64,000 nucleotides of DNA, from assembly GCA_044228445.1 (NCBI GenBank), contig JBGAUV010000001.1, forward strand, positions 15,827-79,826. Direction: 5' to 3'. The notes beneath the pieces were generated by a model that was not told the origin of the DNA, ran no database searches, and was given only the letters and a program-made list of their open reading frames with translations. This stretch comes from Minisyncoccia bacterium (lineage in GTDB: Bacteria > Patescibacteriota > Minisyncoccia > Phycocordibacterales > PALSA-1337). Made by a program: the position numbers and the translations under genes. This document shows positions 1 to 64,000 of this stretch, one piece after another. Numbering within the stretch: the first letter of the stretch is position 1; every line of letters begins with the position of its first letter.

Positions 1-90
1 CTTTTCAATGGCATCATGGTATCCACTATTCAGAGCCTGGTATCTCCCCGATTGAGTTACCAAGTCAATAAAACTGTACGGGAAAATCAT
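1..90 (-). CDS. Hypothetical protein, N-terminal part only (continues left of window)
   Basis: rc of 88..90 is ATG preceded by AGGAGGAAGT (rc of 91..100) at SD-like spacing; open frame to window edge (MIFPYSFIDLVTQSGRYQALNSGYHDAIEK...). Confidence 0.3.
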   Translation of the reverse strand, partial: MIFPYSFIDLVTQSGRYQALNSGYHDAIEK

Positions 91-194
91 ACTTCCTCCT
101 ATTTTTTCTATTGTTATGCGTGCAATTAATTCACCGAAAAACATACCATTTTAGTAAGATTTAGTCAAAAACTTTATTATTATTCTCTGGTATA

Positions 195-1283
195 ATGAAT
201 ATACATATGGAAGATAAAAAATACACTCTTTACACCTCAAATGAAGAAGTATGGAAATCTATTCTTGAGGATTGTAGTAAAGCTGAAAAGAGCATTGATC
301 TTGAACAGTTTATTTTTATTAATGATGAATTCGGAAAAAAGCTTATAGATATTTGCAAAGAAAGAGCTGATAAAGGTGTGAGAGTTAGATTCCTTTGGGA
401 TGCTGGTGGAAGTTTTTCTTTTTCTGGATCTAGTATTATTCAAGAATTAAAAGAAAAGAAAATCGAGCTTATGTTTTGGAAAACTCTTATTCCAAACTAT
501 TTTAATATACCTGACTATAGAGCTTGGTTTTTGAGAAATCACAGAAGAACGATTGTTATAGATAAAAAGATTGGATATACAGGAAGTATATGTATTGAAA
601 CAAAGTTAAAGAATTGGAGAGATACAAATGTAAGATTGCAAGGTTTGGTAGTAAAAGAAATGGCTCAAGCATTCAATAGAATGTGGATGAGAGCGAGAAG
701 ACAAACTCCCCTACCTCCATACATGGACCCAAAGGATCCAGAATTTAACTATGTTACAAATAACCCAACTCCAGGAAGAAGGTATATGTATTCTGCTTTA
801 CTTGAAGCAATTAGAAATGCTAGATCTTATATTTATATAACTACACCATATTTTGCACCAACAGCGAGATTGGCTAGAGTAATAAAACTTGCTGCACATA
901 GAAAAGTCGACGTAAGGATATTAATACCAGAAAAATCAGATCATTTTATAGTTGATCTTGGTGCTAGATCATATTTTGATACTTTACTCAGATCTGGAGT
1001 TAGAATATTTTTATATTCTGGAAATATGATTCATAGTAAAGCTATTGTTATTGATGGTAAATGGGCTAGTGTAGGTACTCTAAACATGGATAGCGCTAGT
1101 CTTTTATACAACTTTGAAGCAAATATAGTTACGAGCAATAGTAAGTTTGCTGAAGAAATAGTCTCTCATTTTGTGCATGATACACAAGAATCAAGTGAAG
1201 TATTGCTTGATGAATGGAGAAAAAGATTTTTCTTAGAAAAGATACTGGAATTATTGATAAGGTTAATAAGGAAATTTCTATAG
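195..1283 (+). CDS. cls: Phospholipase D / cardiolipin synthase family protein (two HKD-type motifs; first motif has K->R)
   Basis: Motifs NHRRTIVIDKK...GS and HSKAIVIDGKWASVGTLNMD match the duplicated HxKx4D(x6)GS PLD signature. Confidence 0.75.
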   Translation: MNIHMEDKKYTLYTSNEEVWKSILEDCSKAEKSIDLEQFIFINDEFGKKLIDICKERADKGVRVRFLWDAGGSFSFSGSSIIQELKEKKIELMFWKTLIPNYFNIPDYRAWFLRNHRRTIVIDKKIGYTGSICIETKLKNWRDTNVRLQGLVVKEMAQAFNRMWMRARRQTPLPPYMDPKDPEFNYVTNNPTPGRRYMYSALLEAIRNARSYIYITTPYFAPTARLARVIKLAAHRKVDVRILIPEKSDHFIVDLGARSYFDTLLRSGVRIFLYSGNMIHSKAIVIDGKWASVGTLNMDSASLLYNFEANIVTSNSKFAEEIVSHFVHDTQESSEVLLDEWRKRFFLEKILELLIRLIRKFL

Positions 1284-1358
1284 CATATATTATATATATA
1301 ACTATAATTGCCAAAAAAGGCCTAATATGCTATAAATAAAGCTCAAATAAGACTCAAA

Positions 1359-1868
1359 TTGACTCCTAGAGTAAAAATAAATCATCAAATAAAAGCACCT
1401 GAACTAAGGGTTATAACAACCGATGGAGAAAACCTTGGGGTTATTTCTCTTACTCGCGCACTTGAAGAAGCAAAGCTTAGAAATCTAGACCTAATTGAAA
1501 TATCACCTACCGCCACTCCACCAGTTGCAAAAATCATGGATTATGGTAAATTTCAGTATGACGAAAAGAAGAAACAGAAGGTTGCAAAATCCCGCTCTGT
1601 TACGTCAGATCTCAAAAATATACAGGTAAAAATAGGTACAGGAGAGCACGATCTAGAGCTAAAAGCCAAGAAAGCATCAGAATGGCTAAAAGAAGGCAAT
1701 AGAGTGAAGATAGACCTATTTCTCGTTGGAAGATCAAAATACATGGACCAAAACTTCCTAAAGGAACGTATGGAGCGTATTCTAAAGCTCATTACGGTCG
1801 AGTATAAAATATCTAGCGAACCTACAAAGAGTCTTAAAGGCTTAACAGCAATAATTGAGAAAAAATAG
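1359..1868 (+). CDS. infC: Translation initiation factor IF-3 (non-ATG start: TTG at 1359, or in-frame ATA at 1347)
   Basis: ELRVI..GE.LGVISL..AL..A....LDL.EISP.A.PPV.KIMDYGKF.Y is the IF-3 N/C-domain signature; followed by rpmI-rplT as in the canonical operon. Confidence 0.9.
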   Translation: MTPRVKINHQIKAPELRVITTDGENLGVISLTRALEEAKLRNLDLIEISPTATPPVAKIMDYGKFQYDEKKKQKVAKSRSVTSDLKNIQVKIGTGEHDLELKAKKASEWLKEGNRVKIDLFLVGRSKYMDQNFLKERMERILKLITVEYKISSEPTKSLKGLTAIIEKK

Positions 1869-1890
1869 CATAGCTATTAATTATAATTTT

Positions 1891-2079
1891 ATGAAATCAA
1901 ATAAATCATATTTAAAGAGACTAAAGATAACAAAGAACGGTAAGATTCTTGCTAGAAGAACTGGCCAAAACCATTTCAATTCAAAAGAAAGCAGACGTTC
2001 ACAACTAAAGAAGAAAAATTCTATGGTTCCTTTTCATATGACACCAAAGGAGAAGAGTCGCTTCCTAGTAAATGCATAA
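1891..2079 (+). CDS. rpmI: 50S ribosomal protein L35 (start moved to internal Met; track ORF 1855 would overlap infC)
   Basis: Small basic protein MKSNKSYLKRLKITKNGKILARR... between infC and rplT. Confidence 0.75.
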   Translation: MKSNKSYLKRLKITKNGKILARRTGQNHFNSKESRRSQLKKKNSMVPFHMTPKEKSRFLVNA

Positions 2080-2105
2080 TAAGAATTTAATTTAATAAAA
2101 ATACC

Positions 2106-2456
2106 ATGGCAAGAGTAAAAAAGGGTGTAAATGCACTAAAAACAAGAAGAAATATATTAAGACAAGTAAAGGGTTATCGTTTCCGCAGAAGTAAAACAGA
2201 AAGAGCAGCTTATGAAGCTATTTCACATGCTGGTACTTATGCTTTTGCTCACAGAAGAGATAAAAAGGGTGATTATAGAAAACTATGGAATGTACGCATA
2301 AATGCTGCACTTAGAGCTATAAACCCAGAATATTCTTACAGCAAGTTTATAGGAGGTCTAAAGAAGAATAATATTGCTCTAGATAGAAAGTCACTTTCAA
2401 ATCTAGCAAATATTGCTCCAAAGGCTTTTGAAATGATAGCAAAGAAAGTAGCTTAA
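2106..2456 (+). CDS. rplT: 50S ribosomal protein L20
   Basis: MARVKKGV.A.K.RR.IL...KGYRF..SK.ER.A.EA..HAG.YAF..RR.KK..YR.LW..RINAA matches L20. Confidence 0.9.
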   Translation: MARVKKGVNALKTRRNILRQVKGYRFRRSKTERAAYEAISHAGTYAFAHRRDKKGDYRKLWNVRINAALRAINPEYSYSKFIGGLKKNNIALDRKSLSNLANIAPKAFEMIAKKVA

Positions 2457-2478
2457 TAATAAATAAGCTAAACAAACA

Positions 2479-2506
2479 AAAACCACCTCTCGGTGGTTTT
2501 TGTTTT
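2479..2506. terminator. Intrinsic terminator hairpin (ccacc-tctc-ggtgg) with flanking A/T runs, usable by both convergent genes
   Basis: aaaaaccacctctcggtggtttttgtttt read directly. Confidence 0.5.
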
Positions 2507-2514
2507 ATATTCAA

Positions 2515-3882
2515 TTATTCTAGTTCATATGTCTTTGCAACCTCGGGACAAACTGCTTGTATACCAAGTTCATCTTTTATTCTTTGACTTAAAAATGTAG
2601 AACTCTTAAACTCCCCCATTACCACAAAAGCCTTTTTTAGAGTATTTTGTGCAGTATTAACAAACTCTACAAGATGATCACTATCTTTATGTGATGAATA
2701 ACCAAGTATTGAATCTATATGAGCTTTTACTTTTATAGTGTCATGACCTATCTTTATTTTTTTATCTCCATCAAGTAAATGTCTTCCTATAGTTCCAAGA
2801 GTCTGATAACCAACTAGAAGTATAGTACTGTTTGGATCAGGTAAATATATTTCTTCATGTCTTATAACTCTACCGCCAACTGACATACCAGAACCAGCTA
2901 TTATGATCTTCGGACCGGGTACTCTTTCTAAACTTCTTGATTCTTCTGAGCCGTGAGTATATATAAGTTTTGGGAAAGAAAAGATATCATCACCATCATT
3001 TATTTGTTTTCTAGTATTTTCATTAAAATTTTCTTCACCTCTTTTATACACTTCTGTTATTCTAGTTGCCAAAGGAGAATCCACATAAACTGGAATACTA
3101 GGTATTTCTCTATTTTCAATAAGGTTATTCATTTCATAAATCAAAACTTGTGTTCTTTCTAAAGAAAAAGCGGGTATAACTAGTGTACCTTTTTTATGAA
3201 TAGTATCATTTATTGTTTGTTTTAATTTTTCAATTCTTTCTGATTTTGGTTCATGATTTCTATCACCATAAACACTTTCCATAACCACATAATCAGCACC
3301 TTGTATTGATTCAGTATCACGTAAAAGTGGACTAGGTGAATTACCCAAATCTCCAGTAAATACAACCTTTCTGTCTTGACCATTCTTTTTATATTTAAAT
3401 TCAAACATACTTGCTCCAAGTATATGTCCTGAATCTTTTAAATAGACACTAAAATCTCCAAAATTATGATCAGTATGATATCCTATAGTTTTCCAATTAT
3501 TAAAGGATTTTCTCATATCTGATTCACTGTATAGAGGTTCAAGTCCTTGTTCATTTGCATTCTTTTGTAATATCATAACCGCATCCTCAAGTATCAATTC
3601 AGCAAGTGCTTTTGTTTCATTTGTAGAATAAATTTCTCCAACAAAACCCTCTTTTATTAACTTTGGAATTCTTCCAACATGATCAAGATGAGCATGTGTA
3701 ACAAAAAGCATATCAATAGTCTTTGGATCATAACCAAATGGCAATCTATTATCCTCCATTGCTTCTCTTTCACCTTGAACCAAACCACAATCAACTAGCA
3801 TTCTCTTATTACCAAGTTCAAATAGAAAGTTAGCTCCTGTAACACTACCAACTCCCGTATAAAAAGTTATTTTTGAATTCAT
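2515..3882 (-). CDS. MBL-fold beta-CASP ribonuclease (RNase J-like / CPSF-like)
   Basis: HxHxDH motif (VTHAHLDHVGRIP) in N-terminal MBL domain, 455 aa with beta-CASP-like middle region. Confidence 0.65.
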   Translation of the reverse strand: MNSKITFYTGVGSVTGANFLFELGNKRMLVDCGLVQGEREAMEDNRLPFGYDPKTIDMLFVTHAHLDHVGRIPKLIKEGFVGEIYSTNETKALAELILEDAVMILQKNANEQGLEPLYSESDMRKSFNNWKTIGYHTDHNFGDFSVYLKDSGHILGASMFEFKYKKNGQDRKVVFTGDLGNSPSPLLRDTESIQGADYVVMESVYGDRNHEPKSERIEKLKQTINDTIHKKGTLVIPAFSLERTQVLIYEMNNLIENREIPSIPVYVDSPLATRITEVYKRGEENFNENTRKQINDGDDIFSFPKLIYTHGSEESRSLERVPGPKIIIAGSGMSVGGRVIRHEEIYLPDPNSTILLVGYQTLGTIGRHLLDGDKKIKIGHDTIKVKAHIDSILGYSSHKDSDHLVEFVNTAQNTLKKAFVVMGEFKSSTFLSQRIKDELGIQAVCPEVAKTYELE

Positions 3883-4292
3883 TTTTTAATTTTATTAAGA
3901 AAAAACAGAGAAATAAAAGCACCTATAGTGTCATCGATCAAATCCTTAACAGTATCAAAATAATAAGCTCCTGAACCAACTGGAGCACTAGCAATATCAT
4001 AATAGGCCTCAATTCCTTCCCATAATAGACCCGCTATAAAAGTAAAAATTACAACATATATAAATATAGTTTTATTTGTACTCTTTTTTGATACTGTCTT
4101 AAGAAACCAAAACACAGAGAGACCAATTCCTATACCACCTAATATATGCATCATAATGTCATACCACCATATATTGTTATAAAAACCATACTCTGAACCT
4201 AATATATGAAGTACAAATACAAGCAACAGAACAAGAATCGCGGGTATATATGTTTTATTCATAAAGACTATTATACACAAAAATAAAAACAC
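3879..4292 (-). CDS. Small polytopic membrane protein, unknown function
   Basis: About 4 hydrophobic segments; no recognised motif. Confidence 0.4.
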   Translation of the reverse strand: MFLFLCIIVFMNKTYIPAILVLLLVFVLHILGSEYGFYNNIWWYDIMMHILGGIGIGLSVFWFLKTVSKKSTNKTIFIYVVIFTFIAGLLWEGIEAYYDIASAPVGSGAYYFDTVKDLIDDTIGAFISLFFLNKIKK

Positions 4293-4493
4293 CTGCCCCT
4301 TTTGAAGCAGATGATTTTATTAGGCTACTGGAGTATTAGACCTAGTTAGACTAGGTGGGTGTCCTCAGACAATACACCACGGTGTATGACAATTTGAACT
4401 CCCAAAATATAAGTTAAGGATTAATACTCCCGTAACCTATAGTCATTATAAAACTTAAAAAATAGAATACAATAGACGAAGTGGATAAACTGT

Positions 4494-5105
4494 TTATTCT
4501 TTTTTACCATCCATATTTACATCATATAAAATTCTTTCATTCATATGAATATAATCAAAAATCTCTCCATCTTTAAACCAATGTTTAATTTCATTTTCAG
4601 CTTCTTTTACTGAACTTGAAGCATGAACTACATTTCTAACTGCTCTATTTGCATCATCAGCTAGTTTATAAGAATCCAAAACAAAATCACCTCTAATAGT
4701 TCCTACATCAGATACTAAAGGTTCTGTACTACCTACTATTTTTCTAACTATAGCAACAGAATGAGCTCCTTCAAGAACAAAAGCTATTATTGGACCACTA
4801 GTTAAATATTTCTTTAATTTCGAAAGTATTATCTCTGTAACTTTAAGTGGTTCGCCTTTTAATGGGTGAATCATTCCTTTTTCTTCATATGCTTTTATAT
4901 TTTTCTCTCCAGTTATTCTTCTCCATTCTGGATCAAGTGTATAGTGTTGTTCAATCAATTCATCACTAGCAATCATCATTTTCATACCAACTATTTTTAA
5001 ACCCACTTTTTCAAAACGACCAATTACCTCACCTACAAGTGACCTCTGTACTCCATCCGGTTTTATAATTACTAGTGTTCTTTCCTTTTTTGGGTGTAAT
5101 GTCAT
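4494..5105 (-). CDS. ndk: Nucleoside diphosphate kinase, unusually long (203 aa) with internal insertion
   Basis: TLVIIKPDGVQR.LVGEVIGRFEK.G..IVGMK and NVVHASSS (NxxHGSD variant) motifs. Confidence 0.75.
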   Translation of the reverse strand: MTLHPKKERTLVIIKPDGVQRSLVGEVIGRFEKVGLKIVGMKMMIASDELIEQHYTLDPEWRRITGEKNIKAYEEKGMIHPLKGEPLKVTEIILSKLKKYLTSGPIIAFVLEGAHSVAIVRKIVGSTEPLVSDVGTIRGDFVLDSYKLADDANRAVRNVVHASSSVKEAENEIKHWFKDGEIFDYIHMNERILYDVNMDGKKE

Positions 5106-5112
5106 ATATAAG

Positions 5113-5880
5113 TTATATGGTTAATATTTCCGGCTCTCCTTTTGTAATGACTACTGTATGCTCAAAATGTGCACTTACACTGCCATCTTTTGTTCTATAT
5201 GTGTAACCATCCTTATCTAAAACCACATGTCTACTACCTAGATTAAACATAGGTTCAATTGCCAAAACCATACCTGGAACCAATCTTTCCCCAGTTCCAG
5301 GTTCACCGTAGTTTGGTATTGCAGGATCTTCATGGACAGAATATCCAACGCCATGACCACAAAGTTCTTCAACTATTCCATAACCACCCATAATTCCAAC
5401 TTTCTCTATACTTGAACTTATATCACCTACCCTTTTACCTCCTTTACCAGATTTTATACCAGCCATTAAAGCCTTTTTTGTAATCTCTAGTAAAAGCAAT
5501 TTATCAGTGGAAACATTACCTACAGGAACAGTTACTGCCATATCAGTTACTAGGCCCTTATGAGTTAAAGCAAAATCTAAACTAACTATATCTCCATCTT
5601 TTAAAATTCTTGGATTCTCATTTGGTATACCATGAACAATTTCATCATTTACTGATATACATGTTGAAGCTGGATAAGCTCTATGCGCACCTCTTGGAGT
5701 AAAGTTCAAAATCGATGGTTCATCACCACCCTCAATTATCATATTATGAGCAAATTTATCTAGAGCTTCAGTTGAAACACCTGGAGTAATGAGATTAATT
5801 AATTGTCTCATTATTTCAGCATGCCTTTTACCTCCCTCTCTTAAAATAGCTATTTCTTCTTTTGTCTTTATACTTACCAT
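5113..5880 (-). CDS. map: Methionine aminopeptidase type I
   Basis: MAP-I fold signature residues (D..D..H..E..E context: FTPRGAH..., HGIPN, VGDISSSIE, GHGVG, HFEHTV). Confidence 0.9.
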   Translation of the reverse strand: MVSIKTKEEIAILREGGKRHAEIMRQLINLITPGVSTEALDKFAHNMIIEGGDEPSILNFTPRGAHRAYPASTCISVNDEIVHGIPNENPRILKDGDIVSLDFALTHKGLVTDMAVTVPVGNVSTDKLLLLEITKKALMAGIKSGKGGKRVGDISSSIEKVGIMGGYGIVEELCGHGVGYSVHEDPAIPNYGEPGTGERLVPGMVLAIEPMFNLGSRHVVLDKDGYTYRTKDGSVSAHFEHTVVITKGEPEILTI

Positions 5881-5884
5881 TAAA

Positions 5885-6484
5885 TTATAAAAGTTTTGAT
5901 TTTTCTATTATTTCTCTGTGTATTTCATCGATAGATTTTTCTCCATTTATAGATATAAAGTTATAATCACTATTAGTTCTATAATAATCTACTGCAGGTA
6001 CTACATCGCTATAATAAAAGTCCAATCTCTCATTTATATCATCGACATTATCATCAAATCGCTTTCTAGCCAAGAGCCTCTTCATTGCCTCTTCTCTAGT
6101 TATATCTATAAATATAACATTCGGTTTTTCAAGTTTATAGAATTTAAAAACGGTATCCATAACTAATGCTTCTCTATATGTTCTAGGAGAACCATCCATT
6201 ATTAGGTGACCATCTGGGGTAAAGTGTTTTATTAATTCATGGGACCAGATATGTATTGCTAAAAAAGAAGGTAAAATACGTCCAGCATCGTATATATTTT
6301 TCGCTAGCCTTTGTGTATAACTATCTCCTTTTATAAAATCTCTGAAAAGTCCCCCACTTTGAATATTGAGTATATTATTCTCTTTATTTAAACTGTATAA
6401 ATAATTTTCTAATAATCCTATCTGTGTACCTTTTCCGCAACCAGAAATTCCAATAAATATAAAAGATTTTTGTGGCATATTCAT
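5885..6484 (-). CDS. adk: Adenylate kinase
   Basis: P-loop FIGISGCGKGTQ at N-terminus; position secY-adk-map. Confidence 0.8.
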   Translation of the reverse strand: MNMPQKSFIFIGISGCGKGTQIGLLENYLYSLNKENNILNIQSGGLFRDFIKGDSYTQRLAKNIYDAGRILPSFLAIHIWSHELIKHFTPDGHLIMDGSPRTYREALVMDTVFKFYKLEKPNVIFIDITREEAMKRLLARKRFDDNVDDINERLDFYYSDVVPAVDYYRTNSDYNFISINGEKSIDEIHREIIEKSKLL

Positions 6485-6517
6485 ATGCCTATATTATATC
6501 TTTATTTTATTAAAATC

Positions 6518-7792
6518 CTAATACTCTCTTATACTTGCTTGAGCGTCTATCTTCTTTAATAGATCTAGAACTACTGACACTACGATAAGTAATGCTGTAC
6601 CTCCAATTGCCAAAGATTGATTACCACTGAATGATTGCATTATAACAGGTAGAACTGCTATGAAACCCAAGAATAGCGCACCTACTAGTGTTATACGAGT
6701 AACTATCTTTCCAAGATAATTTTGAGTTGATTCACCTGGACGAACTCCCGGTATGAATGCTCCACCCTTTTGTAGATTTTCAGATATCATCTTTGGATCA
6801 AAGGTAACTGCTGTGTAGAAATATGTAAATATAAATACCAAGAAGAAATACATAATTCCATGGGCTGTTGTATTTGCCAAGAAATCAGAAATTGTTGTTG
6901 CTATACTTGATACTGTTACATTGGATACGCTTGAAAAATACTTTGCTATCATCTGTGGGAATAGAAGTATAGATAGAGCAAATATAATTGGAATAACACC
7001 AGCTTGATTTAGACGAAGTGGAAGATATGTTGATGTACCTCCATAAACCTTATTTCCTCTAACTTGTTTTGCATATGTAACAGAAACCGGTCTTTCTGCT
7101 TCAGTTATAACCACCACAGACAATACTACTAGAATAGATATAATAGCGAATATTAAATAGAATGGGATTTGTGCTGAATCAAAACCTGCGAAGAATTGCA
7201 TAATCTTTGTTGGTAAAACCGCAATAATACCAGCGAATATTATAAGTGACACTCCATTACCTATTCCAAATTCTGAAACAATTTCTCCAAGCCACATTAG
7301 GAATACTGATCCTGCTGTAATAACCGCCAAGTTCACAATCATATCCATACTTGTCATTGAACCTGATATAACACCTTGTGTCTTTAGTAGAGAGAGGAAA
7401 GCAAAACCTTGTAGTAAAGCTAGAGGTACTGACAATAGTCTTGAATAATTTGAAAGCTTTTGTCTACCTAGATCTCCTTCTTCTTGCATCATAGCTTTCA
7501 TACTTGGGAACATCATTGTAAAAAGCTGTATGATAATTGAAGCTGTTATATACGGACCAACTCCAAGCATAACTATAGATAATCTAGATATTCCTCCTCC
7601 AGAAAATACATCTAGAAGACCGAAGAATTGATTTGTAGCTAATAATCTTTCCAAACTAGGTATATCTATACCTGGTATAGGAATTGTTGAAAGTAATCTA
7701 AATATTACCAATGCACCTAGTGTAAATAGGATGCGCTTTCTCATCATAGGGTCCTTTAATACTGTAGAAATTTTTTGAAAAAATGTATTCAT
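6518..7792 (-). CDS. secY: Preprotein translocase subunit SecY
   Basis: 10-TM profile, 424 aa, immediately downstream of rplO. Confidence 0.9.
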   Translation of the reverse strand: MNTFFQKISTVLKDPMMRKRILFTLGALVIFRLLSTIPIPGIDIPSLERLLATNQFFGLLDVFSGGGISRLSIVMLGVGPYITASIIIQLFTMMFPSMKAMMQEEGDLGRQKLSNYSRLLSVPLALLQGFAFLSLLKTQGVISGSMTSMDMIVNLAVITAGSVFLMWLGEIVSEFGIGNGVSLIIFAGIIAVLPTKIMQFFAGFDSAQIPFYLIFAIISILVVLSVVVITEAERPVSVTYAKQVRGNKVYGGTSTYLPLRLNQAGVIPIIFALSILLFPQMIAKYFSSVSNVTVSSIATTISDFLANTTAHGIMYFFLVFIFTYFYTAVTFDPKMISENLQKGGAFIPGVRPGESTQNYLGKIVTRITLVGALFLGFIAVLPVIMQSFSGNQSLAIGGTALLIVVSVVLDLLKKIDAQASIREY

Positions 7793-7846
7793 ATATTTTT
7801 ATACTCTAACTATACCAAATTGAATACAATTGGCTACTTTAGAGTG

Positions 7847-8290
7847 TTATTTTGAAACACTGCCACCTACCTTTTCTATCTTTGTTTTTGCTGATGCTGA
7901 GATCACACAATTTTCAAAACTTAGCTTTTTTGTTATTTCTCCTGTTGCTAGGATTTTTATACTTGGGATTTTACCATTGAATGTGTTCACTATACCCGCT
8001 TCAACTAGAGTCTTTGGATTAACAATTGAACCATTTTGGAATTTTGCTTCAATATCACTAAGATTTACTGGCACAACAAAAGTGCTTATAGATTTATTTG
8101 AATTAACACCACGACCACGAAGCTTTGGAATTCTCTTTATGAAATCTCTCAATTCAGGACGGCGTTTATTACCTGCTCTTGCTGTTTGTCCTTTTCCTCC
8201 ACGACCTGAAGTCTTTCCACGCTTTCCACCACGACCAACAATCATGGTCTTTGTGTTTTTTGTTTTTGGTATAAGTGTATGTATTTGCAT
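7847..8290 (-). CDS. rplO: 50S ribosomal protein L15
   Basis: G/R/K-rich N-terminus (GRGGKRGKTSGRGGKGQTARAG) typical of L15. Confidence 0.9.
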   Translation of the reverse strand: MQIHTLIPKTKNTKTMIVGRGGKRGKTSGRGGKGQTARAGNKRRPELRDFIKRIPKLRGRGVNSNKSISTFVVPVNLSDIEAKFQNGSIVNPKTLVEAGIVNTFNGKIPSIKILATGEITKKLSFENCVISASAKTKIEKVGGSVSK

Positions 8291-8305
8291 GGTATTTTAT
8301 TAAAT

Positions 8306-8941
8306 TTATTTATCGTTTGGTGACTTTGTCATCTTTGTACCTGGGTTTTTTGAAAGCATACTTAGTGCCTTTATTGTTGCACGAGCAATGTTTAATTTGT
8401 TTTTACTTCCAGAAAGAAGTTTTACACAAATATCCTTTACTCCTCCAAGTTCAATTACATTTCTTGCTGAGCTTCCCGCTACAACTCCACGACCCTTTGC
8501 TGGCATCATCATAACTATTGCACTTGAATATTTTGCTTGAATAGCGTGAGGAATAGTCATAGAACTTGAAAGAGGAATTCTTATCATATTCTTTTTTGCA
8601 TCACGAGTAGCTTTATCAATAGCCATTGATGTATCTCCAGACTTTCCAAGTCCAACACCAACTCTACCCTTCTTATCTCCTGAAACTACTGCAACTGAGA
8701 ATGTAAATCTTCTACCTCCGGAAACAACACGAGTAACACGTCTGATATTTATTATCTTTGTATCAAATTCTGGCTTTATTCTTTCCTTTTGTTCACGTGG
8801 TGGTCTTCCTCCGTCTTTTCTATTACCTCTTGGCTTCTTATCAAAAGATCTTGCATCTGTAGGTGCAACTGAAGAAGAAATAGGAGTATTTGGCTTTACT
8901 TCTGTATTTACTGTATTTGTTTGTTTTATTTCTTGTTCCAT
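8306..8941 (-). CDS. rpsE: 30S ribosomal protein S5 (with N-terminal extension)
   Basis: RV.RVVSGGRRF.F...VV.GD..G.VG.G.GK S5 dsRBD signature. Confidence 0.9.
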   Translation of the reverse strand: MEQEIKQTNTVNTEVKPNTPISSSVAPTDARSFDKKPRGNRKDGGRPPREQKERIKPEFDTKIINIRRVTRVVSGGRRFTFSVAVVSGDKKGRVGVGLGKSGDTSMAIDKATRDAKKNMIRIPLSSSMTIPHAIQAKYSSAIVMMMPAKGRGVVAGSSARNVIELGGVKDICVKLLSGSKNKLNIARATIKALSMLSKNPGTKMTKSPNDK

Positions 8942-8946
8942 TTTAT

Positions 8947-9297
8947 TTAAAATATTAGACCACCTTCTCTAGCTCCATCTGCTACAGACTTTATTTTACC
9001 TGTATATAGATAGCCTCCGCGATCAAATACTACCTTTGTAATATTATTTGCTTTTGCTTTCTTTGCAAGTTCTTTTCCTACTTCAAAAGCTTTTTCTGCT
9101 GGAGTCTTTGCTTTTCCATCTTTTGATGAAAAAGATACTAGAGTATGACCTTTTGTATCATCTATTATTTGAGCTGATATATATTTGTGAGATTTGAAAA
9201 CTGAAAGACGTGGTCTATCTGAAGTACCAGAAAGAATAGAGCGAATTCTCTTATGACGTCTTGCTATTTTTAGTTGTTTTTGTTTGCTTGTATTCAT
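8947..9297 (-). CDS. rplR: 50S ribosomal protein L18
   Basis: R.RL.V..S..YI.AQ.IDD..G.TL...S... and FDRGGYLY.GK...A.GAREGGL C-terminus. Confidence 0.85.
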   Translation of the reverse strand: MNTSKQKQLKIARRHKRIRSILSGTSDRPRLSVFKSHKYISAQIIDDTKGHTLVSFSSKDGKAKTPAEKAFEVGKELAKKAKANNITKVVFDRGGYLYTGKIKSVADGAREGGLIF

Positions 9298-9310
9298 ATT
9301 ATTTTCTTAA

Positions 9311-9844
9311 CTAAGCAGCCTTCTTACCTTGCTTACGTCTTATAACTTCTTTTTCATATCTTATACCCTTACCCTTATATGGTTCAGGCTTTTTCATTGA
9401 TCTTATCTTTGCTGCAAATTGACCAACAACTTCACAGTCTATTCCGGAAATAGTAACTATGTTTTTTTCTGCTGTTACCTTTAGACCATTTGGAATTGTA
9501 ACTTTAATTGGGTGTGAAAATCCTAAAGCGAGATTCAATTCACTTCCTTTAACATCAGATTTAAATCCAATACCTTCAATTATAAGTTTCTTTTCATAGA
9601 ACTTATTTACACCTGACATCATATTTTTTATATGTGAAGCATATGTTCCTAAAAGAGCCTTTGTCTGAATAGAATTATTTGCTGGAGAAAGGTTGACTGT
9701 ATTATTTTCAATTACAATATTTACATCGGGACGGAAATCCTTCTTCAATTCTCCTAATGGACCTTTTGCAGAAAATACTCCACCTGTATATGAAACAGTT
9801 GTCTTTTCTGGAATTGTTATTGGTTTTTTTGCTAGACGTGACAT
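9311..9844 (-). CDS. rplF: 50S ribosomal protein L6
   Basis: MSR.AKKPI..P... two-domain L6 pattern, GKG.RY. Confidence 0.9.
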   Translation of the reverse strand: MSRLAKKPITIPEKTTVSYTGGVFSAKGPLGELKKDFRPDVNIVIENNTVNLSPANNSIQTKALLGTYASHIKNMMSGVNKFYEKKLIIEGIGFKSDVKGSELNLALGFSHPIKVTIPNGLKVTAEKNIVTISGIDCEVVGQFAAKIRSMKKPEPYKGKGIRYEKEVIRRKQGKKAA

Positions 9845-9860
9845 GTTTTTATTTTAATTA

Positions 9861-10253
9861 TTACCAGATCTTAAATAGAACTTCTCCTCCGACCTTTCTA
9901 TTTTTTGCATCAATATCTAGAAGTATTCCTTCTGGAGTTGAAAAAACAGTATTTCCATAACCACTCTTAAATATTCTTATATCTTTTGATTTTTGATATA
10001 TTCTTCTTGAAGGCTTTGAAACACGAGCAACATCATTTACTCTTGGCATATTTCCTACATATGAAAGTCCTATTTCAAGTGTCTTCTCTACTTTCTTTCC
10101 TTTTACTTCAACACTTGTAATATATCCTGCTTTTAATAGAACATGGGCAATTGATTCTTTTAGAGCTGAATAAGGTAGTGAAATACTTGCCTTACCTGCT
10201 TTATTGGCATTCTTTATTGAAATTATTAAATTTGCGATTGGGTCTGTTACCAT
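9861..10253 (-). CDS. rpsH: 30S ribosomal protein S8
   Basis: M.TDPIA..I..I.NA..A ... S8 signature, 130 aa. Confidence 0.9.
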   Translation of the reverse strand: MVTDPIANLIISIKNANKAGKASISLPYSALKESIAHVLLKAGYITSVEVKGKKVEKTLEIGLSYVGNMPRVNDVARVSKPSRRIYQKSKDIRIFKSGYGNTVFSTPEGILLDIDAKNRKVGGEVLFKIW

Positions 10254-10432
10254 GATGATTTCTTTATACCTGGAATAACACCTTCATTTGCGAACTCTCT
10301 GAAACAAATACGACAAAGGTCAAAATCTCTCATATATCCATTCTTTCTACCACATCTAAAGCAACGACGAACAACCCTTGATTTGAACTTTGGGGCTTTC
10401 TTTGCTCTTGCTTTTACTGATGTCTTTGCCAT
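10247..10432 (-). CDS. rpsZ: 30S ribosomal protein S14 type Z (zinc-binding)
   Basis: 61 aa with CxxC...CxxC (CFRCGR...CRIC). Confidence 0.9.
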   Translation of the reverse strand: MAKTSVKARAKKAPKFKSRVVRRCFRCGRKNGYMRDFDLCRICFREFANEGVIPGIKKSSW

Positions 10433-10593
10433 TTTTTATTTTTATAAACAATTTTTATAAACAAACGAGGATTGGTTAGCTTGACCTTGCGGTATGGACT
10501 TCCAATCACTGTAACCTTCTATTTTTATCAACTCCTAACTTATTCCTAATGTGGAATTATACTATCAGATTGATAAAAAGAATGCAAGGATAT

Positions 10594-11154
10594 TTACTTT
10601 ACCCCTACCTTCTTGAATGGGAAACCTAAATATTCTAGAAAAGCTATAGTATCTTCTTTCTTTCTTGAAGAAACTACTATGTTAACACCCATACCGAATA
10701 CATCTCTTAGATCTTCATCTGAAGTTTCGGCAAATATAGTATGCTCTTTTATACCAAGACTGTAGTTACCCATTTCATCAATGGCTGTTCTTGAAATACC
10801 ACGAAAGTCTTTTGTACGAGGAAGAGCAATATTTATAAGACGATCGATAAAATCACACATTCTCTTTCCTCTTAGAGTTATTTGATATCCAACTGGATCA
10901 CCTTGGCGAACCTTAAATGTAGCAATAGATTTCTTTGCTCCTCTTAAAGCTGGCTTTTGACCCGTTATCTTTGCAAGACGATCTGCAATAAGTTCCATCT
11001 TCTTCTTATCTTTTAGTGAACCTATACCACAAGACACAACAACCTTTAACAATCTAGGTGCTTGCATCTTATTTTTAATATCAATCTTACCCTTTAGATT
11101 TTCAAAAGAGTTCTTATTAAGTTCATATGTATTTTTTACTGTTTCTTTTTTCAT
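10594..11154 (-). CDS. rplE: 50S ribosomal protein L5
   Basis: L5 signature; position between L24 and S14. Confidence 0.9.
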   Translation of the reverse strand: MKKETVKNTYELNKNSFENLKGKIDIKNKMQAPRLLKVVVSCGIGSLKDKKKMELIADRLAKITGQKPALRGAKKSIATFKVRQGDPVGYQITLRGKRMCDFIDRLINIALPRTKDFRGISRTAIDEMGNYSLGIKEHTIFAETSDEDLRDVFGMGVNIVVSSRKKEDTIAFLEYLGFPFKKVGVK

Positions 11155-11176
11155 GTTTTTATTTCTACCTTATTCT

Positions 11177-11419
11177 CTATTTCTTTTTTCCTTTTTTGTA
11201 TTCAGATTCAAGTGCTACATTTGAAATATGTATTGGCATTGAAACCTCTACCAATTGACCCTTTTGTCCTTTCTGACGAGGCTTTTGATGTTTCTTTACT
11301 ATATTTAGTCCTGATACGATAAGCTTATCTTGTTTTGGAAGCATTTTTAAAACCTTTCCAGTTTTACCCTTATCTTTTCCTACTAAAACTATTACATTGT
11401 TGTCTTTCTTGATATTCAT
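11177..11419 (-). CDS. rplX: 50S ribosomal protein L24
   Basis: KOW motif [15 protein letters not shown]. Confidence 0.85.
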
Positions 11420-11425
11420 ATATTT

Positions 11426-11797
11426 TTATACTATTTCTGGTGCACGTGAAGCGATAGTTTGAAAACCCTCTTCAGCTATTTCTCTTGGTATTGGACCGAA
11501 TATACGTCCGGCTATTGGCTCCTTTTTACCCTTTTCTAAAATAACTACTGCATTTTCATCAAACTTTATATAAGATCCATCCTTTCTTCTATAAGGTTGA
11601 ACTTGTCTAACTACAACAGCTTGTAGAACATCCTTTTTCTTTATAGACTTTCTTGGTTCTGCTTTTTGTACAGAAAGAACAACAAGATCACCGATCATTG
11701 CATATCTTTTCTTTGAGCTTCCTAGTACCTTGAAAATACGGCCTATTTTTGCTCCGCAATTATCTGTTATTCTTACTATTGAACGTGGCTGTATCAT
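11426..11797 (-). CDS. rplN: 50S ribosomal protein L14
   Basis: MIQ..S.....DN.GAK.... Confidence 0.9.
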   Translation of the reverse strand: MIQPRSIVRITDNCGAKIGRIFKVLGSSKKRYAMIGDLVVLSVQKAEPRKSIKKKDVLQAVVVRQVQPYRRKDGSYIKFDENAVVILEKGKKEPIAGRIFGPIPREIAEEGFQTIASRAPEIV

Positions 11798-11815
11798 TGA
11801 AGTTTATTTAAATTA

Positions 11816-12079
11816 TTATTCTGCAATCTTAAAAGACTTATGTCTTGAAATTGGTCTGCATGATTCGATTATTACTTTATCACCAATCTTCTTTGTATTT
11901 CCAGCATCATGAACCTTATATCTCTTTCTTAGTTTCATGTACTTTTGATACTTAGGATCTTTAACAAATCTCTCGACCACTACAACAACAGTGTCTTTCA
12001 TTTTATCAGACACAACAACCCCAGAAAATCTCTGTCTCTTTGGTGTTTCTATATTGTTTTGTGTTGTTTTTGTTTGCAT
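11816..12079 (-). CDS. rpsQ: 30S ribosomal protein S17
   Basis: G.VVSDKM.KT.VV.VER...H..Y.K. Confidence 0.85.
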   Translation of the reverse strand: MQTKTTQNNIETPKRQRFSGVVVSDKMKDTVVVVVERFVKDPKYQKYMKLRKRYKVHDAGNTKKIGDKVIIESCRPISRHKSFKIAE

Positions 12080-12091
12080 TTTATTTATCCT

Positions 12092-12289
12092 TTACTTTAC
12101 TATTTCTGACTTATTTCTCATACCAATCTCAGTCATAATTCTAGCTATATCTTTCTTTAGTGTACCAGCTAGTTTTACATTCTTTGTTTTACTACCTGAT
12201 GAACCAAAACGGAAGTCACGTATAGCTACCCTCTTTTCGTTTATGAGTTTCTTCAAATCCTCTAATGTTTTATTCTTGTACTCTTTCAT
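12092..12289 (-). CDS. rpmC: 50S ribosomal protein L29
   Basis: 65 aa helical protein between L16 and S17. Confidence 0.8.
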   Translation of the reverse strand: MKEYKNKTLEDLKKLINEKRVAIRDFRFGSSGSKTKNVKLAGTLKKDIARIMTEIGMRNKSEIVK

Positions 12290-12298
12290 ATGTTTATA

Positions 12299-12730
12299 CT
12301 ATATTAGGTTACGATTTACAACTTTTGTCTTTACTGAAATCTTTGTACCAGCTTTTCTCAATGCTTCTGCGGCAACTGCATCTGTTACTCCATCAATTTC
12401 AAAAAGGATTCTTCCAGGTTTAACTTCTGCTACGAAACCTTGTGGATCTCCCTTTCCTTTACCAAGTTTTACTTCTGGTGGCTTTTGTGTAAAAGGTCTA
12501 TCAGGGAATATTCTTACCCAAACCTTACCGGATTTTGTAGCATAACGCGCCATAACCTTTCTAGCTGCTTCAATTTCATTTGAACTCAATCTTCCATATT
12601 TAAGAGCCTTTAGACCATAAGAACCGAAAGATAGGTCTACTCCACGTGTTTCAACAGTTGTAGCAAGCTTTTTTGCATTCTTGCGTCCTGTGTGCCACTT
12701 TCTGAATTTTACTTTTTTAGGGAAAAGCAT
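12299..12730 (-). CDS. rplP: 50S ribosomal protein L16
   Basis: ML.PK..K.RK...GR L16 N-terminus. Confidence 0.9.
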   Translation of the reverse strand: MLFPKKVKFRKWHTGRKNAKKLATTVETRGVDLSFGSYGLKALKYGRLSSNEIEAARKVMARYATKSGKVWVRIFPDRPFTQKPPEVKLGKGKGDPQGFVAEVKPGRILFEIDGVTDAVAAEALRKAGTKISVKTKVVNRNLI

Positions 12731-12741
12731 GGTAGTAAAAA

Positions 12742-13446
12742 TTATGATCTATTATTATTAACTTCTTTCTCTCGAGCAGATTTCAAATCCTTCTCGAAAA
12801 TTTGACCTTTATATATCCAAACCTTTATTCCTATACCTCCGTAGGTCATATTTGCTTTTTCACGAGCAAAATCAATATCTGCACGTAGTGTTTGAAGTGG
12901 AATACGTCCTCTCTTTAGGTCTTCTGTACGTGCCATATCTGCACCCCCAAGACGACCTCCTAGTTTTATCTTTACTCCCTGAACTTCTCTATTTGCCATT
13001 ACCTTTTCTATTGTCTGTTTCAAAACTCTTCTGAAAGGTAATCTTTTTTCTAAACCTTCAGCAACAATCATAGCCACAATAGCAGCATTTGCTTCTGGGT
13101 TTCTTATTTCTTCAATATCAAGCTTTAATTCTTGACCCATTAAATCAACTTTATTTTTCTTTAAAATAGCTAGTATTTTTTCTCTTAGCTTTACAACCCC
13201 GTCCCCGCTTCTTCCTATTATCATTCCAGGACGAGAAGTTCTGATTATCACTCTTAGTGACTTTTGATTTCTTTCAATTTGAACATCTGATAGATAAAAA
13301 GCTCTAAGTTCTTTTGTTAAAAATTGTCTTATTAGAAGATCGGCTTTTAGAGAATCTCTATAATCCTTATTCTGTCTAAACCAACGACTTTTCCAATCGC
13401 GTATAACTCCTAATCTATGTGAATATGGGTGGACTGATTTTGACAT
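12742..13446 (-). CDS. rpsC: 30S ribosomal protein S3
   Basis: KH domain plus S3 C-terminal domain (GIKV...GRLGGA..AR). Confidence 0.9.
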   Translation of the reverse strand: MSKSVHPYSHRLGVIRDWKSRWFRQNKDYRDSLKADLLIRQFLTKELRAFYLSDVQIERNQKSLRVIIRTSRPGMIIGRSGDGVVKLREKILAILKKNKVDLMGQELKLDIEEIRNPEANAAIVAMIVAEGLEKRLPFRRVLKQTIEKVMANREVQGVKIKLGGRLGGADMARTEDLKRGRIPLQTLRADIDFAREKANMTYGGIGIKVWIYKGQIFEKDLKSAREKEVNNNRS

Positions 13447-13447
13447 G

Positions 13448-13861
13448 TTATTTTTGTTCTTTTTTAACCTTTACTGTTTCTTTTACTTCTTTTTTAACTT
13501 CGGTTGTTTTCTTTGTCTTTGAAGCTTTTTCTACCTTTGGAACAAGAGTAATATTTACGTGGCTTGTTCTCTTATTTATTCTATATGCCATTCCACGAGC
13601 ACGAGGCATATTTCTCTTTAAAATAAGTCCACCATCAACTCTTACATCCTTTACTATAAGATTTTCCTTATCCATATTAAAATTATTCTTTGCATTTGAA
13701 ACTGCTGAAGCTAAAAGAGCATATAGTGGATCTCCTGCCTTCTTATTTATATGTGCAAGTGTGTCCAAAGCATAAGTCACAGGTTTACCCTTTATTAGAT
13801 TTGCCACGCCTCGCATTTTACGTGGTGATTGTCTGTAGTTTTTTAGTGAAGCGTTTATCAT
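13448..13861 (-). CDS. rplV: 50S ribosomal protein L22
   Basis: SPRK.R.VA..I.G position and L22 pattern. Confidence 0.85.
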   Translation of the reverse strand: MINASLKNYRQSPRKMRGVANLIKGKPVTYALDTLAHINKKAGDPLYALLASAVSNAKNNFNMDKENLIVKDVRVDGGLILKRNMPRARGMAYRINKRTSHVNITLVPKVEKASKTKKTTEVKKEVKETVKVKKEQK

Positions 13862-13875
13862 GGGTGTTTATTAAA

Positions 13876-14220
13876 TTATTTTTTTGGTGTAGCTACTGCA
13901 TCCTTTGCGGCTTTTGCAGCATTAACTTCAGCCTCTTTAGCTTTCATTTCAAGCTCTTTTTGCATCTTACCTCCATGTCTAATAAATTTCTTTGTAGGAG
14001 AAAATTCACCGAGGCGGTGTCCTACCATTTCCTCGGTTACTAAAACATCAATATGTTGCTTTCCATTATAAACACCAAAAATAAAACCTACCATCTCAGG
14101 TGAAATTTGGCTTCTTCTGTACCATGTTTTAATAACCCCAGTTTCAATTGGTTTTTTTCCTGCAATCTTCTTTAGAAGTCGCTCTTCGATATATGGTCCT
14201 TTTTTTAGTGATCGTGACAT
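13876..14220 (-). CDS. rpsS: 30S ribosomal protein S19 (C-terminal K/A/E-rich extension)
   Basis: SRS.KKGP... GH.LGEF.PT S19 signature. Confidence 0.9.
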
Positions 14221-14291
14221 ATTTTTTTCTGTTTGAAGTCTTCAAATACTAGCAAAATCTTGATTAAAGTCAAGAAAATGCTTTATTTTAT

Positions 14292-15149
14292 CTATACATT
14301 TTCTGCTGAAGCTTTCTTTCCGACCTTTCTTCTTGAAACAATAAACACATTTGAATACTTCTTTGGTGTTCTTGTCTTTTGACCCTTACCTGCTGGCTTA
14401 CCCCAACGAGTCTTTAGTCTACGTAGACCTCTTCCTGTTCTCTGTTCTCCTCCTCCGTATGGGTGGTCCACTGGGTTTTGAGCAGAACCTCTAACAGTAG
14501 GACGTATACCAAGCCAACGAGAACGTCCTGCTTTACCAATATTTACAAGACGTGATTCTTCATTTGAAACCGTACCAACTGTAGCCCAAGCAGTTTCATG
14601 AACTTTTCTAACTTCAGTTGAAGGAAGTTTAAGGTGAGTATACCCAGCATCGTTTGCAATAACTTGAGCAAATGTACCAGCTGATCTAACAAGTTTTGCT
14701 CCGCCAAGAGGCTTTACTTCTATATTGTATACAAAAGTTCCAACCGGAATTTTCTTTAGAGGAAGTCTATTTCCTGTCTCAATAAGTGCATTTTCAGAAA
14801 CAATAAATGAATCACCCACCTTCATTGTCTTTGGTACTAGAATATATCTTCTTTCACCATCTTCATATTGAACAAGAGCAATATACCCAGTTCTAAATGG
14901 ATCATACTCAACAGTCTTTATAATAGCCTTCATATTTTTCTTATTGTAGAAAAAGTCTATTTCTCTGTATAGCTTTTTATGGCCACCTCCTTGGTGTCTA
15001 ACTGTGATACGTCCCTGACTGTTTCTTCCAACGTCTCTTTTCATTCCCTTTGTAAGAGGTTTATAAGGTGAAGACGTAGTCAAATACTTCTTGAAAGGAA
15101 GTGTTGTCATATGACGTCTTGATGGTGTTGTTGGGTGATAATGTTTCAT
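14292..15149 (-). CDS. rplB: 50S ribosomal protein L2
   Basis: 285 aa with conserved L2 C-terminal region (P.VRG.AQNPVDHP.GGGE). Confidence 0.9.
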   Translation of the reverse strand: MKHYHPTTPSRRHMTTLPFKKYLTTSSPYKPLTKGMKRDVGRNSQGRITVRHQGGGHKKLYREIDFFYNKKNMKAIIKTVEYDPFRTGYIALVQYEDGERRYILVPKTMKVGDSFIVSENALIETGNRLPLKKIPVGTFVYNIEVKPLGGAKLVRSAGTFAQVIANDAGYTHLKLPSTEVRKVHETAWATVGTVSNEESRLVNIGKAGRSRWLGIRPTVRGSAQNPVDHPYGGGEQRTGRGLRRLKTRWGKPAGKGQKTRTPKKYSNVFIVSRRKVGKKASAENV

Positions 15150-15167
15150 ATATTTATAAAATGTTTA

Positions 15168-15587
15168 TTATGCAATTTCTATCTTATCTCCCTTTTTGAG
15201 ATAAACTAGTGCTTTCTTTATTGAAGACTGTGTTCCATATCTTCCTCTAACTATAACTGTCTTTGCTGGTAAATGTATAGTTCTCACTTTGATTGGAGTT
15301 ACCTTATACATATCCTTTATAGCCTTTGATATTTCTGACTTTGTTGCATCTTTTGTAACTTCAAATGTATATACATTTTGTGATTCAATAGAAAGTCCTG
15401 CTTTTTCTGTTATTCTAGGTCGTAAAATAACATCTTTTTTTACAATAGTGTTTGTATTTACTCTTTCAGCAATAGCTTTTGTAGCTGGCTTCTTAACAAC
15501 CTTTGCTTTTGTAGTAGTTTTCTTTACTGTATCCTTAACAGCTTCTACTTTCTTTTCTGTATTCTTTTTTAGTCCAAATAATGCCAT
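15168..15587 (-). CDS. rplW: 50S ribosomal protein L23 (N-terminal K/T-rich extension)
   Basis: Position between L4 and L2; L23 core in C-terminal half. Confidence 0.8.
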   Translation of the reverse strand: MALFGLKKNTEKKVEAVKDTVKKTTTKAKVVKKPATKAIAERVNTNTIVKKDVILRPRITEKAGLSIESQNVYTFEVTKDATKSEISKAIKDMYKVTPIKVRTIHLPAKTVIVRGRYGTQSSIKKALVYLKKGDKIEIA

Positions 15588-15591
15588 ATAT

Positions 15592-16275
15592 TTATTTATT
15601 AAAATTCTTTAGAGTTTCATTTGGATTAACAATAACTAAATACTTATGATTTAGTAATGAAACTGGGTTAATATTTCTAAATTCTTCAACTGAAATATTT
15701 CCAAAGTTTCCAAAACTCTTATTTACATTTACTGACCTCTTATCCATAGCAATTATGGCAACGTTCTTTGGTTTTGTTGAGAATTTTTCAAAACCCTTTA
15801 TTTTTCCAAATGACTCAACTACTAGTTTTGCATCTTTTGTTTTTGGTTTATCAAATGATATTGAATCAACAAACAATAATTCACCATCTTTTAATTTTCT
15901 AGAAAGAATAGTGTAAAGAGCTTTTGATTTTGTCTTTTTATTTACTTTTCTATCATAATTCTTATCATTTCTTGGTCCATGAGCAACACCTCCACCAACC
16001 CATATAGGTGAACGAGTAGAACCATGACGAGCACGTCCTGTACCCTTTTGTTGCCAAGGCTTCTTACCTCCTCCACTTACTTCTCCACGAGTTTTTGTAT
16101 GTGCAATTGGATCTCTACTTGTAGACATCATTGAAACAACAACACTATGAACTAGGTCGGCATTCCAAGGTAAACCAAATACATCTTTAGGAAGAGTTAA
16201 CTTTCCTATTTCTTCACCTCTTTGATTATGCAATTTTGTTTCCATTTTTGTTTCCATGTTTTTTCTTTCTATCAT
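15592..16275 (-). CDS. rplD: 50S ribosomal protein L4
   Basis: L4 signature (KPWQQKGTGRAR.GS.RSP.W.GGG.A.GP). Confidence 0.85.
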   Translation of the reverse strand: MIERKNMETKMETKLHNQRGEEIGKLTLPKDVFGLPWNADLVHSVVVSMMSTSRDPIAHTKTRGEVSGGGKKPWQQKGTGRARHGSTRSPIWVGGGVAHGPRNDKNYDRKVNKKTKSKALYTILSRKLKDGELLFVDSISFDKPKTKDAKLVVESFGKIKGFEKFSTKPKNVAIIAMDKRSVNVNKSFGNFGNISVEEFRNINPVSLLNHKYLVIVNPNETLKNFNK

Positions 16276-16277
16276 TT

Positions 16278-16883
16278 TTATCCAACTATTTCAACCAGTG
16301 TTCCCCTTTTACCTGGAATTGCACCTGATATGTACATAATGTTTGCACTTGGATCAACGTGAAGAACTCTTAAATTCTTTATTGTTACTCTATCGCTACC
16401 CATTCTTCCGGCCATTCTCATCTTTTTTGGAACCTTATTTCTAAGACCTCCTCCAATAGATCCCGGTTCTCTTTCTGAGTGCTTTTGTCCGTGTGTTCTA
16501 GGTCCTCCTCCGAAACCATGTCTCTTAACTACCCCTTGGAAACCTTTTCCTTTTGATATTGCACTAACCTCTATAGCATCACCTTGTTTGAATTGATTTA
16601 GATCAATTTTATCACCCACTTTATTATTTACTTCATTTACTCTAAATTCGCGTAGTGAAGCAAAAGCTCCAAGATCTTTCATATGACCTTTCATAGCTTT
16701 ATTTATTCTTTCAGCCTTCTTTACACCACTTGCAACTTGTACAGCATTATAACCGTCGGTTTCTTTTGTTTTGACTTGTGTTACAACAATAGGACTAACT
16801 TCAACAAGAGTAGTAGGATGAACTACACCTTCATTATCGAAGATTTGTGTCATATTTAACTTTCGTCCAAGAATAAATTTCAT
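16278..16883 (-). CDS. rplC: 50S ribosomal protein L3
   Basis: G.KGKGF.GV.KRHGF.GGP..HG L3 signature. Confidence 0.9.
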   Translation of the reverse strand: MKFILGRKLNMTQIFDNEGVVHPTTLVEVSPIVVTQVKTKETDGYNAVQVASGVKKAERINKAMKGHMKDLGAFASLREFRVNEVNNKVGDKIDLNQFKQGDAIEVSAISKGKGFQGVVKRHGFGGGPRTHGQKHSEREPGSIGGGLRNKVPKKMRMAGRMGSDRVTIKNLRVLHVDPSANIMYISGAIPGKRGTLVEIVG

Positions 16884-16906
16884 TGCAGTATTAATTAATC
16901 TAATGA

Positions 16907-17287
16907 TTACATCATTTTTACATCGATATTAACTCCCCCAGGTAAACTAAGGTTTGTTAAAGCTTCAATGATTTTCTGATTTGGGTTTATTATATCTATA
17001 ATTCTCTTATGAACTCTCATTTCGAATTGTTCACGAGTATTCTTATATACGAATGCAGCTCTGTTTACTGTATATTTCTTAATTTCAGTAGGTAAAGGTA
17101 TAGGACCATAGAACTTCATATCGTATCTAATAGCTGTATCCATTATTTGCTTCAAAGAAGCATCAAGAATTTTGTGCTCATAAGCACGAACACGTATACG
17201 AAGTCTTGCTCCATCACCTTCAACTGGTGCTTTTGCAGTCTTTGGACGTGTTACTTTCTTTTTTACTTCTTTTGTAGCAGTAGTCAT
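16907..17287 (-). CDS. rpsJ: 30S ribosomal protein S10 (N-terminal extension)
   Basis: RIR.RA.....LD.....I...A......GPIPLPT S10 signature. Confidence 0.9.
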   Translation of the reverse strand: MTTATKEVKKKVTRPKTAKAPVEGDGARLRIRVRAYEHKILDASLKQIMDTAIRYDMKFYGPIPLPTEIKKYTVNRAAFVYKNTREQFEMRVHKRIIDIINPNQKIIEALTNLSLPGGVNIDVKMM

Positions 17288-17296
17288 AGGATTATA

Positions 17297-18481
17297 TTAA
17301 GCAACTATCTTTGTTATAACTCCGGCACCCACAGTCTTACCTCCTTCACGAATAGCAAATCTTTGCTTATCTTCTAGAGCAACTGGTGCTACTAGCTTTA
17401 CCTTGAATGTAACTGTATCTCCTGGCATAACCATTTCTACTCCTGTTGCTAGAGTAACTTCTCCAGTAACATCTGTTGTTCTTATGTAGAACTGAGGCTT
17501 ATAACCTGTGAAGAATGGTGTGTGACGTCCTCCTTCTTCCTTCTTTAGGATGTAAACTTCTGCTTCGAATTCTGTGTGAGGCTTTACTGAACCTGGCTTT
17601 GCTAGAACCATACCACGAGTAACATCATCCTTTGATGTACCTCTTAGTAGAAGACCAGCATTGTCCCCGGCAATAGCTTCTTTTAGAGACTTATTGAACA
17701 TTTCTATGAATGTAACAACTGTTTTTGAAGTTTCTCTGAAACCTAGGATTTCTACTTCTTCGTTTACCTTTAGTACCCCTCTTTCTACACGTCCTGTTAC
17801 TACAGTACCACGACCTTCAATTGAGAATATATCTTCTATAGGCATTAGGAAAGGCTTATCTACTTCACGAACTGGGTTTGGAATATAAGTATCAAGAGCG
17901 TTCATAAGATCCTTGATTTTTGCTACCCATTCAGCATCACCTTCTAGAGCCTTTAGAGCAGAACCACGAATAACTGGAGCTTCTTTTCCGTCGAAACCAT
18001 TCTTTGTAAGAAGTTCACGCACTTCTTCTTCAACTAGGTCAATAAGGTCTTTTTCAGGAACCATATCACACTTGTTTAGGAAAACTACAACTCTTGGAAC
18101 ACCAACTTGCTTTGCAAGAAGAATATGCTCTCTTGTTTGTGGCATAACTCCATCTTGTGCTGATACTACTAGAATAGCACCGTCCATTTGAGCGGCACCT
18201 GTAATCATGTTCTTTATGTAGTCAGCGTGTCCTGGTGCATCGATGTGAGCATAGTGACGATTTGCTGTTTCGTATTCTACGTGAGCAAGAGAAATAGTAA
18301 CGATTTTTGATGCATCTCTTACTGTACCTCCCTTTGCAATATCAGAATAAGCCTTGTTTTGAGCAAGACCGTCCTTTGCTTGAACAGCTAGGATAGAAGT
18401 AGTAAGTGTTGTTTTTCCGTGGTCAACGTGACCGATTGTACCAACGTTTACATGAAGCTTTGTACGATTGAATTCTGCCAT
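17297..18481 (-). CDS. tuf: Elongation factor Tu
   Basis: [23 protein letters not shown] GTPase motifs; 394 aa. Confidence 0.95.
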
Positions 18482-18644
18482 ATGATTTTAGTGCTTTAGT
18501 CCTTTTTCAATTGGGCGTGAAAGCCAGTTGAAGCAAGACTAAAGATAAATTGTTAATTAATAAGTAATGAACGCAAAGAAAAATGCGTATTGGCTATAGT
18601 AGCATGATAGCTATTTTAAAGTCAAATATATGTATTAATATATC

Positions 18645-21611
18645 TTATATACCGAATATTAGCTTGAAGGATTTAATTATTGAGGAATTAATTAATTCCA
18701 TATCATTATTTTCTATACCTAAAATATCAAATAGGGTCTTTTTATTTTCACTAGCAATTTTTGCTATATTAAATATGAATTGATTACTTTTTCCTTTTTC
18801 AGTTTCAATCGTAATTGGTATATCTTGTCCTACTGGATTATCGAAGATTACTAAATCTATTTCGATCTTATTTTGATCTTTTGTCTCTACATTTTTTAAT
18901 ACTCCATTTATACTAACTACATTTTTACCATTATTAAAGTTTATACCATTTATTATTAATTTATTTTTTTCTTGCACTATTGATAATATATATGGACTAA
19001 GTTCACCAACTATTACAAGAGGTTTGCCGATTTCTTGGTCTGATTTTTTTATTATATTTGAATAATTATTTTTTGAATCATACGCCCCCATTCCGCTAAA
19101 TGAGAAGCTGTACTGTCCTCTATATATACTTGTAGTTACCTCAGCATAAACATCAATTATTTTTTCTTCCCCTTTTTTCATAGCAAAGCCACTATTATTC
19201 TCCCCTTTGATTGGACCATAACCATAATAATTTTTACTCATACCCGGAACAAAATCTGGAACCAATCTAGTAGCAATTACATACAGATCCTTAACAACAA
19301 TATCTTCATACGCTTTTATTTTAACCTTAAAATCTAGTCTTATATTTTTCTCATTATTATTTCCATCGTATACAATCTTTGATGTAGAATTTGCAATATC
19401 TACAACTTCAGCAACACCAACAGTTTTATCTTTAAAATCACTTATTTCAAACTTATCACTAACTGAATTAATCTTTTTATTATCATTATTACTTACTCTA
19501 ATCTTATATATATCATTATCTATATTGTATGGAACTGCCCATCTAAATGTATGATTAGATATTTTTCCTGGATTTTCTACTACGGTATTTGATGATGTAA
19601 TTGTTTTTACTAAAGTTCTATTTCTAATATCATAAAGTTCAATTGACACATTACTAGAATTTCTTGATGACCATGTTATATCATAATTTTTAAACTTACT
19701 TATATCTCTATCAGAAAGCTGTACATCTTTTATAAGACTAACAGAGTTATCTACTATTTTACCTCTTGCATCATCTGACCCAGGAGTTGCAACAGTTGAA
19801 TTAACTAGACTAAGAATATTTGATTTATTTTCTTTTACTTTATATGAATTAAAACCATAACCAAAGTTTATCTTATCTATAACCGCATATACATTTCCAT
19901 TTATTGGTAATTCTTTTTGACTAGCCTCATCATAATATGTAGTGCCGGAATTAAATTCTGCACTGATAGTTATCGTTCTACCTTTTTTAAGTAAATAATA
20001 TGGTCCTGCATTTGGTTCAACCATATTTTGTATATCTGTAACAGTACCAATAGTTATAACTTTTCTACGTTCATCTATTATATTTTTATCATCAAAATAT
20101 AATTTAACAGTTAAGAAGCCATTTTTAGGTAAATTAATATCTTCTAGTGCTGTTAAGTTTATTTTAAAAGTCCCATGAATTTGAGGTGATTTCCAATTAG
20201 AATTATTGTATAAAATTATTTTTGGGTCATCTTTTATCTCTACAGATATATTTTTATCTTTTAGAATTATATTGCAGGAATTAAGAAATTTATTCATTTC
20301 AACATCTCTTTGAGTGTCTGAAGAATATATTGGTTTCATTTCAATCGGTATAAAGTTTTGTCCTAAAAAGTTTGCGAAATCCTTACTTAAATAATATTTT
20401 CTATACTCATTGAATGCTAGTTTCAAATATCTTTTCATATTTGTCTTATCCACATCAAATGGAAATTGATCTACCGCTAACTGCATTTTGTATAGATTAT
20501 TTATATCACCAAAAATCTCTCTGGTAGTATTATAGTATTGTTTTTTAATATTTGAATTGTTATTATCGTATGAATTTATCAAAACATCATCTATATAACT
20601 TGGTGAAATATATTTACAATCACTCATAGACATATCGAAACCATATGGTATTGCTTTCCATTTTTTAGTTGTTAAATCCATTCCATAATCTTCATTATGA
20701 AGCGTTGATCTATCTCCTATTTGCAAAAAATAGGTCAGTATTTTGTATTTAATCTGTGATTCAATATCCATATCAATATTTACAACTTTATTATTCTTTA
20801 CATCTTTATAACTTACAGTATATATGGAGTTTTTTTCGGTATAAGTTCCTACCCATTTATCAAATTTACCATCTTCAATTAAATTTTGATCGAGGTTAAA
20901 TTGTCTTGTAAAAGGAATTTGATCATCCTGTTCATTATCTCTTTGTAAAACAATATAGTTATATGTATTACCCTCATAACCTTTTGTTGGTGTCTTGATT
21001 TTTAAATTTGCAAAAGCTACAGGGTCAACACTTGGTACACCAAACAGTCTTAATATTTTATAAAATGAGTAGTCCATCAATTGAATATCAACTGTTTTAT
21101 TGAATCCAAAGTGATATTCATCATATAAAAAACCAGCAAAATCTAATAAATCACAATTAGAAACAAATCTCACCTTTTGATATTGCAATGTTTTATAACC
21201 TCCATATGTAGATAAACCACCGAACAATTCTTTAGGTTTGCCCTTACTATCAGTTTTATCAAAAGTGATATTAATCATAGGCGGCTGACAACTTGATCTA
21301 GCATGTCCCTTTTTTTCAAACTTTGTTTTCCATTTATTTATCTCTTTTCCTTTTGAATTGTATTCATATAACACAGAATCAGTATCTGTACTCCCGTCAG
21401 GGTTTACAATTTGTTCAACATCTTTATTTAATGTATCAAGAGTAAAGTTTCTAATTGGATACTTTATATCCTTATTAAGAGAACCGTCATTTATTTTGTT
21501 TTGTAAAAATAAATCATAACCATCTATTAAACCATCCTTATCCAAATCAACATTTTGAGCAAAAGAAATAATAGGAAAAATAAAAAACAAAACAAATAAG
21601 ATCTTTTTCAT
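18645..21611 (-). CDS. Very large (988 aa) secreted/surface protein with signal peptide and D-x-D-x-D-G calcium-binding-like motif near N-terminus
   Basis: MKKILFVLFFIFPIISFAQN signal peptide; DLDKDGLIDGYD motif; S/T/N-rich beta-type composition. Confidence 0.5.
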   Translation of the reverse strand: MKKILFVLFFIFPIISFAQNVDLDKDGLIDGYDLFLQNKINDGSLNKDIKYPIRNFTLDTLNKDVEQIVNPDGSTDTDSVLYEYNSKGKEINKWKTKFEKKGHARSSCQPPMINITFDKTDSKGKPKELFGGLSTYGGYKTLQYQKVRFVSNCDLLDFAGFLYDEYHFGFNKTVDIQLMDYSFYKILRLFGVPSVDPVAFANLKIKTPTKGYEGNTYNYIVLQRDNEQDDQIPFTRQFNLDQNLIEDGKFDKWVGTYTEKNSIYTVSYKDVKNNKVVNIDMDIESQIKYKILTYFLQIGDRSTLHNEDYGMDLTTKKWKAIPYGFDMSMSDCKYISPSYIDDVLINSYDNNNSNIKKQYYNTTREIFGDINNLYKMQLAVDQFPFDVDKTNMKRYLKLAFNEYRKYYLSKDFANFLGQNFIPIEMKPIYSSDTQRDVEMNKFLNSCNIILKDKNISVEIKDDPKIILYNNSNWKSPQIHGTFKINLTALEDINLPKNGFLTVKLYFDDKNIIDERRKVITIGTVTDIQNMVEPNAGPYYLLKKGRTITISAEFNSGTTYYDEASQKELPINGNVYAVIDKINFGYGFNSYKVKENKSNILSLVNSTVATPGSDDARGKIVDNSVSLIKDVQLSDRDISKFKNYDITWSSRNSSNVSIELYDIRNRTLVKTITSSNTVVENPGKISNHTFRWAVPYNIDNDIYKIRVSNNDNKKINSVSDKFEISDFKDKTVGVAEVVDIANSTSKIVYDGNNNEKNIRLDFKVKIKAYEDIVVKDLYVIATRLVPDFVPGMSKNYYGYGPIKGENNSGFAMKKGEEKIIDVYAEVTTSIYRGQYSFSFSGMGAYDSKNNYSNIIKKSDQEIGKPLVIVGELSPYILSIVQEKNKLIINGINFNNGKNVVSINGVLKNVETKDQNKIEIDLVIFDNPVGQDIPITIETEKGKSNQFIFNIAKIASENKKTLFDILGIENNDMELINSSIIKSFKLIFGI

Positions 21612-21657
21612 TTAAATATATTTATGAAATTTAATGATTATATTGTAACATGTTGTA

Positions 21658-22437
21658 ATGAAGAGATATTTCTTATTTATCCCCCATCTAATCATTTTGT
21701 TTATTATTTTGGTAATACTTGCCAATAGACTTGGTATTACAAATACAAAAGGAATTATCGATGAAACAAGTTCTTGTTATGAAAAAGGTGCATGTATAAA
21801 TACAGATTGGGAGAGGACTGAAGAATGGATCGTAGTAAAGAAAGCCTTGGTAAATGATTATGCGACTATAGCTAAAGTCTCAGAAATAACTAAAGTATCC
21901 CCAAAAATGATTATGGCAATAACCTCAGTAGAACAAATGCGTCTCTTTTTTGATGAAAGAGAAATATTTAAACTTGTATTTAAACCTTTAGGAAAACTCG
22001 GAATTCAAACGAATTTCTCTTGGGGAATAACTGGAATTAAAGAAAATACTGCGAGAAAAATTGAAAAAAACATAAAAGATAAGGATTCTATATTTTATCT
22101 AGGTAAAGATTTAGAAAATATACTAGATTTTCATACAAATAATATAGATAGCGAGAGATTTGATAGATTAACTGATAATAAAAGTAATTATTATTCGTAT
22201 TTATATACAGCTTTATTTATTAAACAAATTTATACTCAATGGGAAAAATCTGGATATAATATTAAAGATAAACCAGAGATACTTGGTACTTTATATAGTT
22301 TAGGATTTGAAAAATCTATTCCTAAGCTCAAACCCTTAGCAGGTGGATCAGTTATCAATATAAATGAAACTAAATATAGTTTCGGTGGACTTACCTATCA
22401 AATTTATAATAGTAAGAGTATTAATGAAATAAAATAA
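21658..22437 (+). CDS. N-terminally membrane-anchored hypothetical protein
   Basis: Single N-terminal TM (LFIPHLIILFIILVILA), soluble C-terminal domain, no recognised motif. Confidence 0.45.
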   Translation: MKRYFLFIPHLIILFIILVILANRLGITNTKGIIDETSSCYEKGACINTDWERTEEWIVVKKALVNDYATIAKVSEITKVSPKMIMAITSVEQMRLFFDEREIFKLVFKPLGKLGIQTNFSWGITGIKENTARKIEKNIKDKDSIFYLGKDLENILDFHTNNIDSERFDRLTDNKSNYYSYLYTALFIKQIYTQWEKSGYNIKDKPEILGTLYSLGFEKSIPKLKPLAGGSVININETKYSFGGLTYQIYNSKSINEIK

Positions 22438-22482
22438 AAACACCTACTTCAATCGGTGCTTTTATTTTAACTTTTTCAAATA

Positions 22483-23700
22483 TTATTTGAATATACCGAA
22501 TAGCAATTTCATAGAATCAATGACTGAACCGGTTAATAATGAAACGAAGCTGCCATTTTTTATATTAGAATTATCAACTTGTTCGACTAAAACTGTAGGT
22601 GTATACAATTTTTCCAAACCATTTGTAATTGAATATATTTCATTTATACCTCCAATATCAGTTAGAGATATTTTATTAATAGATATATTTCTATTGGCTC
22701 TTATTCCATCATTCTTCTTTATTATTCCATTTGTTGTAAACTTTCTATAACTTCCACTAGGAATTACAAATAATTCTGAACTATCTCCTGTTAGTGATGA
22801 TGGAATAGAATTTGTTGAAGAGAAAGTATAACTAGTACCAGGAGTAATATTTACACCAAAAGACTTACGTCCATTTTTACTTATATATACATCCTTATTA
22901 CTAATATTGTTTATTGTAAAATTAAAACTAAAACTTGCTGAGTCTGGAGACAAAGTACCGTTATCTACTGTTTGAATATTTGAACTCGCATCAGTTACAT
23001 AAGGTGTAGTTGATGATGCTAGAGTTATTGTTCCTGTAACAATAGATGAACTGGCTTCAACAGGAACTTGTCTATTCAAGCTATCAAAAGCCATTATAGA
23101 ATCATTACTTGGTGTAAGTCTCAAATATAGTTTTGTTCCATCTGGTACCCCAGGCTTTATATGTCCGTAAACAGAAACCTGTACAAAACTATCAATCGGT
23201 AAAGATTTATTCATATCAACTGACATGTGTAGTTGAGTTGTTGTAGTAGAATAATTATCAATTATTATGTCACTTAAAACTTCATTTGCTAGTTTTCCTC
23301 CTGAAGTTATGATATCAAACTTCAAATTTCTTAATGTAGAAGAAGTATTTTTTGATTTTATTTCAAAAATACCTAGATTTATTTGAGAACCAGGATTATA
23401 CAATACAGTTCTCGTCATAGGTGAAGCGGGAGATAATCTTGAATTAATTATTTTTGTCGAAGTACCAGTAATAACTGTACATGTATATCCTAGAGGACAA
23501 CCTACCGGCTGAATTGGTAATGGAGTACAAATATAGTTTATGGGACAGATAGGATTTGTTTGTGCTTTTACATCCTTATATCCAAATACTAAACCTAATA
23601 AAAATATTAGAAATAAAACAAATATTTTATGGGACTTTATATTCATAAATAAAAAAATTAATATTACAAAATAAATTATAGCACAATACACACATATCAT
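22483..23700 (-). CDS. Secreted protein with duplicated N-terminal CPxGYxC cysteine motif (paralogue of next gene)
   Basis: N-terminal TM/signal then CPINYICTPLPIQPVGCPLGYTC; S/T-rich remainder. Confidence 0.5.
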   Translation of the reverse strand: MICVYCAIIYFVILIFLFMNIKSHKIFVLFLIFLLGLVFGYKDVKAQTNPICPINYICTPLPIQPVGCPLGYTCTVITGTSTKIINSRLSPASPMTRTVLYNPGSQINLGIFEIKSKNTSSTLRNLKFDIITSGGKLANEVLSDIIIDNYSTTTTQLHMSVDMNKSLPIDSFVQVSVYGHIKPGVPDGTKLYLRLTPSNDSIMAFDSLNRQVPVEASSSIVTGTITLASSTTPYVTDASSNIQTVDNGTLSPDSASFSFNFTINNISNKDVYISKNGRKSFGVNITPGTSYTFSSTNSIPSSLTGDSSELFVIPSGSYRKFTTNGIIKKNDGIRANRNISINKISLTDIGGINEIYSITNGLEKLYTPTVLVEQVDNSNIKNGSFVSLLTGSVIDSMKLLFGIFK

Positions 23701-23739
23701 ATGTGTGTATTGTTGATATTAATTAAATTATTTATTTAA

Positions 23740-25161
23740 TTACATTATTAATGAAGCCAAAGTTATGACAGAGTCAAAAACTGAAGCAACATAATGCCAA
23801 CCATTATTTTTTGTTACTGGGGCGGATTGTGAAATTACATTAAACTTCACTGTATAAACATCATCTCCCCACCAAATAACATCATAATATCCAGTCTTTG
23901 CATCATTTGGAACTGTGAATGTTATAACTTCATTGTTTGAATTTGTATAATTTACAAAACCATAACTTCCGAAGTTAAAATCTCCTAGAGTTACTGGTGA
24001 CTTTTTTGGATTGTTCAAAGTCAAAGTAACTTTTGTTCCTGGAGCACCTGATGCAGGATAAATTGATTTTATTCCTGGGGCAACAACTACCGCTGGTTGT
24101 ACACTTGCATTGGTTACTGATCCTTGTGTATTGTTTTGAATATTAGATTCATTTAATACTGTTGGAGCTATAACTTTGAATGTTGGAGAGAATACTCTTA
24201 CATTTCCTATTTCAACACCGATTCTTAAATCAGTATTTGTAAGCATATAATCTTCTACTTTCCAATCATATGATCTCTTTGTAGGATCAATATAACCTGT
24301 TCTTAGTGCTCCATATATATTTGGATTAGATGGAGACTGGAATATCAAAGTGAATCTAGCACTTTCAGGAACACCTGAAGCATTCCAATATATTGTATAT
24401 GTCTCCCCTTTTGTAACTGAAGTATTTTCAGTTACTTGAACTCCTGATGTTTTATTTACTATTTTTACATCAGTTATATTTGCATTCGCATAATATAATG
24501 TTTTTTCTGCTACGGGTGGAGTTGGTGGTAACTTTGGTCCAACATTTGCATTTGCACCTGCTGGTACTCCAAGTGGCTTAATATTACCGATACCATTATT
24601 ACATCCATACAATTTATTTAATCTAGCGCGTGTCATAGGCCCAACAAAACCTGTTGTAGGAATTCCATTTTGTCTTTGGAATTTTTTTACAGCATCTTTT
24701 GTTGATATTCCAAACACTGGATTCTTCAATTCTCTCTCACTATTATTTATATCTATATTTTCTTTATCTTCCAAAAGAGTTTGTAGATTAAATAGTGCAA
24801 TACCAGAATCTTTTTCTATTGGTACACCTATGTCCATATTTCTAGGGTCAAGATCAAAGTTAAATGTATAACAATACTTTGGATCTAGTTTTGTTACACT
24901 ACTCTTAACTTCTTCTTTACCACTTGTTGTATCCTCAATTTTAAATGAAGGATTAACAGTTCTTGTTTCTATCTTTGAACATATATAGCCCGCAGGACAA
25001 CCAACTGGTTGTTCAACTATAGGTCTACATGTATATCCTGCTGGACAAGCAATAGCATTTGTATTTGTTTCTGCAAATACTTCCTTTACTTGTGGCAATG
25101 AATAAGCAGCCACTGTAAGAATGGCTACTGCAAGAATATGTTTTTGATGTTGATTTAACAT
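23740..25161 (-). CDS. Secreted protein with duplicated CPxGYxC motif and a putative peptidoglycan-binding (PG_binding_1-like) segment
   Basis: CPAGYTCRPIVEQPVGCPAGYICS after signal peptide; KDAVKKFQRQNGIPTTGFVGPMTRARL resembles PG_binding_1. Confidence 0.5.
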   Translation of the reverse strand: MLNQHQKHILAVAILTVAAYSLPQVKEVFAETNTNAIACPAGYTCRPIVEQPVGCPAGYICSKIETRTVNPSFKIEDTTSGKEEVKSSVTKLDPKYCYTFNFDLDPRNMDIGVPIEKDSGIALFNLQTLLEDKENIDINNSERELKNPVFGISTKDAVKKFQRQNGIPTTGFVGPMTRARLNKLYGCNNGIGNIKPLGVPAGANANVGPKLPPTPPVAEKTLYYANANITDVKIVNKTSGVQVTENTSVTKGETYTIYWNASGVPESARFTLIFQSPSNPNIYGALRTGYIDPTKRSYDWKVEDYMLTNTDLRIGVEIGNVRVFSPTFKVIAPTVLNESNIQNNTQGSVTNASVQPAVVVAPGIKSIYPASGAPGTKVTLTLNNPKKSPVTLGDFNFGSYGFVNYTNSNNEVITFTVPNDAKTGYYDVIWWGDDVYTVKFNVISQSAPVTKNNGWHYVASVFDSVITLASLIM

Positions 25162-25380
25162 AGTTTGTTAATAATTTTAATAATCGCACAATATTTACGA
25201 ACCTAATTTCAAACCTACTTTTAAAAGTTATTTGATATATGATCAAATATTCAAGTAGTTTATAAAAAGAAAAATCGAGCCAGTTTCCTGTGCCCGTTTT
25301 CGAGTAGTGTCTCTTGCTTATAAGAATACTACTTAATATTTTTCTTTGCAATTGTAGTTATCCACAATTGCTATTTTATA

Positions 25381-27525
25381 TTATTTTCTAGCTTCTGCTA
25401 TTTCCTTTTCAATATTTGGTGGAACTACTTCATAGTGATCGAATTCCATTGTTGAGCTTCCTTGTCCTGAAGTCATAGAACGAAGCTGAGTAGTGTAACC
25501 GAACATTTCTGATAGAGGAACCTTGGCATGAAGTACCTTTGCTTGGCCTCTTTCTGTCATTTCTTCAATAGTACCTCGCTTTGACGAGATAGAACCTGTT
25601 ATATCACCCATATACTTTTCTGGGAATAGAACCTCTACCTTCATGATAGGCTCTAGTATAACTGGTCTTGCTCTTCTAGCAGCTTCTTGGAAAGCTTGTG
25701 AACCTGCTATCTTGTAAGCAATTTCTGATGAGTCAACATCGTGGTATGAACCGAATGTAAGTTCACAACTTACATTTACCATTTTGTATCCCGCAACAAT
25801 ACCTCTATCCATAGCTTCATGTACTCCCTTTTCAACTGCTGGAATAAATTCTTGTGGAATTACTCCTCCTTTAATTGAATCAATGAATTCAAAGTCATCA
25901 TAACGGCTAACATTTTTTGGAATCTTAGCTCCTGGTTCAATAGGCTTCATTGGAGATATTGTAATCTTCACGTGACCGTATTGTCCTTTACCTCCAGACT
26001 GCTTGATGTATTTATGTTCAGCTTCAGCAGTTCCAAGAATTGTTTCTCTGTATGCTACTTGTGGTTTACCAACATTTGCTTCAACACCGAATTCTCTCTT
26101 CATACGATCAACCATAATTTCAAGATGTAGTTCTCCCATACCTGCAATTAGTGTTTCTCCTGTTTCTGGGTTTGAACTTACTTTGAATGTTGGATCTTCA
26201 TTTGTAAGTTTACGAAGTGCCATACCCATTTTTTCTTGATCAGCTTTTGTCTTTGGTTCAATACGAAGTGATACCACAGGTTCTACGAATTTTATTGCTT
26301 CAAGAACAATTGGATTATTTTCATCACAGAATGTATGTGAAGTAAGTGCATCTTTTAATCCTACAGCAGCTGCAATTTCTCCTGCGAAAACTTTTTTAAC
26401 TTCTTCTCTCTTATCAGCTTGTAGACGAACAATACGTCCTAGTCTTTCTTTCTTTCCAGTTGTTGAGTTATATATATATGTACCTGCTTCTATTGTTCCA
26501 GAATAAACTCTAAAGAAAGTAAGTTGTCCTACGAATGGATCGTTTTGAAGTTTGAATGCTAGAGCTGCAAAAGGTTCTTCATCACTTGGTTTTCTTTCTA
26601 TTATTTCACCTGTATTTGGATTTGTACCTTTTACAGACTTTAGATCTGTAGGCGCTGGTAAATAATCAACAACAGCGTCAAGTACTAGTTGAACTCCAAC
26701 ATTTTTTAGAGCAGAACCTGTAAACACTGGGAATATTTTATTTTCAATTACCAGTTTTCTTATTTCAGCTTTTAGAACATCGACTGGAATTTCTTTTCCA
26801 TCCAAATACTGTTGCATAAGAGTATCATTATGTTCAACTGATTTTTCTATAAGTTCAGCATGATATTTTTTTGCATCGGCAAGATAAGCTTCTGGAATTT
26901 CTTTTTCTATAACATTAATTCCCTTTTCACCGTCAAAATAATAAGCCTTCATCTTTAATAGATCGATAACACCATTGTGTTCTCCTTCTGTACCTATTGG
27001 AATTTGGAATCTTACTGCTTTTTTATTTAGTCTTTCAAGGATAGATGCATATGATCTTTCAAATGATGCACCCATTCTATCCATCTTATTTATAAAACAT
27101 AGACGAGGCACATTACTTTCATCTGCATATCTCCAGTTTGTTTCTGATTGAGGTTCTACCCCTGCTACTCCATCAAAAACCACAACAGCACCGTCAAGAA
27201 CACGAAGAGATCTTTTTACTTCTACTGTAAAGTCAATGTGACCTGGTGTATCGATAACATTGAAACGAACCTTTTTTGAAGTATCTGTCTTTGGCATATA
27301 TGAAGGATTCCAAAAACATGTAATAGCAGCTGCGGTAATAGTAATACCTCTTTCTCTTTCCTGTTCCATCCAGTCAGTTGTAGTTGCACCATCGTGAACT
27401 TCACCAATCTTATGGATCATACCTGTATAATAAAGAATACGTTCTGATGTAGTAGTTTTACCAGCATCAATATGGGCTATAATTCCAAAATTTCTAACTT
27501 TTTCTAGTGGGTAATCGCGATTCAT
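25381..27525 (-). CDS. fusA: Elongation factor G
   Basis: AHIDAGKTT, DTPGHIDF, NKMD motifs; 714 aa. Confidence 0.95.
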   Translation of the reverse strand: MNRDYPLEKVRNFGIIAHIDAGKTTTSERILYYTGMIHKIGEVHDGATTTDWMEQERERGITITAAAITCFWNPSYMPKTDTSKKVRFNVIDTPGHIDFTVEVKRSLRVLDGAVVVFDGVAGVEPQSETNWRYADESNVPRLCFINKMDRMGASFERSYASILERLNKKAVRFQIPIGTEGEHNGVIDLLKMKAYYFDGEKGINVIEKEIPEAYLADAKKYHAELIEKSVEHNDTLMQQYLDGKEIPVDVLKAEIRKLVIENKIFPVFTGSALKNVGVQLVLDAVVDYLPAPTDLKSVKGTNPNTGEIIERKPSDEEPFAALAFKLQNDPFVGQLTFFRVYSGTIEAGTYIYNSTTGKKERLGRIVRLQADKREEVKKVFAGEIAAAVGLKDALTSHTFCDENNPIVLEAIKFVEPVVSLRIEPKTKADQEKMGMALRKLTNEDPTFKVSSNPETGETLIAGMGELHLEIMVDRMKREFGVEANVGKPQVAYRETILGTAEAEHKYIKQSGGKGQYGHVKITISPMKPIEPGAKIPKNVSRYDDFEFIDSIKGGVIPQEFIPAVEKGVHEAMDRGIVAGYKMVNVSCELTFGSYHDVDSSEIAYKIAGSQAFQEAARRARPVILEPIMKVEVLFPEKYMGDITGSISSKRGTIEEMTERGQAKVLHAKVPLSEMFGYTTQLRSMTSGQGSSTMEFDHYEVVPPNIEKEIAEARK

Positions 27526-27597
27526 AAATTAAAATTAATTTAAATAAATAAGTAGATTAAAGTTTAACACAATACAATACTAACCAAGAATACAAAC

Positions 27598-28068
27598 TTA
27601 CCAAGCAAAGTGAGCAAAGGCTTTGTTTGCTTCTGCCATCTTATGAGTATTTTCACGCTTCTTAACTGCTTCACCTTCATTCTTTGAAGCTAAGAATATT
27701 TCTTCAGCTAGTTTTTCTGATATTGGCTTTCCTTTTTTACTTCTAGCAGCTTCTACTATCCATTTCATTGATAGAGCTTGGCGTCTCTCTGGACGTACTT
27801 CACGAGGAACTTGATAGTTCGCACCTCCAACTCTACGAGAACGTACTTCCATAGCTGGCGCAGTGTTCTTTAGTGCTGTTTCAAAAACCTCAATAGGGTT
27901 TTCTACTTTTGCTTTTTCTTTTAGTATTTCAAAGCAATCATAAACAGCTTTTCTTGCTACTGTCTTTTTTCCCTCTTCCATTACATAGTTTATAAATTTT
28001 GAAACCTTTACTGAATCATAAACAGCTTCAGGCTTTATAACATGCTTATTACGTATTTTTCTTCTCAT
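27598..28068 (-). CDS. rpsG: 30S ribosomal protein S7
   Basis: 156 aa; S7 signature including C-terminal ...AHFAW. Confidence 0.9.
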
Positions 28069-28097
28069 TTTAGTTTTTATTTTCTAAATATAATAGA

Positions 28098-28517
28098 TTA
28101 AACCTTAGCAGCCTTTGGCTTTTTATTTCCGTACTGGCTTCTACCCTTTCTTCTCTTTTCTACTCCTCCTGCATCTAGAACACCACGAACTACTGAATAT
28201 CTAAGACCTACGTCCTTTACACGACCTCCTCTTAATAGAACAACTGAGTGTTCTTGCAGATTATGTCCTTCCCCTGGAATATATGCAGTTACTTCCATAC
28301 CATTACTTAGTCTTACTCTAGCAATCTTTCTAATAGCTGAGTTAGGCTTTTTTGGAGTCTTTGTTGTAACTTTTATACATACACCTCTTTTAAATGGAGA
28401 TGGGAAAAAGTTTGGACGATTTTTAATTGTATTAAAGCTCTTTGTTAGAGCAATAGACTTTGACTTACGCACAAAAGTCTTTCTTCTTCTCTTAATAAGT
28501 TGATTTATTGTTGGCAT
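28098..28517 (-). CDS. rpsL: 30S ribosomal protein S12
   Basis: MPTINQLI..R..., PKKPNSA.RK S12 signature. Confidence 0.9.
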
Positions 28518-28656
28518 TATTTATTTATTTCACCATAAAAGTGTACGCTTCACCGGCATATATATAGTATATAGACCGTGTTACTCACTTTTATGTTCTA
28601 TTAATGTACGTCTTTAAACGTGGGAATACTCTAACATATAGGTATATAAAAGAAAC

Positions 28657-28819
28657 GCGGCGGGGCCCCCGTGCCCCGCCGCTGCACCTTATTGAATCGA
28701 GCGCAATAAGATGCTCTGTCTAGGAACACAGGTATGAGCCGTTCCTGTGTCGGGTGAGGGTCTATGGACCTCACCCAATTCTTGCCTACACCACTGACTC
28801 GTGACCAATGTGTCGGCAA
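28657..28819. ncRNA. GC-rich array of 4-5 perfect hairpins; putative structured RNA, or 5' leader element of the str operon if minus-strand
   Basis: gcggcggggc-ccccgt-gccccgccgc, cttattg..caataag, acacagg..cctgtgt, gggtgagg..cctcaccc, ttgcc..ggcaa; >60% GC in ~30% GC context; the 64-aa ORF here is implausible. Confidence 0.35.
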
Positions 28820-28843
28820 ATTCAAAATCTTTTAATAATATAC

Positions 28844-28862
28844 GCCTTTTTTAAAAAAAGGC
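28844..28862. terminator. Perfect palindrome gcctttttt/aaaaaaggc, a bidirectional terminator-like hairpin after the M50 protease gene
   Basis: Read directly; U-run on both strands. Confidence 0.4.
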
Positions 28863-28871
28863 AAGTATATA

Positions 28872-29534
28872 CTATAAATTAATACCTGTAATAAGTGTGA
28901 ATAAAAAAGGTATAATTGGCTCAAATACTGGCCATAATAGGAATAGAACTATAAATATTGTAACTATTTGATTATTTTCTAGAATAGCTCTATATCTATT
29001 CATGCTATATGGTAAAAGGTTAAACAATACCTTTGAACCGTCCAAGGGTGGTATCGGAATAAGGTTAAATATACATAACACTGTATTTATAATTACAATA
29101 TAAGAAAATATAGATATCGTGGAGTGTGGCAACATATCCTGAAAAAACCTAATAGACAAGCCAAATACTAAAGCTAAAAATAGATTTGAACCAGGTCCAG
29201 CAATAGAAATAAGCATTTCCCCTACTCTACGATTCTTTATATTATATGGATTCCATTCTACAGGTTTTGCCCAACCAAATGTCATTCCAAGCATAGAAGT
29301 TATAAGTGGAATTATCACAGAACCATACAAATCCATATGTTTTATAGGGTTTAAAGTAAGTCTCCCCTGCAACCTTGGTGTAGGATCGCCTAAAATATCA
29401 GCTACATAACCATGGCATACTTCATGTATTACTACTGACATTATTAAAATTATTATTGATATTATGAATGCAATTGTGTCCATTTTATTAAAAAATAAAT
29501 AAGTCCTTGCCAAATACAATACATATGATAGCAT
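28872..29534 (-). CDS. M50 family (site-2 protease-like) membrane metalloprotease
   Basis: HEVCHG (HExxH) within TM segment, polytopic membrane profile. Confidence 0.65.
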   Translation of the reverse strand: MLSYVLYLARTYLFFNKMDTIAFIISIIILIMSVVIHEVCHGYVADILGDPTPRLQGRLTLNPIKHMDLYGSVIIPLITSMLGMTFGWAKPVEWNPYNIKNRRVGEMLISIAGPGSNLFLALVFGLSIRFFQDMLPHSTISIFSYIVIINTVLCIFNLIPIPPLDGSKVLFNLLPYSMNRYRAILENNQIVTIFIVLFLLWPVFEPIIPFLFTLITGINL

Positions 29535-29553
29535 AGCTCTACAAACAAAACTT

Positions 29554-29796
29554 ATGGCAAAAATCTGCGCAATAACAAAAAGGGGTTCAATGGTAGCGGG
29601 TGGATATTCAAATCGTACTCGTGCTACACAATTTAACCCTACAGGAATGGTTAGAAAGTATCCAAATCTTCAAAAGAAAAAGATATACATACCTGAATTA
29701 AAGAAATCTATTACTCTTACAGTATCAACAAGAGGTCTTAAAACTATACAGAAGCACGGAGCATTTATAACTCTAAAGAAAGCTGGTCTAATATAA
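29554..29796 (+). CDS. rpmB: 50S ribosomal protein L28
   Basis: MAKICAITKRGSMVAGGYSNRTRATQFNP L28-like N-terminus; 80 aa, basic. Confidence 0.7.
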   Translation: MAKICAITKRGSMVAGGYSNRTRATQFNPTGMVRKYPNLQKKKIYIPELKKSITLTVSTRGLKTIQKHGAFITLKKAGLI

Positions 29797-29801
29797 TAAA
29801 T

Positions 29802-30611
29802 TCAATTCCCCCTCTCCCAAGAACTACCATTTGAAAACCAAGTGGTAGTTTTTGTTTTTGTAGTTTGAATATATTTTGGGTTTATTAAATTAAATAAATC
29901 TTTAGATTTTTTATTTTCTACACCACTATTAAATAATTCAACAATATTATCTTTTTGATCAATTTCTTTAGAATTGCTTTTATCTATTAAATTTTTGTAA
30001 ATGTTTTTTTGAATTGTTTTTGATAAATTTCCTAGTAAATAAGCATCTGTATCTTTATAAGAAATTAATAATCCTAGTTCAGGTAAACTTGTTTTATTAA
30101 ATTTAAAATCTAAGCTTGGAAATATAACTTCAATTTTTATATTATCTACATTTATTTGATCGTCTTTTTTTATTTTTATGATTTCTATCTTTTTATCTTT
30201 AATTATTTTATTTATTTGTTCCAAAGCTGTACTAGTAGAAAATATCTCACTCATGTATACCTTATCAACTTCATATCTTTTTAGTATATCTATTAATCCA
30301 AAAATTTGATTTGGCAATGAACTTGAAATAAAAATGTGATCAATTTTTCTTTTATAAAATGGAATTAAATCTGTAATATTTCTTATTACACCTTTATCCC
30401 CTGCTCCAATTAAAATATTTTTGCCTTTTGGTGTTTTTATAAAAATTGATCTTGATCTTGAACTACTCAAAAAGTTTATTTCTAAAAGTGGTTTTCTAAA
30501 TTCAAATCTATAAATATAAAAAGATAAATATATTAAACATAATAAAAATATTAATAAAAAAGCTATGTATTTTTTGCATAGTATTTCTTTAAAAAACTTA
30601 ATTGCTTTCAT
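29802..30611 (-). CDS. ComEC C-terminal MBL-like domain protein with degenerate metal-binding motif (separate ORF)
   Basis: N-terminal TM; IFIKTPKGKNILIGAGDKG resembles ComEC MBL domain (ILI.TP.GK.ILIDGG) but HxHxDH is replaced by IDHIFISSS. Confidence 0.45.
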   Translation of the reverse strand: MKAIKFFKEILCKKYIAFLLIFLLCLIYLSFYIYRFEFRKPLLEINFLSSSRSRSIFIKTPKGKNILIGAGDKGVIRNITDLIPFYKRKIDHIFISSSLPNQIFGLIDILKRYEVDKVYMSEIFSTSTALEQINKIIKDKKIEIIKIKKDDQINVDNIKIEVIFPSLDFKFNKTSLPELGLLISYKDTDAYLLGNLSKTIQKNIYKNLIDKSNSKEIDQKDNIVELFNSGVENKKSKDLFNLINPKYIQTTKTKTTTWFSNGSSWERGN

Positions 30612-30630
30612 GTGCCCACTGTAGCATAAT

Positions 30631-30671
30631 GAGATAAAGAAATAATGAAGAAATTATAAAATTTTAATAAA
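30631..30671. repeat. 41-bp conserved element, copy A (copy B at 33055..33095, 38/41 identical), promoter/5'UTR-like for the downstream minus-strand gene
   Basis: GAGATAAAGAA[A/T]TAATGAAGAAATTAT[A/G]AAATTTTAAT[A/G]AA; minus-strand reading contains TATAAT. Confidence 0.5.
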
Positions 30672-30685
30672 GTTTATAAAATAAA

Positions 30686-31282
30686 ATGAATAAATTTGAA
30701 GAAAAAAAATTTGATATTGGCGAGCTAAAAGGAATATCGAAAAAAAGTATTGAGGAACATTTAAAGCTTTATTCTGGTTATGTAAAAAATGCAAATACTA
30801 TAATTGATAAGGTTAATGAAATGAGAATTGATACTGAAAAAAATAGTTATGCAATTAGCGAAACAATGAGAAGATTTGGTTTTGAATATAATGGTATAAG
30901 AAATCATGAAGTTTATTTTGATAGTCTATCTGGTGGCAATAATCCACTACCGAGTTCATCAGTACTAAAAAAACAAATTGAAAAGGATTTTATTTCTTTT
31001 AATAAATGGCTTTCCGAATTTAAGGCTCTAGGTATGACACGTGGTATTGGTTGGGCTATGCTATATTTCGATAGAAAAGATAATAGACTTCTAAATGCTT
31101 GGGTAGATGAACAACATATAGGACAACTTCAAGATTGTAGTCTTATACTAGCACTTGATATGTGGGAACATTCATTTGTTGCAGACTATATGTCATCTGG
31201 TAAAAAGAATTATATTGAAGATTTTTTCTCAAATTTAAACTGGCTAAAGATTGAAGAGAATTTAAAAAATATAATAAAGTAA
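30686..31282 (+). CDS. sod: Fe/Mn superoxide dismutase family protein
   Basis: C-terminal D-x-W-E-H motif (LALDMWEHSFVADY), central ...NHEVYF..L; N-terminal His pair partly substituted (EEHLKLY). Confidence 0.7.
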   Translation: MNKFEEKKFDIGELKGISKKSIEEHLKLYSGYVKNANTIIDKVNEMRIDTEKNSYAISETMRRFGFEYNGIRNHEVYFDSLSGGNNPLPSSSVLKKQIEKDFISFNKWLSEFKALGMTRGIGWAMLYFDRKDNRLLNAWVDEQHIGQLQDCSLILALDMWEHSFVADYMSSGKKNYIEDFFSNLNWLKIEENLKNIIK

Positions 31283-32559
31283 GTTATATAAATAAATAAA
31301 ACTATATAAGGTGAAAAAGGCGGAACCACAATACTTGAAAATGGTAGGTTCGCGCTTTTTTCAACTACAAATAATTCATAAGATAAAAGTATATGTGCTC
31401 CGTAAGCAAATAATTTTGAAATAATAATTGAAACGAAACCAAATAAGCCTGATAAACATACCAGTAACATTGTTAAAGGAATAAATGGCAAAACAATTAT
31501 ATTTACGAACATTCCAACTATTGATATTTGTCCCATCATATAGAGTATATATGGTGATACAAATATTTGTGTAGCTATAGTTGATGACACCACTCCCCTT
31601 ATTCCAAATTCTTCAGTAATAAACGTAAGTCTTTTTTCAATTGGACTAGCGAGTATAATAAGACCAAAACTTGCTAAAAAAGAAAGTTGAAATGATGGAT
31701 CATAAAATAATATAAGTGGATTTTGTATTAGCATTAATAAACCTGCAATAAATAAAGCTCTTAAAACTTTATAATCTTTTCTAAATAATTCTCCGATCAA
31801 AGCTATTATTGCCATAATACATGAACGTATGACCGTAGCTCCACCACCAACTAAAATTCCGAATAAAATTATTCCAATCATTCCAAGTACAATAGAAATA
31901 TTTCTTGGTAAAAATGAAAGTAATCTTCTTATTGTTGTTGCAATAATAGTTATGTTATATCCTGATAAAACTACTATATGTATCAGACCAGCTTTTCTAA
32001 AATTATCAATTATATCTTTTCCCAAACTAGCTTTTTCTCCAACCACCAAACCCGAAGCCAAAGCTGAGTGAGGTTCTCCCAAAACTTTATTTAAATTATT
32101 TACAAAGGCTTTCTTTAATTTATTTAACTTTGTACCCAAATTAAATTGCTTATCATTATTTAATATAGTTACATTTGCTTTTTTAATTTCATAATATATA
32201 TCATCTTTTTTTAAATAATTTATATAATCAAACTCTCTACCTGTATCCCCCATAAAGTTTCTTGGTATAGATAATTTACCAGAGACTTCTATTTTATCTC
32301 CATAAAAATACTCTTGATAAGGTTCAGTTGTAACCTTTATATTTGTTTCACTGTTAATTTCTAATATAAAAGTCTGGCTATTTTTCTTTGCTATTGATTC
32401 TGAGACAATTGTCCCTCTTAGTGAAACTTCACTACCTAGTTTCATATCAAGATCGGAAGAATGATGTTTATTCAATATAAAAACAATTCTTAGTATTGTT
32501 ACTAGAATCAATAGTATAAATATAATATTTTCTTTAATAATATATTTTATATTTGACAT
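31210..32559 (-). CDS. comEC: ComEC/Rec2-family competence membrane protein (DUF4131 plus competence domain; lacks fused MBL domain)
   Basis: ...ALASGLVVGEKASLGKDIIDNFRKAGLIHIVVLSGYNITII... competence-domain signature, polytopic membrane. Confidence 0.7.
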   Translation of the reverse strand: MSNIKYIIKENIIFILLILVTILRIVFILNKHHSSDLDMKLGSEVSLRGTIVSESIAKKNSQTFILEINSETNIKVTTEPYQEYFYGDKIEVSGKLSIPRNFMGDTGREFDYINYLKKDDIYYEIKKANVTILNNDKQFNLGTKLNKLKKAFVNNLNKVLGEPHSALASGLVVGEKASLGKDIIDNFRKAGLIHIVVLSGYNITIIATTIRRLLSFLPRNISIVLGMIGIILFGILVGGGATVIRSCIMAIIALIGELFRKDYKVLRALFIAGLLMLIQNPLILFYDPSFQLSFLASFGLIILASPIEKRLTFITEEFGIRGVVSSTIATQIFVSPYILYMMGQISIVGMFVNIIVLPFIPLTMLLVCLSGLFGFVSIIISKLFAYGAHILLSYELFVVEKSANLPFSSIVVPPFSPYIVLFIYITYFIIFFKFSSIFSQFKFEKKSSI

Positions 32560-32642
32560 TGATTATGTTTGGTTTATACTTTATTTGTTCTTAACTATGG
32601 GCGTAAGCCTCGAGATCAATAAAGATCTCAAACTAAAAAGAG

Positions 32643-33035
32643 TTACTCAAGAAATTGGGTGACTGCTTTTTTTATTTTTGTAAAAGTATTCTGATGTAAA
32701 CTACCCATCTTTTTTAATAATCTTCTTTTATCAAGGATTTTTAATTGTGATATTAGTGCAACACTAATACTATAGTTAAAATAGAATGGAAAATGAACTT
32801 TATCTATTCTTAATGTCTTTGTTAGTGGTATTGCAATGAATGTATACCTATTAATCTTTTTTAAAATAAGAATTGGTCTAACAAAATATTCCCCCTTTCC
32901 ATCCTGTTCTGAACCTATATTTAATCCTAGACTTGCCCACCATATCTCCTTTTCGTAAAAGAAAATCTCAATATCTTTTTCTGATATTGTTTTTTTAATT
33001 GCATTCCAACCATCAAAATCCTTTACATAATCCAC
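32643..33035 (-). CDS. PemK/MazF-family toxin-like protein (GTG start), no adjacent antitoxin ORF
   Basis: EIWWASLGLNIGSEQDGKGEYFVRPILILK resembles MazF/PemK (IW.VDFDPT.GSEQ.G.RPA.VLS). Confidence 0.5.
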   Translation of the reverse strand: MDYVKDFDGWNAIKKTISEKDIEIFFYEKEIWWASLGLNIGSEQDGKGEYFVRPILILKKINRYTFIAIPLTKTLRIDKVHFPFYFNYSISVALISQLKILDKRRLLKKMGSLHQNTFTKIKKAVTQFLE

Positions 33036-33054
33036 GCACTAATCCTAACAAAAC

Positions 33055-33095
33055 GAGATAAAGAATTAATGAAGAAATTATGAAATTTTAATGAA
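33055..33095. repeat. 41-bp conserved element, copy B (see 30631..30671)
   Basis: 38/41 identity to copy A; sits about 20 nt upstream of the GTG start of the MazF-like gene. Confidence 0.5.
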
Positions 33096-33175
33096 TTTTT
33101 TACTAGGACACAAAGGAATGTTACACCGCAAGTTGTGAGCGATCCTTTCCTGTTGCTTAATATGTGAAACTAGGT

Positions 33176-33658
33176 TTAAACACTGATATGGTAACCAGAG
33201 AGTAGGCCAGAATATAACTTTACAGGATTATTATCAGCAAAACTTGTAGCTATTACATCACAACGATTATTGCCTTCATTGTCTGCATGTCCGTCTACGT
33301 GTAACCACTTTATGTCTTTTCCTTGTGAAACAGACAAGAGTTTTTCCCAAAGATCCCTATTTAGAACCTCCTTTTTTGACGCTGTTCTCCAACCCTTTTT
33401 TTGCCAACCCTGTATCCATAGTGTCATTCCTTTTACTACATATTCTGAATCAGAATATAGAGTTATTGTTTTGCTAGAAAATTCACTTGGTAAAGTACTA
33501 AGTGCTTGTATGCATCCTATAAGTTCCATTCTATTGTTTGTAGTCATATTTTCTCTACCTCCAATTTCTAGAACTTTATCTCCCATGATCAAAACAGCAC
33601 CGTATCCACCAGGCCCTGGGTTTCCCCGTGACGAACCGTCCGTATATATCGTTGTCAT
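33176..33658 (-). CDS. rnhA: Ribonuclease HI
   Basis: IYTDGS..GNPGPGGYG..., ...TNNRMEL, ...SDS.YV RNase H catalytic motifs (D-E-D-D). Confidence 0.85.
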   Translation of the reverse strand: MTTIYTDGSSRGNPGPGGYGAVLIMGDKVLEIGGRENMTTNNRMELIGCIQALSTLPSEFSSKTITLYSDSEYVVKGMTLWIQGWQKKGWRTASKKEVLNRDLWEKLLSVSQGKDIKWLHVDGHADNEGNNRCDVIATSFADNNPVKLYSGLLSGYHISV

Positions 33659-33707
33659 AATTTTATATTCAAATTGTACTATTTATATTTTAAATAGCAA
33701 AATAAAA

Positions 33708-35423
33708 TTAAATTACATCAATTATCCTAAGCCTTAATTCTGGTCTTCCTCTGAAATTAGATTTTTCCATACAAGCAATTAAATTTATTTTATCTCCAAT
33801 AACTAGACTATTACCATTTTTATTTTTAAAACTTCCGCTATTCATAAAGAAACCTATAGCAGGAACTTTTTCTCCTGTCCTTTTACTAAATAGAAATTCT
33901 AGGTGATTCTTTTCTTTTCCAAACTCTTTTATGCCAGATATAGAAATATTTTTAAATATAAAACTTGGTTTAGGATTACCAATTCCAAATGGTGCCAATT
34001 TTTCTATAGAGTTATATGTTTTCCAATTAACATCTTGAATTTCAAGTTCTCTATCAATATATTGTATATTTTCTTTTTCTGAACTTTTTACTATTTTATA
34101 GGCTTCATTTAATTTCTCTTCTACATGATGTATACCTTCATTTGAAATTGCAAAACCTCCGCTTTCTGCATGACCACCGAATTGTAGAAAAGTATTTTTA
34201 TTTACTGCATTCATGAGATCAAGTAAATGAACACTACCTGCCGCGCGACAACTTCCTTTTATAATTCCATCTCCGTCCCTTCCCCAAAGAAATACAGGAC
34301 AAGAAAATTCTTCAGCAAAAACATTTGCAGCAAGACCAAGTAAACTTGGTTTCCAATCTGGATTTCCAATTACAATAACTCCATCAGGTTTTTCTCCATA
34401 TCTTTCTATTATTTTTTTCTTTGTTTCTTTTACTAGTGATGCTACAGTTCCTTTTCTTTCATTATTTATATGATCAAGGTTTTTTGCAAGAATATGTGCC
34501 TCATCATCACTATCTGTAGATAATAATTTAAATGCATCCATTGGTACACCCATACGTGAAGCAGCATTTATTCTTGGACCAATAGTAAAACCAATATCAT
34601 CTTCAGTTAAATATCTTTGATCTGATTTTAATAAATTTAATAATCTAACTAAACCTTTTCTTGGGGACTTTCTAAGTACTTGTAAACCATAATAAGCAAA
34701 GACTCTATTTTCACCGACTAGAGGTACCATGTCTGAAAGTGTGGCAATACCAACCATATCCAGAAGCCATTTTTCCCAACCGAGTTTTATACCAAAATCT
34801 TTTTTCTTAAGTATTCCTTGAATAACTTTATACCCGACCCCAGAACCGCAAAGCATTTTTTCAGGATAATTACACTGATCTTGTTTTGGATTTACTATTG
34901 CATAAGCATCAGGAATTATTTTTCCTGGTATATGATGATCTGTAATTATTACATCTATTCCACTCTCTTTTGCGAGACTTACAGGTTCGATATCTGCTAT
35001 ACCACAATCCAAAGTAATTATTAATTTTACTCCTTGCTCCTTAAAATCTTTTATTGCACCCACATTTAAACCAAAACCTTCATCATGTCTATGTGGAATA
35101 TAGTTTATAAAGTTTGTATAACCGATTTTCTTGAATGTATCATGCATACAAACTCCAGCAGGAATACCATCGGTATCGTAATCACTATATATAACTATTT
35201 TTTCATTATCATTTATTGCTTTCAATATTCTATCGACTGCTTTTTCACAATCTTTTAAAAGAAATGGATCATGAGTATGATTATCATAACTAGGATTTAA
35301 AAAATCTTGTCTCTCTTTTTCAGTCTTTATTCCACGATAAAAAAGTAAATGATCTGTAAGACTACCATTGTATATCTCTCTTACTTCATATCTTTTAGCC
35401 ATATAGTATAAAGAGTATATCAT
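33708..35423 (-). CDS. recJ: Single-stranded-DNA-specific exonuclease RecJ
   Basis: DHH motifs (DYDTDG, ITDHH) plus DHHA1 and C-terminal OB region; 571 aa. Confidence 0.85.
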
Positions 35424-35446
35424 GTAGAATTTGTTATACTATATTC

Positions 35447-35815
35447 ATGAAACAAGATAATAATTGTATATTTTGCAAAATAGTAAAAAAAGAAATACCA
35501 GCACATATAGTCTATGAAGATGATAAATTTCTAGCATTTTTAGATATAAATCCTCAATCTCCTGGACACACTCAAGTAATACCAAAAAATCATTATAGAT
35601 GGGTTTGGGATGTTCCAAATGTCGGAGAGTATTTTGAATTAGCCAAAAAGATAGCTTTGGCTCAAAGAAAAGCATTTGATACTGATTTTATATTAAGTAA
35701 AGTTGTAGGTGATGAAGTTCCCCACTCTCATATATGGGTATTTCCAAATAGTGAAGTAAAAGGAAATAAAAGAGACTTTGAAGTAAATAAAAATAAAATT
35801 AGAGAGAATTTATAA
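35447..35815 (+). CDS. HIT family hydrolase
   Basis: CIFCKI N-terminus and H.H.H histidine triad (HSHIWVF). Confidence 0.8.
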
Positions 35816-36940
35816 CTTAGAATTTTCAAGCGCTTCTATGCCTGGGAGACTGCCTTGAGATAAGAAATCAAGCATTGCACCTCCCCCTGTTGAAACAAAA
35901 GTAAAATCCTGTTCTATACCTAGTTTTGCTATAGCAGCCAAAGTATCTCCCCCTCCTACAATAGTCTTTACCCCGAGCTTTGTTGAACTAGCAATATGAC
36001 GAGCTAGATCTAGTGTTGGATTAACATAACCTTGTTCATAAGCTCCCAATGGTCCATTCCATAATATATATTTTGCCTTTTTTATTTCTTCTTCTATAAG
36101 ATTTAAAGTCTTTGGACCTGTATCATATATAACATCATTATCTTGAATTTCTTTTATATCTTTTACCTTATCATGAGAAATTGTTGCATCTATAGGTAAA
36201 ATGATTTTATTTGTTGAAACTAGTTTATTTAAACCAAAATTCTTTGGACTTACCATTGATTTGCCTATATTTATTCCATTTTCTTGTAAAAAGTTATTTG
36301 CCAAAGCTCCTCCAACAAAAACCTTATCAGCTATACCTGTAAACTTTTCTATAAGTGGTAACTTCGTTTCAAACTTTGCTCCACCAAGAATAAATAGAAA
36401 TGGTCTATCGGGGTTAAAGGCTGTACTTAGATTTTTTACTTCTTTTTCAAAAAGTATACCTGCATAACTTGGAATAAATTCTGTTATAGCTGAAACCGAA
36501 GCGTGTTCACGGTGTGATACTGCAAAAGCTTCATTTACATAAATATCTGCAAGACTTGCTAGTTCTTTTGCAAACTTTTTATCATTCTTTTTTTCACCTT
36601 CGTGATCTCTTAAGTTTTCTAAAAGGACTATATCTCCATTATCAATACTATTTATTACTTTTATACAATCTCTGTAATTTTTTATAAAACTACACTTTAT
36701 GCCGAGCTTTTGTATATGTTCAAATACAGGAGTTAAACTTGGTTTTTCGCCTTCTAAAGGTTCGATATGACTAATTAAAATTATTTTAGCCTTTTTTTCT
36801 TTTAAATAATCAATAGTTGGAATTATTTTTCTAAGTCTAAAATCATCTCGTACTATGCCATTTTCTATTGGTAAATTAAAATCTACTCTCATTAGGACTT
36901 TTACTCCCTCTAGATTATTTATATCTCGTAGATATTTCAT
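35810..36940 (-). CDS. pgk: Phosphoglycerate kinase
   Basis: RVDFN.P N-terminal motif, GGGA...GG glycine-rich C-terminal motifs; 376 aa. Confidence 0.9.
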
Positions 36941-36949
36941 TTATTTATT

Positions 36950-37756
36950 TTATTTAACTGAATCTACAACCTTTAATAATTCAACAAAGCCTTGTGGATT
37001 TACACTTTCTCTACCTACTAAAAGACCATTTACTCCCCCATTTTCCATTATATCCAAAGCATTTCTGAAACTTACAGAACCTCCATAAAGTATTGGCATA
37101 TTTTTACCATTTTCTTGACCGTACATATCTGATATAACTTTTTTAATGAAAATTACCATTTCATTTATAACTCCTGTAGTCATTGGTTCTTTTGCACCAA
37201 TAGCCCAAACAGGTTCATAAGCAATAATAAGTTCACTTATGAGTTTTTTTGGTATTTTATCGAGTGAATTCTTTATTTGTGATTTTAATATATCCAAGTA
37301 TGCACCTTGTGAATCTCTTTCTTTTTCTCCTATACATAGAATTGGGTGAATTCCGATTTCTAGATTCATAGCAACCTTTTTTGCAATAATTTCATCTGTT
37401 TCACCCATTTCCCTTCTCTCTGAATGTCCGATAATAGAATACTTAATACCAAATTCTTTTAACATTACGGGACTAATTTCACCTGTAAATGAACCTCTTT
37501 CTTCAAAAAAAGTATTTTGGACTCCATAACTTACATTATTTGCATTCTTGCTTGATATTAGCTTTGGTATGTATATAAATGGTGGGCAAATTACTATATT
37601 AGTATTTTTTAATTTATCAGATACTTTATTTATACTTGATGTAATTTTCTTTGCTTCGTCTATACTAGTCGGGTTCATCTTCCAGTTTCCTACAATAATC
37701 TTTCTTTTCATTTTTTTAAGTAAATTATTTATTGATTTATGAGACACTACAAACAT
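36950..37756 (-). CDS. tpiA: Triosephosphate isomerase
   Basis: GNWKMN, ...IGHSERR, AYEPVWAIG catalytic motifs. Confidence 0.9.
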   Translation of the reverse strand: MFVVSHKSINNLLKKMKRKIIVGNWKMNPTSIDEAKKITSSINKVSDKLKNTNIVICPPFIYIPKLISSKNANNVSYGVQNTFFEERGSFTGEISPVMLKEFGIKYSIIGHSERREMGETDEIIAKKVAMNLEIGIHPILCIGEKERDSQGAYLDILKSQIKNSLDKIPKKLISELIIAYEPVWAIGAKEPMTTGVINEMVIFIKKVISDMYGQENGKNMPILYGGSVSFRNALDIMENGGVNGLLVGRESVNPQGFVELLKVVDSVK

Positions 37757-37766
37757 AGTATATCAT

Positions 37767-39254
37767 TTACTTAACCTCATCCCAAGATATTATTGAATAT
37801 TGATTTGAAGTTAAAGGAAAGCTTGGTGGTGGAGAATACAATAAGTTTGAATCATATATAATGTTTCTAGTTTGATAACCTGTACCATCAGTATAAGCAA
37901 AACCATATCTTTGATTTGTTGCTATCATTCCATATAGTGTAAGTGTATTTCTAATATCATAACCCTGACAACTTTGTCCTCCACTACCATTGTTTAAATA
38001 ATAATATCTTCCTGCTCTACCATTTTGAGCAACTAGAGCAGCATCTATCCTTAGAGTATCAGCGCTTCTTAACCCTGTATTTATATTATCTTGAGCGATT
38101 AGTGATATAACATCACTACCATCATAATTTGTATAAAGTAAGTTATTATTTATTGTAATACTTCTTCTTGTACTTACATTATCTGGGAATCTACCTGCTG
38201 CAATTGTTATTCTGGCTGTATTTATTTGTCCATCCACCCAAACATGATCTTCTACGAAAATTATTCCATTTGCTGGATTTGGATAGTTTCCAACTAAAGT
38301 TTCAGTATTTATTGACCAAGAACCCCAGTTTGGTTGACTTTGTGAATCAGTACATTTACTTCCCATAGAAACAAGGGTATTTACCTTATATACATCATAA
38401 GTATCATTTGTCTTTAGCTTTATGTGATAACCCTGTACACCTGAACTAGCTAGATATTTACCATTTGCTTGTGCTAAAGTCTTCATTTGAGATAAATCAG
38501 TAGTTAAACCGGTAAAATCAAAGGTCTGTATAGGAAATGTTCTTCCCGCCATGAAAACATCTGGTCTATTTGGAACAGCAGCTGGCGGACTAGGATCATC
38601 TGTACCTACAGTTGTATATACACCGAATCTATATGCACTACCATTGTCAGGATCGATATATTTATCTTTTGATGATGTAATAAGGTTATGAGCTAAACCA
38701 TCAAACCTTATACCGTTGTTTGAGTGTATAGGACCGAATACTTCAGTACCAGAACCAAATCTCATAATATCATTTGCTGCCACAGCATATTTTGCCAAAG
38801 ACGGTATAGCTAGAGTAACCTGTATAGTTCTACTTAATCCCGTTCCATCATTTACTGTACCTTTTGATTTTATCTTTACTACAGTTGATCCTGTAGGTGG
38901 TGGTGTAATGGTCAAAGCATAATTCCCTATAACATTACCATCTTTATCGTTAAAATTGTGTATAAATGGCCCGTTTGTTGTTGTAGCGTTTCCATCTTTA
39001 TAATCAGTCTGATTGTGGGCTAAATGCCACCTATAGTAGTCGATTCCTGCTTCAGCTATTTGTAAAGCTTGTTCCTTTGAAGTTAATCTTTTTGATGTCT
39101 TTAATATAGTCGAACCCCAGGTAATTAATGCAGAAGTTACAGTAATACCAATTACAGCAAAGACAAGTACATTCACCAAGACTAGACCCTTATCTCCCTT
39201 TTTATTAAAATAAGTTTTATTTTTATTCATTGGGCTTTTAAACAATATTTTCAT
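37767..39254 (-). CDS. Membrane-anchored protein co-located with pilins (possible pilus-associated/minor pilin-like)
   Basis: N-terminal hydrophobic segment (GLVLVNVLVFAVIGITV) without clear G-F-T-L-x-E prepilin motif; G/S/T/N-rich. Confidence 0.35.
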   Translation of the reverse strand: MKILFKSPMNKNKTYFNKKGDKGLVLVNVLVFAVIGITVTSALITWGSTILKTSKRLTSKEQALQIAEAGIDYYRWHLAHNQTDYKDGNATTTNGPFIHNFNDKDGNVIGNYALTITPPPTGSTVVKIKSKGTVNDGTGLSRTIQVTLAIPSLAKYAVAANDIMRFGSGTEVFGPIHSNNGIRFDGLAHNLITSSKDKYIDPDNGSAYRFGVYTTVGTDDPSPPAAVPNRPDVFMAGRTFPIQTFDFTGLTTDLSQMKTLAQANGKYLASSGVQGYHIKLKTNDTYDVYKVNTLVSMGSKCTDSQSQPNWGSWSINTETLVGNYPNPANGIIFVEDHVWVDGQINTARITIAAGRFPDNVSTRRSITINNNLLYTNYDGSDVISLIAQDNINTGLRSADTLRIDAALVAQNGRAGRYYYLNNGSGGQSCQGYDIRNTLTLYGMIATNQRYGFAYTDGTGYQTRNIIYDSNLLYSPPPSFPLTSNQYSIISWDEVK

Positions 39255-39257
39255 ATA

Positions 39258-39863
39258 TTATAGATTATCTTTTAAATTTCTAAGAGTTGCAGTAGAAGTA
39301 TATAGCCTTGGAATTGGCGATCTATTTGGATCAGCGTCAATAAGAAGATTTGTTCTAATTAATCTAATTGAAGTGATATTTACTGGGTAAGTAAGTGGTG
39401 ATGAAGTCCCTGCATAGTTAGTATCATAATATTCAAATAATGGTGTGGTGCTAGAATTTTTTAGATTATAGGCTAGAGTTGTAATAACTTCAGATGCTGG
39501 ATTATATACTGGAGGATTTCCAGTTGATGCAATTACTCCCTTTTTCAAAACATTACCAGTTAAAAAATATCTGACCTGCTCCATCTTTGTATCACCATCA
39601 ATATCACTAAAGAAAGTCAACGTACTTGTTGCAACTGAACTTATAGGATAAGCTCCATTACCACTTGGAGACATTGATCTCATTTCTTTAACCATAGTTG
39701 CTATAATAGCTCTTGAATCTTGAGCACTCTCTATTACATCCTTTGTATATTTATTAAATCTAAATATATTTGTTTGGAAAGTCGCCACAGCAATAGATAT
39801 TAAAACTATCATTCCAAGTGCAACCATTGTCTCTATTAAAGTAAATCCTTTATTTTTTTTCAT
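39258..39863 (-). CDS. Type IV pilin-like protein with prepilin cleavage/methylation N-terminus
   Basis: MKKNKGFTLIETMVALGMIVLI matches G|FTLIE prepilin class III signal. Confidence 0.65.
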   Translation of the reverse strand: MKKNKGFTLIETMVALGMIVLISIAVATFQTNIFRFNKYTKDVIESAQDSRAIIATMVKEMRSMSPSGNGAYPISSVATSTLTFFSDIDGDTKMEQVRYFLTGNVLKKGVIASTGNPPVYNPASEVITTLAYNLKNSSTTPLFEYYDTNYAGTSSPLTYPVNITSIRLIRTNLLIDADPNRSPIPRLYTSTATLRNLKDNL

Positions 39864-39864
39864 T

Positions 39865-41682
39865 CTACTTTGTTAATATTACTGTTTGCTCTTGCCAACT
39901 TGAACTTACATTTGAAACATTTGTTGTTGTTGGATAATCATTTCTAGAAGTTGTGATTGTATAACTACCTGTAGATAAGCCCTTAAATATAACTTGTCCT
40001 GGAGGAGTACAGTCTGAAGTATATGTAAAGTATATATCAGAAAGATTTGGTGTAAAACTATTATCTAGTGTTGATAAATATATTTTATATCTAACATATC
40101 TATCTCCATTATGAACTGTATTTATATTAGTATCAGAAGCTGTGTAGTAAGTATTTGAAGTTCCATCAGGGCCCTTGTACACCCAAGTTGTTGAAGCATT
40201 TATTATAGAATTTGTAGCAAACTGAATTCTTAAACTTGTTGTACCTGTTTGTATAGGCTGATCAGTTGGTGTCCAGAATACTTTATGGAAATTACTAATT
40301 GATCCGAGATCAATAATAGATGATTCCATTTCACTAGTTGAAGCAAAACTTCCTGATGTATTTTTTAGTTTAAGTTCCCCACTTGGTGAAGATATTTCCA
40401 AATTACCATCATCATAAAAATAACTTAATTCATCACTAAAATTAACTTGCCCACTACCATTTGACCAATCAGTTTGATTGAAATATCCCCTATCAGTTAT
40501 TTGTGTATACTCGAAATCATCACCGTCACTTATTTTTACAGTTGCTCCAGTAACTGGTAAACCTGTAACACTATCTTTTACTGTTACCAAAAGACTCTTT
40601 GGAGTTTTTGGCCCACCAATTATCATTACAGTTTCTGTACTATTTGGAGTAATCTCATTTGGACTTAAAGGATTTAAACCATATATATCATAACTCGAAT
40701 CAGTTCCCATAATACTGTATGTATCCCATTCTATATTTGTATTATTATATAATCCTGAACTATTTGTAGTTAAAGCACTTGAAAACTTTGGTATATTAAC
40801 ACCCTTTGTCTTTGCACCGGTCATCGTAAAATTAAAATCAGGTAAAACTACACAAGTAGGTCCAACACTTTTTATAGTTAAATTTGAGACTCTATCTATA
40901 ACAAAACTTATTTGAGTAACTTGTTGAACAAGAACAGTTGCATTTGGTTTTGTTGGATTTAAGTTTGTTGTGCTAGTTGCATATGTCTTATCAGTTGAAT
41001 AGCCATTTTTACTTACTGTAATTTCATAAGCTTCTATACCAGGAGGTGCATCAACTATAGCCAACATTCCATTTATATTTGTAACATCATCAATTATGAT
41101 ATTTGGACTGACTTTTGCATTTACCACATGAACATCTGCATCTGATACAGGTACGCCATTTGCATCAAAAACTTTTATAAAAAGTGCTCCATTGGTACTT
41201 GCTGTTTCAAGATTTTTTGGTGCTATTGTGGTCGTTAATGTAATAGGTAAATATCCTTTACATGTATCACATTCAACTTCAACTTCTACAAGTTTATTAT
41301 CAGCGGGTGATAAATCATTTAGATTTCCTCCAAGAGTTCCGTCGTATGGTAAATCAATATTTCTTATTGTAGTTATAACATTAAAAGTAATACCTCCTCT
41401 TACAAACTGTTGTGTATGTGGAATTTTTCCTTTTGGTATACCAGAAACTTCTCCAACATCTGAATAAGGTAAATTTCTTATTATTTCAAATTGTTCATTT
41501 GCAAGACTAATTGCCAAAATCTTATACTGGCTGGCTGAAGCAACTGAAAATAGACTTACATAAACCTGATACAGTGCAATAGATATAGTTAAAAATACAG
41601 CAATTCCCACCAAAGTCTCAACCATAGTAAAACCTTTTTTAAATAACTTTATATTTTTAGAAATTAAATTATATAAATACAT
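39865..41682 (-). CDS. Giant (605 aa) prepilin-type protein (major or minor pilin-like)
   Basis: KKGFTMVETLVGIAVFL prepilin N-terminus; long T/S/N-rich beta-type C-terminal region. Confidence 0.6.
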   Translation of the reverse strand: MYLYNLISKNIKLFKKGFTMVETLVGIAVFLTISIALYQVYVSLFSVASASQYKILAISLANEQFEIIRNLPYSDVGEVSGIPKGKIPHTQQFVRGGITFNVITTIRNIDLPYDGTLGGNLNDLSPADNKLVEVEVECDTCKGYLPITLTTTIAPKNLETASTNGALFIKVFDANGVPVSDADVHVVNAKVSPNIIIDDVTNINGMLAIVDAPPGIEAYEITVSKNGYSTDKTYATSTTNLNPTKPNATVLVQQVTQISFVIDRVSNLTIKSVGPTCVVLPDFNFTMTGAKTKGVNIPKFSSALTTNSSGLYNNTNIEWDTYSIMGTDSSYDIYGLNPLSPNEITPNSTETVMIIGGPKTPKSLLVTVKDSVTGLPVTGATVKISDGDDFEYTQITDRGYFNQTDWSNGSGQVNFSDELSYFYDDGNLEISSPSGELKLKNTSGSFASTSEMESSIIDLGSISNFHKVFWTPTDQPIQTGTTSLRIQFATNSIINASTTWVYKGPDGTSNTYYTASDTNINTVHNGDRYVRYKIYLSTLDNSFTPNLSDIYFTYTSDCTPPGQVIFKGLSTGSYTITTSRNDYPTTTNVSNVSSSWQEQTVILTK

Positions 41683-42894
41683 TTATATTGCATTTACTAG
41701 TGAATACATAGGTGAAATCATTGCAATTGCAAAGAATCCAACTCCGACAGCTATAAAAACCATAAGTACTGGTTCAATTATTGTAGACATATCTTTTGTT
41801 CTTTGATCAACATCCTCTTCATAATAAACCGCTACCCCCAAAAGCATTTCACCTATTTTTCCAGTCTCTTCCCCAACTTCAATCATTTCGCTAAAAAATG
41901 ATGGGTAGAGCTTTTCATTACTATGAAAAACTTTTGAAATCAAATCTCCTTTCTCAACCGCTTGAGCTGATTGTTCTATAACTTTTTTGTAATGAACATT
42001 TTGTACAATATCTTTTGTAATACGTAGAGCTTCTAAGACATCTACCCCGGAAGTAATTAGAGAAGACATTGATCTTGCTGTTCTTGCACTATTTACCTCT
42101 TTTACTAGATTTCCAATAACTGGAATTTTAATAATTATATAGTGCAATATATTTTTTCCATTTAAACTTTTTGACCAAAAATATGCAAGACAACCTAGTA
42201 TAACAATTACAATTAGAATAAATATACCATTATTTATAATCATATCACTTATAAATAGAACAATTTTTGTTGGTGTAGGTAATGCTAAATTTAATTCTTT
42301 AAATGTTTTCATCAATGTTGGAACAATATAGGTAAGCATTATTATTCCTATAATTACCATCGCTGCAAGAACTACTGAAGGATACATGAGTGCTCCTTTA
42401 ATTCTCTTTTGTAATTGATAACTTTTCTCCATTTGAGTAGACACAACCTTAAGTGCTTCAGCTAACATTCCACTCTGTTCACCTGCCTTAACCATAGATA
42501 TAACTAAAGGAGAAAACATATTTTTATACATTTCCATTGATTCACTGAGTGTTTTTCCTGAAGATATTTCATCTCTCAAACTGCCTATAATTTTTTTAAC
42601 CTTTTTATTCTTATTCTGATTCTCCATTACTGACAATGCTCTTGATATGGCAAGACCAGCAGAAATCATGGATCCAAGATTTTTTGAAAAAGTAATCTTA
42701 TCCATCATTTTAATGGAATTAAAGAAATTAAAACTTATATTAAAAGAAAATCCTCCGCTCTTTTCTTTTACTGAAATTGCTTCATCTCCTGATTCTTTTA
42801 GCATTTTATACAAATCAAAACGATCTTTTGCATCACGCTCACCTTTATATATTTCACCATTGCTTCTTTTTGCTTTAAAAACAAATGTGGACAT
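41683..42894 (-). CDS. pilC: Type IV pilus / type II secretion platform protein PilC/GspF
   Basis: Two GspF-type repeats, 3 TM, 403 aa. Confidence 0.85.
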   Translation of the reverse strand: MSTFVFKAKRSNGEIYKGERDAKDRFDLYKMLKESGDEAISVKEKSGGFSFNISFNFFNSIKMMDKITFSKNLGSMISAGLAISRALSVMENQNKNKKVKKIIGSLRDEISSGKTLSESMEMYKNMFSPLVISMVKAGEQSGMLAEALKVVSTQMEKSYQLQKRIKGALMYPSVVLAAMVIIGIIMLTYIVPTLMKTFKELNLALPTPTKIVLFISDMIINNGIFILIVIVILGCLAYFWSKSLNGKNILHYIIIKIPVIGNLVKEVNSARTARSMSSLITSGVDVLEALRITKDIVQNVHYKKVIEQSAQAVEKGDLISKVFHSNEKLYPSFFSEMIEVGEETGKIGEMLLGVAVYYEEDVDQRTKDMSTIIEPVLMVFIAVGVGFFAIAMISPMYSLVNAI

Positions 42895-42895
42895 T

Positions 42896-44644
42896 TTATT
42901 CTGAAATTACTCTTAGAACTTCTTCAATTGTCGTTTGACCTTGAACTGATTTGAATATTCCATCTTCTATCATTGTAAGCATTCCCTCTTTTTTTGCTTG
43001 ATCCTCTATTTGACCTGCTGTTGCTCCTTTCATAATAAGATCCTTTATCGTCGGGCTCACCTTTAGAACTTCATGTATACCAATACGACTCTTATATCCA
43101 TCATCTTCTTTTCCAGGAACAGCTTTCCAAAAATTAATCTTATCCCAAGTATCTCCAGGCTTAACTACCTTTTCAGCTTTTAATACTTCTAGCACTCTCT
43201 TTAGATCAACAACTTTCTCTAAGTTTGCTAATTCTGCTTTTGATAAATAGTATTTTTCTTTTGTATCAGACAATCTTCTAACTAGTCTTTGAGCAATTAC
43301 AATATTTATAGTTGAAACTAGTAGGAATGATTCTATTTTCATATCCATAAGACGAGGAATAGCTCCAGCAGAACTATTGGTGTGTAATGTTGATAGAACC
43401 AAGTGTCCTGTTAGAGAAGCATTTACTGCTAGAGATGCTGTTTCATTATCTCTTATTTCCCCCACCATTATTATGTCTGGGTCTTGTCTAACTAGTGTTC
43501 TAAGTCCAGAAGCAAATGTAAAACCAATATCAGGATTTACTTGAGTCTGGTTTATTCTTTTCATTTGATACTCAACAGGATCTTCAATAGTTGAAATATT
43601 TACATCAGGTTTATTTAAAATATCCAGAATTGTATACAAAGTTGTGGTCTTACCGGAACCAGTTGGTCCTGTAGTTAGAATCATTCCTGTTGTTTGATTT
43701 GTAGCATGATGTATTCTATCCAATCCTTCTCCATGAAAACCAAGATGTTCTAATGTAAAACCAGAAACATTTTCACGAAGCAAACGCATAACAGTTTTTT
43801 CACCGTAATAAGTTGGTAGTATGGATACACGGAAAGACACTTTTTCATTATTCATATCAACCTTAAATCTTCCATCTTGTGGCAACCTTTTTTCATCTAG
43901 TTTTAAGTTAGAAAGAACTTTTATACGAGCAGTTATAGAAGATTCAGCATGTTTTGGAAGAATCATTGCATCATGTAAAAGTCCATCAATTCTATATCTA
44001 ACTAGCAATTCTGCTTCCATAGGTTCAATATGAATATCAGAAGCATCTTGTATAATTGCATGCTTTAAAAGTGTGTCCACTATACGAATAACAGGTAAGT
44101 TTTCTGCTATCTTTTTTAAATCCTCTTCACTTGTAGAACCACCTGCATCTTCAGCAATAGTCTTTAGAGTTGCTGATTCCTTTTGAATAATATCTCCGAA
44201 TTCAGCTTTCAAACTCTTTTGATATTGAATAATTGCGCTCTTTATTGATTCAGCATCAGTAAGTCTAGGTAAAATCTTCAATTTTACTTTCTTTTTTACG
44301 AAATCAATTGCTGAAAGATCGTCAACATCAAGCATAGCAACTTCTAAACTATCATCAGTCTTTTTAAAGCCTATAATATTGTGATTTCTAGCTACTGGCT
44401 CAGGAATCATAGATAGAGTATCAAAAGGAATTTTTCTAGATTTTAAATCTACGAAAGGAATACCGAGAACATAGGCCTGCATTCTTCTCAAATTATCCTC
44501 AGTAATCTTTCCATTATTTACAAGTATTTCAGCAGCTTTAACACCTTTTTCTTCAGCTTCTTTTATAGCCTTATCAAGATCAGTTTTGGAAACTAGATTG
44601 GAATCCAAAATAAATTTATTGAGCTGTGTCTCTGGAACGAACAT
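42896..44644 (-). CDS. pilB: Type IV pilus assembly ATPase PilB/GspE
   Basis: Walker A GPTGSGKTTTLY, Asp box, His box; N-terminal GspE_N domain. Confidence 0.9.
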   Translation of the reverse strand: MFVPETQLNKFILDSNLVSKTDLDKAIKEAEEKGVKAAEILVNNGKITEDNLRRMQAYVLGIPFVDLKSRKIPFDTLSMIPEPVARNHNIIGFKKTDDSLEVAMLDVDDLSAIDFVKKKVKLKILPRLTDAESIKSAIIQYQKSLKAEFGDIIQKESATLKTIAEDAGGSTSEEDLKKIAENLPVIRIVDTLLKHAIIQDASDIHIEPMEAELLVRYRIDGLLHDAMILPKHAESSITARIKVLSNLKLDEKRLPQDGRFKVDMNNEKVSFRVSILPTYYGEKTVMRLLRENVSGFTLEHLGFHGEGLDRIHHATNQTTGMILTTGPTGSGKTTTLYTILDILNKPDVNISTIEDPVEYQMKRINQTQVNPDIGFTFASGLRTLVRQDPDIIMVGEIRDNETASLAVNASLTGHLVLSTLHTNSSAGAIPRLMDMKIESFLLVSTINIVIAQRLVRRLSDTKEKYYLSKAELANLEKVVDLKRVLEVLKAEKVVKPGDTWDKINFWKAVPGKEDDGYKSRIGIHEVLKVSPTIKDLIMKGATAGQIEDQAKKEGMLTMIEDGIFKSVQGQTTIEEVLRVISE

Positions 44645-45020
44645 ACAGCTATTATATCAGTACTGTATAACAAAGAGTATGTGTATAAACATATTGCTAA
44701 TTAATAATTAAGGAGTAGCATTATGTGTGGAGGTGTTTATGATAGCAAAGCTTTTGTTATCGACAATTATTATTATCGCTGTACTTAGTCTAGCTCTAGC
44801 GGTAGTTGTTTGTGAAATACTAAACCCCAGTTTTTTAAACCGAAAGGTCACAAAATGATAATTTTTTACAACTGTATAGGCTTTTGCCTGTACAGTTGTT
44901 TGTTTTATACACAAAATCTACTATTGCTTTAGTCATCACCTTCTGGTATATTGTTGTTATCAGTAGTTCGCCCTCCCAGGCGGACATTTTTTATAAAAAG
45001 GGGTTAATAATAATAAATAT

Positions 45021-46181
45021 ATGGTTGATTTAAAGGTAATAAACTCTGTTTTAGAACAACTAGAACAAGAGCGTGGTATTCCAAAGGATAAAATGCTTGA
45101 GGCTATAGAACTTGCTTTAGCTATGGCGTATAAGAAAGAGTATGGTAAAAAAGGCCAGATAGTTAGGGCTATTTTCGATAAAAACACAGGAAAAGCTGAA
45201 TTTTATCAAGTTAAAATAGTAGTTGATGAAACAAAAGTCATCATGGAAGATGAAGAAGATGAACAAGACCTAAAAACAATAAGTGAAGAAAATATTCGCG
45301 TTAGATATAACCCTGAACACCACATTCTCCTAGAAGATGCAAAAAGAATAAAGAAAGATGCAAAAATAGACGATGAAATAATATTTCCACTAGAAACAAA
45401 GGATAATTACGGCCGTATAGCAGCTCAAACAGCAAAACAAGTCATAATTCAAAAGATTAGAGAAGCAGAAAAGACATCAGTTATGACAGAATATGGCCAA
45501 AAAGAAGGAGAAATTGTCTCTGGCACAGTACAAAGAATAGAAAGAGGTACCCTATTTATAGATATGGGAAGAGCTTTGGGGGTTATACCTTATGAAGAAC
45601 AAATCCCTAGCGAACACTACAAGCAAGGTGAAAGAATAAGAGCATATCTATATGCTGTTGAAGAGACTCCAAAGGGTATCCTACTTAAACTTTCACGTTC
45701 TCACCCAAAATTCTTAGCAAAACTATTTGAAATTGAAGCTCCAGAAATTGCTCAAGGCGTAGTTGAGGTTAAGTCAGTAGCAAGAGAGGCAGGATCACGT
45801 TCAAAAATCGCTGTATTCTCAAAAGACAGCCATATAGACCCTATAGGTTCACTAGTTGGGCAAAGAGGTGTGCGTGTTTCTACAGTTATGAGTGAGCTTG
45901 GAGGTGAAAAGATAGACATTATTGAATGGAGTGAGGATCCTTCAAAATTCATTACTGAGGCACTATCCCCTGCTAGAATCGTAGAAATAACTCTATTTAA
46001 GGAAGAAGCTAGAGCTGTAGTAAAGGTTACAGAAGATCAACAATCGCTAGCAATAGGAAAAGGTGGTCAAAATGTACGTCTAGCAGCAAAACTTACAGGA
46101 TGGAAAATAGACATACAACCAGTAAGTACTGATGGCATAGCAAAAGATGTATCTGAAGATATGGAAAAAGAGAGCGAATAA
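45021..46181 (+). CDS. nusA: Transcription termination/antitermination factor NusA
   Basis: NusA N-domain, S1 domain and KH1/KH2 (...GQNVRLAAKLTGWKIDI). Confidence 0.9.
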   Translation: MVDLKVINSVLEQLEQERGIPKDKMLEAIELALAMAYKKEYGKKGQIVRAIFDKNTGKAEFYQVKIVVDETKVIMEDEEDEQDLKTISEENIRVRYNPEHHILLEDAKRIKKDAKIDDEIIFPLETKDNYGRIAAQTAKQVIIQKIREAEKTSVMTEYGQKEGEIVSGTVQRIERGTLFIDMGRALGVIPYEEQIPSEHYKQGERIRAYLYAVEETPKGILLKLSRSHPKFLAKLFEIEAPEIAQGVVEVKSVAREAGSRSKIAVFSKDSHIDPIGSLVGQRGVRVSTVMSELGGEKIDIIEWSEDPSKFITEALSPARIVEITLFKEEARAVVKVTEDQQSLAIGKGGQNVRLAAKLTGWKIDIQPVSTDGIAKDVSEDMEKESE

Positions 46182-46211
46182 CATTATAAAACATAAAATA
46201 AGGCTAAAAAT

Positions 46212-46736
46212 ATGAATATTTTACACGATATTGAACCAGGAAAACCAGAAGAAGTGAATGTAATCATAGAAATACCAAAAGGATCAAAAAATAAGTATGA
46301 AATAGATAAGAAAACAGGTCTAATTTCACTAGATAGAGTATTACACACTGCACAAGATTTTCCTTTTGACTATGGTTTTATACCACAAACACTATGGCAT
46401 GATGGTGATCCACTAGATGTAGTTTTACTAACTACATACCCTCTTTTCCCAGGAATACTTGTAAAAGCCAGACCTGTAGCTGTTATGGGTATGCTAGACA
46501 GTGAAGAAAAGGACGATAAAATCATAGCAGTACCTGCTGATGATCCAAGATGGAACGACGTAAAGGATTTAAACGATCTAAATACCCATACACTAAAGGA
46601 AATTGAACATTTCTATTCAACATACAAGAAGATTCAGAAAAAAGAAGTTATTGTAAAGGACTTTGGAGATAAAAAGAAAGCAAAATCAGTTTTTGAAGAA
46701 GGAGTAGAAATGTATAAAAAGAATAAAAATAAATAG
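46212..46736 (+). CDS. ppa: Inorganic pyrophosphatase (family I)
   Basis: DGDPLDVVLL and ...DDK.IAV... PPase signature. Confidence 0.9.
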   Translation: MNILHDIEPGKPEEVNVIIEIPKGSKNKYEIDKKTGLISLDRVLHTAQDFPFDYGFIPQTLWHDGDPLDVVLLTTYPLFPGILVKARPVAVMGMLDSEEKDDKIIAVPADDPRWNDVKDLNDLNTHTLKEIEHFYSTYKKIQKKEVIVKDFGDKKKAKSVFEEGVEMYKKNKNK

Positions 46737-46826
46737 TATTGTTTTTATCTTTAATGCTATAATACATGTAGTGCCAAACTAATATAGATTCGGCATTGTG
46801 TTTTAATTATTATATAACTCAAAAAA

Positions 46827-47615
46827 ATGTTAAAAAAATATTCATTACTATTTGTATTACTTTCAATGGTATTTATACTACCATTTATTTCTAGTGCTCA
46901 AACTGGAAGTACTGATCCAGTTCCTACTACACAAAAGCCACCTGTATCTGGAAGACCAGATCTAAAAACCCGCGTTGAAGCTCGTATTGAAAACAATGAA
47001 AACAATCGAGGTATAAGACAAGTTGAAAAAAGAGTTGAAAATATAAAAGAAAAAGCTGAAATAAGAAAAGAAAAAAGAGAAGATATTAAGTCAATGAGAC
47101 TAGATGAAAATGCTTCAACTTCAGAAAGACTTTCTATGTTTAAGAAAAACATGAAAGATGATATGAAGAAAAAGATGGAAGCAAAGACTTTTGAAATAAG
47201 AAAAAATGCTCTTATAAAAGAATTAAATATTGCTCTTAGAAACCTTGATAGCGTAGACGAGAGAGTAAAAGCTAGAATAGAAAAACTATCCGGAGAAGGT
47301 AAAGATGTAAGTTCAATCAAAAATCTTCTAGCAACAGCAGAAGAAAAACTAAATAAAGCAAAGATAGATGTAAAGTCACTTGATTCAATATCAGTAGCAT
47401 CAACAACACCAAGTACAGGAACATCTACTGCTGAAGTTGATCTTTCAAAGCCACGTGTACTAGGAAATACAGCAATAAAGAGCGTGAAAGATGCTCGTGA
47501 TGCATTTAAAAAAGTAGTAGAAGCAATTGCTCACCTATCTGGAAATAAGATCGATAAGCAAGCAACAACAACACCAAGTACAGAAAGCACTCCTTCAACA
47601 ACTTCAACTCAATAA
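46827..47615 (+). CDS. Secreted K/E-rich coiled-coil protein, unknown function
   Basis: Signal peptide (LLFVLLSMVFILPFISSAQ), charged helical repeats, S/T-rich C-terminus. Confidence 0.4.
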   Translation: MLKKYSLLFVLLSMVFILPFISSAQTGSTDPVPTTQKPPVSGRPDLKTRVEARIENNENNRGIRQVEKRVENIKEKAEIRKEKREDIKSMRLDENASTSERLSMFKKNMKDDMKKKMEAKTFEIRKNALIKELNIALRNLDSVDERVKARIEKLSGEGKDVSSIKNLLATAEEKLNKAKIDVKSLDSISVASTTPSTGTSTAEVDLSKPRVLGNTAIKSVKDARDAFKKVVEAIAHLSGNKIDKQATTTPSTESTPSTTSTQ

Positions 47616-47641
47616 TTAATAAATAAATTTATATTAAACAT

Positions 47642-47959
47642 ATGGATATAAGACCAAATAACAATAATCAAATGGGAGGAATGAATAGTGGTGTTAACAA
47701 TACCAACCAAATGCCAATTAAAAAGGAAAAAAGCATTGGACCAATGATTGCTATTCTAATTGTTGTACTTGCAATAATAATTGCTGCAATATACTTTATA
47801 GGCGCAAAATTTAGTTCACCTAAGATAGATACAACTAATACAACATCACAAACCATAAACACAGAAACACAAACAGCTGCAACAATAAAAGCAGATGATG
47901 TTAATACTTTAAATCAAGAACTTGATAGTCAGTTAAAAGATATTGATTTTAGTTTCTAA
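47642..47959 (+). CDS. Small single-pass membrane protein
   Basis: One TM (IGPMIAILIVVLAIIIAAIYFIG), T/Q/N-rich tail. Confidence 0.35.
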   Translation: MDIRPNNNNQMGGMNSGVNNTNQMPIKKEKSIGPMIAILIVVLAIIIAAIYFIGAKFSSPKIDTTNTTSQTINTETQTAATIKADDVNTLNQELDSQLKDIDFSF

Positions 47960-47982
47960 ATAAGTTTTGAGTTAAAACAAGA

Positions 47983-48008
47983 GAGACCGAAAGGTCTTTT
48001 TTGTTTTG
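47983..48008 (+). terminator. Intrinsic terminator (agacc-gaaa-ggtct followed by TTTTTTGTTTT)
   Basis: GNRA-looped GC stem with U-tract. Confidence 0.55.
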
Positions 48009-48103
48009 TATAAATAAAGTAATACAGAGTAAAAAATAACATGAATGTTAAATAATTGTCTTTCCTCTACCTTTCTGCTATATTTGCCAAACATAATAAA
48101 TAT

Positions 48104-49174
48104 ATGGAAAATAATAAATTCTACGAAAATCTAAAGATTTCAAAGGCTGATGGTTCAAAAATAGAAATAACTGGTACAGTTCCAGCTCTAAAGTTTGAAT
48201 CATATAGAAAAAAGGCTCTTGAAAATATTAATAATGAAATATCAATGGACGGTTTTAGAAAAGGAAAAATTCCAGAAAATATCCTTATATCTAAAGTCGG
48301 CGATATGTCTATACTTGAAGAAATGGCTGAACTAGCCTTATCACAAGCTTATCCAAAAATAGTTATTGAAGAAAAGCTAGATGTAATAGGTAGACCAGAA
48401 ATACAAATTACAAAAATAGCAAAAGATAGTCCCCTAGAATTCAAAATTATTTCTGCTGTAGTTCCAGAAGTAAAACTTGATGATTATAAGAAAATTGCAA
48501 AAGAAGAAATATCAAAACAAAAAGAAATAGAACCAGTTACAGATAAAGATATTGAGGATGCAATATTAAAGATCCGTCGTTCAAGAGCAAATCATGATCA
48601 CAATCATGGTGAAATGTCAGAAGAGGAACACAATAAGCTTTTAGATTCTTCCCTACCTGAATTAAATGATGATTTTGTTAAAAGCTTAGGCCAATTCTCT
48701 GATGTAAATGATTTCAGAGATAAAGTAAAAGAAATGCTTGTTATCGATAGAAAAGATCAGGCGAGAGAAAAAAAGAGAATTGCAATATCAGATAAATTAA
48801 TAGAGACATCAAGTATAATAGTTCCTGAAGTATTGATAGAAAGCGAAACAAAAAGAATAGAAGCTCAGTTTGGTGAGGATATTGCTAGAATGGGTATAAA
48901 GATGGAAGATTATTTGAATCACGCAAAAAAGACAGTTGAAGATATAAGAAAAGAATGGAGACCACACGCAGAAAAGAAAGCAAAACTCCAACTTATACTA
49001 AATGAAATTGCAAAAATAGAAAAACTATCACCAGATCCAAAAGAAATTGAAAATGAAGTAAACCATATAGTTGAGCACTATAAGGACGCCGATAGAGATA
49101 GAGCATTCATATATGCAGAAACTGTTTTAACAAATGAAAAAGTCTACGGTTTCCTAGAAAGTCAGACAAAATAA
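48104..49174 (+). CDS. tig: Trigger factor (start moved to internal Met)
   Basis: Three-domain trigger factor pattern (ribosome-binding N-domain, PPIase-like middle region, C-domain). Confidence 0.8.
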   Translation: MENNKFYENLKISKADGSKIEITGTVPALKFESYRKKALENINNEISMDGFRKGKIPENILISKVGDMSILEEMAELALSQAYPKIVIEEKLDVIGRPEIQITKIAKDSPLEFKIISAVVPEVKLDDYKKIAKEEISKQKEIEPVTDKDIEDAILKIRRSRANHDHNHGEMSEEEHNKLLDSSLPELNDDFVKSLGQFSDVNDFRDKVKEMLVIDRKDQAREKKRIAISDKLIETSSIIVPEVLIESETKRIEAQFGEDIARMGIKMEDYLNHAKKTVEDIRKEWRPHAEKKAKLQLILNEIAKIEKLSPDPKEIENEVNHIVEHYKDADRDRAFIYAETVLTNEKVYGFLESQTK

Positions 49175-49188
49175 ATACAAATATAAAA

Positions 49189-49214
49189 ATACCGCATAAA
49201 AGCGGTGTTTTTAT
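49189..49214. terminator. Terminator hairpin accgc-ataaaa-gcggt with flanking T/A runs (bidirectional)
   Basis: Read directly between convergent tig and rsmE. Confidence 0.5.
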
Positions 49215-49918
49215 ATTATTTTTGTTAAAGCTACAACTACAGCAGTCTCTGATCTTAATATCTGTTCACCTAGTTTATAAATAGGAATACCGTTTATTCT
49301 AAATTCACCAATCTCTTCATCAGTATATCCACCCTCTGGACCGACAAAAACTGCATTATATGGAAGCATATCCATACTAACTTTATCTAACATATATGGT
49401 TCACCTTTAGTATGAAAAGCAATTGCTCTTATTTTATTATCTTTAATAAAGTCAAAACAAGAACTAAAATATTTTATATTATGAATATTTGGAGTATAAA
49501 CTCTTCCACTTTGTTCACTGGCCTCAATAGAGATTTTATTTAATCTTTCTTCATTTATATTCTTCTTTTCACTTCTCATAGAAACCACAGGGATAATATC
49601 ACTAACTCCTAGCTCGGTAGCTTTTTCAACAATCCATTCAAAAGTATCTTTTTTTACTATAGAAGCAAAAAGATAGGTTTTTTTATTATTTAAATCTTTT
49701 TTATCAATACTTTGTTCTATATTAAATGAAATACTATCTTTTAAAATATTATTAATAACAGTTATGTATTCATAACCAGAATTATCAAATAAAATTACCC
49801 TATCCCCTGTCTTAAATCTAAAAACTTTCTTTATTTGGTTTACCAAATCATCAGAAACAATAGTCTTACTCTTTTCATCGCCTATTTTTTCATTTATAAA
49901 AAATCTATGGAATCTCAT
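49211..49918 (-). CDS. rsmE: 16S rRNA (uracil1498-N3)-methyltransferase RsmE family
   Basis: N-terminal PUA-like region (MRFHRFF...) and SPOUT-type C-terminal domain (...FVGPEGG..). Confidence 0.7.
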   Translation of the reverse strand: MRFHRFFINEKIGDEKSKTIVSDDLVNQIKKVFRFKTGDRVILFDNSGYEYITVINNILKDSISFNIEQSIDKKDLNNKKTYLFASIVKKDTFEWIVEKATELGVSDIIPVVSMRSEKKNINEERLNKISIEASEQSGRVYTPNIHNIKYFSSCFDFIKDNKIRAIAFHTKGEPYMLDKVSMDMLPYNAVFVGPEGGYTDEEIGEFRINGIPIYKLGEQILRSETAVVVALTKII

Positions 49919-50014
49919 ATATAAAGTCTACAATGAAAGTTGCCAAATATCTACTGTAATGTATTATTTGTTTATACCTTAATAAATAAGAGCGAAAGCT
50001 CAATAAAAACAATT

Positions 50015-50584
50015 ATGCTTATACCAACCGTAATAGAAAAGACCAATTTTGGCGAAAGAGCATATGACATTTATTCACGATTACTAAAGGAAAACATCAT
50101 TTTCCTAGGTGGTCCTATAGATGATCATGTTGCTAATATTATTATTGCTCAGCTTCTTTTTCTTCAGTCAGAAGACCCAAAGAAGGATATAAACCTGTAC
50201 ATAAACTCTCCAGGAGGTTCTGTAACAGCTACATTGGCAATAATAGACACAATGAATCATATTAAAAATGATGTATGTACGACTTGTGTGGGTATGGCCG
50301 CTTCAGGTGGTGCCCTTATCCTTTCAGCAGGACAAAAAGGAAAAAGATATGCCCTTTCAAATTCAGAGGTTATGATACATCAACCACTTGGAGGTGCAGA
50401 GGGACAAGCATCAGATATAGAGATTAGCGCAAGACATATTATAAAAATGCGTGAAAATATAAATAAAATGCTTGCAAAGAATACAGGGCAGTCATTATCA
50501 AAAATCGAAAAAGACGTAGACAGAGATTTCTTTATGGATGCAGAAGAGGCTAAAAAATACGGAATAATCGACAAAGTTCTCTAA
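50015..50584 (+). CDS. clpP: ATP-dependent Clp protease proteolytic subunit
   Basis: Catalytic-site context ...GMAASGGA... (Ser), ...MIHQPLGG... (His); start moved to MLIPTVIEK. Confidence 0.9.
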
Positions 50585-50596
50585 AATAACAAAATT

Positions 50597-52126
50597 ATGT
50601 CACTTAAACTAGTCGCACTACTCCTTTCTATAGCAGGGGTTGCTGGTCTTGCGATAGGATACTATCTACGTTTAATCATTTCTCTTGGTAAAAAGGGTTC
50701 CATGGAACTTGAAATCAAAGAAATGCTCTTAACAGCAAAAGAAGAAGGAAAAAAGATAGTCTCTGCATCAGAAGAAAAAGCTAACTCTATATTAGAAGAA
50801 GCTAGAAGAGAGATAAAAGAAAAAGAAGAAAAAATACAACAAACTGAATCCCGCCTTATAAAAAAGGAGGATCTTTTGGATAAAAGACAGATTGATATCG
50901 ATAAAGAAGTAGAAATAATAAAAAGTCGTGTTGCTGAAATAAAAACAATAAAGGATAAAGTAGATAAAATGGAAATCGAGAGACTACAAATACTTGAAAA
51001 AGTATCAAATATGTCTCAAGAAGAAGCAAAAAATGAAATTATAAAGAATATAGAAAAGAATCATACTGAAGATTTGATGGTTAGAATTCAGAAACTCGAA
51101 CAAAATGGCGAAGATATTCTTGAAAATAAAGCAAAAGATATACTAGCCACATCTATTCAAAGATTAGCAAATTCTGTTGCTTCAGATGTAATGTCTACAT
51201 CAGTAAACATACCAAATGACGAAATTAAAGGAAAAATAATAGGAAAAGAAGGAAGAAATATCAAAGCTTTTGAAAGAATGTCTGGGGTTGAAATAATTGT
51301 TGATGATACACCAGGAAATATAACCATATCATCATTTGATCCAATACGTCGTCATGTCGCTAAAATGGCTCTAGAAGAGTTAATAAAGGATGGACGTATA
51401 CAACCAGCAAAAATAGAAAAAGCAATTGAAGAAGCTCAAAATAACATAAATAAAACTATAAAAGAAAAGGGTGAACAGGCTGCTTATGAATGCGGGGTTA
51501 TTGGTTTGGACCCAAGAATACTACTTATACTAGGTAGATTACATTTCCGTACTAGTTATGGACAAAATGTATTACAGCATTCTATAGAAATGAGCCATAT
51601 TGCTGGAATGATAGCAGAAGAAATCGGAGCAAATGTAGCAGTGGCAAAAGCCGGGGCATTACTGCACGATATTGGAAAAGCTTTGGATCATGAAGTTGTA
51701 GGTACACATGTAGAAATAGGTAGAAGAATATTGCAAAAGTTTGGTGCTAATGAAGAAATAGTGAAAGCTATGCAAGCACATCATGAAGAATATCCTTATG
51801 AAACACCAGAATCACGTATAGTACAAGCAGCAGATGCAATATCAGGAGCAAGACCAGGAGCTAGAAGTGATAGTATTGAAAACTATTTAAAGAGACTTGG
51901 AGATCTAGAAGCAATTGCAAACGCTTTCCCTGCTGTAGAAAAATCATATGCCCTTCAAGCAGGACGAGAAATAAGAATATTTGTTAAGCCAGAAAATATA
52001 AATGATATTGAATCAAAGAAACTTGCAAGAGATATAGCTATAAAAATTGAAAAGGATCTAAAATACCCAGGAGAGATAAAAGTAACGGTGATTAGAGAGA
52101 CAAGAGCAATAGAATTTGCCAGATAG
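50597..52126 (+). CDS. rny: Ribonuclease Y
   Basis: N-terminal TM, coiled-coil, KH domain (IIGKEGRNI) and HD domain (LLHDIGK). Confidence 0.9.
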   Translation: MSLKLVALLLSIAGVAGLAIGYYLRLIISLGKKGSMELEIKEMLLTAKEEGKKIVSASEEKANSILEEARREIKEKEEKIQQTESRLIKKEDLLDKRQIDIDKEVEIIKSRVAEIKTIKDKVDKMEIERLQILEKVSNMSQEEAKNEIIKNIEKNHTEDLMVRIQKLEQNGEDILENKAKDILATSIQRLANSVASDVMSTSVNIPNDEIKGKIIGKEGRNIKAFERMSGVEIIVDDTPGNITISSFDPIRRHVAKMALEELIKDGRIQPAKIEKAIEEAQNNINKTIKEKGEQAAYECGVIGLDPRILLILGRLHFRTSYGQNVLQHSIEMSHIAGMIAEEIGANVAVAKAGALLHDIGKALDHEVVGTHVEIGRRILQKFGANEEIVKAMQAHHEEYPYETPESRIVQAADAISGARPGARSDSIENYLKRLGDLEAIANAFPAVEKSYALQAGREIRIFVKPENINDIESKKLARDIAIKIEKDLKYPGEIKVTVIRETRAIEFAR

Positions 52127-52252
52127 TAAAGTATTGTTTCATCATTTTAGCCCTATTGCGCTAAATTATACACAATATATAATTATACCGAGGTTACAAG
52201 CTTTGGTATTTATAACCGAAGAAAAAATTATTACTATTAATCATAATTAAAT

Positions 52253-52525
52253 ATGAATAAAGCAGGAATTGTAGATGCAGTTCACGCAGTATTAGGAGGA
52301 ACAAAGGTTCAAGCAGAGCAAGCTGTAGAAACTATGATAAATTCTATAGTTGAATCTCTAAAGAAAGGGGAAGAAGTATCTATAGCAGGTCTAGGTATAT
52401 TCTCAGTAAAACAGAGAGCAGCTAGAGATGCTAGAAACCCAAGAACTGGAGAAACTATAAAGGTTCCAGCCATGAATGTTCCAAAGTTTCGTGCTGCTAA
52501 GGCTCTAAAAGATCTAGTAAAATAA
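52253..52525 (+). CDS. hup: HU family DNA-binding protein
   Basis: ...GFG.F.V..R.AR.GRNP.TGE.I.I.A... HU signature; 90 aa. Confidence 0.9.
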   Translation: MNKAGIVDAVHAVLGGTKVQAEQAVETMINSIVESLKKGEEVSIAGLGIFSVKQRAARDARNPRTGETIKVPAMNVPKFRAAKALKDLVK

Positions 52526-52542
52526 AAAAGTCTAGACAAAAC

Positions 52543-52571
52543 AAAAAACCGCATATAGCGGTTTTTTGTTT
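52543..52571. terminator. Terminator hairpin aaccgc-atata-gcggtt plus T-run (bidirectional)
   Basis: Read directly. Confidence 0.5.
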
Positions 52572-52577
52572 TGAAAA

Positions 52578-53333
52578 CTAGTAATAGTATATATTCTCTT
52601 CAGTTCTGTCATATATATCTTTTTCTACAAGACTATTTTGTTGCTTACCATATATTTCATAATATATCTCTTTAATAAAATCTTTTTGTTTATATAGATA
52701 AAATTCATTTACTTCCCCTTCTATTTTTACCATATTATTTACAGGTAATATGTTTTCTGTTATCACAGAAGATAAATTTAGAATAGTAAAACTTAAATTA
52801 TTATTAGAACTTAACATTTTATCTATATATTTCTTAACATTATCAAATATATCCCACCATTTATCATATTTAATCTTATAATACTTATCTTTTAAAATAC
52901 CAAAAAATACCACTTTTACCTTTTTATTTGACCTAGATAAAAAATTAACCATTGAAACAAAACTCTTATAACTCAGTTCTTCGATCATATCTTCAACCTC
53001 ATCATCACTAGTGTATATTTTATTAATATGCTTTACAGATGCTAATTCTAAAGGATATACACCTAGAGCATGTATATATATTATGCTATCTGAACCATTG
53101 CTATTTATAATATTAGATATATTATTACAATTCTCTTCATTTGATGTATCACCTATTGAGACTATATTTACAAATTTATTGAATTCTAAGCCTCTAATTT
53201 TATCTTTCACGCCTTGTCCTTCATTATACAAACCACAAATTTTATATCCATTCTCATTAAAAATGTATGCTAAACCTGTACCTATAAGTCCTTCAACTCC
53301 ATTTATTATTACAAGAGGTTTTTCTTCCATCAA
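52578..53333 (-). CDS. Hypothetical protein (Rossmann-like glycine-rich N-terminus), unknown function
   Basis: VIINGVEGLIGTGLAY... no assignable family. Confidence 0.4.
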   Translation of the reverse strand: MMEEKPLVIINGVEGLIGTGLAYIFNENGYKICGLYNEGQGVKDKIRGLEFNKFVNIVSIGDTSNEENCNNISNIINSNGSDSIIYIHALGVYPLELASVKHINKIYTSDDEVEDMIEELSYKSFVSMVNFLSRSNKKVKVVFFGILKDKYYKIKYDKWWDIFDNVKKYIDKMLSSNNNLSFTILNLSSVITENILPVNNMVKIEGEVNEFYLYKQKDFIKEIYYEIYGKQQNSLVEKDIYDRTEENIYYY

Positions 53334-53336
53334 TTT

Positions 53337-53410
53337 TGGTGCGGGACGGGGGAGTCGAACCCCCCACCACAGTTTGGAAAACTGTTATTTTACCGATAAA
53401 CTAGTCCCGC
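53337..53410 (-). tRNA. tRNA-Trp (anticodon CCA), 3' CCA genomically encoded
   Basis: rc folds as a cloverleaf: acceptor GCGGGAC/GTCCCGC, anticodon stem CAGTT/AACTG with loop TTCCAAA, T-arm GGGGG-TTCGACT-CCCCC, ends ...ACCA. Confidence 0.85.
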
Positions 53411-53465
53411 ATATAAAATATCAACACGGTTATACTATCAAGAATTTTGTTTTTTCGCTACTCCC

Positions 53466-54830
53466 CTATTTTGGATCGAATATTGATGGTCTAACTTTAT
53501 CACCAGCAATAATTTTTGATATTCTCCTACCACCAAGAACAGAAGGGATAATACCAATTCCATTACAACCAAGATTGTACAATAATACCCTATTTTTAGG
53601 TTCTTCACCTATTAATCTAATACGATTTGGTGTATAACCCATAAGTCCGTGCCAAGTAAAATCATAATCAATTTTTTTATTTGGATAAGCATCATATTCC
53701 TTTTTAATAAAATCGTCTATATCTTGTTGAATTTTATCAGAATATTCAAAGTCGTATACGTACTCTTTTCGATCTTCTATCTCAAACTCTGGACCACCGA
53801 CACAAATTAAATTATGTTTATCGTCATTTATTTCATGAGGTCTTCTTGTTAGATAATAATAAGGATCTGGTTTATCACTATATGGGTCATTTTTTTCAGT
53901 AAAATAAGATATTGCTGCTGCCTGCTTATTCATTTTCTCCAAATACCCTGACATATAACCAACCCTACCATTAACTAGATGGTGAAATTTTTTATCTATC
54001 GCCAAACCGTCTTCATTAAATATTTCAATTTTTTCAAAACCATTTGTACACAAAATTACTCTTCCTGCCTCTATAACATATTTGTCTGCATCCAATAAAG
54101 AATGGCCTTTTTTTAAAATAGTCTTAACTATATGGGTATTTTCGTATAAAGAAAATCTTTGTGGATATTTTTTTAATAGATATTTAACAACATCCTGACA
54201 AAAAAGTGCTGAATTCATGCAAGCAGCTTGTTCTGTGGTTACAGCATAAAAATTACCGTCTTTTGTTTCAAGCCTATTTAAAACTTCCTCATGCGGAACA
54301 ATTTTATAAAAATTAGATAGAGTTTTTGGTAAAATGTTTAAAAAAGGTGCATTTTCACTAATCATTATTTCATTTACATTCAATCCAGACAATCTTTCAA
54401 TCTCAATATCTTTAATGGCCAATAATACTTGAGACAAACTAGAATAACCTCTTGCTCCAGATATTCTAGAAAAAGATATGCTTAAATTTGAATCTGTGTA
54501 AATTTCATCTATTAATGTCCAACCTGATTGCAAGTCTTGCAATGCTTGTTTAGTCATATCAAAACCAAATTCATTGACAATCTTCTCTAAAGGCCTTTCA
54601 AAACGTGCTATAACTTGCCCTGCATTATGCCCTGTTGCTCCGTGTGCTAACTTACCCTGATCTAATACTACAACTTTCTTATTTGTATATTTCAAAATAA
54701 AGAAAGCGGTAGATATACCTGCAATACCTGCACCAACAATTGCAATATCGGTATCGATATCTTTATCAAGTGGTATAGGTTTTCTTTCTGGATCAAGTTG
54801 ATGTATCCAGGGAGATTTATTTATTTTCAT
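53466..54830 (-). CDS. FAD-dependent oxidoreductase (DAO-like family)
   Basis: N-terminal dinucleotide-binding motif IAIVGAGIAGISTAF...VLD. Confidence 0.6.
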   Translation of the reverse strand: MKINKSPWIHQLDPERKPIPLDKDIDTDIAIVGAGIAGISTAFFILKYTNKKVVVLDQGKLAHGATGHNAGQVIARFERPLEKIVNEFGFDMTKQALQDLQSGWTLIDEIYTDSNLSISFSRISGARGYSSLSQVLLAIKDIEIERLSGLNVNEIMISENAPFLNILPKTLSNFYKIVPHEEVLNRLETKDGNFYAVTTEQAACMNSALFCQDVVKYLLKKYPQRFSLYENTHIVKTILKKGHSLLDADKYVIEAGRVILCTNGFEKIEIFNEDGLAIDKKFHHLVNGRVGYMSGYLEKMNKQAAAISYFTEKNDPYSDKPDPYYYLTRRPHEINDDKHNLICVGGPEFEIEDRKEYVYDFEYSDKIQQDIDDFIKKEYDAYPNKKIDYDFTWHGLMGYTPNRIRLIGEEPKNRVLLYNLGCNGIGIIPSVLGGRRISKIIAGDKVRPSIFDPK

Positions 54831-54927
54831 TTCCCTTCTATTTTACATCATAAAAGTTCAAGACCAAAATATTAAACAGAAACTCTGCTAAATACTAAAT
54901 AAATTACAGATGATATAAAAACAAATG

Positions 54928-55000
54928 TCGGAGTGCCGGGATTCGAACCCGGAGTCGCCTGTTCCCAAAACAGGAATGTTAACCGTTACACCACACTCCG
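54928..55000 (-). tRNA. tRNA-Pro (anticodon TGG), no encoded CCA
   Basis: rc: acceptor CGGAGTG/CACTCCG, anticodon stem CCTGT/ACAGG with loop TTTGGGA, T-arm CCGGG-TTCGAAT-CCCGG. Confidence 0.8.
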
Positions 55001-55022
55001 ATATAAAACATCCTACAAAAAG

Positions 55023-55397
55023 CTATAATATCACATTTTCCATAAAAGACACTTTTGCTAGTCTAGTATTTGTGTTCATATAAACACAAGCAATATGGAA
55101 TTGAAACTCTATATCCAGTCCATATTTCATTTCAATCATATATGTTTGTATTACTCTTTTAAGTCTTTTTTGTTTCAATTCATGGACATTTTCTTCTGGC
55201 CTATAATTCCCTGTCCCATTTATACTCTTTACTTCGATAAAATGCAAAATACCCTTTTTACTAGCCACAATATCTATTTCTCCCCACTTTTTTGCATAAT
55301 TCCTGTCTATTATAAGAAAATTGTTCTTTATAAGATATTTACATGCAATATCTTCACCTATACGGCCTATTTCTTTGCTATTTTTATTTTTTTCCAC
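55023..55397 (-). CDS. yraN: YraN/UPF0102 family endonuclease-like protein
   Basis: GE.IA..YL...G..I..RN....GEIDIVA......HF.EVK pattern typical of UPF0102. Confidence 0.65.
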   Translation of the reverse strand: MEKNKNSKEIGRIGEDIACKYLIKNNFLIIDRNYAKKWGEIDIVASKKGILHFIEVKSINGTGNYRPEENVHELKQKRLKRVIQTYMIEMKYGLDIEFQFHIACVYMNTNTRLAKVSFMENVIL

Positions 55398-55477
55398 AAT
55401 TTTATTAACACTGTATTAGGTCATAAACAAAGGTCAGAGACACGATTATAAGCCATATTTTCTGTCTCTTATAAACA

Positions 55478-55508
55478 CTATCCACAAAGTTATCCACAGT
55501 TATACACA
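55478..55508. promoter_or_regulatory. Three tandem DnaA-box-like 9-mers in helical phase (CTATCCACA, TTATCCACA perfect, TTATACACA)
   Basis: Starts at 55478, 55490, 55500; consensus TTATCCACA; between tRNA-Gly and yraN. Confidence 0.4.
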
Positions 55509-55537
55509 ATTGTCCTTGTAGATACGAAACTGAAATG

Positions 55538-55608
55538 AAACAAAATGTGCGGGTAAGGAGAATCGAACTCCTACCTCATCCTTGGCAAGGACGTGTCCTA
55601 CCACTAAA
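55538..55608 (-). tRNA. tRNA-Gly (anticodon GCC), no encoded CCA
   Basis: rc: acceptor GCGGGTA/TACCCGC, anticodon stem CGTCC/GGATG with loop TTGCCAA, T-arm AGGAG-TTCGATT-CTCCT. Confidence 0.8.
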
Positions 55609-55694
55609 CGATACCCGCAAATAAACTTAACAAGTTAAATATAATATTTTATTGCAAAAAAATCCACTATTTTAAATATAAAACTAATATTTTG

Positions 55695-55766
55695 TGCTTC
55701 CGGAGGGACTCGAACCCCCAACAACGGTTCCGAAGACCGGTATGATATCCATTTCACCACGGAAGC
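55695..55766 (-). tRNA. tRNA-Arg (anticodon TCG), no encoded CCA
   Basis: rc: acceptor GCTTCCG/CGGAAGC, anticodon loop CTTCGGA (one mismatch in anticodon stem), T-arm GGGGG-TTCGAGT-CCCTC; TTGGCA-17-TATTAT promoter ends 7 nt before the 5' end. Confidence 0.7.
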
Positions 55767-55772
55767 ATTAAC

Positions 55773-56435
55773 CTAACCATAATACTTTATTAACATCTTT
55801 TGCCAAGCTAATACCTTTAAAATAATACTAACATCATTATACATCACTGACATTATTCCTTTAGTGTGATCGCCCTTTTTTGAGTCATTATCCCCTCTTT
55901 TATATGCATATACCTTAATACTTTCTTCAGGTATATCCAAATACTGTGACCAGAAATCAACAGTATTAACATAATCATCATTTAATCCTAAATAAATTTT
56001 AAACTTTAGCTTTTCTTTATCTATTGAAAGGTATTTATTCATCCAAACTAGCATTATTTTATGAATTTCAGGGTTTTTATGTGTGAAACTATAGTAATTT
56101 GATGTTTTATTACCATGACCTTCATATAAACCTAGTCCGTAACAGAACATTGCTTCGTTCACAAAACCTAAGAAAATCTTATTAGCTTGTTCGTATAAAG
56201 TCTTATCCGCAAAGACCTTTCTAGATCTAATACTGATTTTTGACTTCATTCTCCCCTTTTCTACCCTATTCTTTGTATTCTCTTTTATGATAGCAAGTTC
56301 ACTTTCAGTAAGTTTATAATTCTTCAACCACAAAGAAACACTGGATTTTGAAATACCAAGTTCACTACTTATTTGAGTATAAGTTTTCCCTTCTCTTCTT
56401 AAAAGTATTGCTTTATCTCTATTTCGAATAGACAT
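55773..56435 (-). CDS. HTH-domain protein (IS630/resolvase-type N-terminal HTH) of unknown function; possible degenerate LAGLIDADG-like segment
   Basis: ILLRREGKTYTQISSELGISKSSVSLWLKNY HTH; YGLGLYEGHG vaguely resembles LAGLIDADG; start moved to MSIRNRDK. Confidence 0.4.
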   Translation of the reverse strand: MSIRNRDKAILLRREGKTYTQISSELGISKSSVSLWLKNYKLTESELAIIKENTKNRVEKGRMKSKISIRSRKVFADKTLYEQANKIFLGFVNEAMFCYGLGLYEGHGNKTSNYYSFTHKNPEIHKIMLVWMNKYLSIDKEKLKFKIYLGLNDDYVNTVDFWSQYLDIPEESIKVYAYKRGDNDSKKGDHTKGIMSVMYNDVSIILKVLAWQKMLIKYYG

Positions 56436-56505
56436 ATTGTAATTATATAATAGCATATATATGTACAATATTGAAATTTATTGAGTAAAATGCTAGACTT
56501 TTCAC

Positions 56506-57999
56506 ATGAAACATACTCAATTATTAAATGAGGTTATACCTGCTGAGGTGGTAAGTGCTATAGAGACACTAGAAAAGGGTGGTTTTGAAGCATATCTAGT
56601 GGGTGGTTGTGTAAGAGATATATTACTTGGTAGGGAACCAAAAGACTGGGATATAACTACAAATGCTAAACCAGAACAAATAATCCCATTATTCAAAAAA
56701 ACTTTCTATGAAAACAGCTTTGGAACCGTAGCTGTAGTGAATGAAGATACAAAAAATGAAAAACTAAAAGTAATTGAGATAACTCCATATAGAATAGAAG
56801 GGAAGTATAGTGATTTTAGACACCCAGATGAAATTAAATTTGGAGAAAGTATAGAACAAGATCTAAAGAGAAGAGACTTCACAGTAAATGCAATGGCAAT
56901 GAGTTTATCAAATGGGTCTATAAAGGACATAATTGATTTATACGGTGGTTTAAAGGACATAAAGGACAAAGTACTCAGATCAGTAGGTGAAGCGTCACTA
57001 CGCTTCAATGAAGACGCTTTAAGGATGATGCGTGCTGGTCGCTTAGCAACAGAACTTGGTTTCACGTTAAACATTGATACTGAAAAGGCTATAAATAAGG
57101 ATAAAATACTTTTAAAACAGATATCTAGTGAGAGAATTAGAGATGAATTTGTTAAAATTTTAATGTCTAAACAACCTAAAGAGGGAATTGATACTTTGTA
57201 CAGACTAGGAATACTTGAAATTATACTACCTGAACTTCATAAAGCTAAGGGTGTTACACAAAATCAAGCGCATGCTTATGATGTATATGAACACCTATTG
57301 AGAAGTCTCCAGCATGCAGCGGATAAGGATTGGCCTATTGAAATAAGGCTTTCAGCTCTATTTCATGATATATCAAAGCCTGAGACAAAGAGATTTTCAC
57401 GTGAAACTGGTCAAATTACATTCTATAACCATGAAGTTGTAGGTTCACGTGTAACAAAAGCAATACTGGAAAGGATGAAGTTTCCAACGAAAACAATAGA
57501 TAAGGTATGTACAATGATAAGATGGCATATGTTTTTCTCTGATACGGAAACAATAACACTATCCGCAGTAAGAAGAATGATAAACAACGTAGGTAAAGAT
57601 AATATATGGGATTTAATGAATTTACGTATATGTGACCGCATAGGAACTGGAAGGCCCAAAGAAAACCCTTATAGATTAAGGAAGTATAAAGCTATGGTAG
57701 AACAAGCTATGCACGATCCAATAAGTGTGGGAATGCTTAAGATAGATGGAAAGGGGATAATGGAAGTTACACATGAAACTCCTGGACCAAAAATTGGTTA
57801 TATATTAAATGCTTTATTAGAAGAGGTTTTAGACAAACCAGAACTAAATACAACTGATTATTTGAACAATAGAGCCGTAGAATTATCAAAAATGCCTGTA
57901 AAAGAATTAATTGAACTAGGAAATAAGGGTAAAGAGAAGAAAGATAAAATAGAAAAGGGAAGTATTGAGGAAATCAATAAGAAGTATCACGTTCAATAA
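56506..57999 (+). CDS. cca: CCA-adding enzyme / tRNA nucleotidyltransferase with HD domain
   Basis: Pol-beta NTase head (LVGGCVRDILLGREPKDWDITT), HD motif (FHDISKP). Confidence 0.85.
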   Translation: MKHTQLLNEVIPAEVVSAIETLEKGGFEAYLVGGCVRDILLGREPKDWDITTNAKPEQIIPLFKKTFYENSFGTVAVVNEDTKNEKLKVIEITPYRIEGKYSDFRHPDEIKFGESIEQDLKRRDFTVNAMAMSLSNGSIKDIIDLYGGLKDIKDKVLRSVGEASLRFNEDALRMMRAGRLATELGFTLNIDTEKAINKDKILLKQISSERIRDEFVKILMSKQPKEGIDTLYRLGILEIILPELHKAKGVTQNQAHAYDVYEHLLRSLQHAADKDWPIEIRLSALFHDISKPETKRFSRETGQITFYNHEVVGSRVTKAILERMKFPTKTIDKVCTMIRWHMFFSDTETITLSAVRRMINNVGKDNIWDLMNLRICDRIGTGRPKENPYRLRKYKAMVEQAMHDPISVGMLKIDGKGIMEVTHETPGPKIGYILNALLEEVLDKPELNTTDYLNNRAVELSKMPVKELIELGNKGKEKKDKIEKGSIEEINKKYHVQ

Positions 58000-58590
58000 T
58001 AAACTTAATAATTAGTATTATATTAAAAAAGCTAAATATTTAACTCTTGTAATATTATTTCACGTGAAACTGTATATAAAGTAGTAAATATGGCTATAAA
58101 TAAGGCTACAATAAGAAAACCGCGTATGACGTCGATTTCCAGAGGTTACATGAAATCGCATCAAAACGCGGTTTTTAGAGTACATCTGGAAATTGTCAAA
58201 AGAGCTAATGAAGAACTGACCGTCAAGATCGAGCGTGGGAGAAGACGTGATATGCTTCAATAAATTTAGGTGCCACCCAGATAAGGTGACTAGTTGTTAA
58301 TTGTGAAGACAAACGTCTCAAGCCATAGCCCAAACAAGGGCTGCCTTCGGTATTACCTCTACTTGAGGTAATAAAAAAAATAAACAATTTTTCAGATGTA
58401 AAAAACTAAAGAGTACACTACCCATTTTTTTACAAAGAACAATTGTTCGAAAATAATTTTTATCTATTAGATATTTCCTTGGTTTAACCTAACAGATATT
58501 TAACTTTCAAACTGATCTGGGATTATTATAGCAAGTGTAAAAGACATGTAAAGGACATTTAAATAAAAACTGTGGATAAGTCCTTTATAT

Positions 58591-59364
58591 TTATCTGTCC
58601 TTTAAAATAATTTCAATTGGACAATGGTCAGAACCCATTATTTCACTTAGTATTTTTGCTTTTTCTATTTTTTTAAATATTCCTTGTGTTGCAAAAAAAT
58701 AATCAATTCTCCAACCAACATTTCTTTCTCTTGAAAATGTTTTCATATCCCAATATGTATAACAATCTTTTTTATTTGGATTCAAACTTCTCCAAACATC
58801 TATAAAACCATATTGTATAACTTCATCTATCCAGGCTCTCTCTATGGGTAAGAAACCAGTGTTTTTTTCATTTGCTTTTGGTCTAGCCAAGTCTATTTCT
58901 GTATGGGCGGTATTTATATCTCCACAAAATATTACTTCTTTTCCATCTTTCTTATGTTTATTAATAAATTTTAAAAATTCATCGTAAAACTCTAGTTTGT
59001 ATTTAAGTCTGTCTGGACCACTACCTCCATTAGGGAAGTAGGTGTTTATAAGTATGAAATCTTTGAAAAATAGAGCTAGAAATCGTCCTTCTTGATCGTA
59101 TTGGGGTATTCCAAGACCGTATTCAACCTTTTCTGGCTTTATCTTTGTATATATTGCAACTCCACTATATCCTTTTTTTTCTTTTGAATGATCAAAATAT
59201 GCAAAATAACCCTTTGGGTTCCTAGTATTTTCATCCAATTGATCTGGGTGAGACTTTGTTTCTTGTATACAGTATATATCTGGACTTTTCTTTAAAAACC
59301 AATCAAATCCTCCTTTTTTAACATTTGCACGCAAACCGTTCACATTCCAAGATATTATGTTCAT
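58591..59364 (-). CDS. xth: Exodeoxyribonuclease III (AP endonuclease)
   Basis: MNIISWNVNGLRA, ...CIQETK, ...GDHCPI EEP-family signature. Confidence 0.9.
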   Translation of the reverse strand: MNIISWNVNGLRANVKKGGFDWFLKKSPDIYCIQETKSHPDQLDENTRNPKGYFAYFDHSKEKKGYSGVAIYTKIKPEKVEYGLGIPQYDQEGRFLALFFKDFILINTYFPNGGSGPDRLKYKLEFYDEFLKFINKHKKDGKEVIFCGDINTAHTEIDLARPKANEKNTGFLPIERAWIDEVIQYGFIDVWRSLNPNKKDCYTYWDMKTFSRERNVGWRIDYFFATQGIFKKIEKAKILSEIMGSDHCPIEIILKDR

Positions 59365-59401
59365 GAGGAAATAATATCATATATGATAAATAAAACACTT
59401 A

Positions 59402-60319
59402 TTACCCCTTCCTATGAAACTTTTGATGTACTTTCTTTAATTCACTATCTGTAATATGTGTATATATCTGTGTCGTTCCTATATTTGCATGTCCAAGTAA
59501 CATTTGAACCGAACGCAAATCAGCACCATTTCGCAATAAGTCTGTAGCAAAAGAGTGGCGAATAACGTGTGGAGTTACCTTTTTTGATATTCCAGCCTTA
59601 ATTGCATAAAACTTTATTATTCTTTCTACTGATCTTGGAGTTAAACGTAGTGTATTTCTTTTCTTTTTATCGGCAATTTGAACAAATAATGCATCGTCCA
59701 TGTCTTTTCTCTTTTTTAAATATTCATTTACCCATTTTTTTGCATTTTCTGATAAAAATACTACTCTGACCTTTTCTCCCTTTCCTCTTATAGAAAATTC
59801 ATCTAATTTCAAATTTATATCTCTTGGTAGGGAACATAGCTCTGAAACACGCAAACCTGTTGAAAATAACAATTCCATCATTGCTCTATCACGTAAACCT
59901 TGAATTGTATTTGTATCCGGTGCTTTTAATAAATCATTCAATTCCTCTATATTTATTAAATCTATTGATCTTTCTGCTACTTTTGCCAATTCTATTCTCT
60001 CTGGTGGTATTACTTCTATACTTCTCTTAGCTAAATACTTCAAAAAAGAGCGTAAAGCAATTAAATAATAATTCTGTGTACGTTTCTTTATTGGAGTAGG
60101 GGAGCCTCCTTTTACTTTTACTGTTTGTTGTCTATTTAACCAAAGTCTATACTCTCTAAGTACGGTATCTGTTATATCTTTTGGGTTTTTAACCTTAGTA
60201 TGCTGTAAAAATACACTTATATAGTGATCATAGTTTCTCACAGTACTCAAACTTCTTCCTTTTTCTATTTCTACATATTGAAGAAATTCTGTTTTGAGAT
60301 CTGTTATATTGTGCGACAT
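59402..60319 (-). CDS. xerC: Tyrosine site-specific recombinase XerC/XerD family (start moved to MSHNITDL)
   Basis: C-terminal R..H..R..Y catalytic box: RHSFATDLLRNGADLRSVQMLLGHANIGTTQIYTH. Confidence 0.85.
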   Translation of the reverse strand: MSHNITDLKTEFLQYVEIEKGRSLSTVRNYDHYISVFLQHTKVKNPKDITDTVLREYRLWLNRQQTVKVKGGSPTPIKKRTQNYYLIALRSFLKYLAKRSIEVIPPERIELAKVAERSIDLINIEELNDLLKAPDTNTIQGLRDRAMMELLFSTGLRVSELCSLPRDINLKLDEFSIRGKGEKVRVVFLSENAKKWVNEYLKKRKDMDDALFVQIADKKKRNTLRLTPRSVERIIKFYAIKAGISKKVTPHVIRHSFATDLLRNGADLRSVQMLLGHANIGTTQIYTHITDSELKKVHQKFHRKG

Positions 60320-60369
60320 GACTATATTGTAACAGAAATATAGTTTTCCACAGTTATACACAGAATTGT

Positions 60370-60398
60370 TTGACAAGCTTTTTCTATGGGAGTATATT
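60370..60398 (+). promoter_or_regulatory. Consensus sigma70-type promoter (TTGACA, 17-bp spacer, TATATT) driving the GC-rich noncoding unit
   Basis: TTGACA at 60370..60375, TATATT at 60393..60398. Confidence 0.45.
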
Positions 60399-60404
60399 CA
60401 TGTA

Positions 60405-60756
60405 CGAAGCAGTACATTGGAAGTAATTAAGCAGTAGTCGGTGAACCGATGTGACTGCTCTGTCACAAAACCCGCTCCACACGCGATGTGTGGAGCAAAT
60501 TGGAAAGGTCCCAACTATGAAGAGTCCGAACGCGCCCCCTGGCAACGTTACCGTTGCCACCGCCCCCCATGGATTCAATGGCCTGACGAAGGCCTCCACC
60601 CCCCTGCGGAATACGGAGTATCCCGACAACCCGGCCCGCATCGCCTCCTCCCAGAAGCTCGGAGAACCGAGCACGTACGGTTGCTCCGCCTGACCACTCT
60701 AATCCGGTCAGAACGAGCATTTGCCACTTCATCCGGTCGATGGAGTGGCATTTTTT
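60405..60756 (+). ncRNA. Putative ~350-nt GC-rich highly structured ncRNA (class unassigned; RNase P RNA / tmRNA / novel)
   Basis: No plausible ORF (four mutually overlapping G/P/R-rich ORFs); ~60% GC; perfect hairpins (gctccacac-gcgat-gtgtggagc, ggcaacg-ttac-cgttgcc, gctcgg-agaa-ccgagc, ctgacc..ggtcag); ends in terminator gccacttcatc-cggtcg-gatggagtggc plus TTTTTT. Confidence 0.45.
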
Positions 60757-60821
60757 ATATCTATTATAACCCTTAAAATAAGGGTATTTTTTATTATTTA
60801 ATACTCTATTCATAATTTTAC

Positions 60822-60850
60822 TTGACAAATATTTTATATATGCTAGGATA
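60822..60850 (+). promoter_or_regulatory. Second promoter-like element (TTGACA then 16-17 bp then TAGGAT/TATATA)
   Basis: TTGACA at 60822..60827. Confidence 0.3.
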
Positions 60851-60856
60851 TTACCA

Positions 60857-61138
60857 GATGAACCTTGTTAGTACCCTTTATCTGGGGCAGGGAACATCTA
60901 AGGATCGGCGACGTAGCCAAATCCTTCAACACATGAATCTCTCCTAATGAGTTTATTGTTAGGAGAAAACGTGGGACTGAAAGGAGTCCATGAACAAAGA
61001 CCCGCCCGTCGAGTAAGATTTCTTGCTCGGACGACACAAAAAAGAATCAAACCTCAACCCGAGAACGCCAGCTCTATTGCCTAAGCGTTCTCATAACCCG
61101 GACTCTAGCGTGTTGCAACGCTCGAGTCCGATTTTTTT
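60857..61138 (+). ncRNA. Second putative structured ncRNA (~280 nt), ends at a strong intrinsic terminator just upstream of the rpsO promoter
   Basis: No ORF; hairpins tctcctaa..ttaggaga, gagaacgc..gcgttctc, ggat..atcc; terminator ggactctagcg-tgttgcaa-cgctcgagtcc plus gaTTTTTTT at 61100..61138. Confidence 0.35.
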
Positions 61139-61193
61139 ATAAAACACATACAGTATTGCTTTATAAACACATTCATGCTATTATCTTCACACA

Positions 61194-61460
61194 ATGCTTA
61201 CAACAAAACAGAAAGAAAAAGTAATAAAGCTTGCAGCGATTCACGATAAGGACACTGGCTCTCCAGAGGTTCAGATTTCAATTTTAACAAAGAAGATCAA
61301 TGAACTAGCTCTACATTTGAAGAAACATAAGAAAGACAATCACTCAAGAAGAGGTTTGTTAGCTATGGTTTCAGACAGACAAGCACATATGAACTATTTG
61401 AAGAAGAAGAATCCAAAGAGATACTCAAGTATTGCAAAAAAGCTAGATTTGAAGAAATAA
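61194..61460 (+). CDS. rpsO: 30S ribosomal protein S15
   Basis: S15 signature ...GSPEVQI..LT.KI..L..HLK.HKKD.HSRRGLL.MV..R...L.YL...; TTGCTT-17-TATTAT promoter ends about 10 nt before ATG (near-leaderless). Confidence 0.9.
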   Translation: MLTTKQKEKVIKLAAIHDKDTGSPEVQISILTKKINELALHLKKHKKDNHSRRGLLAMVSDRQAHMNYLKKKNPKRYSSIAKKLDLKK

Positions 61461-61564
61461 ATATATAACAATATAGTGCTATACTATATTTAGTTTGGTT
61501 TTAATAAGCATTTTAATAGATAATTTAATAGTATTTAATTTTTAATAAGTAATTTTTAATTTTC

Positions 61565-62206
61565 ATGTCAGTAATAAAACATAAAGAACAACGTGTTGGT
61601 ATTTTTATAGACACACAAAACATATATCATAGTGGGAAAAATCTATATCATTCAAAAGTAAATTTTGGACAAATAGTAAAGGATGCTCTGGAAAATCGTT
61701 CTCTAATACGTGCAGTAGCATATGTTATAACAACAGAAGCAGGGGATGAGAAAGGCTTTTTTGATGCTTTAACAAAAATGGGTATTGAAACAAAGACAAA
61801 GGATTTGCAAATATTCGGTAGTGGAGCAAAAAAGGCAGATTGGGATGTAGGATTGGCAATTGATGCAGTTAAAATGGCTCCAAAGCTTGATGCAGTAATA
61901 CTCGTAACTGGAGATGGGGACTTTGTACCACTAGTTGAATACTTACAAATGAATGAAGGATGTCAGGTAGAAGTAGTTTCATTTGGAAAATCAACATCAA
62001 CAAAGCTAGTTGAAGCAGCAGATGACTTTAAAGATCTTGATTCAGATCCACAGAAATACCTTATAAACAATAAAAGTAATTTTAATACTAAAAGCAAGAA
62101 TACAAAGCATAATTTCAAAAAAAGAAATAATGATAGAAATGAAATATCACAAGATACAGAAGAAAATATAGGTGATATGTCAGCAGATTTATCAGGACAA
62201 GAATAA
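61565..62206 (+). CDS. NYN-domain (LabA-like, PIN-like) protein
   Basis: VGIFIDTQNIYHS...VILVTGDGDFVPLVEYLQ NYN pattern. Confidence 0.65.
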   Translation: MSVIKHKEQRVGIFIDTQNIYHSGKNLYHSKVNFGQIVKDALENRSLIRAVAYVITTEAGDEKGFFDALTKMGIETKTKDLQIFGSGAKKADWDVGLAIDAVKMAPKLDAVILVTGDGDFVPLVEYLQMNEGCQVEVVSFGKSTSTKLVEAADDFKDLDSDPQKYLINNKSNFNTKSKNTKHNFKKRNNDRNEISQDTEENIGDMSADLSGQE

Positions 62207-62211
62207 AAATG

Positions 62212-62245
62212 GAACCGGTTTAATACCGGTTTTATTTTATATAGC
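62212..62245 (+). terminator. Hairpin aaccggt-ttaat-accggtt followed by TTATTTT
   Basis: Read directly after the NYN gene. Confidence 0.4.
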
Positions 62246-62276
62246 TCTATTTATACATATTTGTTAAAATTAAAAC

Positions 62277-64000
62277 ATGAACTCCAAACAATACTCTATA
62301 GAAATAGGTGGAAAAGTATTAATAGCTGAATTTAACAATCTAGCAGAACAAGCACATGGATCGGTAACTCTAAAATATGGCAATACAGTAGTGTTAGCGA
62401 CTGTAGTAATGAGTAAAGAAGAAAGAGATATAGATTTCTTTCCATTAACAGTAGAGTATGAAGAGAGATTTTATGCTTCAGGAAAAATACTAGGTAGTAG
62501 ATTTATAAGAAGGGAGGGAAAGCCTAGTGATGAAGCAATACTATCTGGGAGAATAGTTGATAGAACTATAAGGCCATTGTTTGATCATCATATAAGAAAT
62601 GAAGTTCAAGTTGTCTTAACTGTATTATCAATAGATGAAGATGATCCAGATGTTATATCTGTAATTGGTGCATCATTAGCACTAGGCACATCAGATATAC
62701 CTTGGAATGGACCAGTTTCAGCTGTAAGAATAGGGCATAATAATGGTTTTCATATTAATCCTAGCTATACAGAAAGAAAAAAGGCAGATATAAGTTTGGA
62801 TTTGGTAGCTTGTGGTAAAGATGGAAATATAAATATGATTGAACTTGGTGGTAAAGAATGTAGTGAAGATGAGGTTACACAAGCAATAATGAAAGCGAGT
62901 GAAGAAATAGAAAAAATACAAAAATGGCAAGAAAATATAATTAAAGAAATAGGTAAAACAAAAAGAGTAATTGAAAATAAACCAATTCCAACAAGTGTAA
63001 TTGAATTATTTAATAAAGAAATAGAACCTATTTTAAAACAAGCAATTTTTAATAATGAAAGTGGTGAAAAAAGCTTTGGTAGTGTAAAGGAAAAATGGGA
63101 AAAGCTATATAAAGAAAATTATCCTAGTGAAAACATAAGTGTAGCAAAGGAATATCTAGAAGAAAGAATAAATAAATTAATACATGATGAAGCTATTGAT
63201 AATGGAAGAAGAGCTGATGGTAGGGGGATGGATGAAATAAGACCCCTATATGCAAAAGCTGGAGGAATATCACCAATACTTCATGGTAGCGGAACATTTT
63301 ATCGTGGACAGACACATGTTTTATCAGTTTTAACTTTAGGTGGCCCTGGAGATGCTCAAGTTCTCGATGGGATGGAAATAACTCAAGATAAAAGATTTAT
63401 GCATCACTATAACTTTCCACCATTTTCTACTGGAGAAACTGGAAGAATAGGAGGAACAAATAGAAGAATGATAGGTCATGGTGCTCTAGCTGAAAAGGCT
63501 CTTTTACCAGTGATTCCTACAAAAGAAATTTTCCCATACACAATACGCTTGGTTTCTGAAGCATTTTCTTCAAATGGATCTACATCTATGGGTTCAGTAT
63601 GCGGAAGCACAATAGCTCTTATGGATGGTGGTGTGCCTATAAAGGCTCCAGTTGCTGGAATAGCTTCTGGCCTCATGATGAGAGAGGTGAAGTCTGGAAT
63701 AATAGGTAAGATATTTGGAAATAAAAAATATGAATATAAAATTTTAACTGATATACAGGGACCGGAAGATCATCATGGAGATATGGATTTTAAGGTAGCG
63801 GGTACAAGACAGGGTATTACAGCTATTCAAATGGATGTAAAAGTGAGCGGTGTACCAATACCAATACTTAATGAAGCATTTGAAAAAGCCAAACTAGCAC
63901 GTATGAAAATACTTGATGTAATTGAAAAAGAAATAGCAAAACCAAGACCAGATATTTCAAAACATGCACCAAAAATAGTTTTAATTAATATAAATAAAGA
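62277..64000 (+). CDS. pnp: Polynucleotide phosphorylase, 5' part (runs off window end)
   Basis: Self-translated from ATG 62277: MNSKQYSIEIGGKVLIAEFNNLAEQAHGSVTL...FFPLTVEYEERFYASGKI.GS..RREGKPS, later RADGR..DEIRP RNase PH-domain motifs; rpsO-pnp synteny. Confidence 0.9.
   Translation, partial: MNSKQYSIEIGGKVLIAEFNNLAEQAHGSVTLKYGNTVVLATVVMSKEERDIDFFPLTVEYEERFYASGKILGSRFIRREGKPSDEAILSGRIVDRTIRPLFDHHIRNEVQVVLTVLSIDEDDPDVISVIGASLALGTSDIPWNGPVSAVRIGHNNGFHINPSYTERKKADISLDLVACGKDGNINMIELGGKECSEDEVTQAIMKASEEIEKIQKWQENIIKEIGKTKRVIENKPIPTSVIELFNKEIEPILKQAIFNNESGEKSFGSVKEKWEKLYKENYPSENISVAKEYLEERINKLIHDEAIDNGRRADGRGMDEIRPLYAKAGGISPILHGSGTFYRGQTHVLSVLTLGGPGDAQVLDGMEITQDKRFMHHYNFPPFSTGETGRIGGTNRRMIGHGALAEKALLPVIPTKEIFPYTIRLVSEAFSSNGSTSMGSVCGSTIALMDGGVPIKAPVAGIASGLMMREVKSGIIGKIFGNKKYEYKILTDIQGPEDHHGDMDFKVAGTRQGITAIQMDVKVSGVPIPILNEAFEKAKLARMKILDVIEKEIAKPRPDISKHAPKIVLININK

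Follow-up and report, generated by a model that had tools for sequence, protein, structure and literature searches.

The 6.5 kb of DNA between fusA and tuf in the 64,000-nucleotide stretch analysed here (the window), from a tiny-genome bacterium of the Paceibacterota, is, on balance, best explained as a cell-envelope locus of variable gene content that has long occupied the spacer separating two transcription units, not as an island inserted into an operon. The gene order rpsL-rpsG-fusA-tuf-rpsJ is among the most conserved in bacteria, and the earlier note on this DNA had described fusA as split from tuf by four non-ribosomal genes, with tuf directly before rpsJ. This arrangement is borne out by the gene map: rpsL-rpsG-fusA on the minus strand are followed by genes A (473 aa), B (387 aa), C (259 aa, opposite strand) and D (988 aa) and then by tuf-rpsJ, with fusA and tuf 6.9 kb apart. 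The same or an orthologous layout recurs in at least five independent assemblies (Logan SRR28480390, JGI 3300045372 and 3300045333, SRR23702518, SRR12901044/45), which rules out an assembly artefact. The features of the locus, with the evidence for each, are as follows.

28517-28098, minus strand: rpsL, in the upstream 'str' transcription unit (25381..28517); ORF and Pfam match
28068-27598, minus strand: rpsG, same unit; ORF and Pfam match
27525-25381, minus strand: fusA, same unit; ORF and Pfam match
25258..25374, minus strand: conserved 117-nt non-coding element; conservation, MFE z-score and consensus fold
25161-23740, minus strand: gene A, 473 aa; Pfam PG_binding_1, orthologues at the site, dN/dS
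23683..23713, minus strand: A-B hairpin with a 14-bp stem; terminator-like scan
22483..23646, minus strand: gene B, 387 aa from M19 (longer ORF 23700-22483); orthologous calls, dN/dS
21658..22437, plus strand: gene C, 259 aa; homologues, AF2 model, DUF1402 matches in the family
21611-18645, minus strand: gene D, 988 aa; AF2 model, Foldseek, Pfam matches in family members
18482..18625, minus strand: tuf promoter and leader; promoter scan and conservation
18481-17297, minus strand: tuf, start of the downstream tuf-S10 unit; ORF and Pfam
17287-16907, minus strand: rpsJ, tuf-S10 unit; ORF and Pfam

The 117-nt element begins directly past the fusA stop codon and comprises three hairpins: hairpin 1 spans 25348-25371, and hairpin 3, with a U-run behind it, resembles a terminator. 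Its nucleotide identity is 91-99% in relatives L003, L005, L089 and L091, where third codon positions of fusA are 70-92% identical; its MFE z-score is -6.66, and no copy was detected outside the clade with gene A. The consensus fold has 40 pairs, with substitutions that keep G.U pairing and no compensatory base changes across the aligned relatives. No Rfam family matched the element at the gathering score (best sub-threshold E-values 0.2-5), and the only passes in the window were tRNAs. At the other end of the locus, a promoter scan found TTGACT and TGcTACTAT separated by 18 nt (18625-18596), followed by a conserved tuf leader of about 115 nt (18595-18482). Promoter and leader are conserved whichever gene lies upstream, and similar promoters precede tuf in 22 of 53 relatives versus a control rate of 2%. 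With a terminator-like element behind fusA and a predicted promoter dedicated to tuf, genes A-D appear to lie in a boundary spacer, rpsL-rpsG-fusA forming one transcription unit and tuf-S10 another. The conserved element, promoter and leader make it doubtful that the four genes occupy a highly expressed context, as had been proposed. Compared with the str operon of E. coli and B. subtilis (rpsL-rpsG-fusA-tufA), rpsL-rpsG-fusA are likewise contiguous and rpsJ with the S10 genes comes directly after tuf, but the distance between fusA and tuf, with a terminator-like element and a dedicated TTGACT/TGnTACTAT promoter between them, led us to reject the locus as a conserved co-transcribed operon of this kind.

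Hairpin 1 also contains, in its loop and stem, a perfect DnaA box (TTATCCACA, 25358-25366) enclosed by the inverted repeat GCAATTGT/ACAATTGC (25348-25371), just as the earlier note had it. We consider it extremely unlikely that DnaA acts here, whether to initiate replication or to regulate the island. The perfect box is conserved in five relatives, and the window holds four perfect boxes versus 0.77 expected. However, these are scattered (20446, 25358, 55490, 58571); with one box here, the other three 5 to 33 kb off, and neither dnaA nor dnaN among the listed window ORFs (by ORF list, not domain search), we rejected the site as an origin or DnaA-box cluster. Moreover, the whole 117-nt block is as well conserved as the box. 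The box is better read as part of a putative RNA hairpin, because substitutions in the arms keep pairing, as G.U, only on the fusA-sense strand.

We surveyed the fusA-tuf gap in 80 relatives, including 65 informative Paceibacterota species representatives. The premise of a conserved fusA-tuf link fails in this synteny comparison: the two genes lie less than 300 bp apart in only 8 of the 65, while in 34 they are at least 1 kb apart or tuf is missing within 3 kb. Gap cargo is variable and often consists of secreted Ig, fn3 or peptidoglycan-binding proteins; the nearest relatives (L010, L011, L017, L021, L068) carry secreted PG_binding_1, fn3 or Ig proteins. The Paceibacterota spacer is permissive, with repeated gene gain and loss, and the cargo near the window's lineage seems to be mostly Sec-exported, wall-associated proteins. 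At the same site, L091 has A only, L089 has A and B, and L093, L098 and L099 have C with other large secreted proteins. To judge from this nested gene content, the locus grew stepwise, from A to A+B to A+B+C+D, which contradicts the idea of a single inserted island. The exact four-gene set is restricted to a narrow clade, with D orthologues 73-97% identical and all at the fusA-tuf site, and in that respect the set is lineage-specific, as had been suggested.

Recent acquisition of the four genes as a mobile genomic island, or as what remains of a prophage, is very unlikely. Their GC content is 28.4%, versus 34-35% in the flanking translation genes, and an IS605 OrfB lies between rpsG and fusA in L089. 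This GC content nevertheless falls within the 25-32% range of the window's other non-ribosomal parts, the orthologous content is nested across relatives, and a search of 17000-28600 turned up no gene for an integrase, transposase or tRNA and no direct or inverted repeats at the flanks, on which grounds a mobile island was rejected. The locus has no PHROG or PADLOC match except the peptidoglycan-binding domain. The variable locus that we favour instead resembles chromosomal hot spots for accessory or surface-antigen genes in its fixed flanks, species-variable cargo and nested gain and loss. As in such hot spots, the cargo evolves faster than its flanks: dN/dS is 0.12-0.24 for all four genes (0.13 for A, 0.20-0.24 for B) versus 0.02-0.04 for fusA and tuf, a 5- to 10-fold difference in rate. 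These values indicate real genes under purifying selection, and uneven dS hints at allele exchange. The locus differs from such hot spots in three ways: its flanks are usually neighbours within a gene string that ranks among the best conserved in bacteria, it lacks mobile-element machinery, and C is found again at this position in distantly related genomes.

The four genes had been called secreted or surface proteins, and their products indeed look like exported or envelope, non-ribosomal proteins, although export signals of A, B, C and D were judged by our own hydrophobicity and small-x-small check only. By this heuristic, the signal peptide of A ends in ILAVAILTVAAYSLPQVKEVFA (next residue E), that of B is MNIKSHKIFVLFLIFLLGLVFGYKDVKA (next residue Q) and that of D, at aa 1-18, is MKKILFVLFFIFPIISFA (next residue Q); the h-regions have mean hydropathies of 2.5-3.3, with the candidate cleavage sites VFA|E, VKA|Q and SFA|Q. 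Inspection of the N-termini of A, B and D found no lipobox Cys. Protein A carries two CPxGYxC motifs at aa 39-61 (nt 25047-24979), a PG_binding_1 domain at aa 148-181 (nt 24720-24619; Pfam E=1.1e-8), a Kre9/KNH-like Ig domain, a beta domain and a C-terminal tail at aa 455-473 (nt 23799-23743). Its orthologues at the fusA-tuf site are 51-92% identical. Protein B has two CPxGYxC motifs at aa 34-56 (nt 23547-23479), two beta domains of about 130 aa and a tail at aa 369-387 (nt 22542-22486). The description of A and B as paralogues holds for the N-terminal ~60 aa (signal peptide and double CPxGYxC, BLASTP E=1e-9) and the tail, but not for their middle parts, which have no detectable similarity.

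Proteins A, B and D all end in this short amphipathic tail, which follows roughly the pattern [ST]-[AS]-S-[IV]-W-[DN]-A-[IV]-x-x-[WLF]-F and recurs in many related secreted proteins. It stands at the C-terminus of 11/19 D-family, 21/89 B-type and 5/15 A-family proteins and of only 1/120 C-family proteins, with an internal match rate of about 0.001-0.003; no NCBIfam or Pfam model matches the signature. As a short conserved motif at the extreme C-terminus of otherwise unrelated exported proteins, often with basic last residues, it is comparable to C-terminal sorting signals (LPXTG/sortase, PEP-CTERM/exosortase, GlyGly-CTERM, T9SS CTD) and to the amphipathic anchors of low-mass PBPs. Unlike these, it has no hydrophobic stretch of transmembrane length and comes with no identified candidate sorting enzyme; in shape it may be nearer to an in-plane amphipathic helix (AF2, low confidence).

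The divergently oriented membrane-anchored protein of the earlier note is C, which lies on the opposite strand. Its N-terminal hydrophobic helix (aa 5-24, nt 21670-21729) has no small-x-small cleavage site and therefore looks like a signal anchor. The AF2 model (pLDDT 90.8) suggests a lysozyme-like alpha-helical fold: all 50 top PDB matches were lysozyme-like, with weak E-values of 0.28-2. Although C itself matched neither DUF1402 nor SLT in Pfam (E<=0.1), DUF1402 (PF07182) was matched by 38 of 49 aligned family members (best E=4e-7) and SLT_2 by three, and two homologues carry a precomputed DUF1402 tag. We know of no activity for DUF1402, and the literature searched does not mention it. Within this lysozyme-like (DUF1402-type) domain, E92 (nt 21931-21933) is invariant, and in our own reading of the alignment the family consensus FSWGVMGIK and YYSYLY resembles SLT motifs. 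The model matches only lysozyme-like structures, as would suit the GH23 lytic transglycosylases and muramidases (MltE, Slt, MltF, Tse3, phiKZ gp144). C differs from these in its weak fold E-values, its N-terminal transmembrane anchor and its candidate catalytic Glu, which is followed by Gln (Q93, in VEQLR) instead of the usual Ser and lies within a helix, not at its end.

Homologues of C number 183 across Paceibacterota, at 42-50% identity. The gene was in 0 of the 80 species-representative fusA loci, and in four of seven sampled family contexts it occupies the fusA-tuf gap on the opposite strand, where it neighbours genes for large proteins that have a signal peptide and end in a tail-like sequence; co-location at these four loci is the basis for linking C functionally to tail-bearing proteins. 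The remaining contexts adjoin mreB or lie near murB, which fits a wall-related role. Together with the breadth of the family and the peptidoglycan-binding domain of A, they might point to a housekeeping module for wall growth, with C as a core peptidoglycan hydrolase and A, B and D as structural wall proteins without a cell-cell role. This is improbable in our view: relatives swap A, B and D for unrelated cargo, and these three genes occur only in narrow clades and diverge quickly, A showing 51% identity at an EF-G identity of 97%.

Protein D is the 988-aa signal-peptide protein for which a DxDxDG calcium-binding-like motif had been noted. The motif is present as a dockerin-like Ca loop at aa 22-33 (DLDKDGLIDGYD), and Pfam Dockerin_1 matched 3 of 19 D-family members. 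It is followed by a CotH-kinase-like domain (aa ~50-450, nt 21464-20262), an Ig-like array (aa ~455-950, nt 20249-18762) and the tail helix (aa 968-988, nt 18710-18648). The N-terminal ~400 aa are predicted to adopt the CotH atypical protein-kinase fold: the AF2 model has pLDDT mostly 80-95 across aa 30-450, and the top two Foldseek PDB matches were the CotH structures 5jd9 and 5jda (E 2.1e-9 and 4.5e-9, probability 1.0, TM to target 0.53-0.57). Sequence and profile searches against the PDB with D did not recover CotH, and D itself had no Pfam CotH (PF08757) match at E<=0.1; three of the 19 family members did (best E=9.4e-5), and NCBI names one homologue a CotH kinase family protein. K101, D300, N306 and D326 are invariant across the 19 with kinase-like spacing. 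This Lys, Asp...Asn pair and second Asp may be comparable to the catalytic and metal-binding Asp residues (D228, D251) described for B. subtilis CotH (PMC7821199) and to the ATP-binding Lys. Unlike the Bacillus spore-coat Ser/Thr kinase, D adds a signal peptide, dockerin-like loop, Ig-like stalk and tail, its source organism is not a spore former, and its putative kinase activity, being extracellular, would require an ATP source.

CotH proteins act as invasins in Mucorales, and Paceibacterota are thought to live on other cells. With large exported Ig-like proteins, a dockerin-like loop and a CotH-type head, the four genes could be seen as a host-attachment adhesin module that entered the str/S10 operon in one piece and profits from the very strong expression of its translation genes. 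We consider this rather unlikely: the set accreted stepwise, C runs antisense within the series, a terminator-like element lies between fusA and the series, and a separate predicted promoter precedes tuf.

In the variable envelope locus that we prefer, A, B and D would be exported via Sec and kept at the cell surface by the peptidoglycan-binding domain of A and the shared tail. C, as an outward-facing, membrane-anchored lysozyme-like enzyme, may locally cut or remodel peptidoglycan and so let the large proteins pass through the wall or lodge in it, by analogy with the specialised GH23 lytic transglycosylases encoded beside pili, flagella and secretion systems; C, too, is encoded among large exported proteins that it possibly serves. 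D would then display a CotH-type kinase or binding head on its Ig-like stalk and act on surface or partner-cell proteins. More speculatively, there may be a Paceibacterota surface-protein system of many otherwise unrelated exported proteins with a common tail and often a double CPxGYxC, whose genes recurrently occupy the fusA-tuf spacer beside the C family, a dedicated enzyme that could insert or attach the proteins in the wall. In such a system, the tail might act as a novel signal for sorting or anchoring, and the clade-specific structured RNA downstream of fusA would control entry to the locus. We found no description of such a system in Pfam, NCBIfam or the searched literature.

Gene B most likely starts at M19 (23646), the start called in other assemblies, and codons 1-18 of the longer ORF are a spurious translation of the conserved A-B hairpin. 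Behind the 14-bp stem of this hairpin lie GCTATAAT and a T-rich tract. The hairpin is kept in L003 and L005, and L089 has a different hairpin at the same position.

Four non-ribosomal genes, here called A to D, lie between fusA and tuf in the window and make up an island of about 6.5 kb. An earlier note made from the sequence had described this four-gene split, and it was borne out by the ORF map and by the same layout in independent assemblies.

Features of the fusA-tuf region (window coordinates, strand, description)
28517-28098, minus: rpsL
28068-27598, minus: rpsG
27525-25381, minus: fusA
25258-25374, minus: 117-nt non-coding element after the fusA stop
25161-23740, minus: A, 473 aa
23700-22483, minus: B, long ORF; probable start M19 at 23646
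21658-22437, plus: C, 259 aa
21611-18645, minus: D, 988 aa
18625-18596, minus: tuf promoter, TTGACT-18-TGcTACTAT, extended -10
18481-17297, minus: tuf
17287-16907, minus: rpsJ, followed by the S10 genes

A Logan contig from SRR28480390 is identical in sequence to the window locus, and orthologous layouts were found in JGI 3300045372 and 3300045333, SRR23702518 and SRR12901044/45, with D 83% and 74% identical. Since independent assemblies have this layout in common, we rejected an assembly chimera, and the locus is not an artefact. The closest named genomes are Candidatus Paceibacterota (Taylorbacteria, Zambryskibacteria and Nomurabacteria types). A 108-aa ORF with a TTG start (25025-25351), which overlaps the conserved element and the start of A, was taken as spurious. 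C is antisense between the same-strand genes B and D, with spacers of 45-46 nt each (21612-21657 and 22438-22482), and has this orientation also in three loci of relatives (L093, L098, L099). With C wedged in so closely, transcription from B to D and that of C must overlap or interfere.

The fusA-tuf link is usually regarded as near-universal, and the earlier note had taken this adjacency as its premise, which did not hold among relatives. For the 80 species representatives that matched best, we extracted fusA plus 10 kb on either side and located tuf and the island genes; the two genes were less than 300 bp apart in only 8 of the 65 informative loci.

Distance from fusA to tuf in the informative loci
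less than 300 bp: 8 loci
300-1000 bp: 23 loci
1-3 kb: 10 loci
more than 3 kb: 13 loci
no tuf within 3 kb or more: 11 loci

Genes for toxin-antitoxin-like pairs, an ABC transporter and various enzymes are among the variable cargo of the gap. For the relatives closest to the window (L010, L011, L017, L021, L068) this cargo consists of secreted proteins with PG_binding_1, fn3, TIG or Kre9_KNH domains. Furthermore, many relatives (L031, L036, L037, L048, L058, L089 and others) have 1-7 kb between rpsG and fusA as well. The distances and the varied cargo indicate that the split is normal for the phylum and that its content is what varies. A literature search on Parcubacteria ribosomal gene order returned nothing relevant. 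The fusA-tuf link is loose phylum-wide and the gap collects fast-evolving envelope genes, a point of consequence for annotation by synteny and for checks of binning built on ribosomal-gene blocks. The surface-island interpretation of the earlier note thus survives in part: the genes are of envelope type, but the split itself is nothing unusual. Some of the sampled gaps (L012, L018, L048) hold, in place of surface-protein genes, small toxin-antitoxin-like gene pairs with RelB/DinJ-like N-termini, judged by sequence appearance only, and at L089 an IS605 OrfB (TnpB-like) gene lies between rpsG and fusA.

The 117-nt element after fusA is 91-99% identical in four relatives, in which the third codon positions of fusA are only 70-92% identical. 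Its fold has a z of -6.66 against shuffled sequences, and the consensus fold consists of three hairpins, with AUUUUUCUUUUU (a U-run) after the last. Hairpin 1 contains TTATCCACA; the perfect DnaA box reported at this border makes up its loop and stem. We weighed a DnaA site as an alternative: the window holds four perfect DnaA-box 9-mers (20446, 25358, 55490, 58571) against 0.77 expected from shuffles, and these are scattered and unclustered. Two A-to-G arm substitutions in relatives preserve the pairing, as G.U, on the fusA-sense strand alone, which favours reading the repeat as RNA rather than as a DNA palindrome. No compensatory double changes were seen, so the structure is a predicted one. 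The element had no Rfam match at gathering or permissive thresholds, and a covariance model run on about 1 Mb of related loci returned only the five seed sequences; scanning JGI metagenomes for exact 20-mers gave one more L089-type copy and one chance match. The element is confined to the clade carrying A. It may act as terminator or 3' UTR for fusA or as leader for A, or may be a small RNA.

On the opposite side, the tuf promoter is followed by a conserved leader of about 115 nt with the hairpin ACGCAUUUUUCUUUGCGU (promoter and leader, 18482-18625, minus). Both are kept whichever gene precedes tuf, be it D, B, A or another, and 22 of 53 relatives have a similar promoter at most 250 nt upstream of tuf (control rate 2%). 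No Rfam family matched the leader. An adhesin island expressed by read-through was also considered; the element together with the conserved promoter and leader places the four genes between two transcription units rather than inside one. The borders of the locus thus appear, from their sequence, to be regulatory elements.

Gene content differs even among close relatives. The order is fusA-A-tuf in L091 (EF-G 97% identical), fusA-A-B-tuf in L089 (EF-G 97.5% identical) and fusA-A-B-C-D-tuf in the window's genus, and identity with the window at L091 and L089 is only 51-52% for A and 35% for B. A mobile island was among the alternatives considered. At the locus we found no gene for an integrase or transposase, no tRNA and no flanking repeat; a repeat search for island borders gave nothing convincing, and searches of PHROGs and PADLOC returned only the PG-binding domain. 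Unusual GC content was dropped as a sign of transfer, since the island (28.4%) falls inside the range of the other non-ribosomal parts of the window (25-32%).

dN/dS against the orthologous genes of L003 and L005
fusA: 0.04 and 0.02
tuf: 0.02 (L003 only)
A: 0.13-0.14
B: 0.20-0.24
C: 0.12-0.23
D: 0.18

A to D are real genes under constraint, evolving 5-10 times faster than their flanks. Within the closest pair (window and L003), dS rose from 0.13 in fusA through 0.17 in C and 0.18 in B to 0.33 in A and 0.50 in D; so uneven a spread hints that alleles have been exchanged at A and D. Altogether, there is good support for a variable locus of envelope genes that has long persisted at an operon boundary. 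Its type, a hot spot between core genes, is already known and involves no new principle.

By heuristic reading, A, B and D have signal-peptide-like N-termini, with an n-region, a hydrophobic core of 12-15 residues and a cleavage-like site (VFA|E, VKA|Q and SFA|Q among the three); the same check found no lipobox. A carries a PG_binding_1 domain (E=1.1e-8) and a Kre9/KNH-like Ig domain, while B consists of two beta domains of about 130 aa that an exhaustive HMMER search found in many multi-domain proteins. The earlier note had called A and B paralogous, which is true of their first 60 or so residues (E=1e-9) and their C-terminal tail, but not of anything outside these terminal modules. The common N-terminus comprises the signal peptide and, directly after it, two CPxGYxC motifs (CPxGYxC-x8-9-CPxGYxC; A aa 39-61, 25047-24979; B aa 34-56, 23547-23479). 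This module is frequent in related secreted proteins (P0146-P0243), sometimes as internal repeats and often with a PG_binding_1 domain after it. Between A and B lies a hairpin with a perfect 14-bp stem (23683-23713, minus), followed by GCTATAAT; it is kept in L003 and L005, and L089 has a different hairpin at that place. The first 18 codons of the long B ORF are this conserved hairpin in translation, and B probably starts at M19 (23646), matching the calls in other assemblies.

The tail shared by A (...VASVFDSVITLASLIM, 23799-23743), B (...GSVIDSMKLLFGIFK, 22542-22486) and D (...NSSIIKSFKLIFGI, 18710-18648) is amphipathic, often with basic residues last, and approximates to [ST][AS]S[IV]W[DN]A[IV]xx[WLF]F. 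Free of gaps, it ends many homologues that differ widely in length and architecture, and many otherwise unrelated exported Paceibacterota proteins (P0005-P0017, P0157-P0241). Counted as a simple pattern within the last 26 residues, it occurs in 11 of 19 D-family, 21 of 89 B-type and 3 of 15 A-family representatives (two further A-family proteins have a Thr variant), whereas a single C-family protein out of 120 has it; at internal positions the pattern matches at a rate of about 0.001-0.003. An HMM of the tail, run on 1,523 proteins of the sampled ribosomal neighbourhoods, matched island families only, so its wider spread rests on database homologues. AF2 renders it as a helix with low confidence, it is covered by none of the models in Pfam or NCBIfam, and a literature search for it or for a Patescibacteria sorting signal gave nothing relevant. 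We read the tail as a putative signal for retention or sorting that these proteins share, and it could serve as a marker of the surface proteome. This analysis found no description of the tail, the double-cysteine module or the RNA element, and all three are leads.

The two best PDB matches of the D model were Bacillus cereus CotH kinase (E=2e-9 and 4.5e-9), and the model places an array of Ig-like domains after the kinase-like head. Pfam matches in the D family were to CotH (3/19) and Dockerin_1 (3/19); the loop DLDKDGLIDGYD, noted earlier as a Ca-binding-like motif, fits the latter. K101, D300, N306 and D326 are invariant in the family and may include counterparts of D228 and D251, on which the activity of B. 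subtilis CotH depends (PMC7821199). Sequence and profile searches of D against PDB sequences gave noise only, and a literature search on CotH in Patescibacteria found nothing relevant. Homologues of about 30% identity sit elsewhere in the chromosome. D is a candidate for a secreted kinase of CotH type carried on an Ig-like stalk.

C has an N-terminal membrane helix and 183 family matches across the phylum at 42-50% identity, with E92 invariant. Its AF2 model (pLDDT 90.8) matches lysozyme-like structures only, with weak statistics (E 0.28-2; MltE probability 0.96); Pfam DUF1402 matched 38 of 49 homologues and SLT_2 three. Sequence and profile searches against PDB sequences gave noise only, and a literature search on DUF1402 nothing relevant. 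The family is a recurrent resident of the fusA-tuf gap, on the opposite strand in four of seven sampled contexts (the window clade, L093, L098 and L099), whose EF-G proteins are 77-91% identical, and each time it adjoins a large protein with a signal peptide and a tail-like end. In the other contexts it follows mreB or lies two genes from murB, which would suit the alternative of a housekeeping wall module, or it has no telling neighbours. As a conserved lysozyme-like membrane protein, C would give DUF1402 its first functional context.

Organisms of this group are uncultured and their surfaces largely uncharacterised; the locus supplies concrete surface candidates, whose functions we infer. 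The four proteins are new members of known folds. A, B and D would be exported, with the PG-binding domain and the tail keeping them at the surface, C would open or remodel peptidoglycan for them, and D may display its CotH-type head for phosphorylation or binding. Host attachment is a plausible candidate role that fits this lifestyle.

Elsewhere in the window, S10 (16907-17287) is a protein of 126 aa with a Lys/Thr-rich N-terminal extension of about 25 residues, present in close relatives too. A type IV pilus-like cluster at 37767-44644 (minus), judged from N-terminal sequences, comprises three proteins with prepilin-type N-termini (KGFTLIE, KGFTMVE) together with an ATPase resembling PilB and a membrane protein resembling PilC.

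Follow-up and report, generated by a model that had tools for sequence, protein, structure and literature searches.

The spacer between the gene of an M50 peptidase and rpsL holds five GC-rich hairpins in a row, and the question raised by this locus is whether they belong to a small RNA gene of their own, to a leader of the str operon, to the 3' end of the M50 transcript or to a piece of foreign DNA. The window, by which we mean the whole stretch of DNA analysed here (64,000 nucleotides), has a mean GC content of 31.9% (sd 6.9% in 80-nt windows), and the five consecutive hairpins fill 28646-28830 at 54-58% GC in a genome of 32% GC; only one other region of the window matches this richness. A preliminary description of the stretch had put its GC content at over 60%. 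The enrichment is there, but the figure is slightly too high, as we count 58.3% over 28657-28819 and 53.5% across the whole inferred RNA. The flanking genes had been named correctly: the M50 gene (28872-29534, Pfam E = 5e-17) and rpsL (28098-28517), which is followed by rpsG and fusA, are all encoded on the minus strand. The str operon itself is split in the window (17297-27525), and four non-ribosomal genes, one with a peptidoglycan-binding domain and three without a Pfam match, including a 988-aa ORF, stand between fusA (25381-27525) and tuf (17297-18481).

Fold and parts of the element

All five perfect stems that had been described (10, 7, 7, 8 and 5 bp) are present within 28657-28819. On the plus strand they lie at 28657-28682 (10 bp), within 28684-28714 (7 bp), and at 28725-28751 (7 bp), 28752-28776 (8 bp) and 28782-28819 (5 bp). 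On the minus strand, when G·U pairs are counted, the stems become longer; for example, hairpin 4 reaches 11 bp and hairpin 3 reaches 8 bp. The minus strand of 28640-28830 folds at -79.2 kcal/mol, compared with -57.0 +/- 4.2 kcal/mol in dinucleotide shuffles (z = -5.3), and the plus-strand fold of the element gives z = -5.3 too. Because of this z-score, and because none of the 200 shuffles folded as well as the minus strand of the element, the five-hairpin stretch is real and goes beyond chance. Its parts and the sites around it are as follows.

28859..28864, minus strand: -35 hexamer TTGCCT from the promoter scan, predicted driver of the element
28843..28863, minus strand: AT-rich palindrome, overlapping the promoter spacer
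28837..28842, minus strand: -10 hexamer TATATT from the promoter scan, 16 nt past the -35 and 6-8 nt before the conserved AGAUUUUG start
28648..28830, minus strand: inferred RNA of ~183 nt, from the predicted start A28830 (AGAUUUUG...) to the end of the U-tract
28801..28830, minus strand: 5' module AGAUUUUGAAUUUGCCGACACAUUGGUCAC, made of the 5' tail and the 5' arm and apical loop of hairpin 1
28782..28819, minus strand: hairpin 1, UUGCC/GGCAA and CAC/GUG, with the conserved loop UGGUCAC
28752..28776, minus strand: hairpin 2, GGGUGAGG/CCUCACCC, with the loop CAUAGA
28725..28751, minus strand: hairpin 3, 7-9 bp, the most variable hairpin, differing in loop and length among variants
28684..28714, minus strand: hairpin 4, 11-13 bp, with several G·U pairs
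28646..28682, minus strand: hairpin 5 and U-tract, GCGGCGGGGC-ACGGGG-GCCCCGCCGC and then GUUUCUUUUAU, an intrinsic terminator by the terminator scan
28628..28636, minus strand: extended -10 TGtTAGAGT of the rpsL promoter, which bounds the element and is not part of it
28534-28595, minus strand: AT-rich motif, conserved and covarying, inside the rpsL 5'UTR (about 28518-28621)

The element is preceded by a sigma-70-like promoter (TTGCCT-16-TATATT, 28864-28837, minus strand), which is a prediction at the level of the consensus. A -35/-10 pair is found in all variants, as TTGCnT or TTGAAT combined with TATATT, TAGAAT or TATAAT, and the spacer between them has diverged. The position of the -35 after the M50 stop is kept in all variants as well as in the element-free relatives L193 and L100, and its sequence matches the ancestral str -35 (CTTGCC/CTTGCT) of relatives without the element. 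The palindrome that had been taken for a terminator beside the element does exist, but the role given to it does not hold: it falls in the promoter spacer and is not conserved, being present only in the window-, L082- and L196-type variants and missing from L083-L087, L096 and L092. The ends of the inferred RNA were taken from the positions of the predicted promoter and terminator and from the fold, and the match to the covariance model (CM) built from the element is 194 bits.

These promoter matches bear on the reading in which the hairpins are a 3' UTR and terminator module of M50 acting as a transcriptional insulator, which would protect the 3' end of the M50 mRNA and stop read-through into the str promoter, with no function in trans. 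Serial stable hairpins are typical exonuclease barriers, and in most variants the stretch from the M50 stop to the element contains no terminator, so that M50 transcripts should end at hairpin 5. However, a -10 stands at the right spacing in every variant, and a purely 3'-protective role does not explain why the 5'-terminal 30 nt are nearly invariant. Furthermore, insulation does not appear to be an ancestral need, because element-free relatives do without any terminator between M50 and rpsL. We therefore consider the insulator reading quite improbable.

Protein coding and the known RNA families were considered as well. The 64-aa ORF that overlaps the element (28631-28825, minus strand) was already thought implausible; it exists, but it was rejected as a gene, as its frame is not conserved and is broken by stops or frameshifting indels in L082, L083, L084, L086 and L096. 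The Rfam search, which took in 6S, SRP and the curated ribosomal leaders and thus covered the families proposed for checking, gave no relevant match at the gathering score in the window, none at E <= 10 for 28450-28950 and none at E <= 0.5 for the relatives. A divergent copy of a universal small RNA (6S RNA or SRP RNA), as had been suggested, would agree with the length of ~180 nt, which is 6S-like, and a 6S or SRP gene was detected nowhere in the window. Nevertheless, apart from the missing Rfam matches, the fold is of another kind. The MFE, centroid and alignment-consensus structures all consist of five local hairpins, with neither a 5'-3' closing stem nor a rod with a central bubble, and SRP helix 8 with its GNAR tetraloop and internal loops is absent, the stems being uninterrupted and the loops being CAUAGA, CGCUCGAUU and similar. 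Moreover, close relatives lack the element although they, too, would depend on an RNA of this kind, and hairpins 2-4 are gone from the L092 clade. An origin from 6S or SRP RNA is thus extremely unlikely.

Conserved pairing in related genomes

For comparison, the same locus was collected from several related populations by way of contigs that encode an identical S12 protein and metagenome contigs with M50 homologs of graded similarity. The element comes in seven distinct versions (window, L196, L082, L083, L084, L086 and L096), and L092-95 carry a short form consisting only of the 5' tail, hairpin 1 and a terminator, in which hairpins 2-4 are lost. The covariation check in related genomes that the preliminary description had advised came out in favour of conserved stems. 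In the CM-based alignment of the seven sequences, standard pairs make up 95.6% of pair cells, compared with 44-47% when the pairing partners were slid by 1-3 columns; 8 pairs are changed on both sides, compared with 0-3 in the slid controls; and the covariation score is 0.232, compared with 0.055-0.093, a value reached by none of 500 shuffles. The RNAalifold consensus of the variants likewise keeps the hairpins by compensatory change. As the element occurs in a few closely related lineages only, this covariation represents few independent events.

The changes are distributed unevenly over the hairpins. Hairpin 1 (helix 1 of the alignment) has 95% of its cells paired and is mostly invariant, 3 pairs are changed on both sides in hairpin 2 (helix 2), and 5 pairs in hairpin 4 (helix 3). 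Hairpin 3 was misaligned by both MAFFT and the CM owing to indels, and its arms, when compared by hand, show C-G to A-U and A-U to G-C exchanges in either direction. The terminator is kept in all variants with 10-12 G-C pairs (ten in the window, in the stem 28682-28657), of which the outer 8 bp are invariant and an inner pair alternates between G-C and U-A. The 5' module is nearly invariant, with 27 of 30 columns unchanged among the 6 distinct variants of the long form, and AGAUUUUG, GCCGA and UGGUCAC are retained even in the short L092 form. Apart from these first 30 nt and the terminator, sequence and length are free to vary in the linkers and in the hairpin-3 loop. When the window is compared with L083/L084, identity is 0.70-0.71 in the element, 0.78-0.82 at third codon positions of rpsL and rpsG, and 0.90 in the rpsL 5' region; the sequence of the element, except for its near-invariant first 30 nt, drifts about as fast as synonymous sites.

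The strand of the structure can be assigned from the same variants. The rpsL-sense strand folds better than its complement in 7 of 7 variants, by 4.7-21.7 kcal/mol, and it has 4-11 G·U pairs compared with 0-3 on the complement. Therefore, the structure is that of an rpsL-sense RNA and not of DNA palindromes. This result weighs against the idea that mobile or foreign GC-rich DNA (MITE, REP or IS200/605-end-like) left the element behind as a remnant without function, its palindromes working, now or in the past, at the DNA level. Such a remnant would account for a GC content foreign to the genome and for a clade-specific insertion at a place where other lineages have others (a KilA-N gene in L097/98, a 180-aa gene in L194 and IS605 OrfB after rpsG in L092-95). 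On the other hand, the element is a single copy both in the window, where a repeat search found no further copies, and in all loci compared, the CM finding only syntenic copies in 99 sources, and its compensatory changes have arisen in place at one orthologous locus. We also followed 14 viral contigs that carry an exact 17-mer of the conserved module and rejected them as chance matches, since they lie inside GC-rich phage coding sequence and no other part of the element is found there. A mobile remnant is, in our estimation, very unlikely.

At least 5 independent short-read assemblies break in or beside hairpin 5 (the equivalent of window ~28657-28690), at the end of L081, the starts of L089 and L088, and the ends of L096, L196 and L197. 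The perfect GC palindrome probably causes these breaks through problems of assembly or coverage. As assemblies break at this terminator hairpin, the element is often lost at contig ends and is therefore under-sampled.

Proposed insertion into the str promoter, and a 5'UTR motif of rpsL

M50-rpsL synteny is found in 64 of the 98 loci compared, down to ~42% M50 identity. In most of these 64 loci, the gap is only 44-200 nt and contains no element; in the element-free form, a promoter (CTTGCn, ~17 nt, (TGn)TAnAGT) directly follows the M50 stop. The CM detects the element only in the clade with identical S12, besides weak syntenic matches in L097/98 (E = 6e-4), which is driven largely by the terminator, and in L092-95 (E = 2e-3). 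When the window and L084 are compared with the element-free L193 and L100, what follows the terminator, TTTCTTTTAT...TGTTAGAGT, aligns with the spacer and -10 of the ancestral promoter. From the synteny in 64 loci, mostly with a gap of 44-200 nt, we infer that the element is a clade-specific insertion of ~230 bp that separated the -35 of the ancestral str promoter from its spacer, and parsimony would date this insertion to the ancestor of one narrow clade with identical S12. Most likely, the element is confined to one genus-level clade of Paceibacteria-like Patescibacteria. Among the matches listed in a wider S12 scan of GTDB genomes, the relatives have <= 80% identity and no homolog of the element was found by blastn or nhmmer, and among those listed in a metagenome scan by M50 alignment (<= 62% identity), the synteny is present and the element is in none.

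Downstream of the terminator, rpsL has retained a promoter of its own. Relatives keep the extended -10 of this promoter as TGnTAGAGT or TGnTAcAGT whether or not they carry the element, and TGnTAGAGT together with the conserved 5'UTR follows the terminator in the variants and is kept in the element-free L193 and L100 as well as in the insertion-bearing L097 and L194. In L097, it stays with rpsL even where a KilA-N gene parts rpsL from M50.

This arrangement bears on the reading of the element as a cis-acting leader or attenuator of the str operon; a regulatory leader had also been proposed from the start. According to this reading, the upstream promoter is the main str promoter, the five hairpins are a sensor, and hairpin 5 is a conditional terminator whose read-through sets the expression of rpsL-rpsG-fusA. 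The element indeed shares its strand with rpsL, lies immediately upstream of it and stands on the ancestral str -35, and its promoter could equally act as a first str promoter; in Pelagibacter, too, a structured, lineage-specific RNA has been proposed upstream of rpsL (rpsL motif, PMC2704228). In addition, the downstream rpsL promoter is left with a poor -35 (TTTCTT), and because the good -35 was lost, read-through from the upstream promoter could matter for rpsL. However, several observations do not fit a leader. First, the element is not inside the rpsL 5'UTR, as the terminator (28646-28682) and the extended -10 promoter (28628-28636) intervene and cut it off from rpsL, which has a conserved extended -10 and a covarying 5'UTR motif of its own. 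Second, the element does not accompany rpsL across the lineage; most of the 64 syntenic loci lack it, and relatives with the same synteny manage without it. Third, no mutually exclusive antiterminator is conserved: when the variants were folded without the 3' arm of the terminator, the alternative partners of its 5' arm differed and were not homologous, and the terminator itself keeps its 10-12 G-C pairs with the outer 8 bp invariant. Finally, no binding core of a riboswitch or attenuator was found in the junctions and loops outside the 5' 30 nt and the terminator, and the junctions and most loops are unconserved, unlike a ligand- or protein-sensing core. Taken together, we regard a leader function of the element as rather unlikely.

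The conserved structure in the rpsL 5'UTR is a different, AT-rich motif (28534-28595), which on sequence grounds is a better candidate for a str leader than the five-hairpin element. Its outer helix has the forms AAAAGUG/CACUUUU, CAAAGG/CCUUUG, UAGAG/CUCUA and AUAGAAAG/CUUUCUAU, and 6 of its 10 pairs are changed on both sides among 7 sequences. The helix encloses two conserved strands, RYGAGUAAY and GGUGAAR, which are parted by a hairpin of variable length and form an AGUA/GAA, loop-E-like pair of strands. Of the 64 synteny loci, 15 contain the motif, and in each of these S12 is at least 86% identical; none of 79 control rpsL loci has it, and no Rfam family matches it. Its segments GGUGAGUAACACG and GAGUA...GGUNAAAAC may resemble universal 16S segments (~nt 105 and helix 27). 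We propose this motif as a candidate for a new S12/S7 autoregulatory leader.

In related lineages, the M50-rpsL spacer and the region around it form a hot spot of insertion. A KilA-N gene with a small promoter-terminator unit occupies the spacer in L097/L098 (3106-4418), and a 180-aa gene occupies it in L194 (2106-3099). In L111 (~4130-4350), an unrelated promoter-to-terminator unit of ~175 nt, in which no homology to the element was detected, is located just upstream of the rpsL promoter, and L092-L095 (4420-5604) have an IS605 OrfB (TnpB-like) gene directly after rpsG.

Two more GC-rich multi-hairpin units are found elsewhere in the window, at 60398-60757 and 60853-61130 on the plus strand, between a divergent tyrosine recombinase gene (59402-60376) and rpsO (61194-61460). 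They reach 69% GC, have fold z-scores of -5.1 and -6.9, and each has a TTGACA-type promoter and an intrinsic terminator; no Rfam match was found for them and no tmRNA by ARAGORN. Both are conserved in relatives with 70-88% identity, the second being replaced by a longer version of ~500 nt in some of them, and neither has sequence similarity to the element. A promoter-like site (TTGCTT, 17 nt, TATTAT; ~61150-61196) precedes rpsO, and as it ends only 9 nt before the ATG, the S15 mRNA would be nearly leaderless if transcribed from it.

Proposed mechanism and comparison with known systems

With moderate confidence, we read the element as the gene of a small non-coding RNA of ~183 nt that is encoded on the minus strand (~28830 to 28648) and transcribed on its own. 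The earlier suggestion of a small structured RNA is borne out to this extent, as the hairpins are kept by compensatory changes and a strand, a predicted promoter and a terminator can be assigned. Compared with small RNA genes in general, the element has a promoter and an intrinsic terminator of its own at the level of the consensus, and it is non-coding with pairing kept by compensatory change.

The proposed mechanism begins with the insertion of ~230 bp, after which the resident -35 and a new -10 would drive the RNA. Transcription would end at hairpin 5 and the resident T-rich spacer, and rpsL would be transcribed from its retained extended -10 promoter. Use of the str -35 would couple production of the RNA to ribosomal-protein transcription, and because most variants have no terminator between M50 and the element, M50 transcripts probably also enter it. 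The RNA may then be released as a stand-alone species, whose near-invariant module (the single-stranded AGAUUUUG tail and the apical loop UGGUCAC of hairpin 1) would contact a partner RNA or protein in trans. Hairpins 2-4 would serve as structural or protective modules, the sequence of which can drift freely while pairing holds.

Candidate partners were sought in the window. Duplex predictions of the 5' module with the translation-start regions there were not above those of shuffled seeds (p about 0.07), and the top matches fell in another GC-rich RNA region of the window. GUGACCA sites occur at the chance rate and on antisense strands, and the UGGUCAC loop fits the 3' end of none of the 4 tRNAs of the window.

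A wider proposal can be made in addition to the small RNA reading. Paceibacteria-like bacteria may have several GC-rich, multi-hairpin RNA genes, each specific to a clade, that settle in or beside the core promoters of ribosomal-protein genes; the element upstream of rpsL would be one of them, and the two unclassified units upstream of rpsO would be further cases. The element would then split the str promoter, provide an RNA in fixed proportion to ribosomal-protein transcription and feed back on ribosome synthesis through the hairpin-1 module, for example as a decoy for a protein that binds the rpsL 5'UTR motif. We consider this a long shot; if true, it would add a new regulatory layer where no small RNA biology is known. 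In the literature searched, we found no description of small regulatory RNAs in Patescibacteria/CPR. If the element is merely an ordinary lineage-specific small RNA, its importance is modest. Even so, a small RNA candidate with covariation support and defined ends is a concrete target for metatranscriptomes, and the locus may illustrate the birth of an RNA gene by insertion into a strong promoter, in which the -35 is re-used and the downstream gene is left on its extended -10.

The element can be compared with four known systems. Small RNAs of the DapZ and MicL type are embedded in 3' UTRs and have their own promoters. The element similarly follows a protein gene immediately, shares its terminator and has a predicted promoter of its own, but the -35 of this promoter comes from the next operon, and relatives lack the entire inserted unit. 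With 6S RNA (RF00013), the element has in common the length of ~180 nt and the predicted organization as a stand-alone gene with promoter and terminator. Unlike 6S RNA, it has no CM match, no rod or central bubble, and is not universal in its relatives.

Enterobacterial trans-acting small RNAs of the RybB and OmrA/B type have a conserved 5' module and a Rho-independent terminator. By analogy, ordinary trans-acting small RNAs with a conserved 5' module and an intrinsic terminator would be the nearest functional analogues of the element, which is likewise non-coding and about 100-200 nt long, with its own (predicted) promoter, its 5' end most conserved, a variable body and a 3' GC stem with a U-tract. 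It differs from them in having five serial near-perfect hairpins, in its place in a split ribosomal-protein promoter and in its host, an uncultivated Patescibacterium in which it is known from sequence alone. By position, the nearest known system is the Pelagibacter rpsL motif, a bulged stem and three-stem junction in the rpsL 5'UTR downstream of rpoC (Meyer et al. 2009, PMC2704228). In the element, by contrast, five independent hairpins with a terminator are followed by a separate rpsL promoter and 5'UTR motif. Nevertheless, both are lineage-restricted structured RNAs, and both are found in small AT-rich genomes, in a GC-richer intergenic stretch that immediately precedes rpsL.

Follow-up and report, generated by a model that had tools for sequence, protein, structure and literature searches.

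What is the function of a tandem run of DnaA-box-like 9-mers lying between yraN and a tRNA-Gly gene in a genome of the Parcubacteria/Paceibacteria? The CPR/Patescibacteria, to which this ultra-small bacterium belongs, account for much of bacterial diversity, and almost none of them have been cultured. A literature search retrieved no description of an origin of replication from Parcubacteria/Paceibacteria; a study of Peregrinibacteria notes only that skew was used to find CPR origins and that short repeats and sequences resembling DnaA boxes lay close to them (PMC4736985). The window, i.e., the whole stretch of 64,000 nucleotides analysed here, has 32% GC; among its genes are ribosomal-protein operons, type IV pilus genes and those for RNase Y, HU, NusA and further housekeeping proteins. 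A first-pass annotation had reported three DnaA-box-like 9-mers in it and had proposed a DnaA-regulated promoter, a replication-related element or the site of another regulator. Judged from sequence comparison, the triplet probably forms the core array of DnaA boxes in one half of a combined oriC and centromere region that is remote from dnaA.

The three 9-mers were all recovered on the plus strand at 55478, 55490 and 55500, with the reported spacings of 12 and 10 bp. The triplet stands, and the array is larger than had been described: a fourth box (box a) precedes it, and a partner box at 58571, a parS-like cluster and a further motif, TGTCCTTTA, come in addition. The four same-strand boxes occupy 55469-55508, start 9, 12 and 10 bp apart and are roughly helically phased. 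The array and its immediate neighbors are as follows.

55023-55397, minus strand: yraN/UPF0102 gene, on one side of the array
55445-55450, minus strand: TATAAT -10 hexamer of a putative promoter of yraN, located within the inverted repeat AGAGACA...TGTCTCT
55469-55477, plus strand: box a, TTATAAACA, matching TTATNCACA at 8 of 9 positions and opening the tandem array
55478-55486, plus strand: box b, CTATCCACA, an 8/9 match and a weaker box
55490-55498, plus strand: box c, TTATCCACA, perfect DnaA-box consensus and anchor of the array
55500-55508, plus strand: box d, TTATACACA, of the TTATNCACA class, 10 bp after box c
55547-55618, minus strand: tRNA-Gly(gcc), on the other side of the array
55547-55766, minus strand: tRNA-Gly(gcc) and tRNA-Arg(tcg), between the box array and cca

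The TATAAT at 55445-55450 may serve as the -10 of a yraN promoter, as judged from the sequence. Close relatives keep the block acacgattataagccat there, and the -35 region expected for this promoter coincides with box a.

Perfect boxes had been expected about 0.5 times per 64 kb by chance, which is of the right order (a composition estimate gives about 0.8); the window has four. Regarding TTATNCACA, 13 occurrences were observed versus 4.4 ± 2.1 expected, a number that none of 100 shuffles reached, and 33 boxes with at most one mismatch to TTATCCACA compare with 22.8 ± 4.7 expected. Ten of the 14 matches to [C/T]TATNCACA are intergenic when read against the ORF list of the window. The claim that a phased triplet exceeds chance was borne out: the window has one same-strand triple of boxes within 40 bp, whereas 300 first-order Markov simulations yielded none, and three same-strand pairs within 13 bp versus 0.02 expected. 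Boxes close to TTATNCACA, of which a bacterial oriC is expected to have a cluster of at least three, number four at 55469-55508, one at 58571 (minus strand) and two at 60344-60362. Elsewhere in the window, an isolated intergenic TTATCCACA lies at 25358-25366 (plus strand), between the minus-strand genes 25381-27525 and 23740-25161, and an isolated TTATACACA at 52166-52174 (plus strand), 79 nt upstream of the HU gene; either could be a lone site of DnaA regulation or a match by chance.

For comparison, 80 loci from Patescibacteria MAGs were found using the cca protein (56506-57999) as query; they are labeled Parcubacteria, Paceibacteria, Nomurabacteria and Kaiserbacteria, span a cca identity of 54-99% and a GC content of 31-60%, and were taken as stretches of about 21 kb with cca set on the plus strand at about 10.0-11.5 kb. 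Across these 80 loci, genomes of 55-60% GC included, the array lies between yraN and tRNA-Gly(gcc)/tRNA-Arg/cca in unchanged orientation. The gene order tRNA-Gly(tcc), tRNA-Pro, yraN, array, tRNA-Gly(gcc), tRNA-Arg(tcg), cca is conserved, and the synteny of the two tRNA genes that separate array and cca held in all 25 loci scanned for it. The two tRNA genes beside the array flip orientation between lineages, and the array does not. Single inversions of tRNA-Gly(gcc) and/or tRNA-Arg(tcg) were seen in L010-L016, L025, L030, L063, L076 and L079, array and cca keeping their direction. Between tRNA-Arg and cca the window has an ORF at 55773-56468 (minus strand; 220-231 aa) in which a domain, HTH_23, was assigned to the N-terminal part only. 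The contigs of two close strains, L081 and L082, have this ORF as well, whereas the tRNA-Arg-cca interval of most other relatives is too short to contain it, and it looks like an insertion into the putative origin region.

Within the 21-kb loci, exact TTATCCACA is concentrated only at 8.5-10 kb (plus strand) and 11.5-12.5 kb (minus strand), i.e., almost only 0.4-1.5 kb upstream of cca on one strand and 0.3-1 kb downstream of it on the other; the equivalents in the window are 55490 (plus) and 58571 (minus). Of 66 eligible loci, 30 have an exact plus-strand copy within the 1.6 kb upstream of cca, the remainder carrying variants, a proportion that was counted against an origin; of 78 loci, 30 have an exact minus-strand copy within the 1.2 kb downstream of cca. 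With the upstream box as anchor, the consensus is cTTTAttAcacaTaTCCcCAgAgTTATCCACAGTTtT, which comprises an 8/9 box, a weak (A/T)NTCC(C/A)CA box and a perfect box. Box a appears in relatives as TTATAAACA, TAATACACA, TTATGCACA or TTATACACA; the counterpart of box b, consensus TaTCCcCA, starts 12 bp before box c; and many relatives add the fourth box, d, as gTTTTCCACA or gTTATACACA, so that the triplet described earlier corresponds to boxes two, three and four. Phased same-strand pairs number 19 upstream (plus strand) and five downstream (minus strand), with just four in the remaining ~1 Mb.

The second conserved position leads to the far side of cca, where the following features are found.

56498, 57058, 57393, 57441 and 58056 (span 56498-58071): parS-like cluster, at most three mismatches to TGTTTCACGTGAAACA
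56506-57999, plus strand: cca (CCA-adding enzyme) gene, whose frame contains parS-like sites and three copies of TGTCCTTTA
56921, 56951 and 56960, minus strand: TGTCCTTTA copies within cca
58525-58552, minus strand: promoter-like TTTACA-16-TATAAT reading towards cca, its -35 hexamer within TGTCCTTTACA
58571-58579, minus strand: partner DnaA box TTATCCACA, just downstream of cca and opposite in direction to the upstream array

The partner box is flanked by an inverted repeat, TAAAGGAC / TGTCCTTTA (58538-58604), and the architecture kept downstream of cca in relatives comprises the box, TGTCCTTTACA, TGTCYTTTA, a -10 hexamer and then CAGATC. Between cca and exoIII, 590 bp (58000-58590) are devoid of a long ORF. 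Blocks shared with relatives follow the conserved minus-strand promoter in this stretch (CAGATC, TAACCGAGGAT, GGGTAG and AACCCTT), and a 57-aa plus-strand ORF at 58090-58263, specific to this lineage, is called as a gene in L081. A comparison of the non-coding region at 58.0-58.6 kb with Rfam gave no family match. The stretch could be a small RNA or part of an origin.

parS sites are origin-proximal in bacteria. The window has five parS-like sites versus 0.29 expected, all of them within 56498-58071, in or just after cca, and among some 190 parS-like sites in relatives nearly all lie at 6.5-12.5 kb of the 21-kb loci; both sets are clustered matches to the TGTTNCACGTGAAACA palindrome close to the putative origin. 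Perfect 16-mers occur in L023, L044, L069, L072 and L079. Some sites lie inside cca codons (FSRET, GSRVT), where codons ending in A or T are kept even at 57-59% GC, and the 1.59 parS-like sites observed per cca gene represent a 14-fold excess over the 0.11 in synonymous-codon shuffles. The motif TGTCCTTTA (often TGTCCTTTACA, and the complement) behaves similarly, with 1.02 copies per cca gene versus 0.075 in such shuffles. It clusters in three places, namely near both box elements, within the 5' part of cca and, as the inverted repeat, on either side of the 58571 box. As TGTCCTTTA(CA) it also forms inverted repeats and direct repeats of 11-12 bp (56921-56968 on the minus strand and 58538-58604 in the window; 8.5-12.5 kb of the loci). 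The TTTACA at 58547-58552 raised the option that TGTCCTTTA(CA) is a general promoter element (as a -35 hexamer), which was rejected as motif and boxes are restricted to the locus and not spread over intergenic regions. We could assign TGTCCTTTA to no known factor; the motif points to a further factor that recognises it. The cca gene is a clear case of regulatory DNA motifs under selection within a protein-coding gene.

Leading strands are usually G-rich, and a switch of the skew from negative to positive has the polarity of an origin. Such a switch was found in the data from relatives: of the 39 full-length loci, 30 have a negative raw GC skew on the left and 29 a positive one on the right, and skew at four-fold sites, averaged over plus- and minus-strand genes, is -0.078 on the left side of the locus and +0.073 on the right side. 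The right-hand value is the higher one in 28 of 31 loci (Wilcoxon p = 4e-8), the samples not being fully independent because the left and right flanks of different loci have orthologous genes in common. The four class means agree with a simple model of a coding-strand baseline close to -0.1 and a leading-strand effect close to +0.1. In an ORF-level regression, the coding-strand effect was 0.040 and the effect of side +0.0154 ± 0.0045 (zero or below in none of 1000 bootstraps over loci). All 2-kb bins on the left are negative and all on the right positive, so that the step falls roughly 10-12 kb into the loci. The skew of the cca gene itself is left-like, which hints that the switch lies nearer to the downstream non-coding region at 58.0-58.6 kb; the motif constraints on cca make this placement uncertain. 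In the window, cumulative skew has its minimum at 54-60 kb; its four-fold sites contain so few G and C that the counts are too small to convince by themselves. Genes are mostly on the minus strand at 2.5-44.6 kb and mostly on the plus strand to the right of the locus, as seen in L081 (the contig of a 95%-identical strain, used for the gene list on that side). The genes at 45-52.5 kb are on the plus strand, head-on to a fork leaving the locus, which counts against an origin here.

The pilB (T2SSE)/nusA spacer is a gene-strand switch at the end of the long run of minus-strand genes, and it holds boxes with at most one mismatch (TTATACACA at 44680, minus strand; TTATCGACA at 44757, plus strand; TTATACACA at 44905, plus strand). 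An origin in this divergent spacer (44645-45020), which lies outside the loci compared, was considered and not adopted, no parS-like site being present there; it may be a minor DnaA-box cluster or a product of chance.

A further element lies beyond exoIII.

60344-60362, plus strand: tandem pair TTTTCCACA-g-TTATACACA, the same box-g-box module as at 55490-55508

As previously reported, the 16-mer TCCACAGTTATACACA recurs exactly, and once, at 60347-60362. The pair is located between a xer-like recombinase gene (minus strand) and the promoter of a GC-rich RNA. The xer-like gene is apparently leaderless, with an extended -10 (TGtTACAAT) at 60326-60334 and a -35 region that overlaps the pair, and the TTGACA of a plus-strand TTGACA-17-TATATT promoter (60370-60398) starts 7 nt past it. 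The pair is lineage-specific: only TTTTCCACA is left in L002, and most relatives have a short xer-S15 spacer. The transcript-like unit that follows (60399-60748, plus strand, about 350 nt) has 64% GC in a genome of 32% GC, is led by the promoter at 60370-60398, ends in an intrinsic terminator at about 60715-60748 and has a folding z of -4.2. Rfam returned no match to the unit at 60.4-60.75 kb even at E ≤ 10, and the gene call over it in L081 is a spurious 159-aa ORF. The unit is missing from relatives other than L002; the counterpart there is in the same place and has in common with it just the 5' end ACGAAGCAGUACAU and a terminator; another promoter-led, structured-looking non-coding stretch lies at 13430-13950 of L002, between the GC-rich RNA and rpsO.

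Several explanations other than an origin have to be weighed. The boxes may form an origin-proximal cluster that does not initiate replication and serves as an operator for yraN (and for tRNA-Gly where this gene is inverted) and/or as a sink for DnaA, which we regard as unlikely. B. subtilis is described as having DnaA-box clusters outside oriC (PMC3245932). The operator function would agree with the position of box a at the expected -35 of yraN, with the overlap of the 60344-60362 pair and the xer -35, and with the array of L010-L016, which lies about 80 bp upstream of a plus-strand tRNA-Gly; neither a DUE nor DnaA-trios were identified at the locus, and boxes and skew were followed over the window and the loci only, so a stronger box cluster beside dnaA is possible. 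On the other hand, in 28 of 31 relatives the skew switch is at this locus itself, inversions of the adjoining tRNA genes leave the array unmoved, and two convergent box elements with a parS cluster, all deeply conserved, exceed what an operator needs. The first-pass option of a DnaA-regulated promoter nevertheless retains a probable secondary role, given the boxes at the -35 regions of yraN and xer.

Much less probable is a different, lineage-specific regulator recognising TTATMCACA. Other factors probably do act at the locus, as indicated by the co-clustering of TGTCCTTTA with the boxes, but the core of these is letter for letter the near-universal DnaA-box consensus, and they coincide with the skew switch and the parS sites; another regulator is unlikely because this letter-perfect consensus is kept from 31 to 60% GC, a range of 30 points.

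A 4.9-kb integrated element that carries the adjacent tyrosine recombinase and has the 16-bp direct repeats at 55493 and 60347 as its att-like ends is barely credible: the repeat is exact, tRNA genes adjoin one copy and a gene of the Phage_integrase family adjoins the second, but the interior (tRNA-Gly, tRNA-Arg, cca, exoIII and xer) is housekeeping and syntenic across relatives in place of variable cargo, L002 has the same gene order without the second half of the repeat, and the repeat is explained by the module of box c, g and box d. A dispersed (REP/MITE-like) repeat was rejected as well, the 16-mer having two copies even at three mismatches and the 9-mer family being confined to the locus in relatives. 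The first-pass annotation would have given up its reading for a 9-mer family that is common or dispersed; in the window and ~1 Mb of related DNA the family is rare outside the locus.

Among the options first offered, the replication-related one is therefore favored: the array is conserved in position and orientation and coincides with the parS cluster and with a skew switch of the origin type. The boxes, their conservation, the co-clustering of parS-like sites and the skew switch are observed here; binding by DnaA and ParB, the firing of an origin and the position of unwinding are what we infer from them. The origin region would extend from yraN to exoIII (about 55.4-58.6 kb) and would comprise the upstream array pointing at cca, tRNA-Gly, tRNA-Arg, cca, the parS cluster, the 590-bp non-coding stretch and the 58571 box. 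DnaA would bind the perfect box c and spread cooperatively over the weaker boxes a, b and d; array and partner box would nucleate an initiation complex from which forks depart both ways. ParB on the embedded parS sites would make the locus double as the centromere for partition. Secondarily, the yraN promoter should be modulated by bound DnaA, as should the xer promoter by DnaA at 60344-60362. Somewhat more tentatively, we suggest for the clade that Paceibacteria may replicate from a composite origin-centromere around tRNA-Gly/tRNA-Arg/cca, remote from dnaA, in which convergent box elements flank the gene and ParB sites and TGTCCTTTA, as the site of an origin-binding factor, lie inside the cca frame.

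It had been proposed earlier to locate dnaA/oriC by GC skew; the skew switch is at the locus, and no dnaA was found near it. A tblastn search of the window and the 80 loci with an approximate fragment of E. coli DnaA gave no hit, and neither dnaA nor dnaN was found within -55/+16 kb here (including the L081 gene list) or within ±10 kb in relatives. The usual landmark of an origin is thus missing, which counts against an origin at this locus. Several 40-bp stretches of 85-90% AT occur in 55379-58681, and none stands out in a genome of 68% AT or could be shown to be conserved. A BUS module consists of tandem boxes, a spacer of at most 16 bp and at least three DnaA-trios (3'-NAN-5', consensus GAT) (PMC8287927). 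Inspection by eye beside both box elements, with the box-to-trio orientation of the B. subtilis sequence, revealed no convincing trios; box d is followed by ATT GTC CTT GTA, four trinucleotides that have the required middle base, match CTA poorly and are not conserved in relatives.

If the origin reading is true, the order yraN, array, tRNA-Gly, tRNA-Arg, cca, parS, box would represent a clade-wide origin landmark by which assemblies could be rotated and checked. It would also provide an anchor for coverage-based estimates of growth rate (iRep/PTR) and defined DNA substrates for the DnaA and ParB of an uncultured lineage.

DnaA-box origins are textbook knowledge, and the locus shares features with several of them. 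In bipartite origins (B. subtilis incAB/incC, Helicobacter pylori oriC1/oriC2, Mycoplasma), two DnaA-box clusters are likewise parted by a gene, tandem same-strand boxes run from consensus to weaker, and promoters lie within the origin region. Here, in contrast, tRNA-Gly, tRNA-Arg and cca intervene instead of dnaA (which is at least 16-55 kb off), no DnaA-trios were recognised, and parS sites and an extra 9-mer are contained in the intervening coding sequence. The oriC of E. coli is also remote from dnaA and has one strong and several weaker boxes with a phasing of about 10-12 bp; its convergent Left and Right DnaA-oligomerisation regions resemble the two arrays of opposite orientation found here, whereas its arrays lie within about 250 bp with no gene between them and those described here about 3 kb apart, with no 13-mer-type DUE, IHF site or GATC signature identified. 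The DBCs of B. subtilis, datA of E. coli and DnaA-regulated promoters share clustered consensus boxes that overlap promoters; the DBCs and datA, unlike this locus, do not coincide with a skew switch or a parS cluster. Origin-proximal parS/ParB centromeres, such as that of B. subtilis with a parS within spo0J, likewise have several 16-bp palindromes of the TGTTNCACGTGAAACA type in each origin region, some of them in genes, whereas up to 9-10 degenerate sites are crowded here into 1-3 kb on one gene, cca, and interleaved with DnaA boxes. What sets this locus apart is the yraN/tRNA/cca location, the dense parS cluster lying partly in coding sequence, and the extra 9-mer.

Follow-up and report, generated by a model that had tools for sequence, protein, structure and literature searches.

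A GC-rich transcription unit with a structured leader and a putative small open reading frame between xerC and rpsO in a candidate phyla radiation genome

A span of high GC content bounded by a promoter and a terminator lies between xerC and rpsO in the genome considered here, and the question it raises is what kind of gene it represents. It had originally been predicted to be a large structured non-coding RNA, of a size that fits RNase P RNA or tmRNA. The unit at 60370-60756 is hereafter called RNA1 and its downstream neighbor RNA2; the window is the whole 64-kb stretch of DNA that was analyzed. The classification that suits RNA1 best is that of a new small-ORF transcript, restricted to one lineage and equipped with a structured leader. 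Judging from sequence comparison among close relatives, we lean toward reading it as a monocistronic mRNA with a structured leader that encodes an orphan, fast-evolving and probably disordered small protein, and that possibly has a dual function.

The transcription unit and its locus

The comparison set consisted of 11 distinct RNA1 sequence variants from close relatives (Paceibacteria, candidate phyla radiation), which fall into two subclades. Subclade A comprises the window copy, L001, L009, L006, L232, L221 and L004, and subclade B comprises L211, L220, L213 and L212; a twelfth variant, L238, is subclade B-like and was left out of the counts. The features of the locus are collected in Table 1.

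Table 1 Features of the RNA1 locus and its surroundings (window coordinates).
Feature	Coordinates	Strand	Description
DnaA-box-like 9-mers	60344-60362	+	TTTTCCACA and TTATACACA, adjacent, just 5' of the -35 hexamer
Near-identical 9-mer pair	55490-55508		TTATCCACA and TTATACACA
RNA1 promoter	60370-60398	+	sigma-70-type, TTGACA-17-TATATT; 11/12 consensus positions; putative transcription start ~60404
RNA1 5' leader	60404-60516	+	~113 nt; most conserved part of RNA1; hairpins P1 and P2
P1	~60404-60463	+	long hairpin close to the 5' end (start within a few nt)
P2	60474-60496	+	hairpin at a constant position; stem of four unrelated sequences among variants
A-rich stretch with GAAAGG	60503-60508 (GAAAGG)	+	follows P2; mostly unpaired
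Small ORF	60517-60693	+	MKSPNAPPGNVTVATAPHGFNGLTKASTPLRNTEYPDNPARIASSQKLGEPSTYGCSA; 58 codons + TGA; ATG 60517, TGA 60691-60693; frame, start and stop conserved
Stop-overlapping hairpin	60683-60718	+	GCUCCGCCUGACC...GGUCAGAACGAGC; subclade A only
RNA1 intrinsic terminator	60722-60756	+	12-bp stem 60722-60750, then TTTTTT run
Second terminator-like hairpin	60769-60792	+	ACCCTTAAAATAAGGGT (hairpin 60769-60785) + T run; separates RNA1 from RNA2
RNA2 unit	60822-61138	+	promoter TTGACA-16-TAGGAT with TG extension 60822-60849; GC-rich RNA ~60854-61138
RNA2 terminator hairpin	61100-61129	+	
rpsO promoter	61156-61184		TTGCTT-17-TATTAT; 3' of RNA2; rpsO with almost no leader

The sigma-70 promoter that had been proposed for this unit was borne out by the comparison, and its hexamers were identical in all homologues, with a spacer of variable sequence between them (11 variants compared). 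The GC-rich island was likewise confirmed, with a GC fraction of 0.54-0.63 over 60400-60700 against a window average of 0.32 and a negative GC skew (C > G). The terminator had been described as canonical and intrinsic, and is so; its hairpin was kept in all variants, with a stem sequence that varies between the subclades. The second terminator-like hairpin was invariant in subclade A, and an analogous hairpin was present in subclade B. Also correct were the divergent orientation relative to the xerC-like gene, as seen in the gene map, and the sharing of DnaA-box-like 9-mers with a second locus. The TTTTCCACAG portion of the upstream 9-mer pair was kept in all RNA1 homologues. The promoter-to-terminator observation is real and goes beyond chance, and the sequence comparisons support RNA1 as a discrete, conserved transcription unit delimited by a promoter and a terminator.

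The unit is flanked by genes for a CCA-adding enzyme, exoIII and xerC on one side and by rpsO, an NYN-domain gene and pnp on the other. The PNPase of the locus matches those of Patescibacteria of the Paceibacteria/Parcubacteria group (Taylor-, Nomura-, Zambryski- and Kaiserbacteria MAGs), and the order CCA-exoIII-xerC-rpsO-NYN-pnp was conserved across the 80 species representatives retrieved. The xerC at this locus is a syntenic housekeeping gene and does not indicate a mobile element. BLAST against phage and plasmid records gave no similarity, and a viral scan gave nothing relevant.

The xerC-rpsO spacer is short in most relatives (55-158 nt overall, and 60-158 nt in most of the 80 representatives). 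It is equally short in four lineages whose S15 is 86-88% identical, where it contains just the two divergent promoters. A search of 80 GTDB loci around pnp with an RNA1 profile (nhmmer) gave no match. Contigs with an S15 98-100% identical to that of the window contain an insertion of 0.5-1.1 kb with RNA1 and RNA2. Since the spacer of most relatives is short, RNA1 and RNA2 are read as a lineage-specific insertion between xerC and rpsO. Its content differs among lineages: L213 and L215 carry RNA1 without RNA2 (spacer of 526 nt), the L223 lineage carries an RNA2-like unit only, and L222 carries two analogous GC-rich units. A metagenome DNA-pattern scan with CASAACGAGCAYTTGCC returned no locus that fits the RNA1 profile beyond chance (nhmmer; two inspected), the pattern being too loose and the motif specific to one subclade. 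The insertions sit in an otherwise very stable Paceibacteria gene order, and the gain and loss of RNA1 and RNA2 are therefore traceable.

Within RNA1, the best conserved segment across the eleven variants was the first ~110 nt. The GC-rich middle was only 44-69% identical between most variants and contained many indels, and GC-richness was not eroded in variants diverged to this extent in the ORF.

Folding of the leader, the body and RNA2

The original prediction had described RNA1 as packed with hairpins and as having the signature of a structured RNA gene. For the leader this description holds. P1 contains an invariant AGCAGU/ACUGCU pairing. Its inner stem pairs CAUUGG with CCGAUG in subclade A, where L009 has wobble variants, and UGGUU with AACCA in subclade B. 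Both P1 and P2 carry compensatory changes, and the leader was consistently structured, with folding z-scores of -1.4 to -4.1 across variants; MAFFT misaligns those leader hairpins that differ in sequence. The region 5' of the start codon was mostly unpaired, with a mean pairing probability of 0.21-0.50. Sequestration of the start codon by the leader was considered and rejected, as the duplex energies were no better than those of shuffles. The complement of the invariant RNA1 5' end had no above-chance match in the 64-kb window.

For the body the description held in part. The window copy of the whole of RNA1 did fold better than dinucleotide shuffles, with z-scores of -5.6 (+ strand) and -4.7 (- strand), and its body alone gave -3.6; the bodies of the nine other in-frame variants gave values of -1.5 to +1.8 and most folded no better than shuffles. 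Because the body z-score is near zero in most variants, the hairpin density is largely a property of the window copy and its GC content, and selection on the body for structure was rejected on the same values. Some short hairpins inside the ORF do keep their pairing through compensatory substitutions that alter the peptide, for example GGCAACG/CGUUGCC versus GGCAG/CUGCC. At the stop-overlapping hairpin of subclade A, the stop codon of L004 stays UAA despite the mismatch that it makes in the stem.

RNA2 lies outside the coordinates of the original observation and is part of the same lineage-specific insertion as RNA1. It is ~285 nt long in the window and in L001 and 410-570 nt in the other variants analyzed, with a differing 3' part. 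Folding z-scores of -4.4 to -10.4 in seven variants indicate strong and consistent structure, and the helices show compensatory substitutions; no conserved long ORF and no Rfam match were found for RNA2. Its GAAAGG is presented in a hairpin loop and followed by AUG (GUG in subclade B), which opens a mini-ORF of 7-27 codons beginning with MNK-x-P-P in most subclade A copies. In the RNAalifold consensus, the invariant 5' CCUU pairs with AAGG and the 5' CA pairs with the UG of the start codon. Of the two units, RNA2 is the stronger candidate for a new structured RNA.

The small open reading frame

The only ORFs in the span had been described as mutually overlapping frames on both strands encoding nonsense. 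Overlapping ORFs do exist on both strands, but the description of all of them as nonsense was not confirmed: the frame that starts at ATG 60517, which lies inside the listed ORF 60451-60693, stays in phase across the homologues. It was open in 10 of the 11 variants; nine of these have 47-59 codons, and the tenth, the heavily deleted L004, has 30. The distance from the start codon to the conserved CTGCG block was 87, 69, 87, 93, 66, 102, 99, 90 and 99 nt (9 of 11 variants), and that from the start codon to the homologous stop was 174, 159, 171, 177, 159, 90, 153, 150, 141 and 147 nt (10 of 11 variants). All of these values are multiples of three. Leader lengths, at 106-116 nt, represented all three residue classes and showed no such pattern. 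By our own estimate, in which distinct length classes were treated as independent, the odds against chance for these distances are ~1 in 100,000, which the relatedness of the sequences makes a maximum for the significance. The out-of-phase variant at both distances was L009, which has one extra C in a C6/C7 run on a contig with a coverage of 3x. L004 was off-phase for the CTGCG block only, where the block match is of doubtful homology, and kept its start-to-stop phase.

Subclade A starts the frame with ATG and subclade B with GTG, and at the homologous stop site TGA, TAA or TAG is used. Codon-position composition was periodic in all nine variants analyzed, with G1 ~0.33 and G2 ~0.17 (G1>G3>G2), C2 ~0.47, high C2/C3, A3 of 0.00-0.19 and the highest GC content at the third position. 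GC3 was 0.77, compared with 0.18 for native genes, and the codons GCC, CCC, CCG, ACC, ACG, TCG and CGC replace the A- or T-ending codons of native genes. In frame-blind pairwise alignments, gaps of 3 and 6 nt were over-represented and frame 0 had the top BLOSUM score. Triplet-repeat slippage was rejected as the origin of these indels, as no tandem or triplet repeats were found. Indels that stay in phase leave all six frames intact, so it is start and stop conservation, together with composition, that decides between frames.

Features shared by the predicted peptides are M-K/N...P-P-G (subclade A), T/S-A-P and L-R-x-x-[DE]-[YH]-P-D-[NE]-P, followed by variable C-termini, and the ORF variants look mosaic. 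CGG, CGC and CGT all occur as codons for the conserved arginine, as do CCC, CCG and CCT for the conserved proline; between the window copy and L212 there are five synonymous changes across R-N-T-E-Y-P. Synonymous codon variation was confined to the L-R...P-D-x-P motif. Overall, synonymous and non-synonymous changes numbered 44 and 129, which is near neutral, and frame 0 had a synonymous fraction of 0.18, against 0.18 and 0.13 for the others.

No match to the RNA1 peptide was found in Pfam or NCBIfam. A profile search of 5.8 billion proteins returned only two ORFs, both from the same clade. The sole phmmer matches among 1.84 billion representatives, P0123 and P0124, are Bacteroidetes surface-repeat proteins whose scores consist of 17 and 5 weak matches to identical repeats, and they were judged spurious and repeat-inflated. 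AlphaFold (AF2) prediction of the peptide from a shallow alignment gave a pLDDT of 54, with no secondary structure and no confident fold.

In the window, 45 of 48 long ORFs lack a Shine-Dalgarno (SD)-like sequence, and this genome seems as a rule to initiate without one. In agreement with this count, an anti-SD motif was reported for only 48% of Parcubacteria 16S rRNAs (PMC9297842). Because so few window genes have an SD sequence, GAAAGG is probably not the ribosome-binding site of RNA1.

We infer the transcription, translation and leader role of RNA1 from these features, and the following course is proposed. Transcription would begin ~6 nt past the TATATT box, and the first 113 nt would fold into P1 and P2, leaving an A-rich, largely unpaired initiation region. 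Ribosomes would initiate at AUG 60517 (GUG in one subclade) without a canonical SD interaction, read a Pro/Ala/Thr/Ser-rich ORF in GC-rich codons that are rare for the genome, and stop at UGA 60691-60693, ~30 nt 5' of the two tandem intrinsic terminators. P1 and P2 may shield the 5' end or establish the context for initiation; the most likely role of the 5' hairpins, by analogy, would be to stabilize the transcript or to set up SD-independent initiation. Since the leader is better conserved than the ORF, a second function at the RNA level, as in a dual-function RNA, is possible.

If the small-protein reading is right, a GC-rich "structured RNA" island in an AT-rich candidate phyla radiation genome hides an orphan protein gene of a kind that gene callers would mostly miss or call on the wrong strand. 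GC-rich intergenic regions alone would then be an unsafe basis for nominating non-coding RNAs. Such a gene would also have kept a codon usage opposite to that of its genome, for which there is no ready explanation; none of the models considered accounts for the GC-rich codon usage of the ORF.

Alternative explanations and comparison with known systems

RNA1 could instead be purely non-coding, with a conserved 5' domain that is functional or base-pairing and with the open frame and the 3n changes as by-products. The C-rich, weakly structured body, with its CCUCC and CCCCC tracts, might then be a single-stranded platform or sponge for a G-rich RNA or for a protein. This reading is possible but on balance doubtful. 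It would suit a leader that is the most conserved segment, a negative GC skew with a body unstructured in most variants, a peptide that evolves near neutrality without protein homologues or a predicted fold, a genome that does not use SD sequences, and local body hairpins that keep pairing through compensatory changes. Against it stand length variation in multiples of three in the body and not in the leader, a conserved ATG/GTG start and a conserved stop site with interchangeable codons, the retention of the stop in L004 at the cost of a stem pair, the periodic codon-position composition and the synonymous variation of the conserved Arg and Pro. Triplet repeats that might mimic such a pattern are absent, and no complementary target was found within the window.

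That RNA1 is the remnant of a horizontally acquired high-GC gene fragment, locally expressed and functionless or decaying, is unlikely. Its GCC, CCC, CCG and ACC codons, with a GC3 of 0.77 in a genome of GC3 0.18, would fit such an origin, but neither protein search gave a donor-like homologue. The restriction of the insertion to a narrow clade, with a spacer of 55-158 nt in most relatives, and the rapid divergence and mosaic variants are also in keeping with it; however, the promoter hexamers, leader, start, stop and terminators are maintained in every variant, and GC-richness persists although the ORF variants are only 44-69% identical.

A more speculative and likewise improbable reading would place RNA1 and RNA2 in a so far undescribed class of RNAs that are both translated and structured, in bacteria that gave up SD initiation. 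The 5' hairpin domain, a hairpin-presented GAAAGG and AUG/GUG would recruit ribosomes to a short proline-rich ORF (M-[NK]-x-x-P-P-G) written in codons that are rare for the genome. What becomes of the RNA, or how active it is, would then be governed by translation itself, through its speed or a requirement for EF-P or certain tRNAs. Such units would be inserted, duplicated and lost beside the rpsO-pnp RNA-turnover genes.

Translation could also matter for its effect downstream, if RNA1 were a translated leader (attenuator) in which the progress of ribosomes through the rare-codon ORF, with its N-terminal PPG, controls terminator read-through into RNA2 and the rpsO-NYN-pnp genes. A frame that persists while the sequence changes fits an ORF that matters through being translated, the stop codon lies within a hairpin ~30 nt 5' of the terminator, and an N-terminal M-[NK]-x-x-P-P-G recurs in RNA1, RNA2 and the L222 and L223 units; subclade B, however, has neither the PP motif nor the stop-overlapping hairpin. 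The reading is disfavored because RNA2 and rpsO each have a conserved promoter of their own beyond the two tandem terminators. RNA2 is moreover missing in L213 and L215 with RNA1 unchanged, and 47-58 codons is long for a leader peptide. We regard it as highly unlikely.

The statement that RNA1 matches no known RNA was upheld when the suggested Rfam check was run. At gathering score, Rfam 15 detected four tRNAs alone in the window. When the threshold was relaxed to E up to 10 over 60200-61300, only chance-level matches appeared (psbT-asRNA, MicC, Gl_U1 [Giardia U1] and anti-hemB), far below gathering scores. No Rfam family matched the loci homologous to RNA1. ARAGORN found no tmRNA in the window (four tRNAs only) and nothing in L004, L006 and L009. 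Given these results, RNase P, tmRNA, SRP, 6S, OLE, GOLLD, ROOL, HEARO/omega RNA and raiA are excluded within the reach of the models. The long-range P4 helix of RNase P (GGAAAGUCC-like with ACAGAA..CCGGCUUA-like strands) was absent from RNA1. A "GGTCAGAACGAGCA" / "GGTCAGAACGAGCATTTGCC" stretch recalls CR-V of RNase P; it sits in a local hairpin with GCUCCGCCUGACC, which pairs there with GGUCAGAACGAGC, and the whole segment is missing from subclade B.

The RNase P- or tmRNA-type large structured RNA of the original prediction did not survive: a highly divergent RNase P, tmRNA, SRP or 6S RNA, which the ~350-nt size, the GC-rich island in an AT-rich genome and the resemblance of GGAAAGGUCC and CAGAAC to CR-I and CR-V of RNase P would recommend, can practically be dismissed, as none of these models matched up to E 10 in the window or the homologues, ARAGORN found no tmRNA, a long-range P4 is absent, the CAGAAC stretch has a local pairing partner and does not occur in subclade B, and the body keeps a reading frame and is not consistently structured, with the absence of RNA1 from the same spot in most related genomes counting only if it is absent elsewhere too.

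In comparison with RNase P RNA (RF00010/RF00011) and tmRNA (RF00023), RNA1 is alike in its ~350-nt size and in forming a GC-rich island in an AT-rich genome. It shares short similarities with the P4 strands of RNase P, and the neighboring RNA2 resembles tmRNA in having an internal mini-ORF. RNA1 differs from both in lacking a covariance-model match, a tRNA-like domain and a long-range P4, in its inconsistently structured body and in its conserved frame from AUG/GUG.

Parallels to the small-protein mRNA reading of RNA1 are offered by dual-function sRNAs and small-protein mRNAs, such as SR1/SR1P of Bacillus subtilis, RNAIII/hld of Staphylococcus aureus and SgrS/SgrT of Escherichia coli. Like RNA1, these are stand-alone transcripts of 200-500 nt with their own promoter and intrinsic terminator, and they combine a small ORF (26-60 codons) with a conserved structured non-coding part. 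They have no sequence or family relationship with RNA1. Unlike them, RNA1 has a GC-rich ORF in an AT-rich genome and a candidate phyla radiation host that does not use SD sequences; no base-pairing target for RNA1 was found in the 64-kb window, and its translation and RNA function are predicted.

For the leader, the parallel is with the E. coli ompA and B. subtilis aprE leaders, whose mRNAs are stabilized by a 5'-terminal stem-loop. As in RNA1, a stable hairpin lies a few nucleotides from the (in RNA1, predicted) 5' end and is followed by an accessible initiation region. The likeness is one of analogy only, with a putative effect on stability, and the RNA1 leader is set apart by being far more conserved than the ORF that it precedes.

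The RNA2 unit and its distant analogues

RNA2, the neighbour that adjoins the GC-rich unit RNA1 downstream, is an independent unit with its own promoter and terminator. Its folding z-scores lie between -4.4 and -10.4, with structure seen consistently across seven variants, and compensatory changes are present in its helices among the variants compared. RNA2 has no match in Rfam, and a conserved long ORF was not found among the variants. A conserved AUG or GUG located 3' of a GAAAGG hairpin loop opens a mini-ORF of 7-27 codons, which reads MNKDPPVE in the window. RNA2 is about 285 nt long in the window, versus 410-570 nt in most relatives.

Analogous GC-rich promoter/terminator units stand upstream of rpsO in two more distant lineages, L222 and L223 (86-88% identity in S15, the rpsO product). 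Each contains a hairpin, AAAGG and then an AUG opening short ORFs that begin MNKSPPSG or MNGPPG; an N-terminal P-P-G recurs among the units.

Coordinates of the features discussed
Feature	Sequence	Position (strand)	Context
RNA2	window	60822-61138 (+)	3' of RNA1
Analogous unit	L222	1-905	upstream of rpsO
Analogous unit	L223	1674-2150	upstream of rpsO
Called gene	L001	9223-9702 (-)	RNA1 region
Called gene	L006	4097-4537 (-)	RNA1 region
Called gene	L211	2063-2242 (+)	RNA1 region
Small ORF	L221	2071-2232	
9-mers CTATCCACA, TTATCCACA, TTATACACA and TTTTCCACA (at 55390)	window	55390-55508	between tRNA-Gly and UPF0102 genes
Near-identical 9-mer pair TTTTCCACAgTTATACACA	window	60344-60362	immediately 5' of RNA1 promoter
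GC-rich island	window	28640-28835	upstream of likely rpsL-rpsG-fusA cluster (-)
xerC ATG	window	60319 (-)	
rpsO start	window	61194	

Gene calls and small-ORF variants over RNA1

Public gene calls over the RNA1 region disagree among homologous contigs. In some, ORFs of 146-159 aa are called on the opposite strand and run over both the leader and the terminators. A few contigs have a call for the small plus-strand ORF, extended upstream, and nothing conserved appears among the calls listed for the window region itself. These inconsistent calls exemplify how GC-rich islands mislead gene callers. The small ORF of the related locus L221 is mosaic in appearance: its N-terminus resembles that of L001, its middle that of the window (PLRNTEHPDNP) and its C-terminus that of L006 (KKFPGDAGHCSA). 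This succession of resemblances suggests that small-ORF variants have recombined with one another.

Other features of the window

DnaA-box-like 9-mers cluster at two sites. Across the window there are 18 copies of TTWTNCACA, where 11 would be expected. The window also contains a third GC-rich non-coding island, with a GC content of 58%. Its hairpins are strong, with z-scores of about -5.8 on the plus strand and -5.5 on the minus strand, and it has no Rfam match; it may be a ribosomal protein leader or another unannotated RNA.

No Shine-Dalgarno-like sequence precedes 45 of the 48 long ORFs in the window. The xerC and rpsO starts lie 6-9 nt from -10-like boxes, a spacing that suggests leaderless mRNAs. 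Both observations fit the published finding that some Parcubacteria have lost the anti-Shine-Dalgarno motif (PMC9297842).
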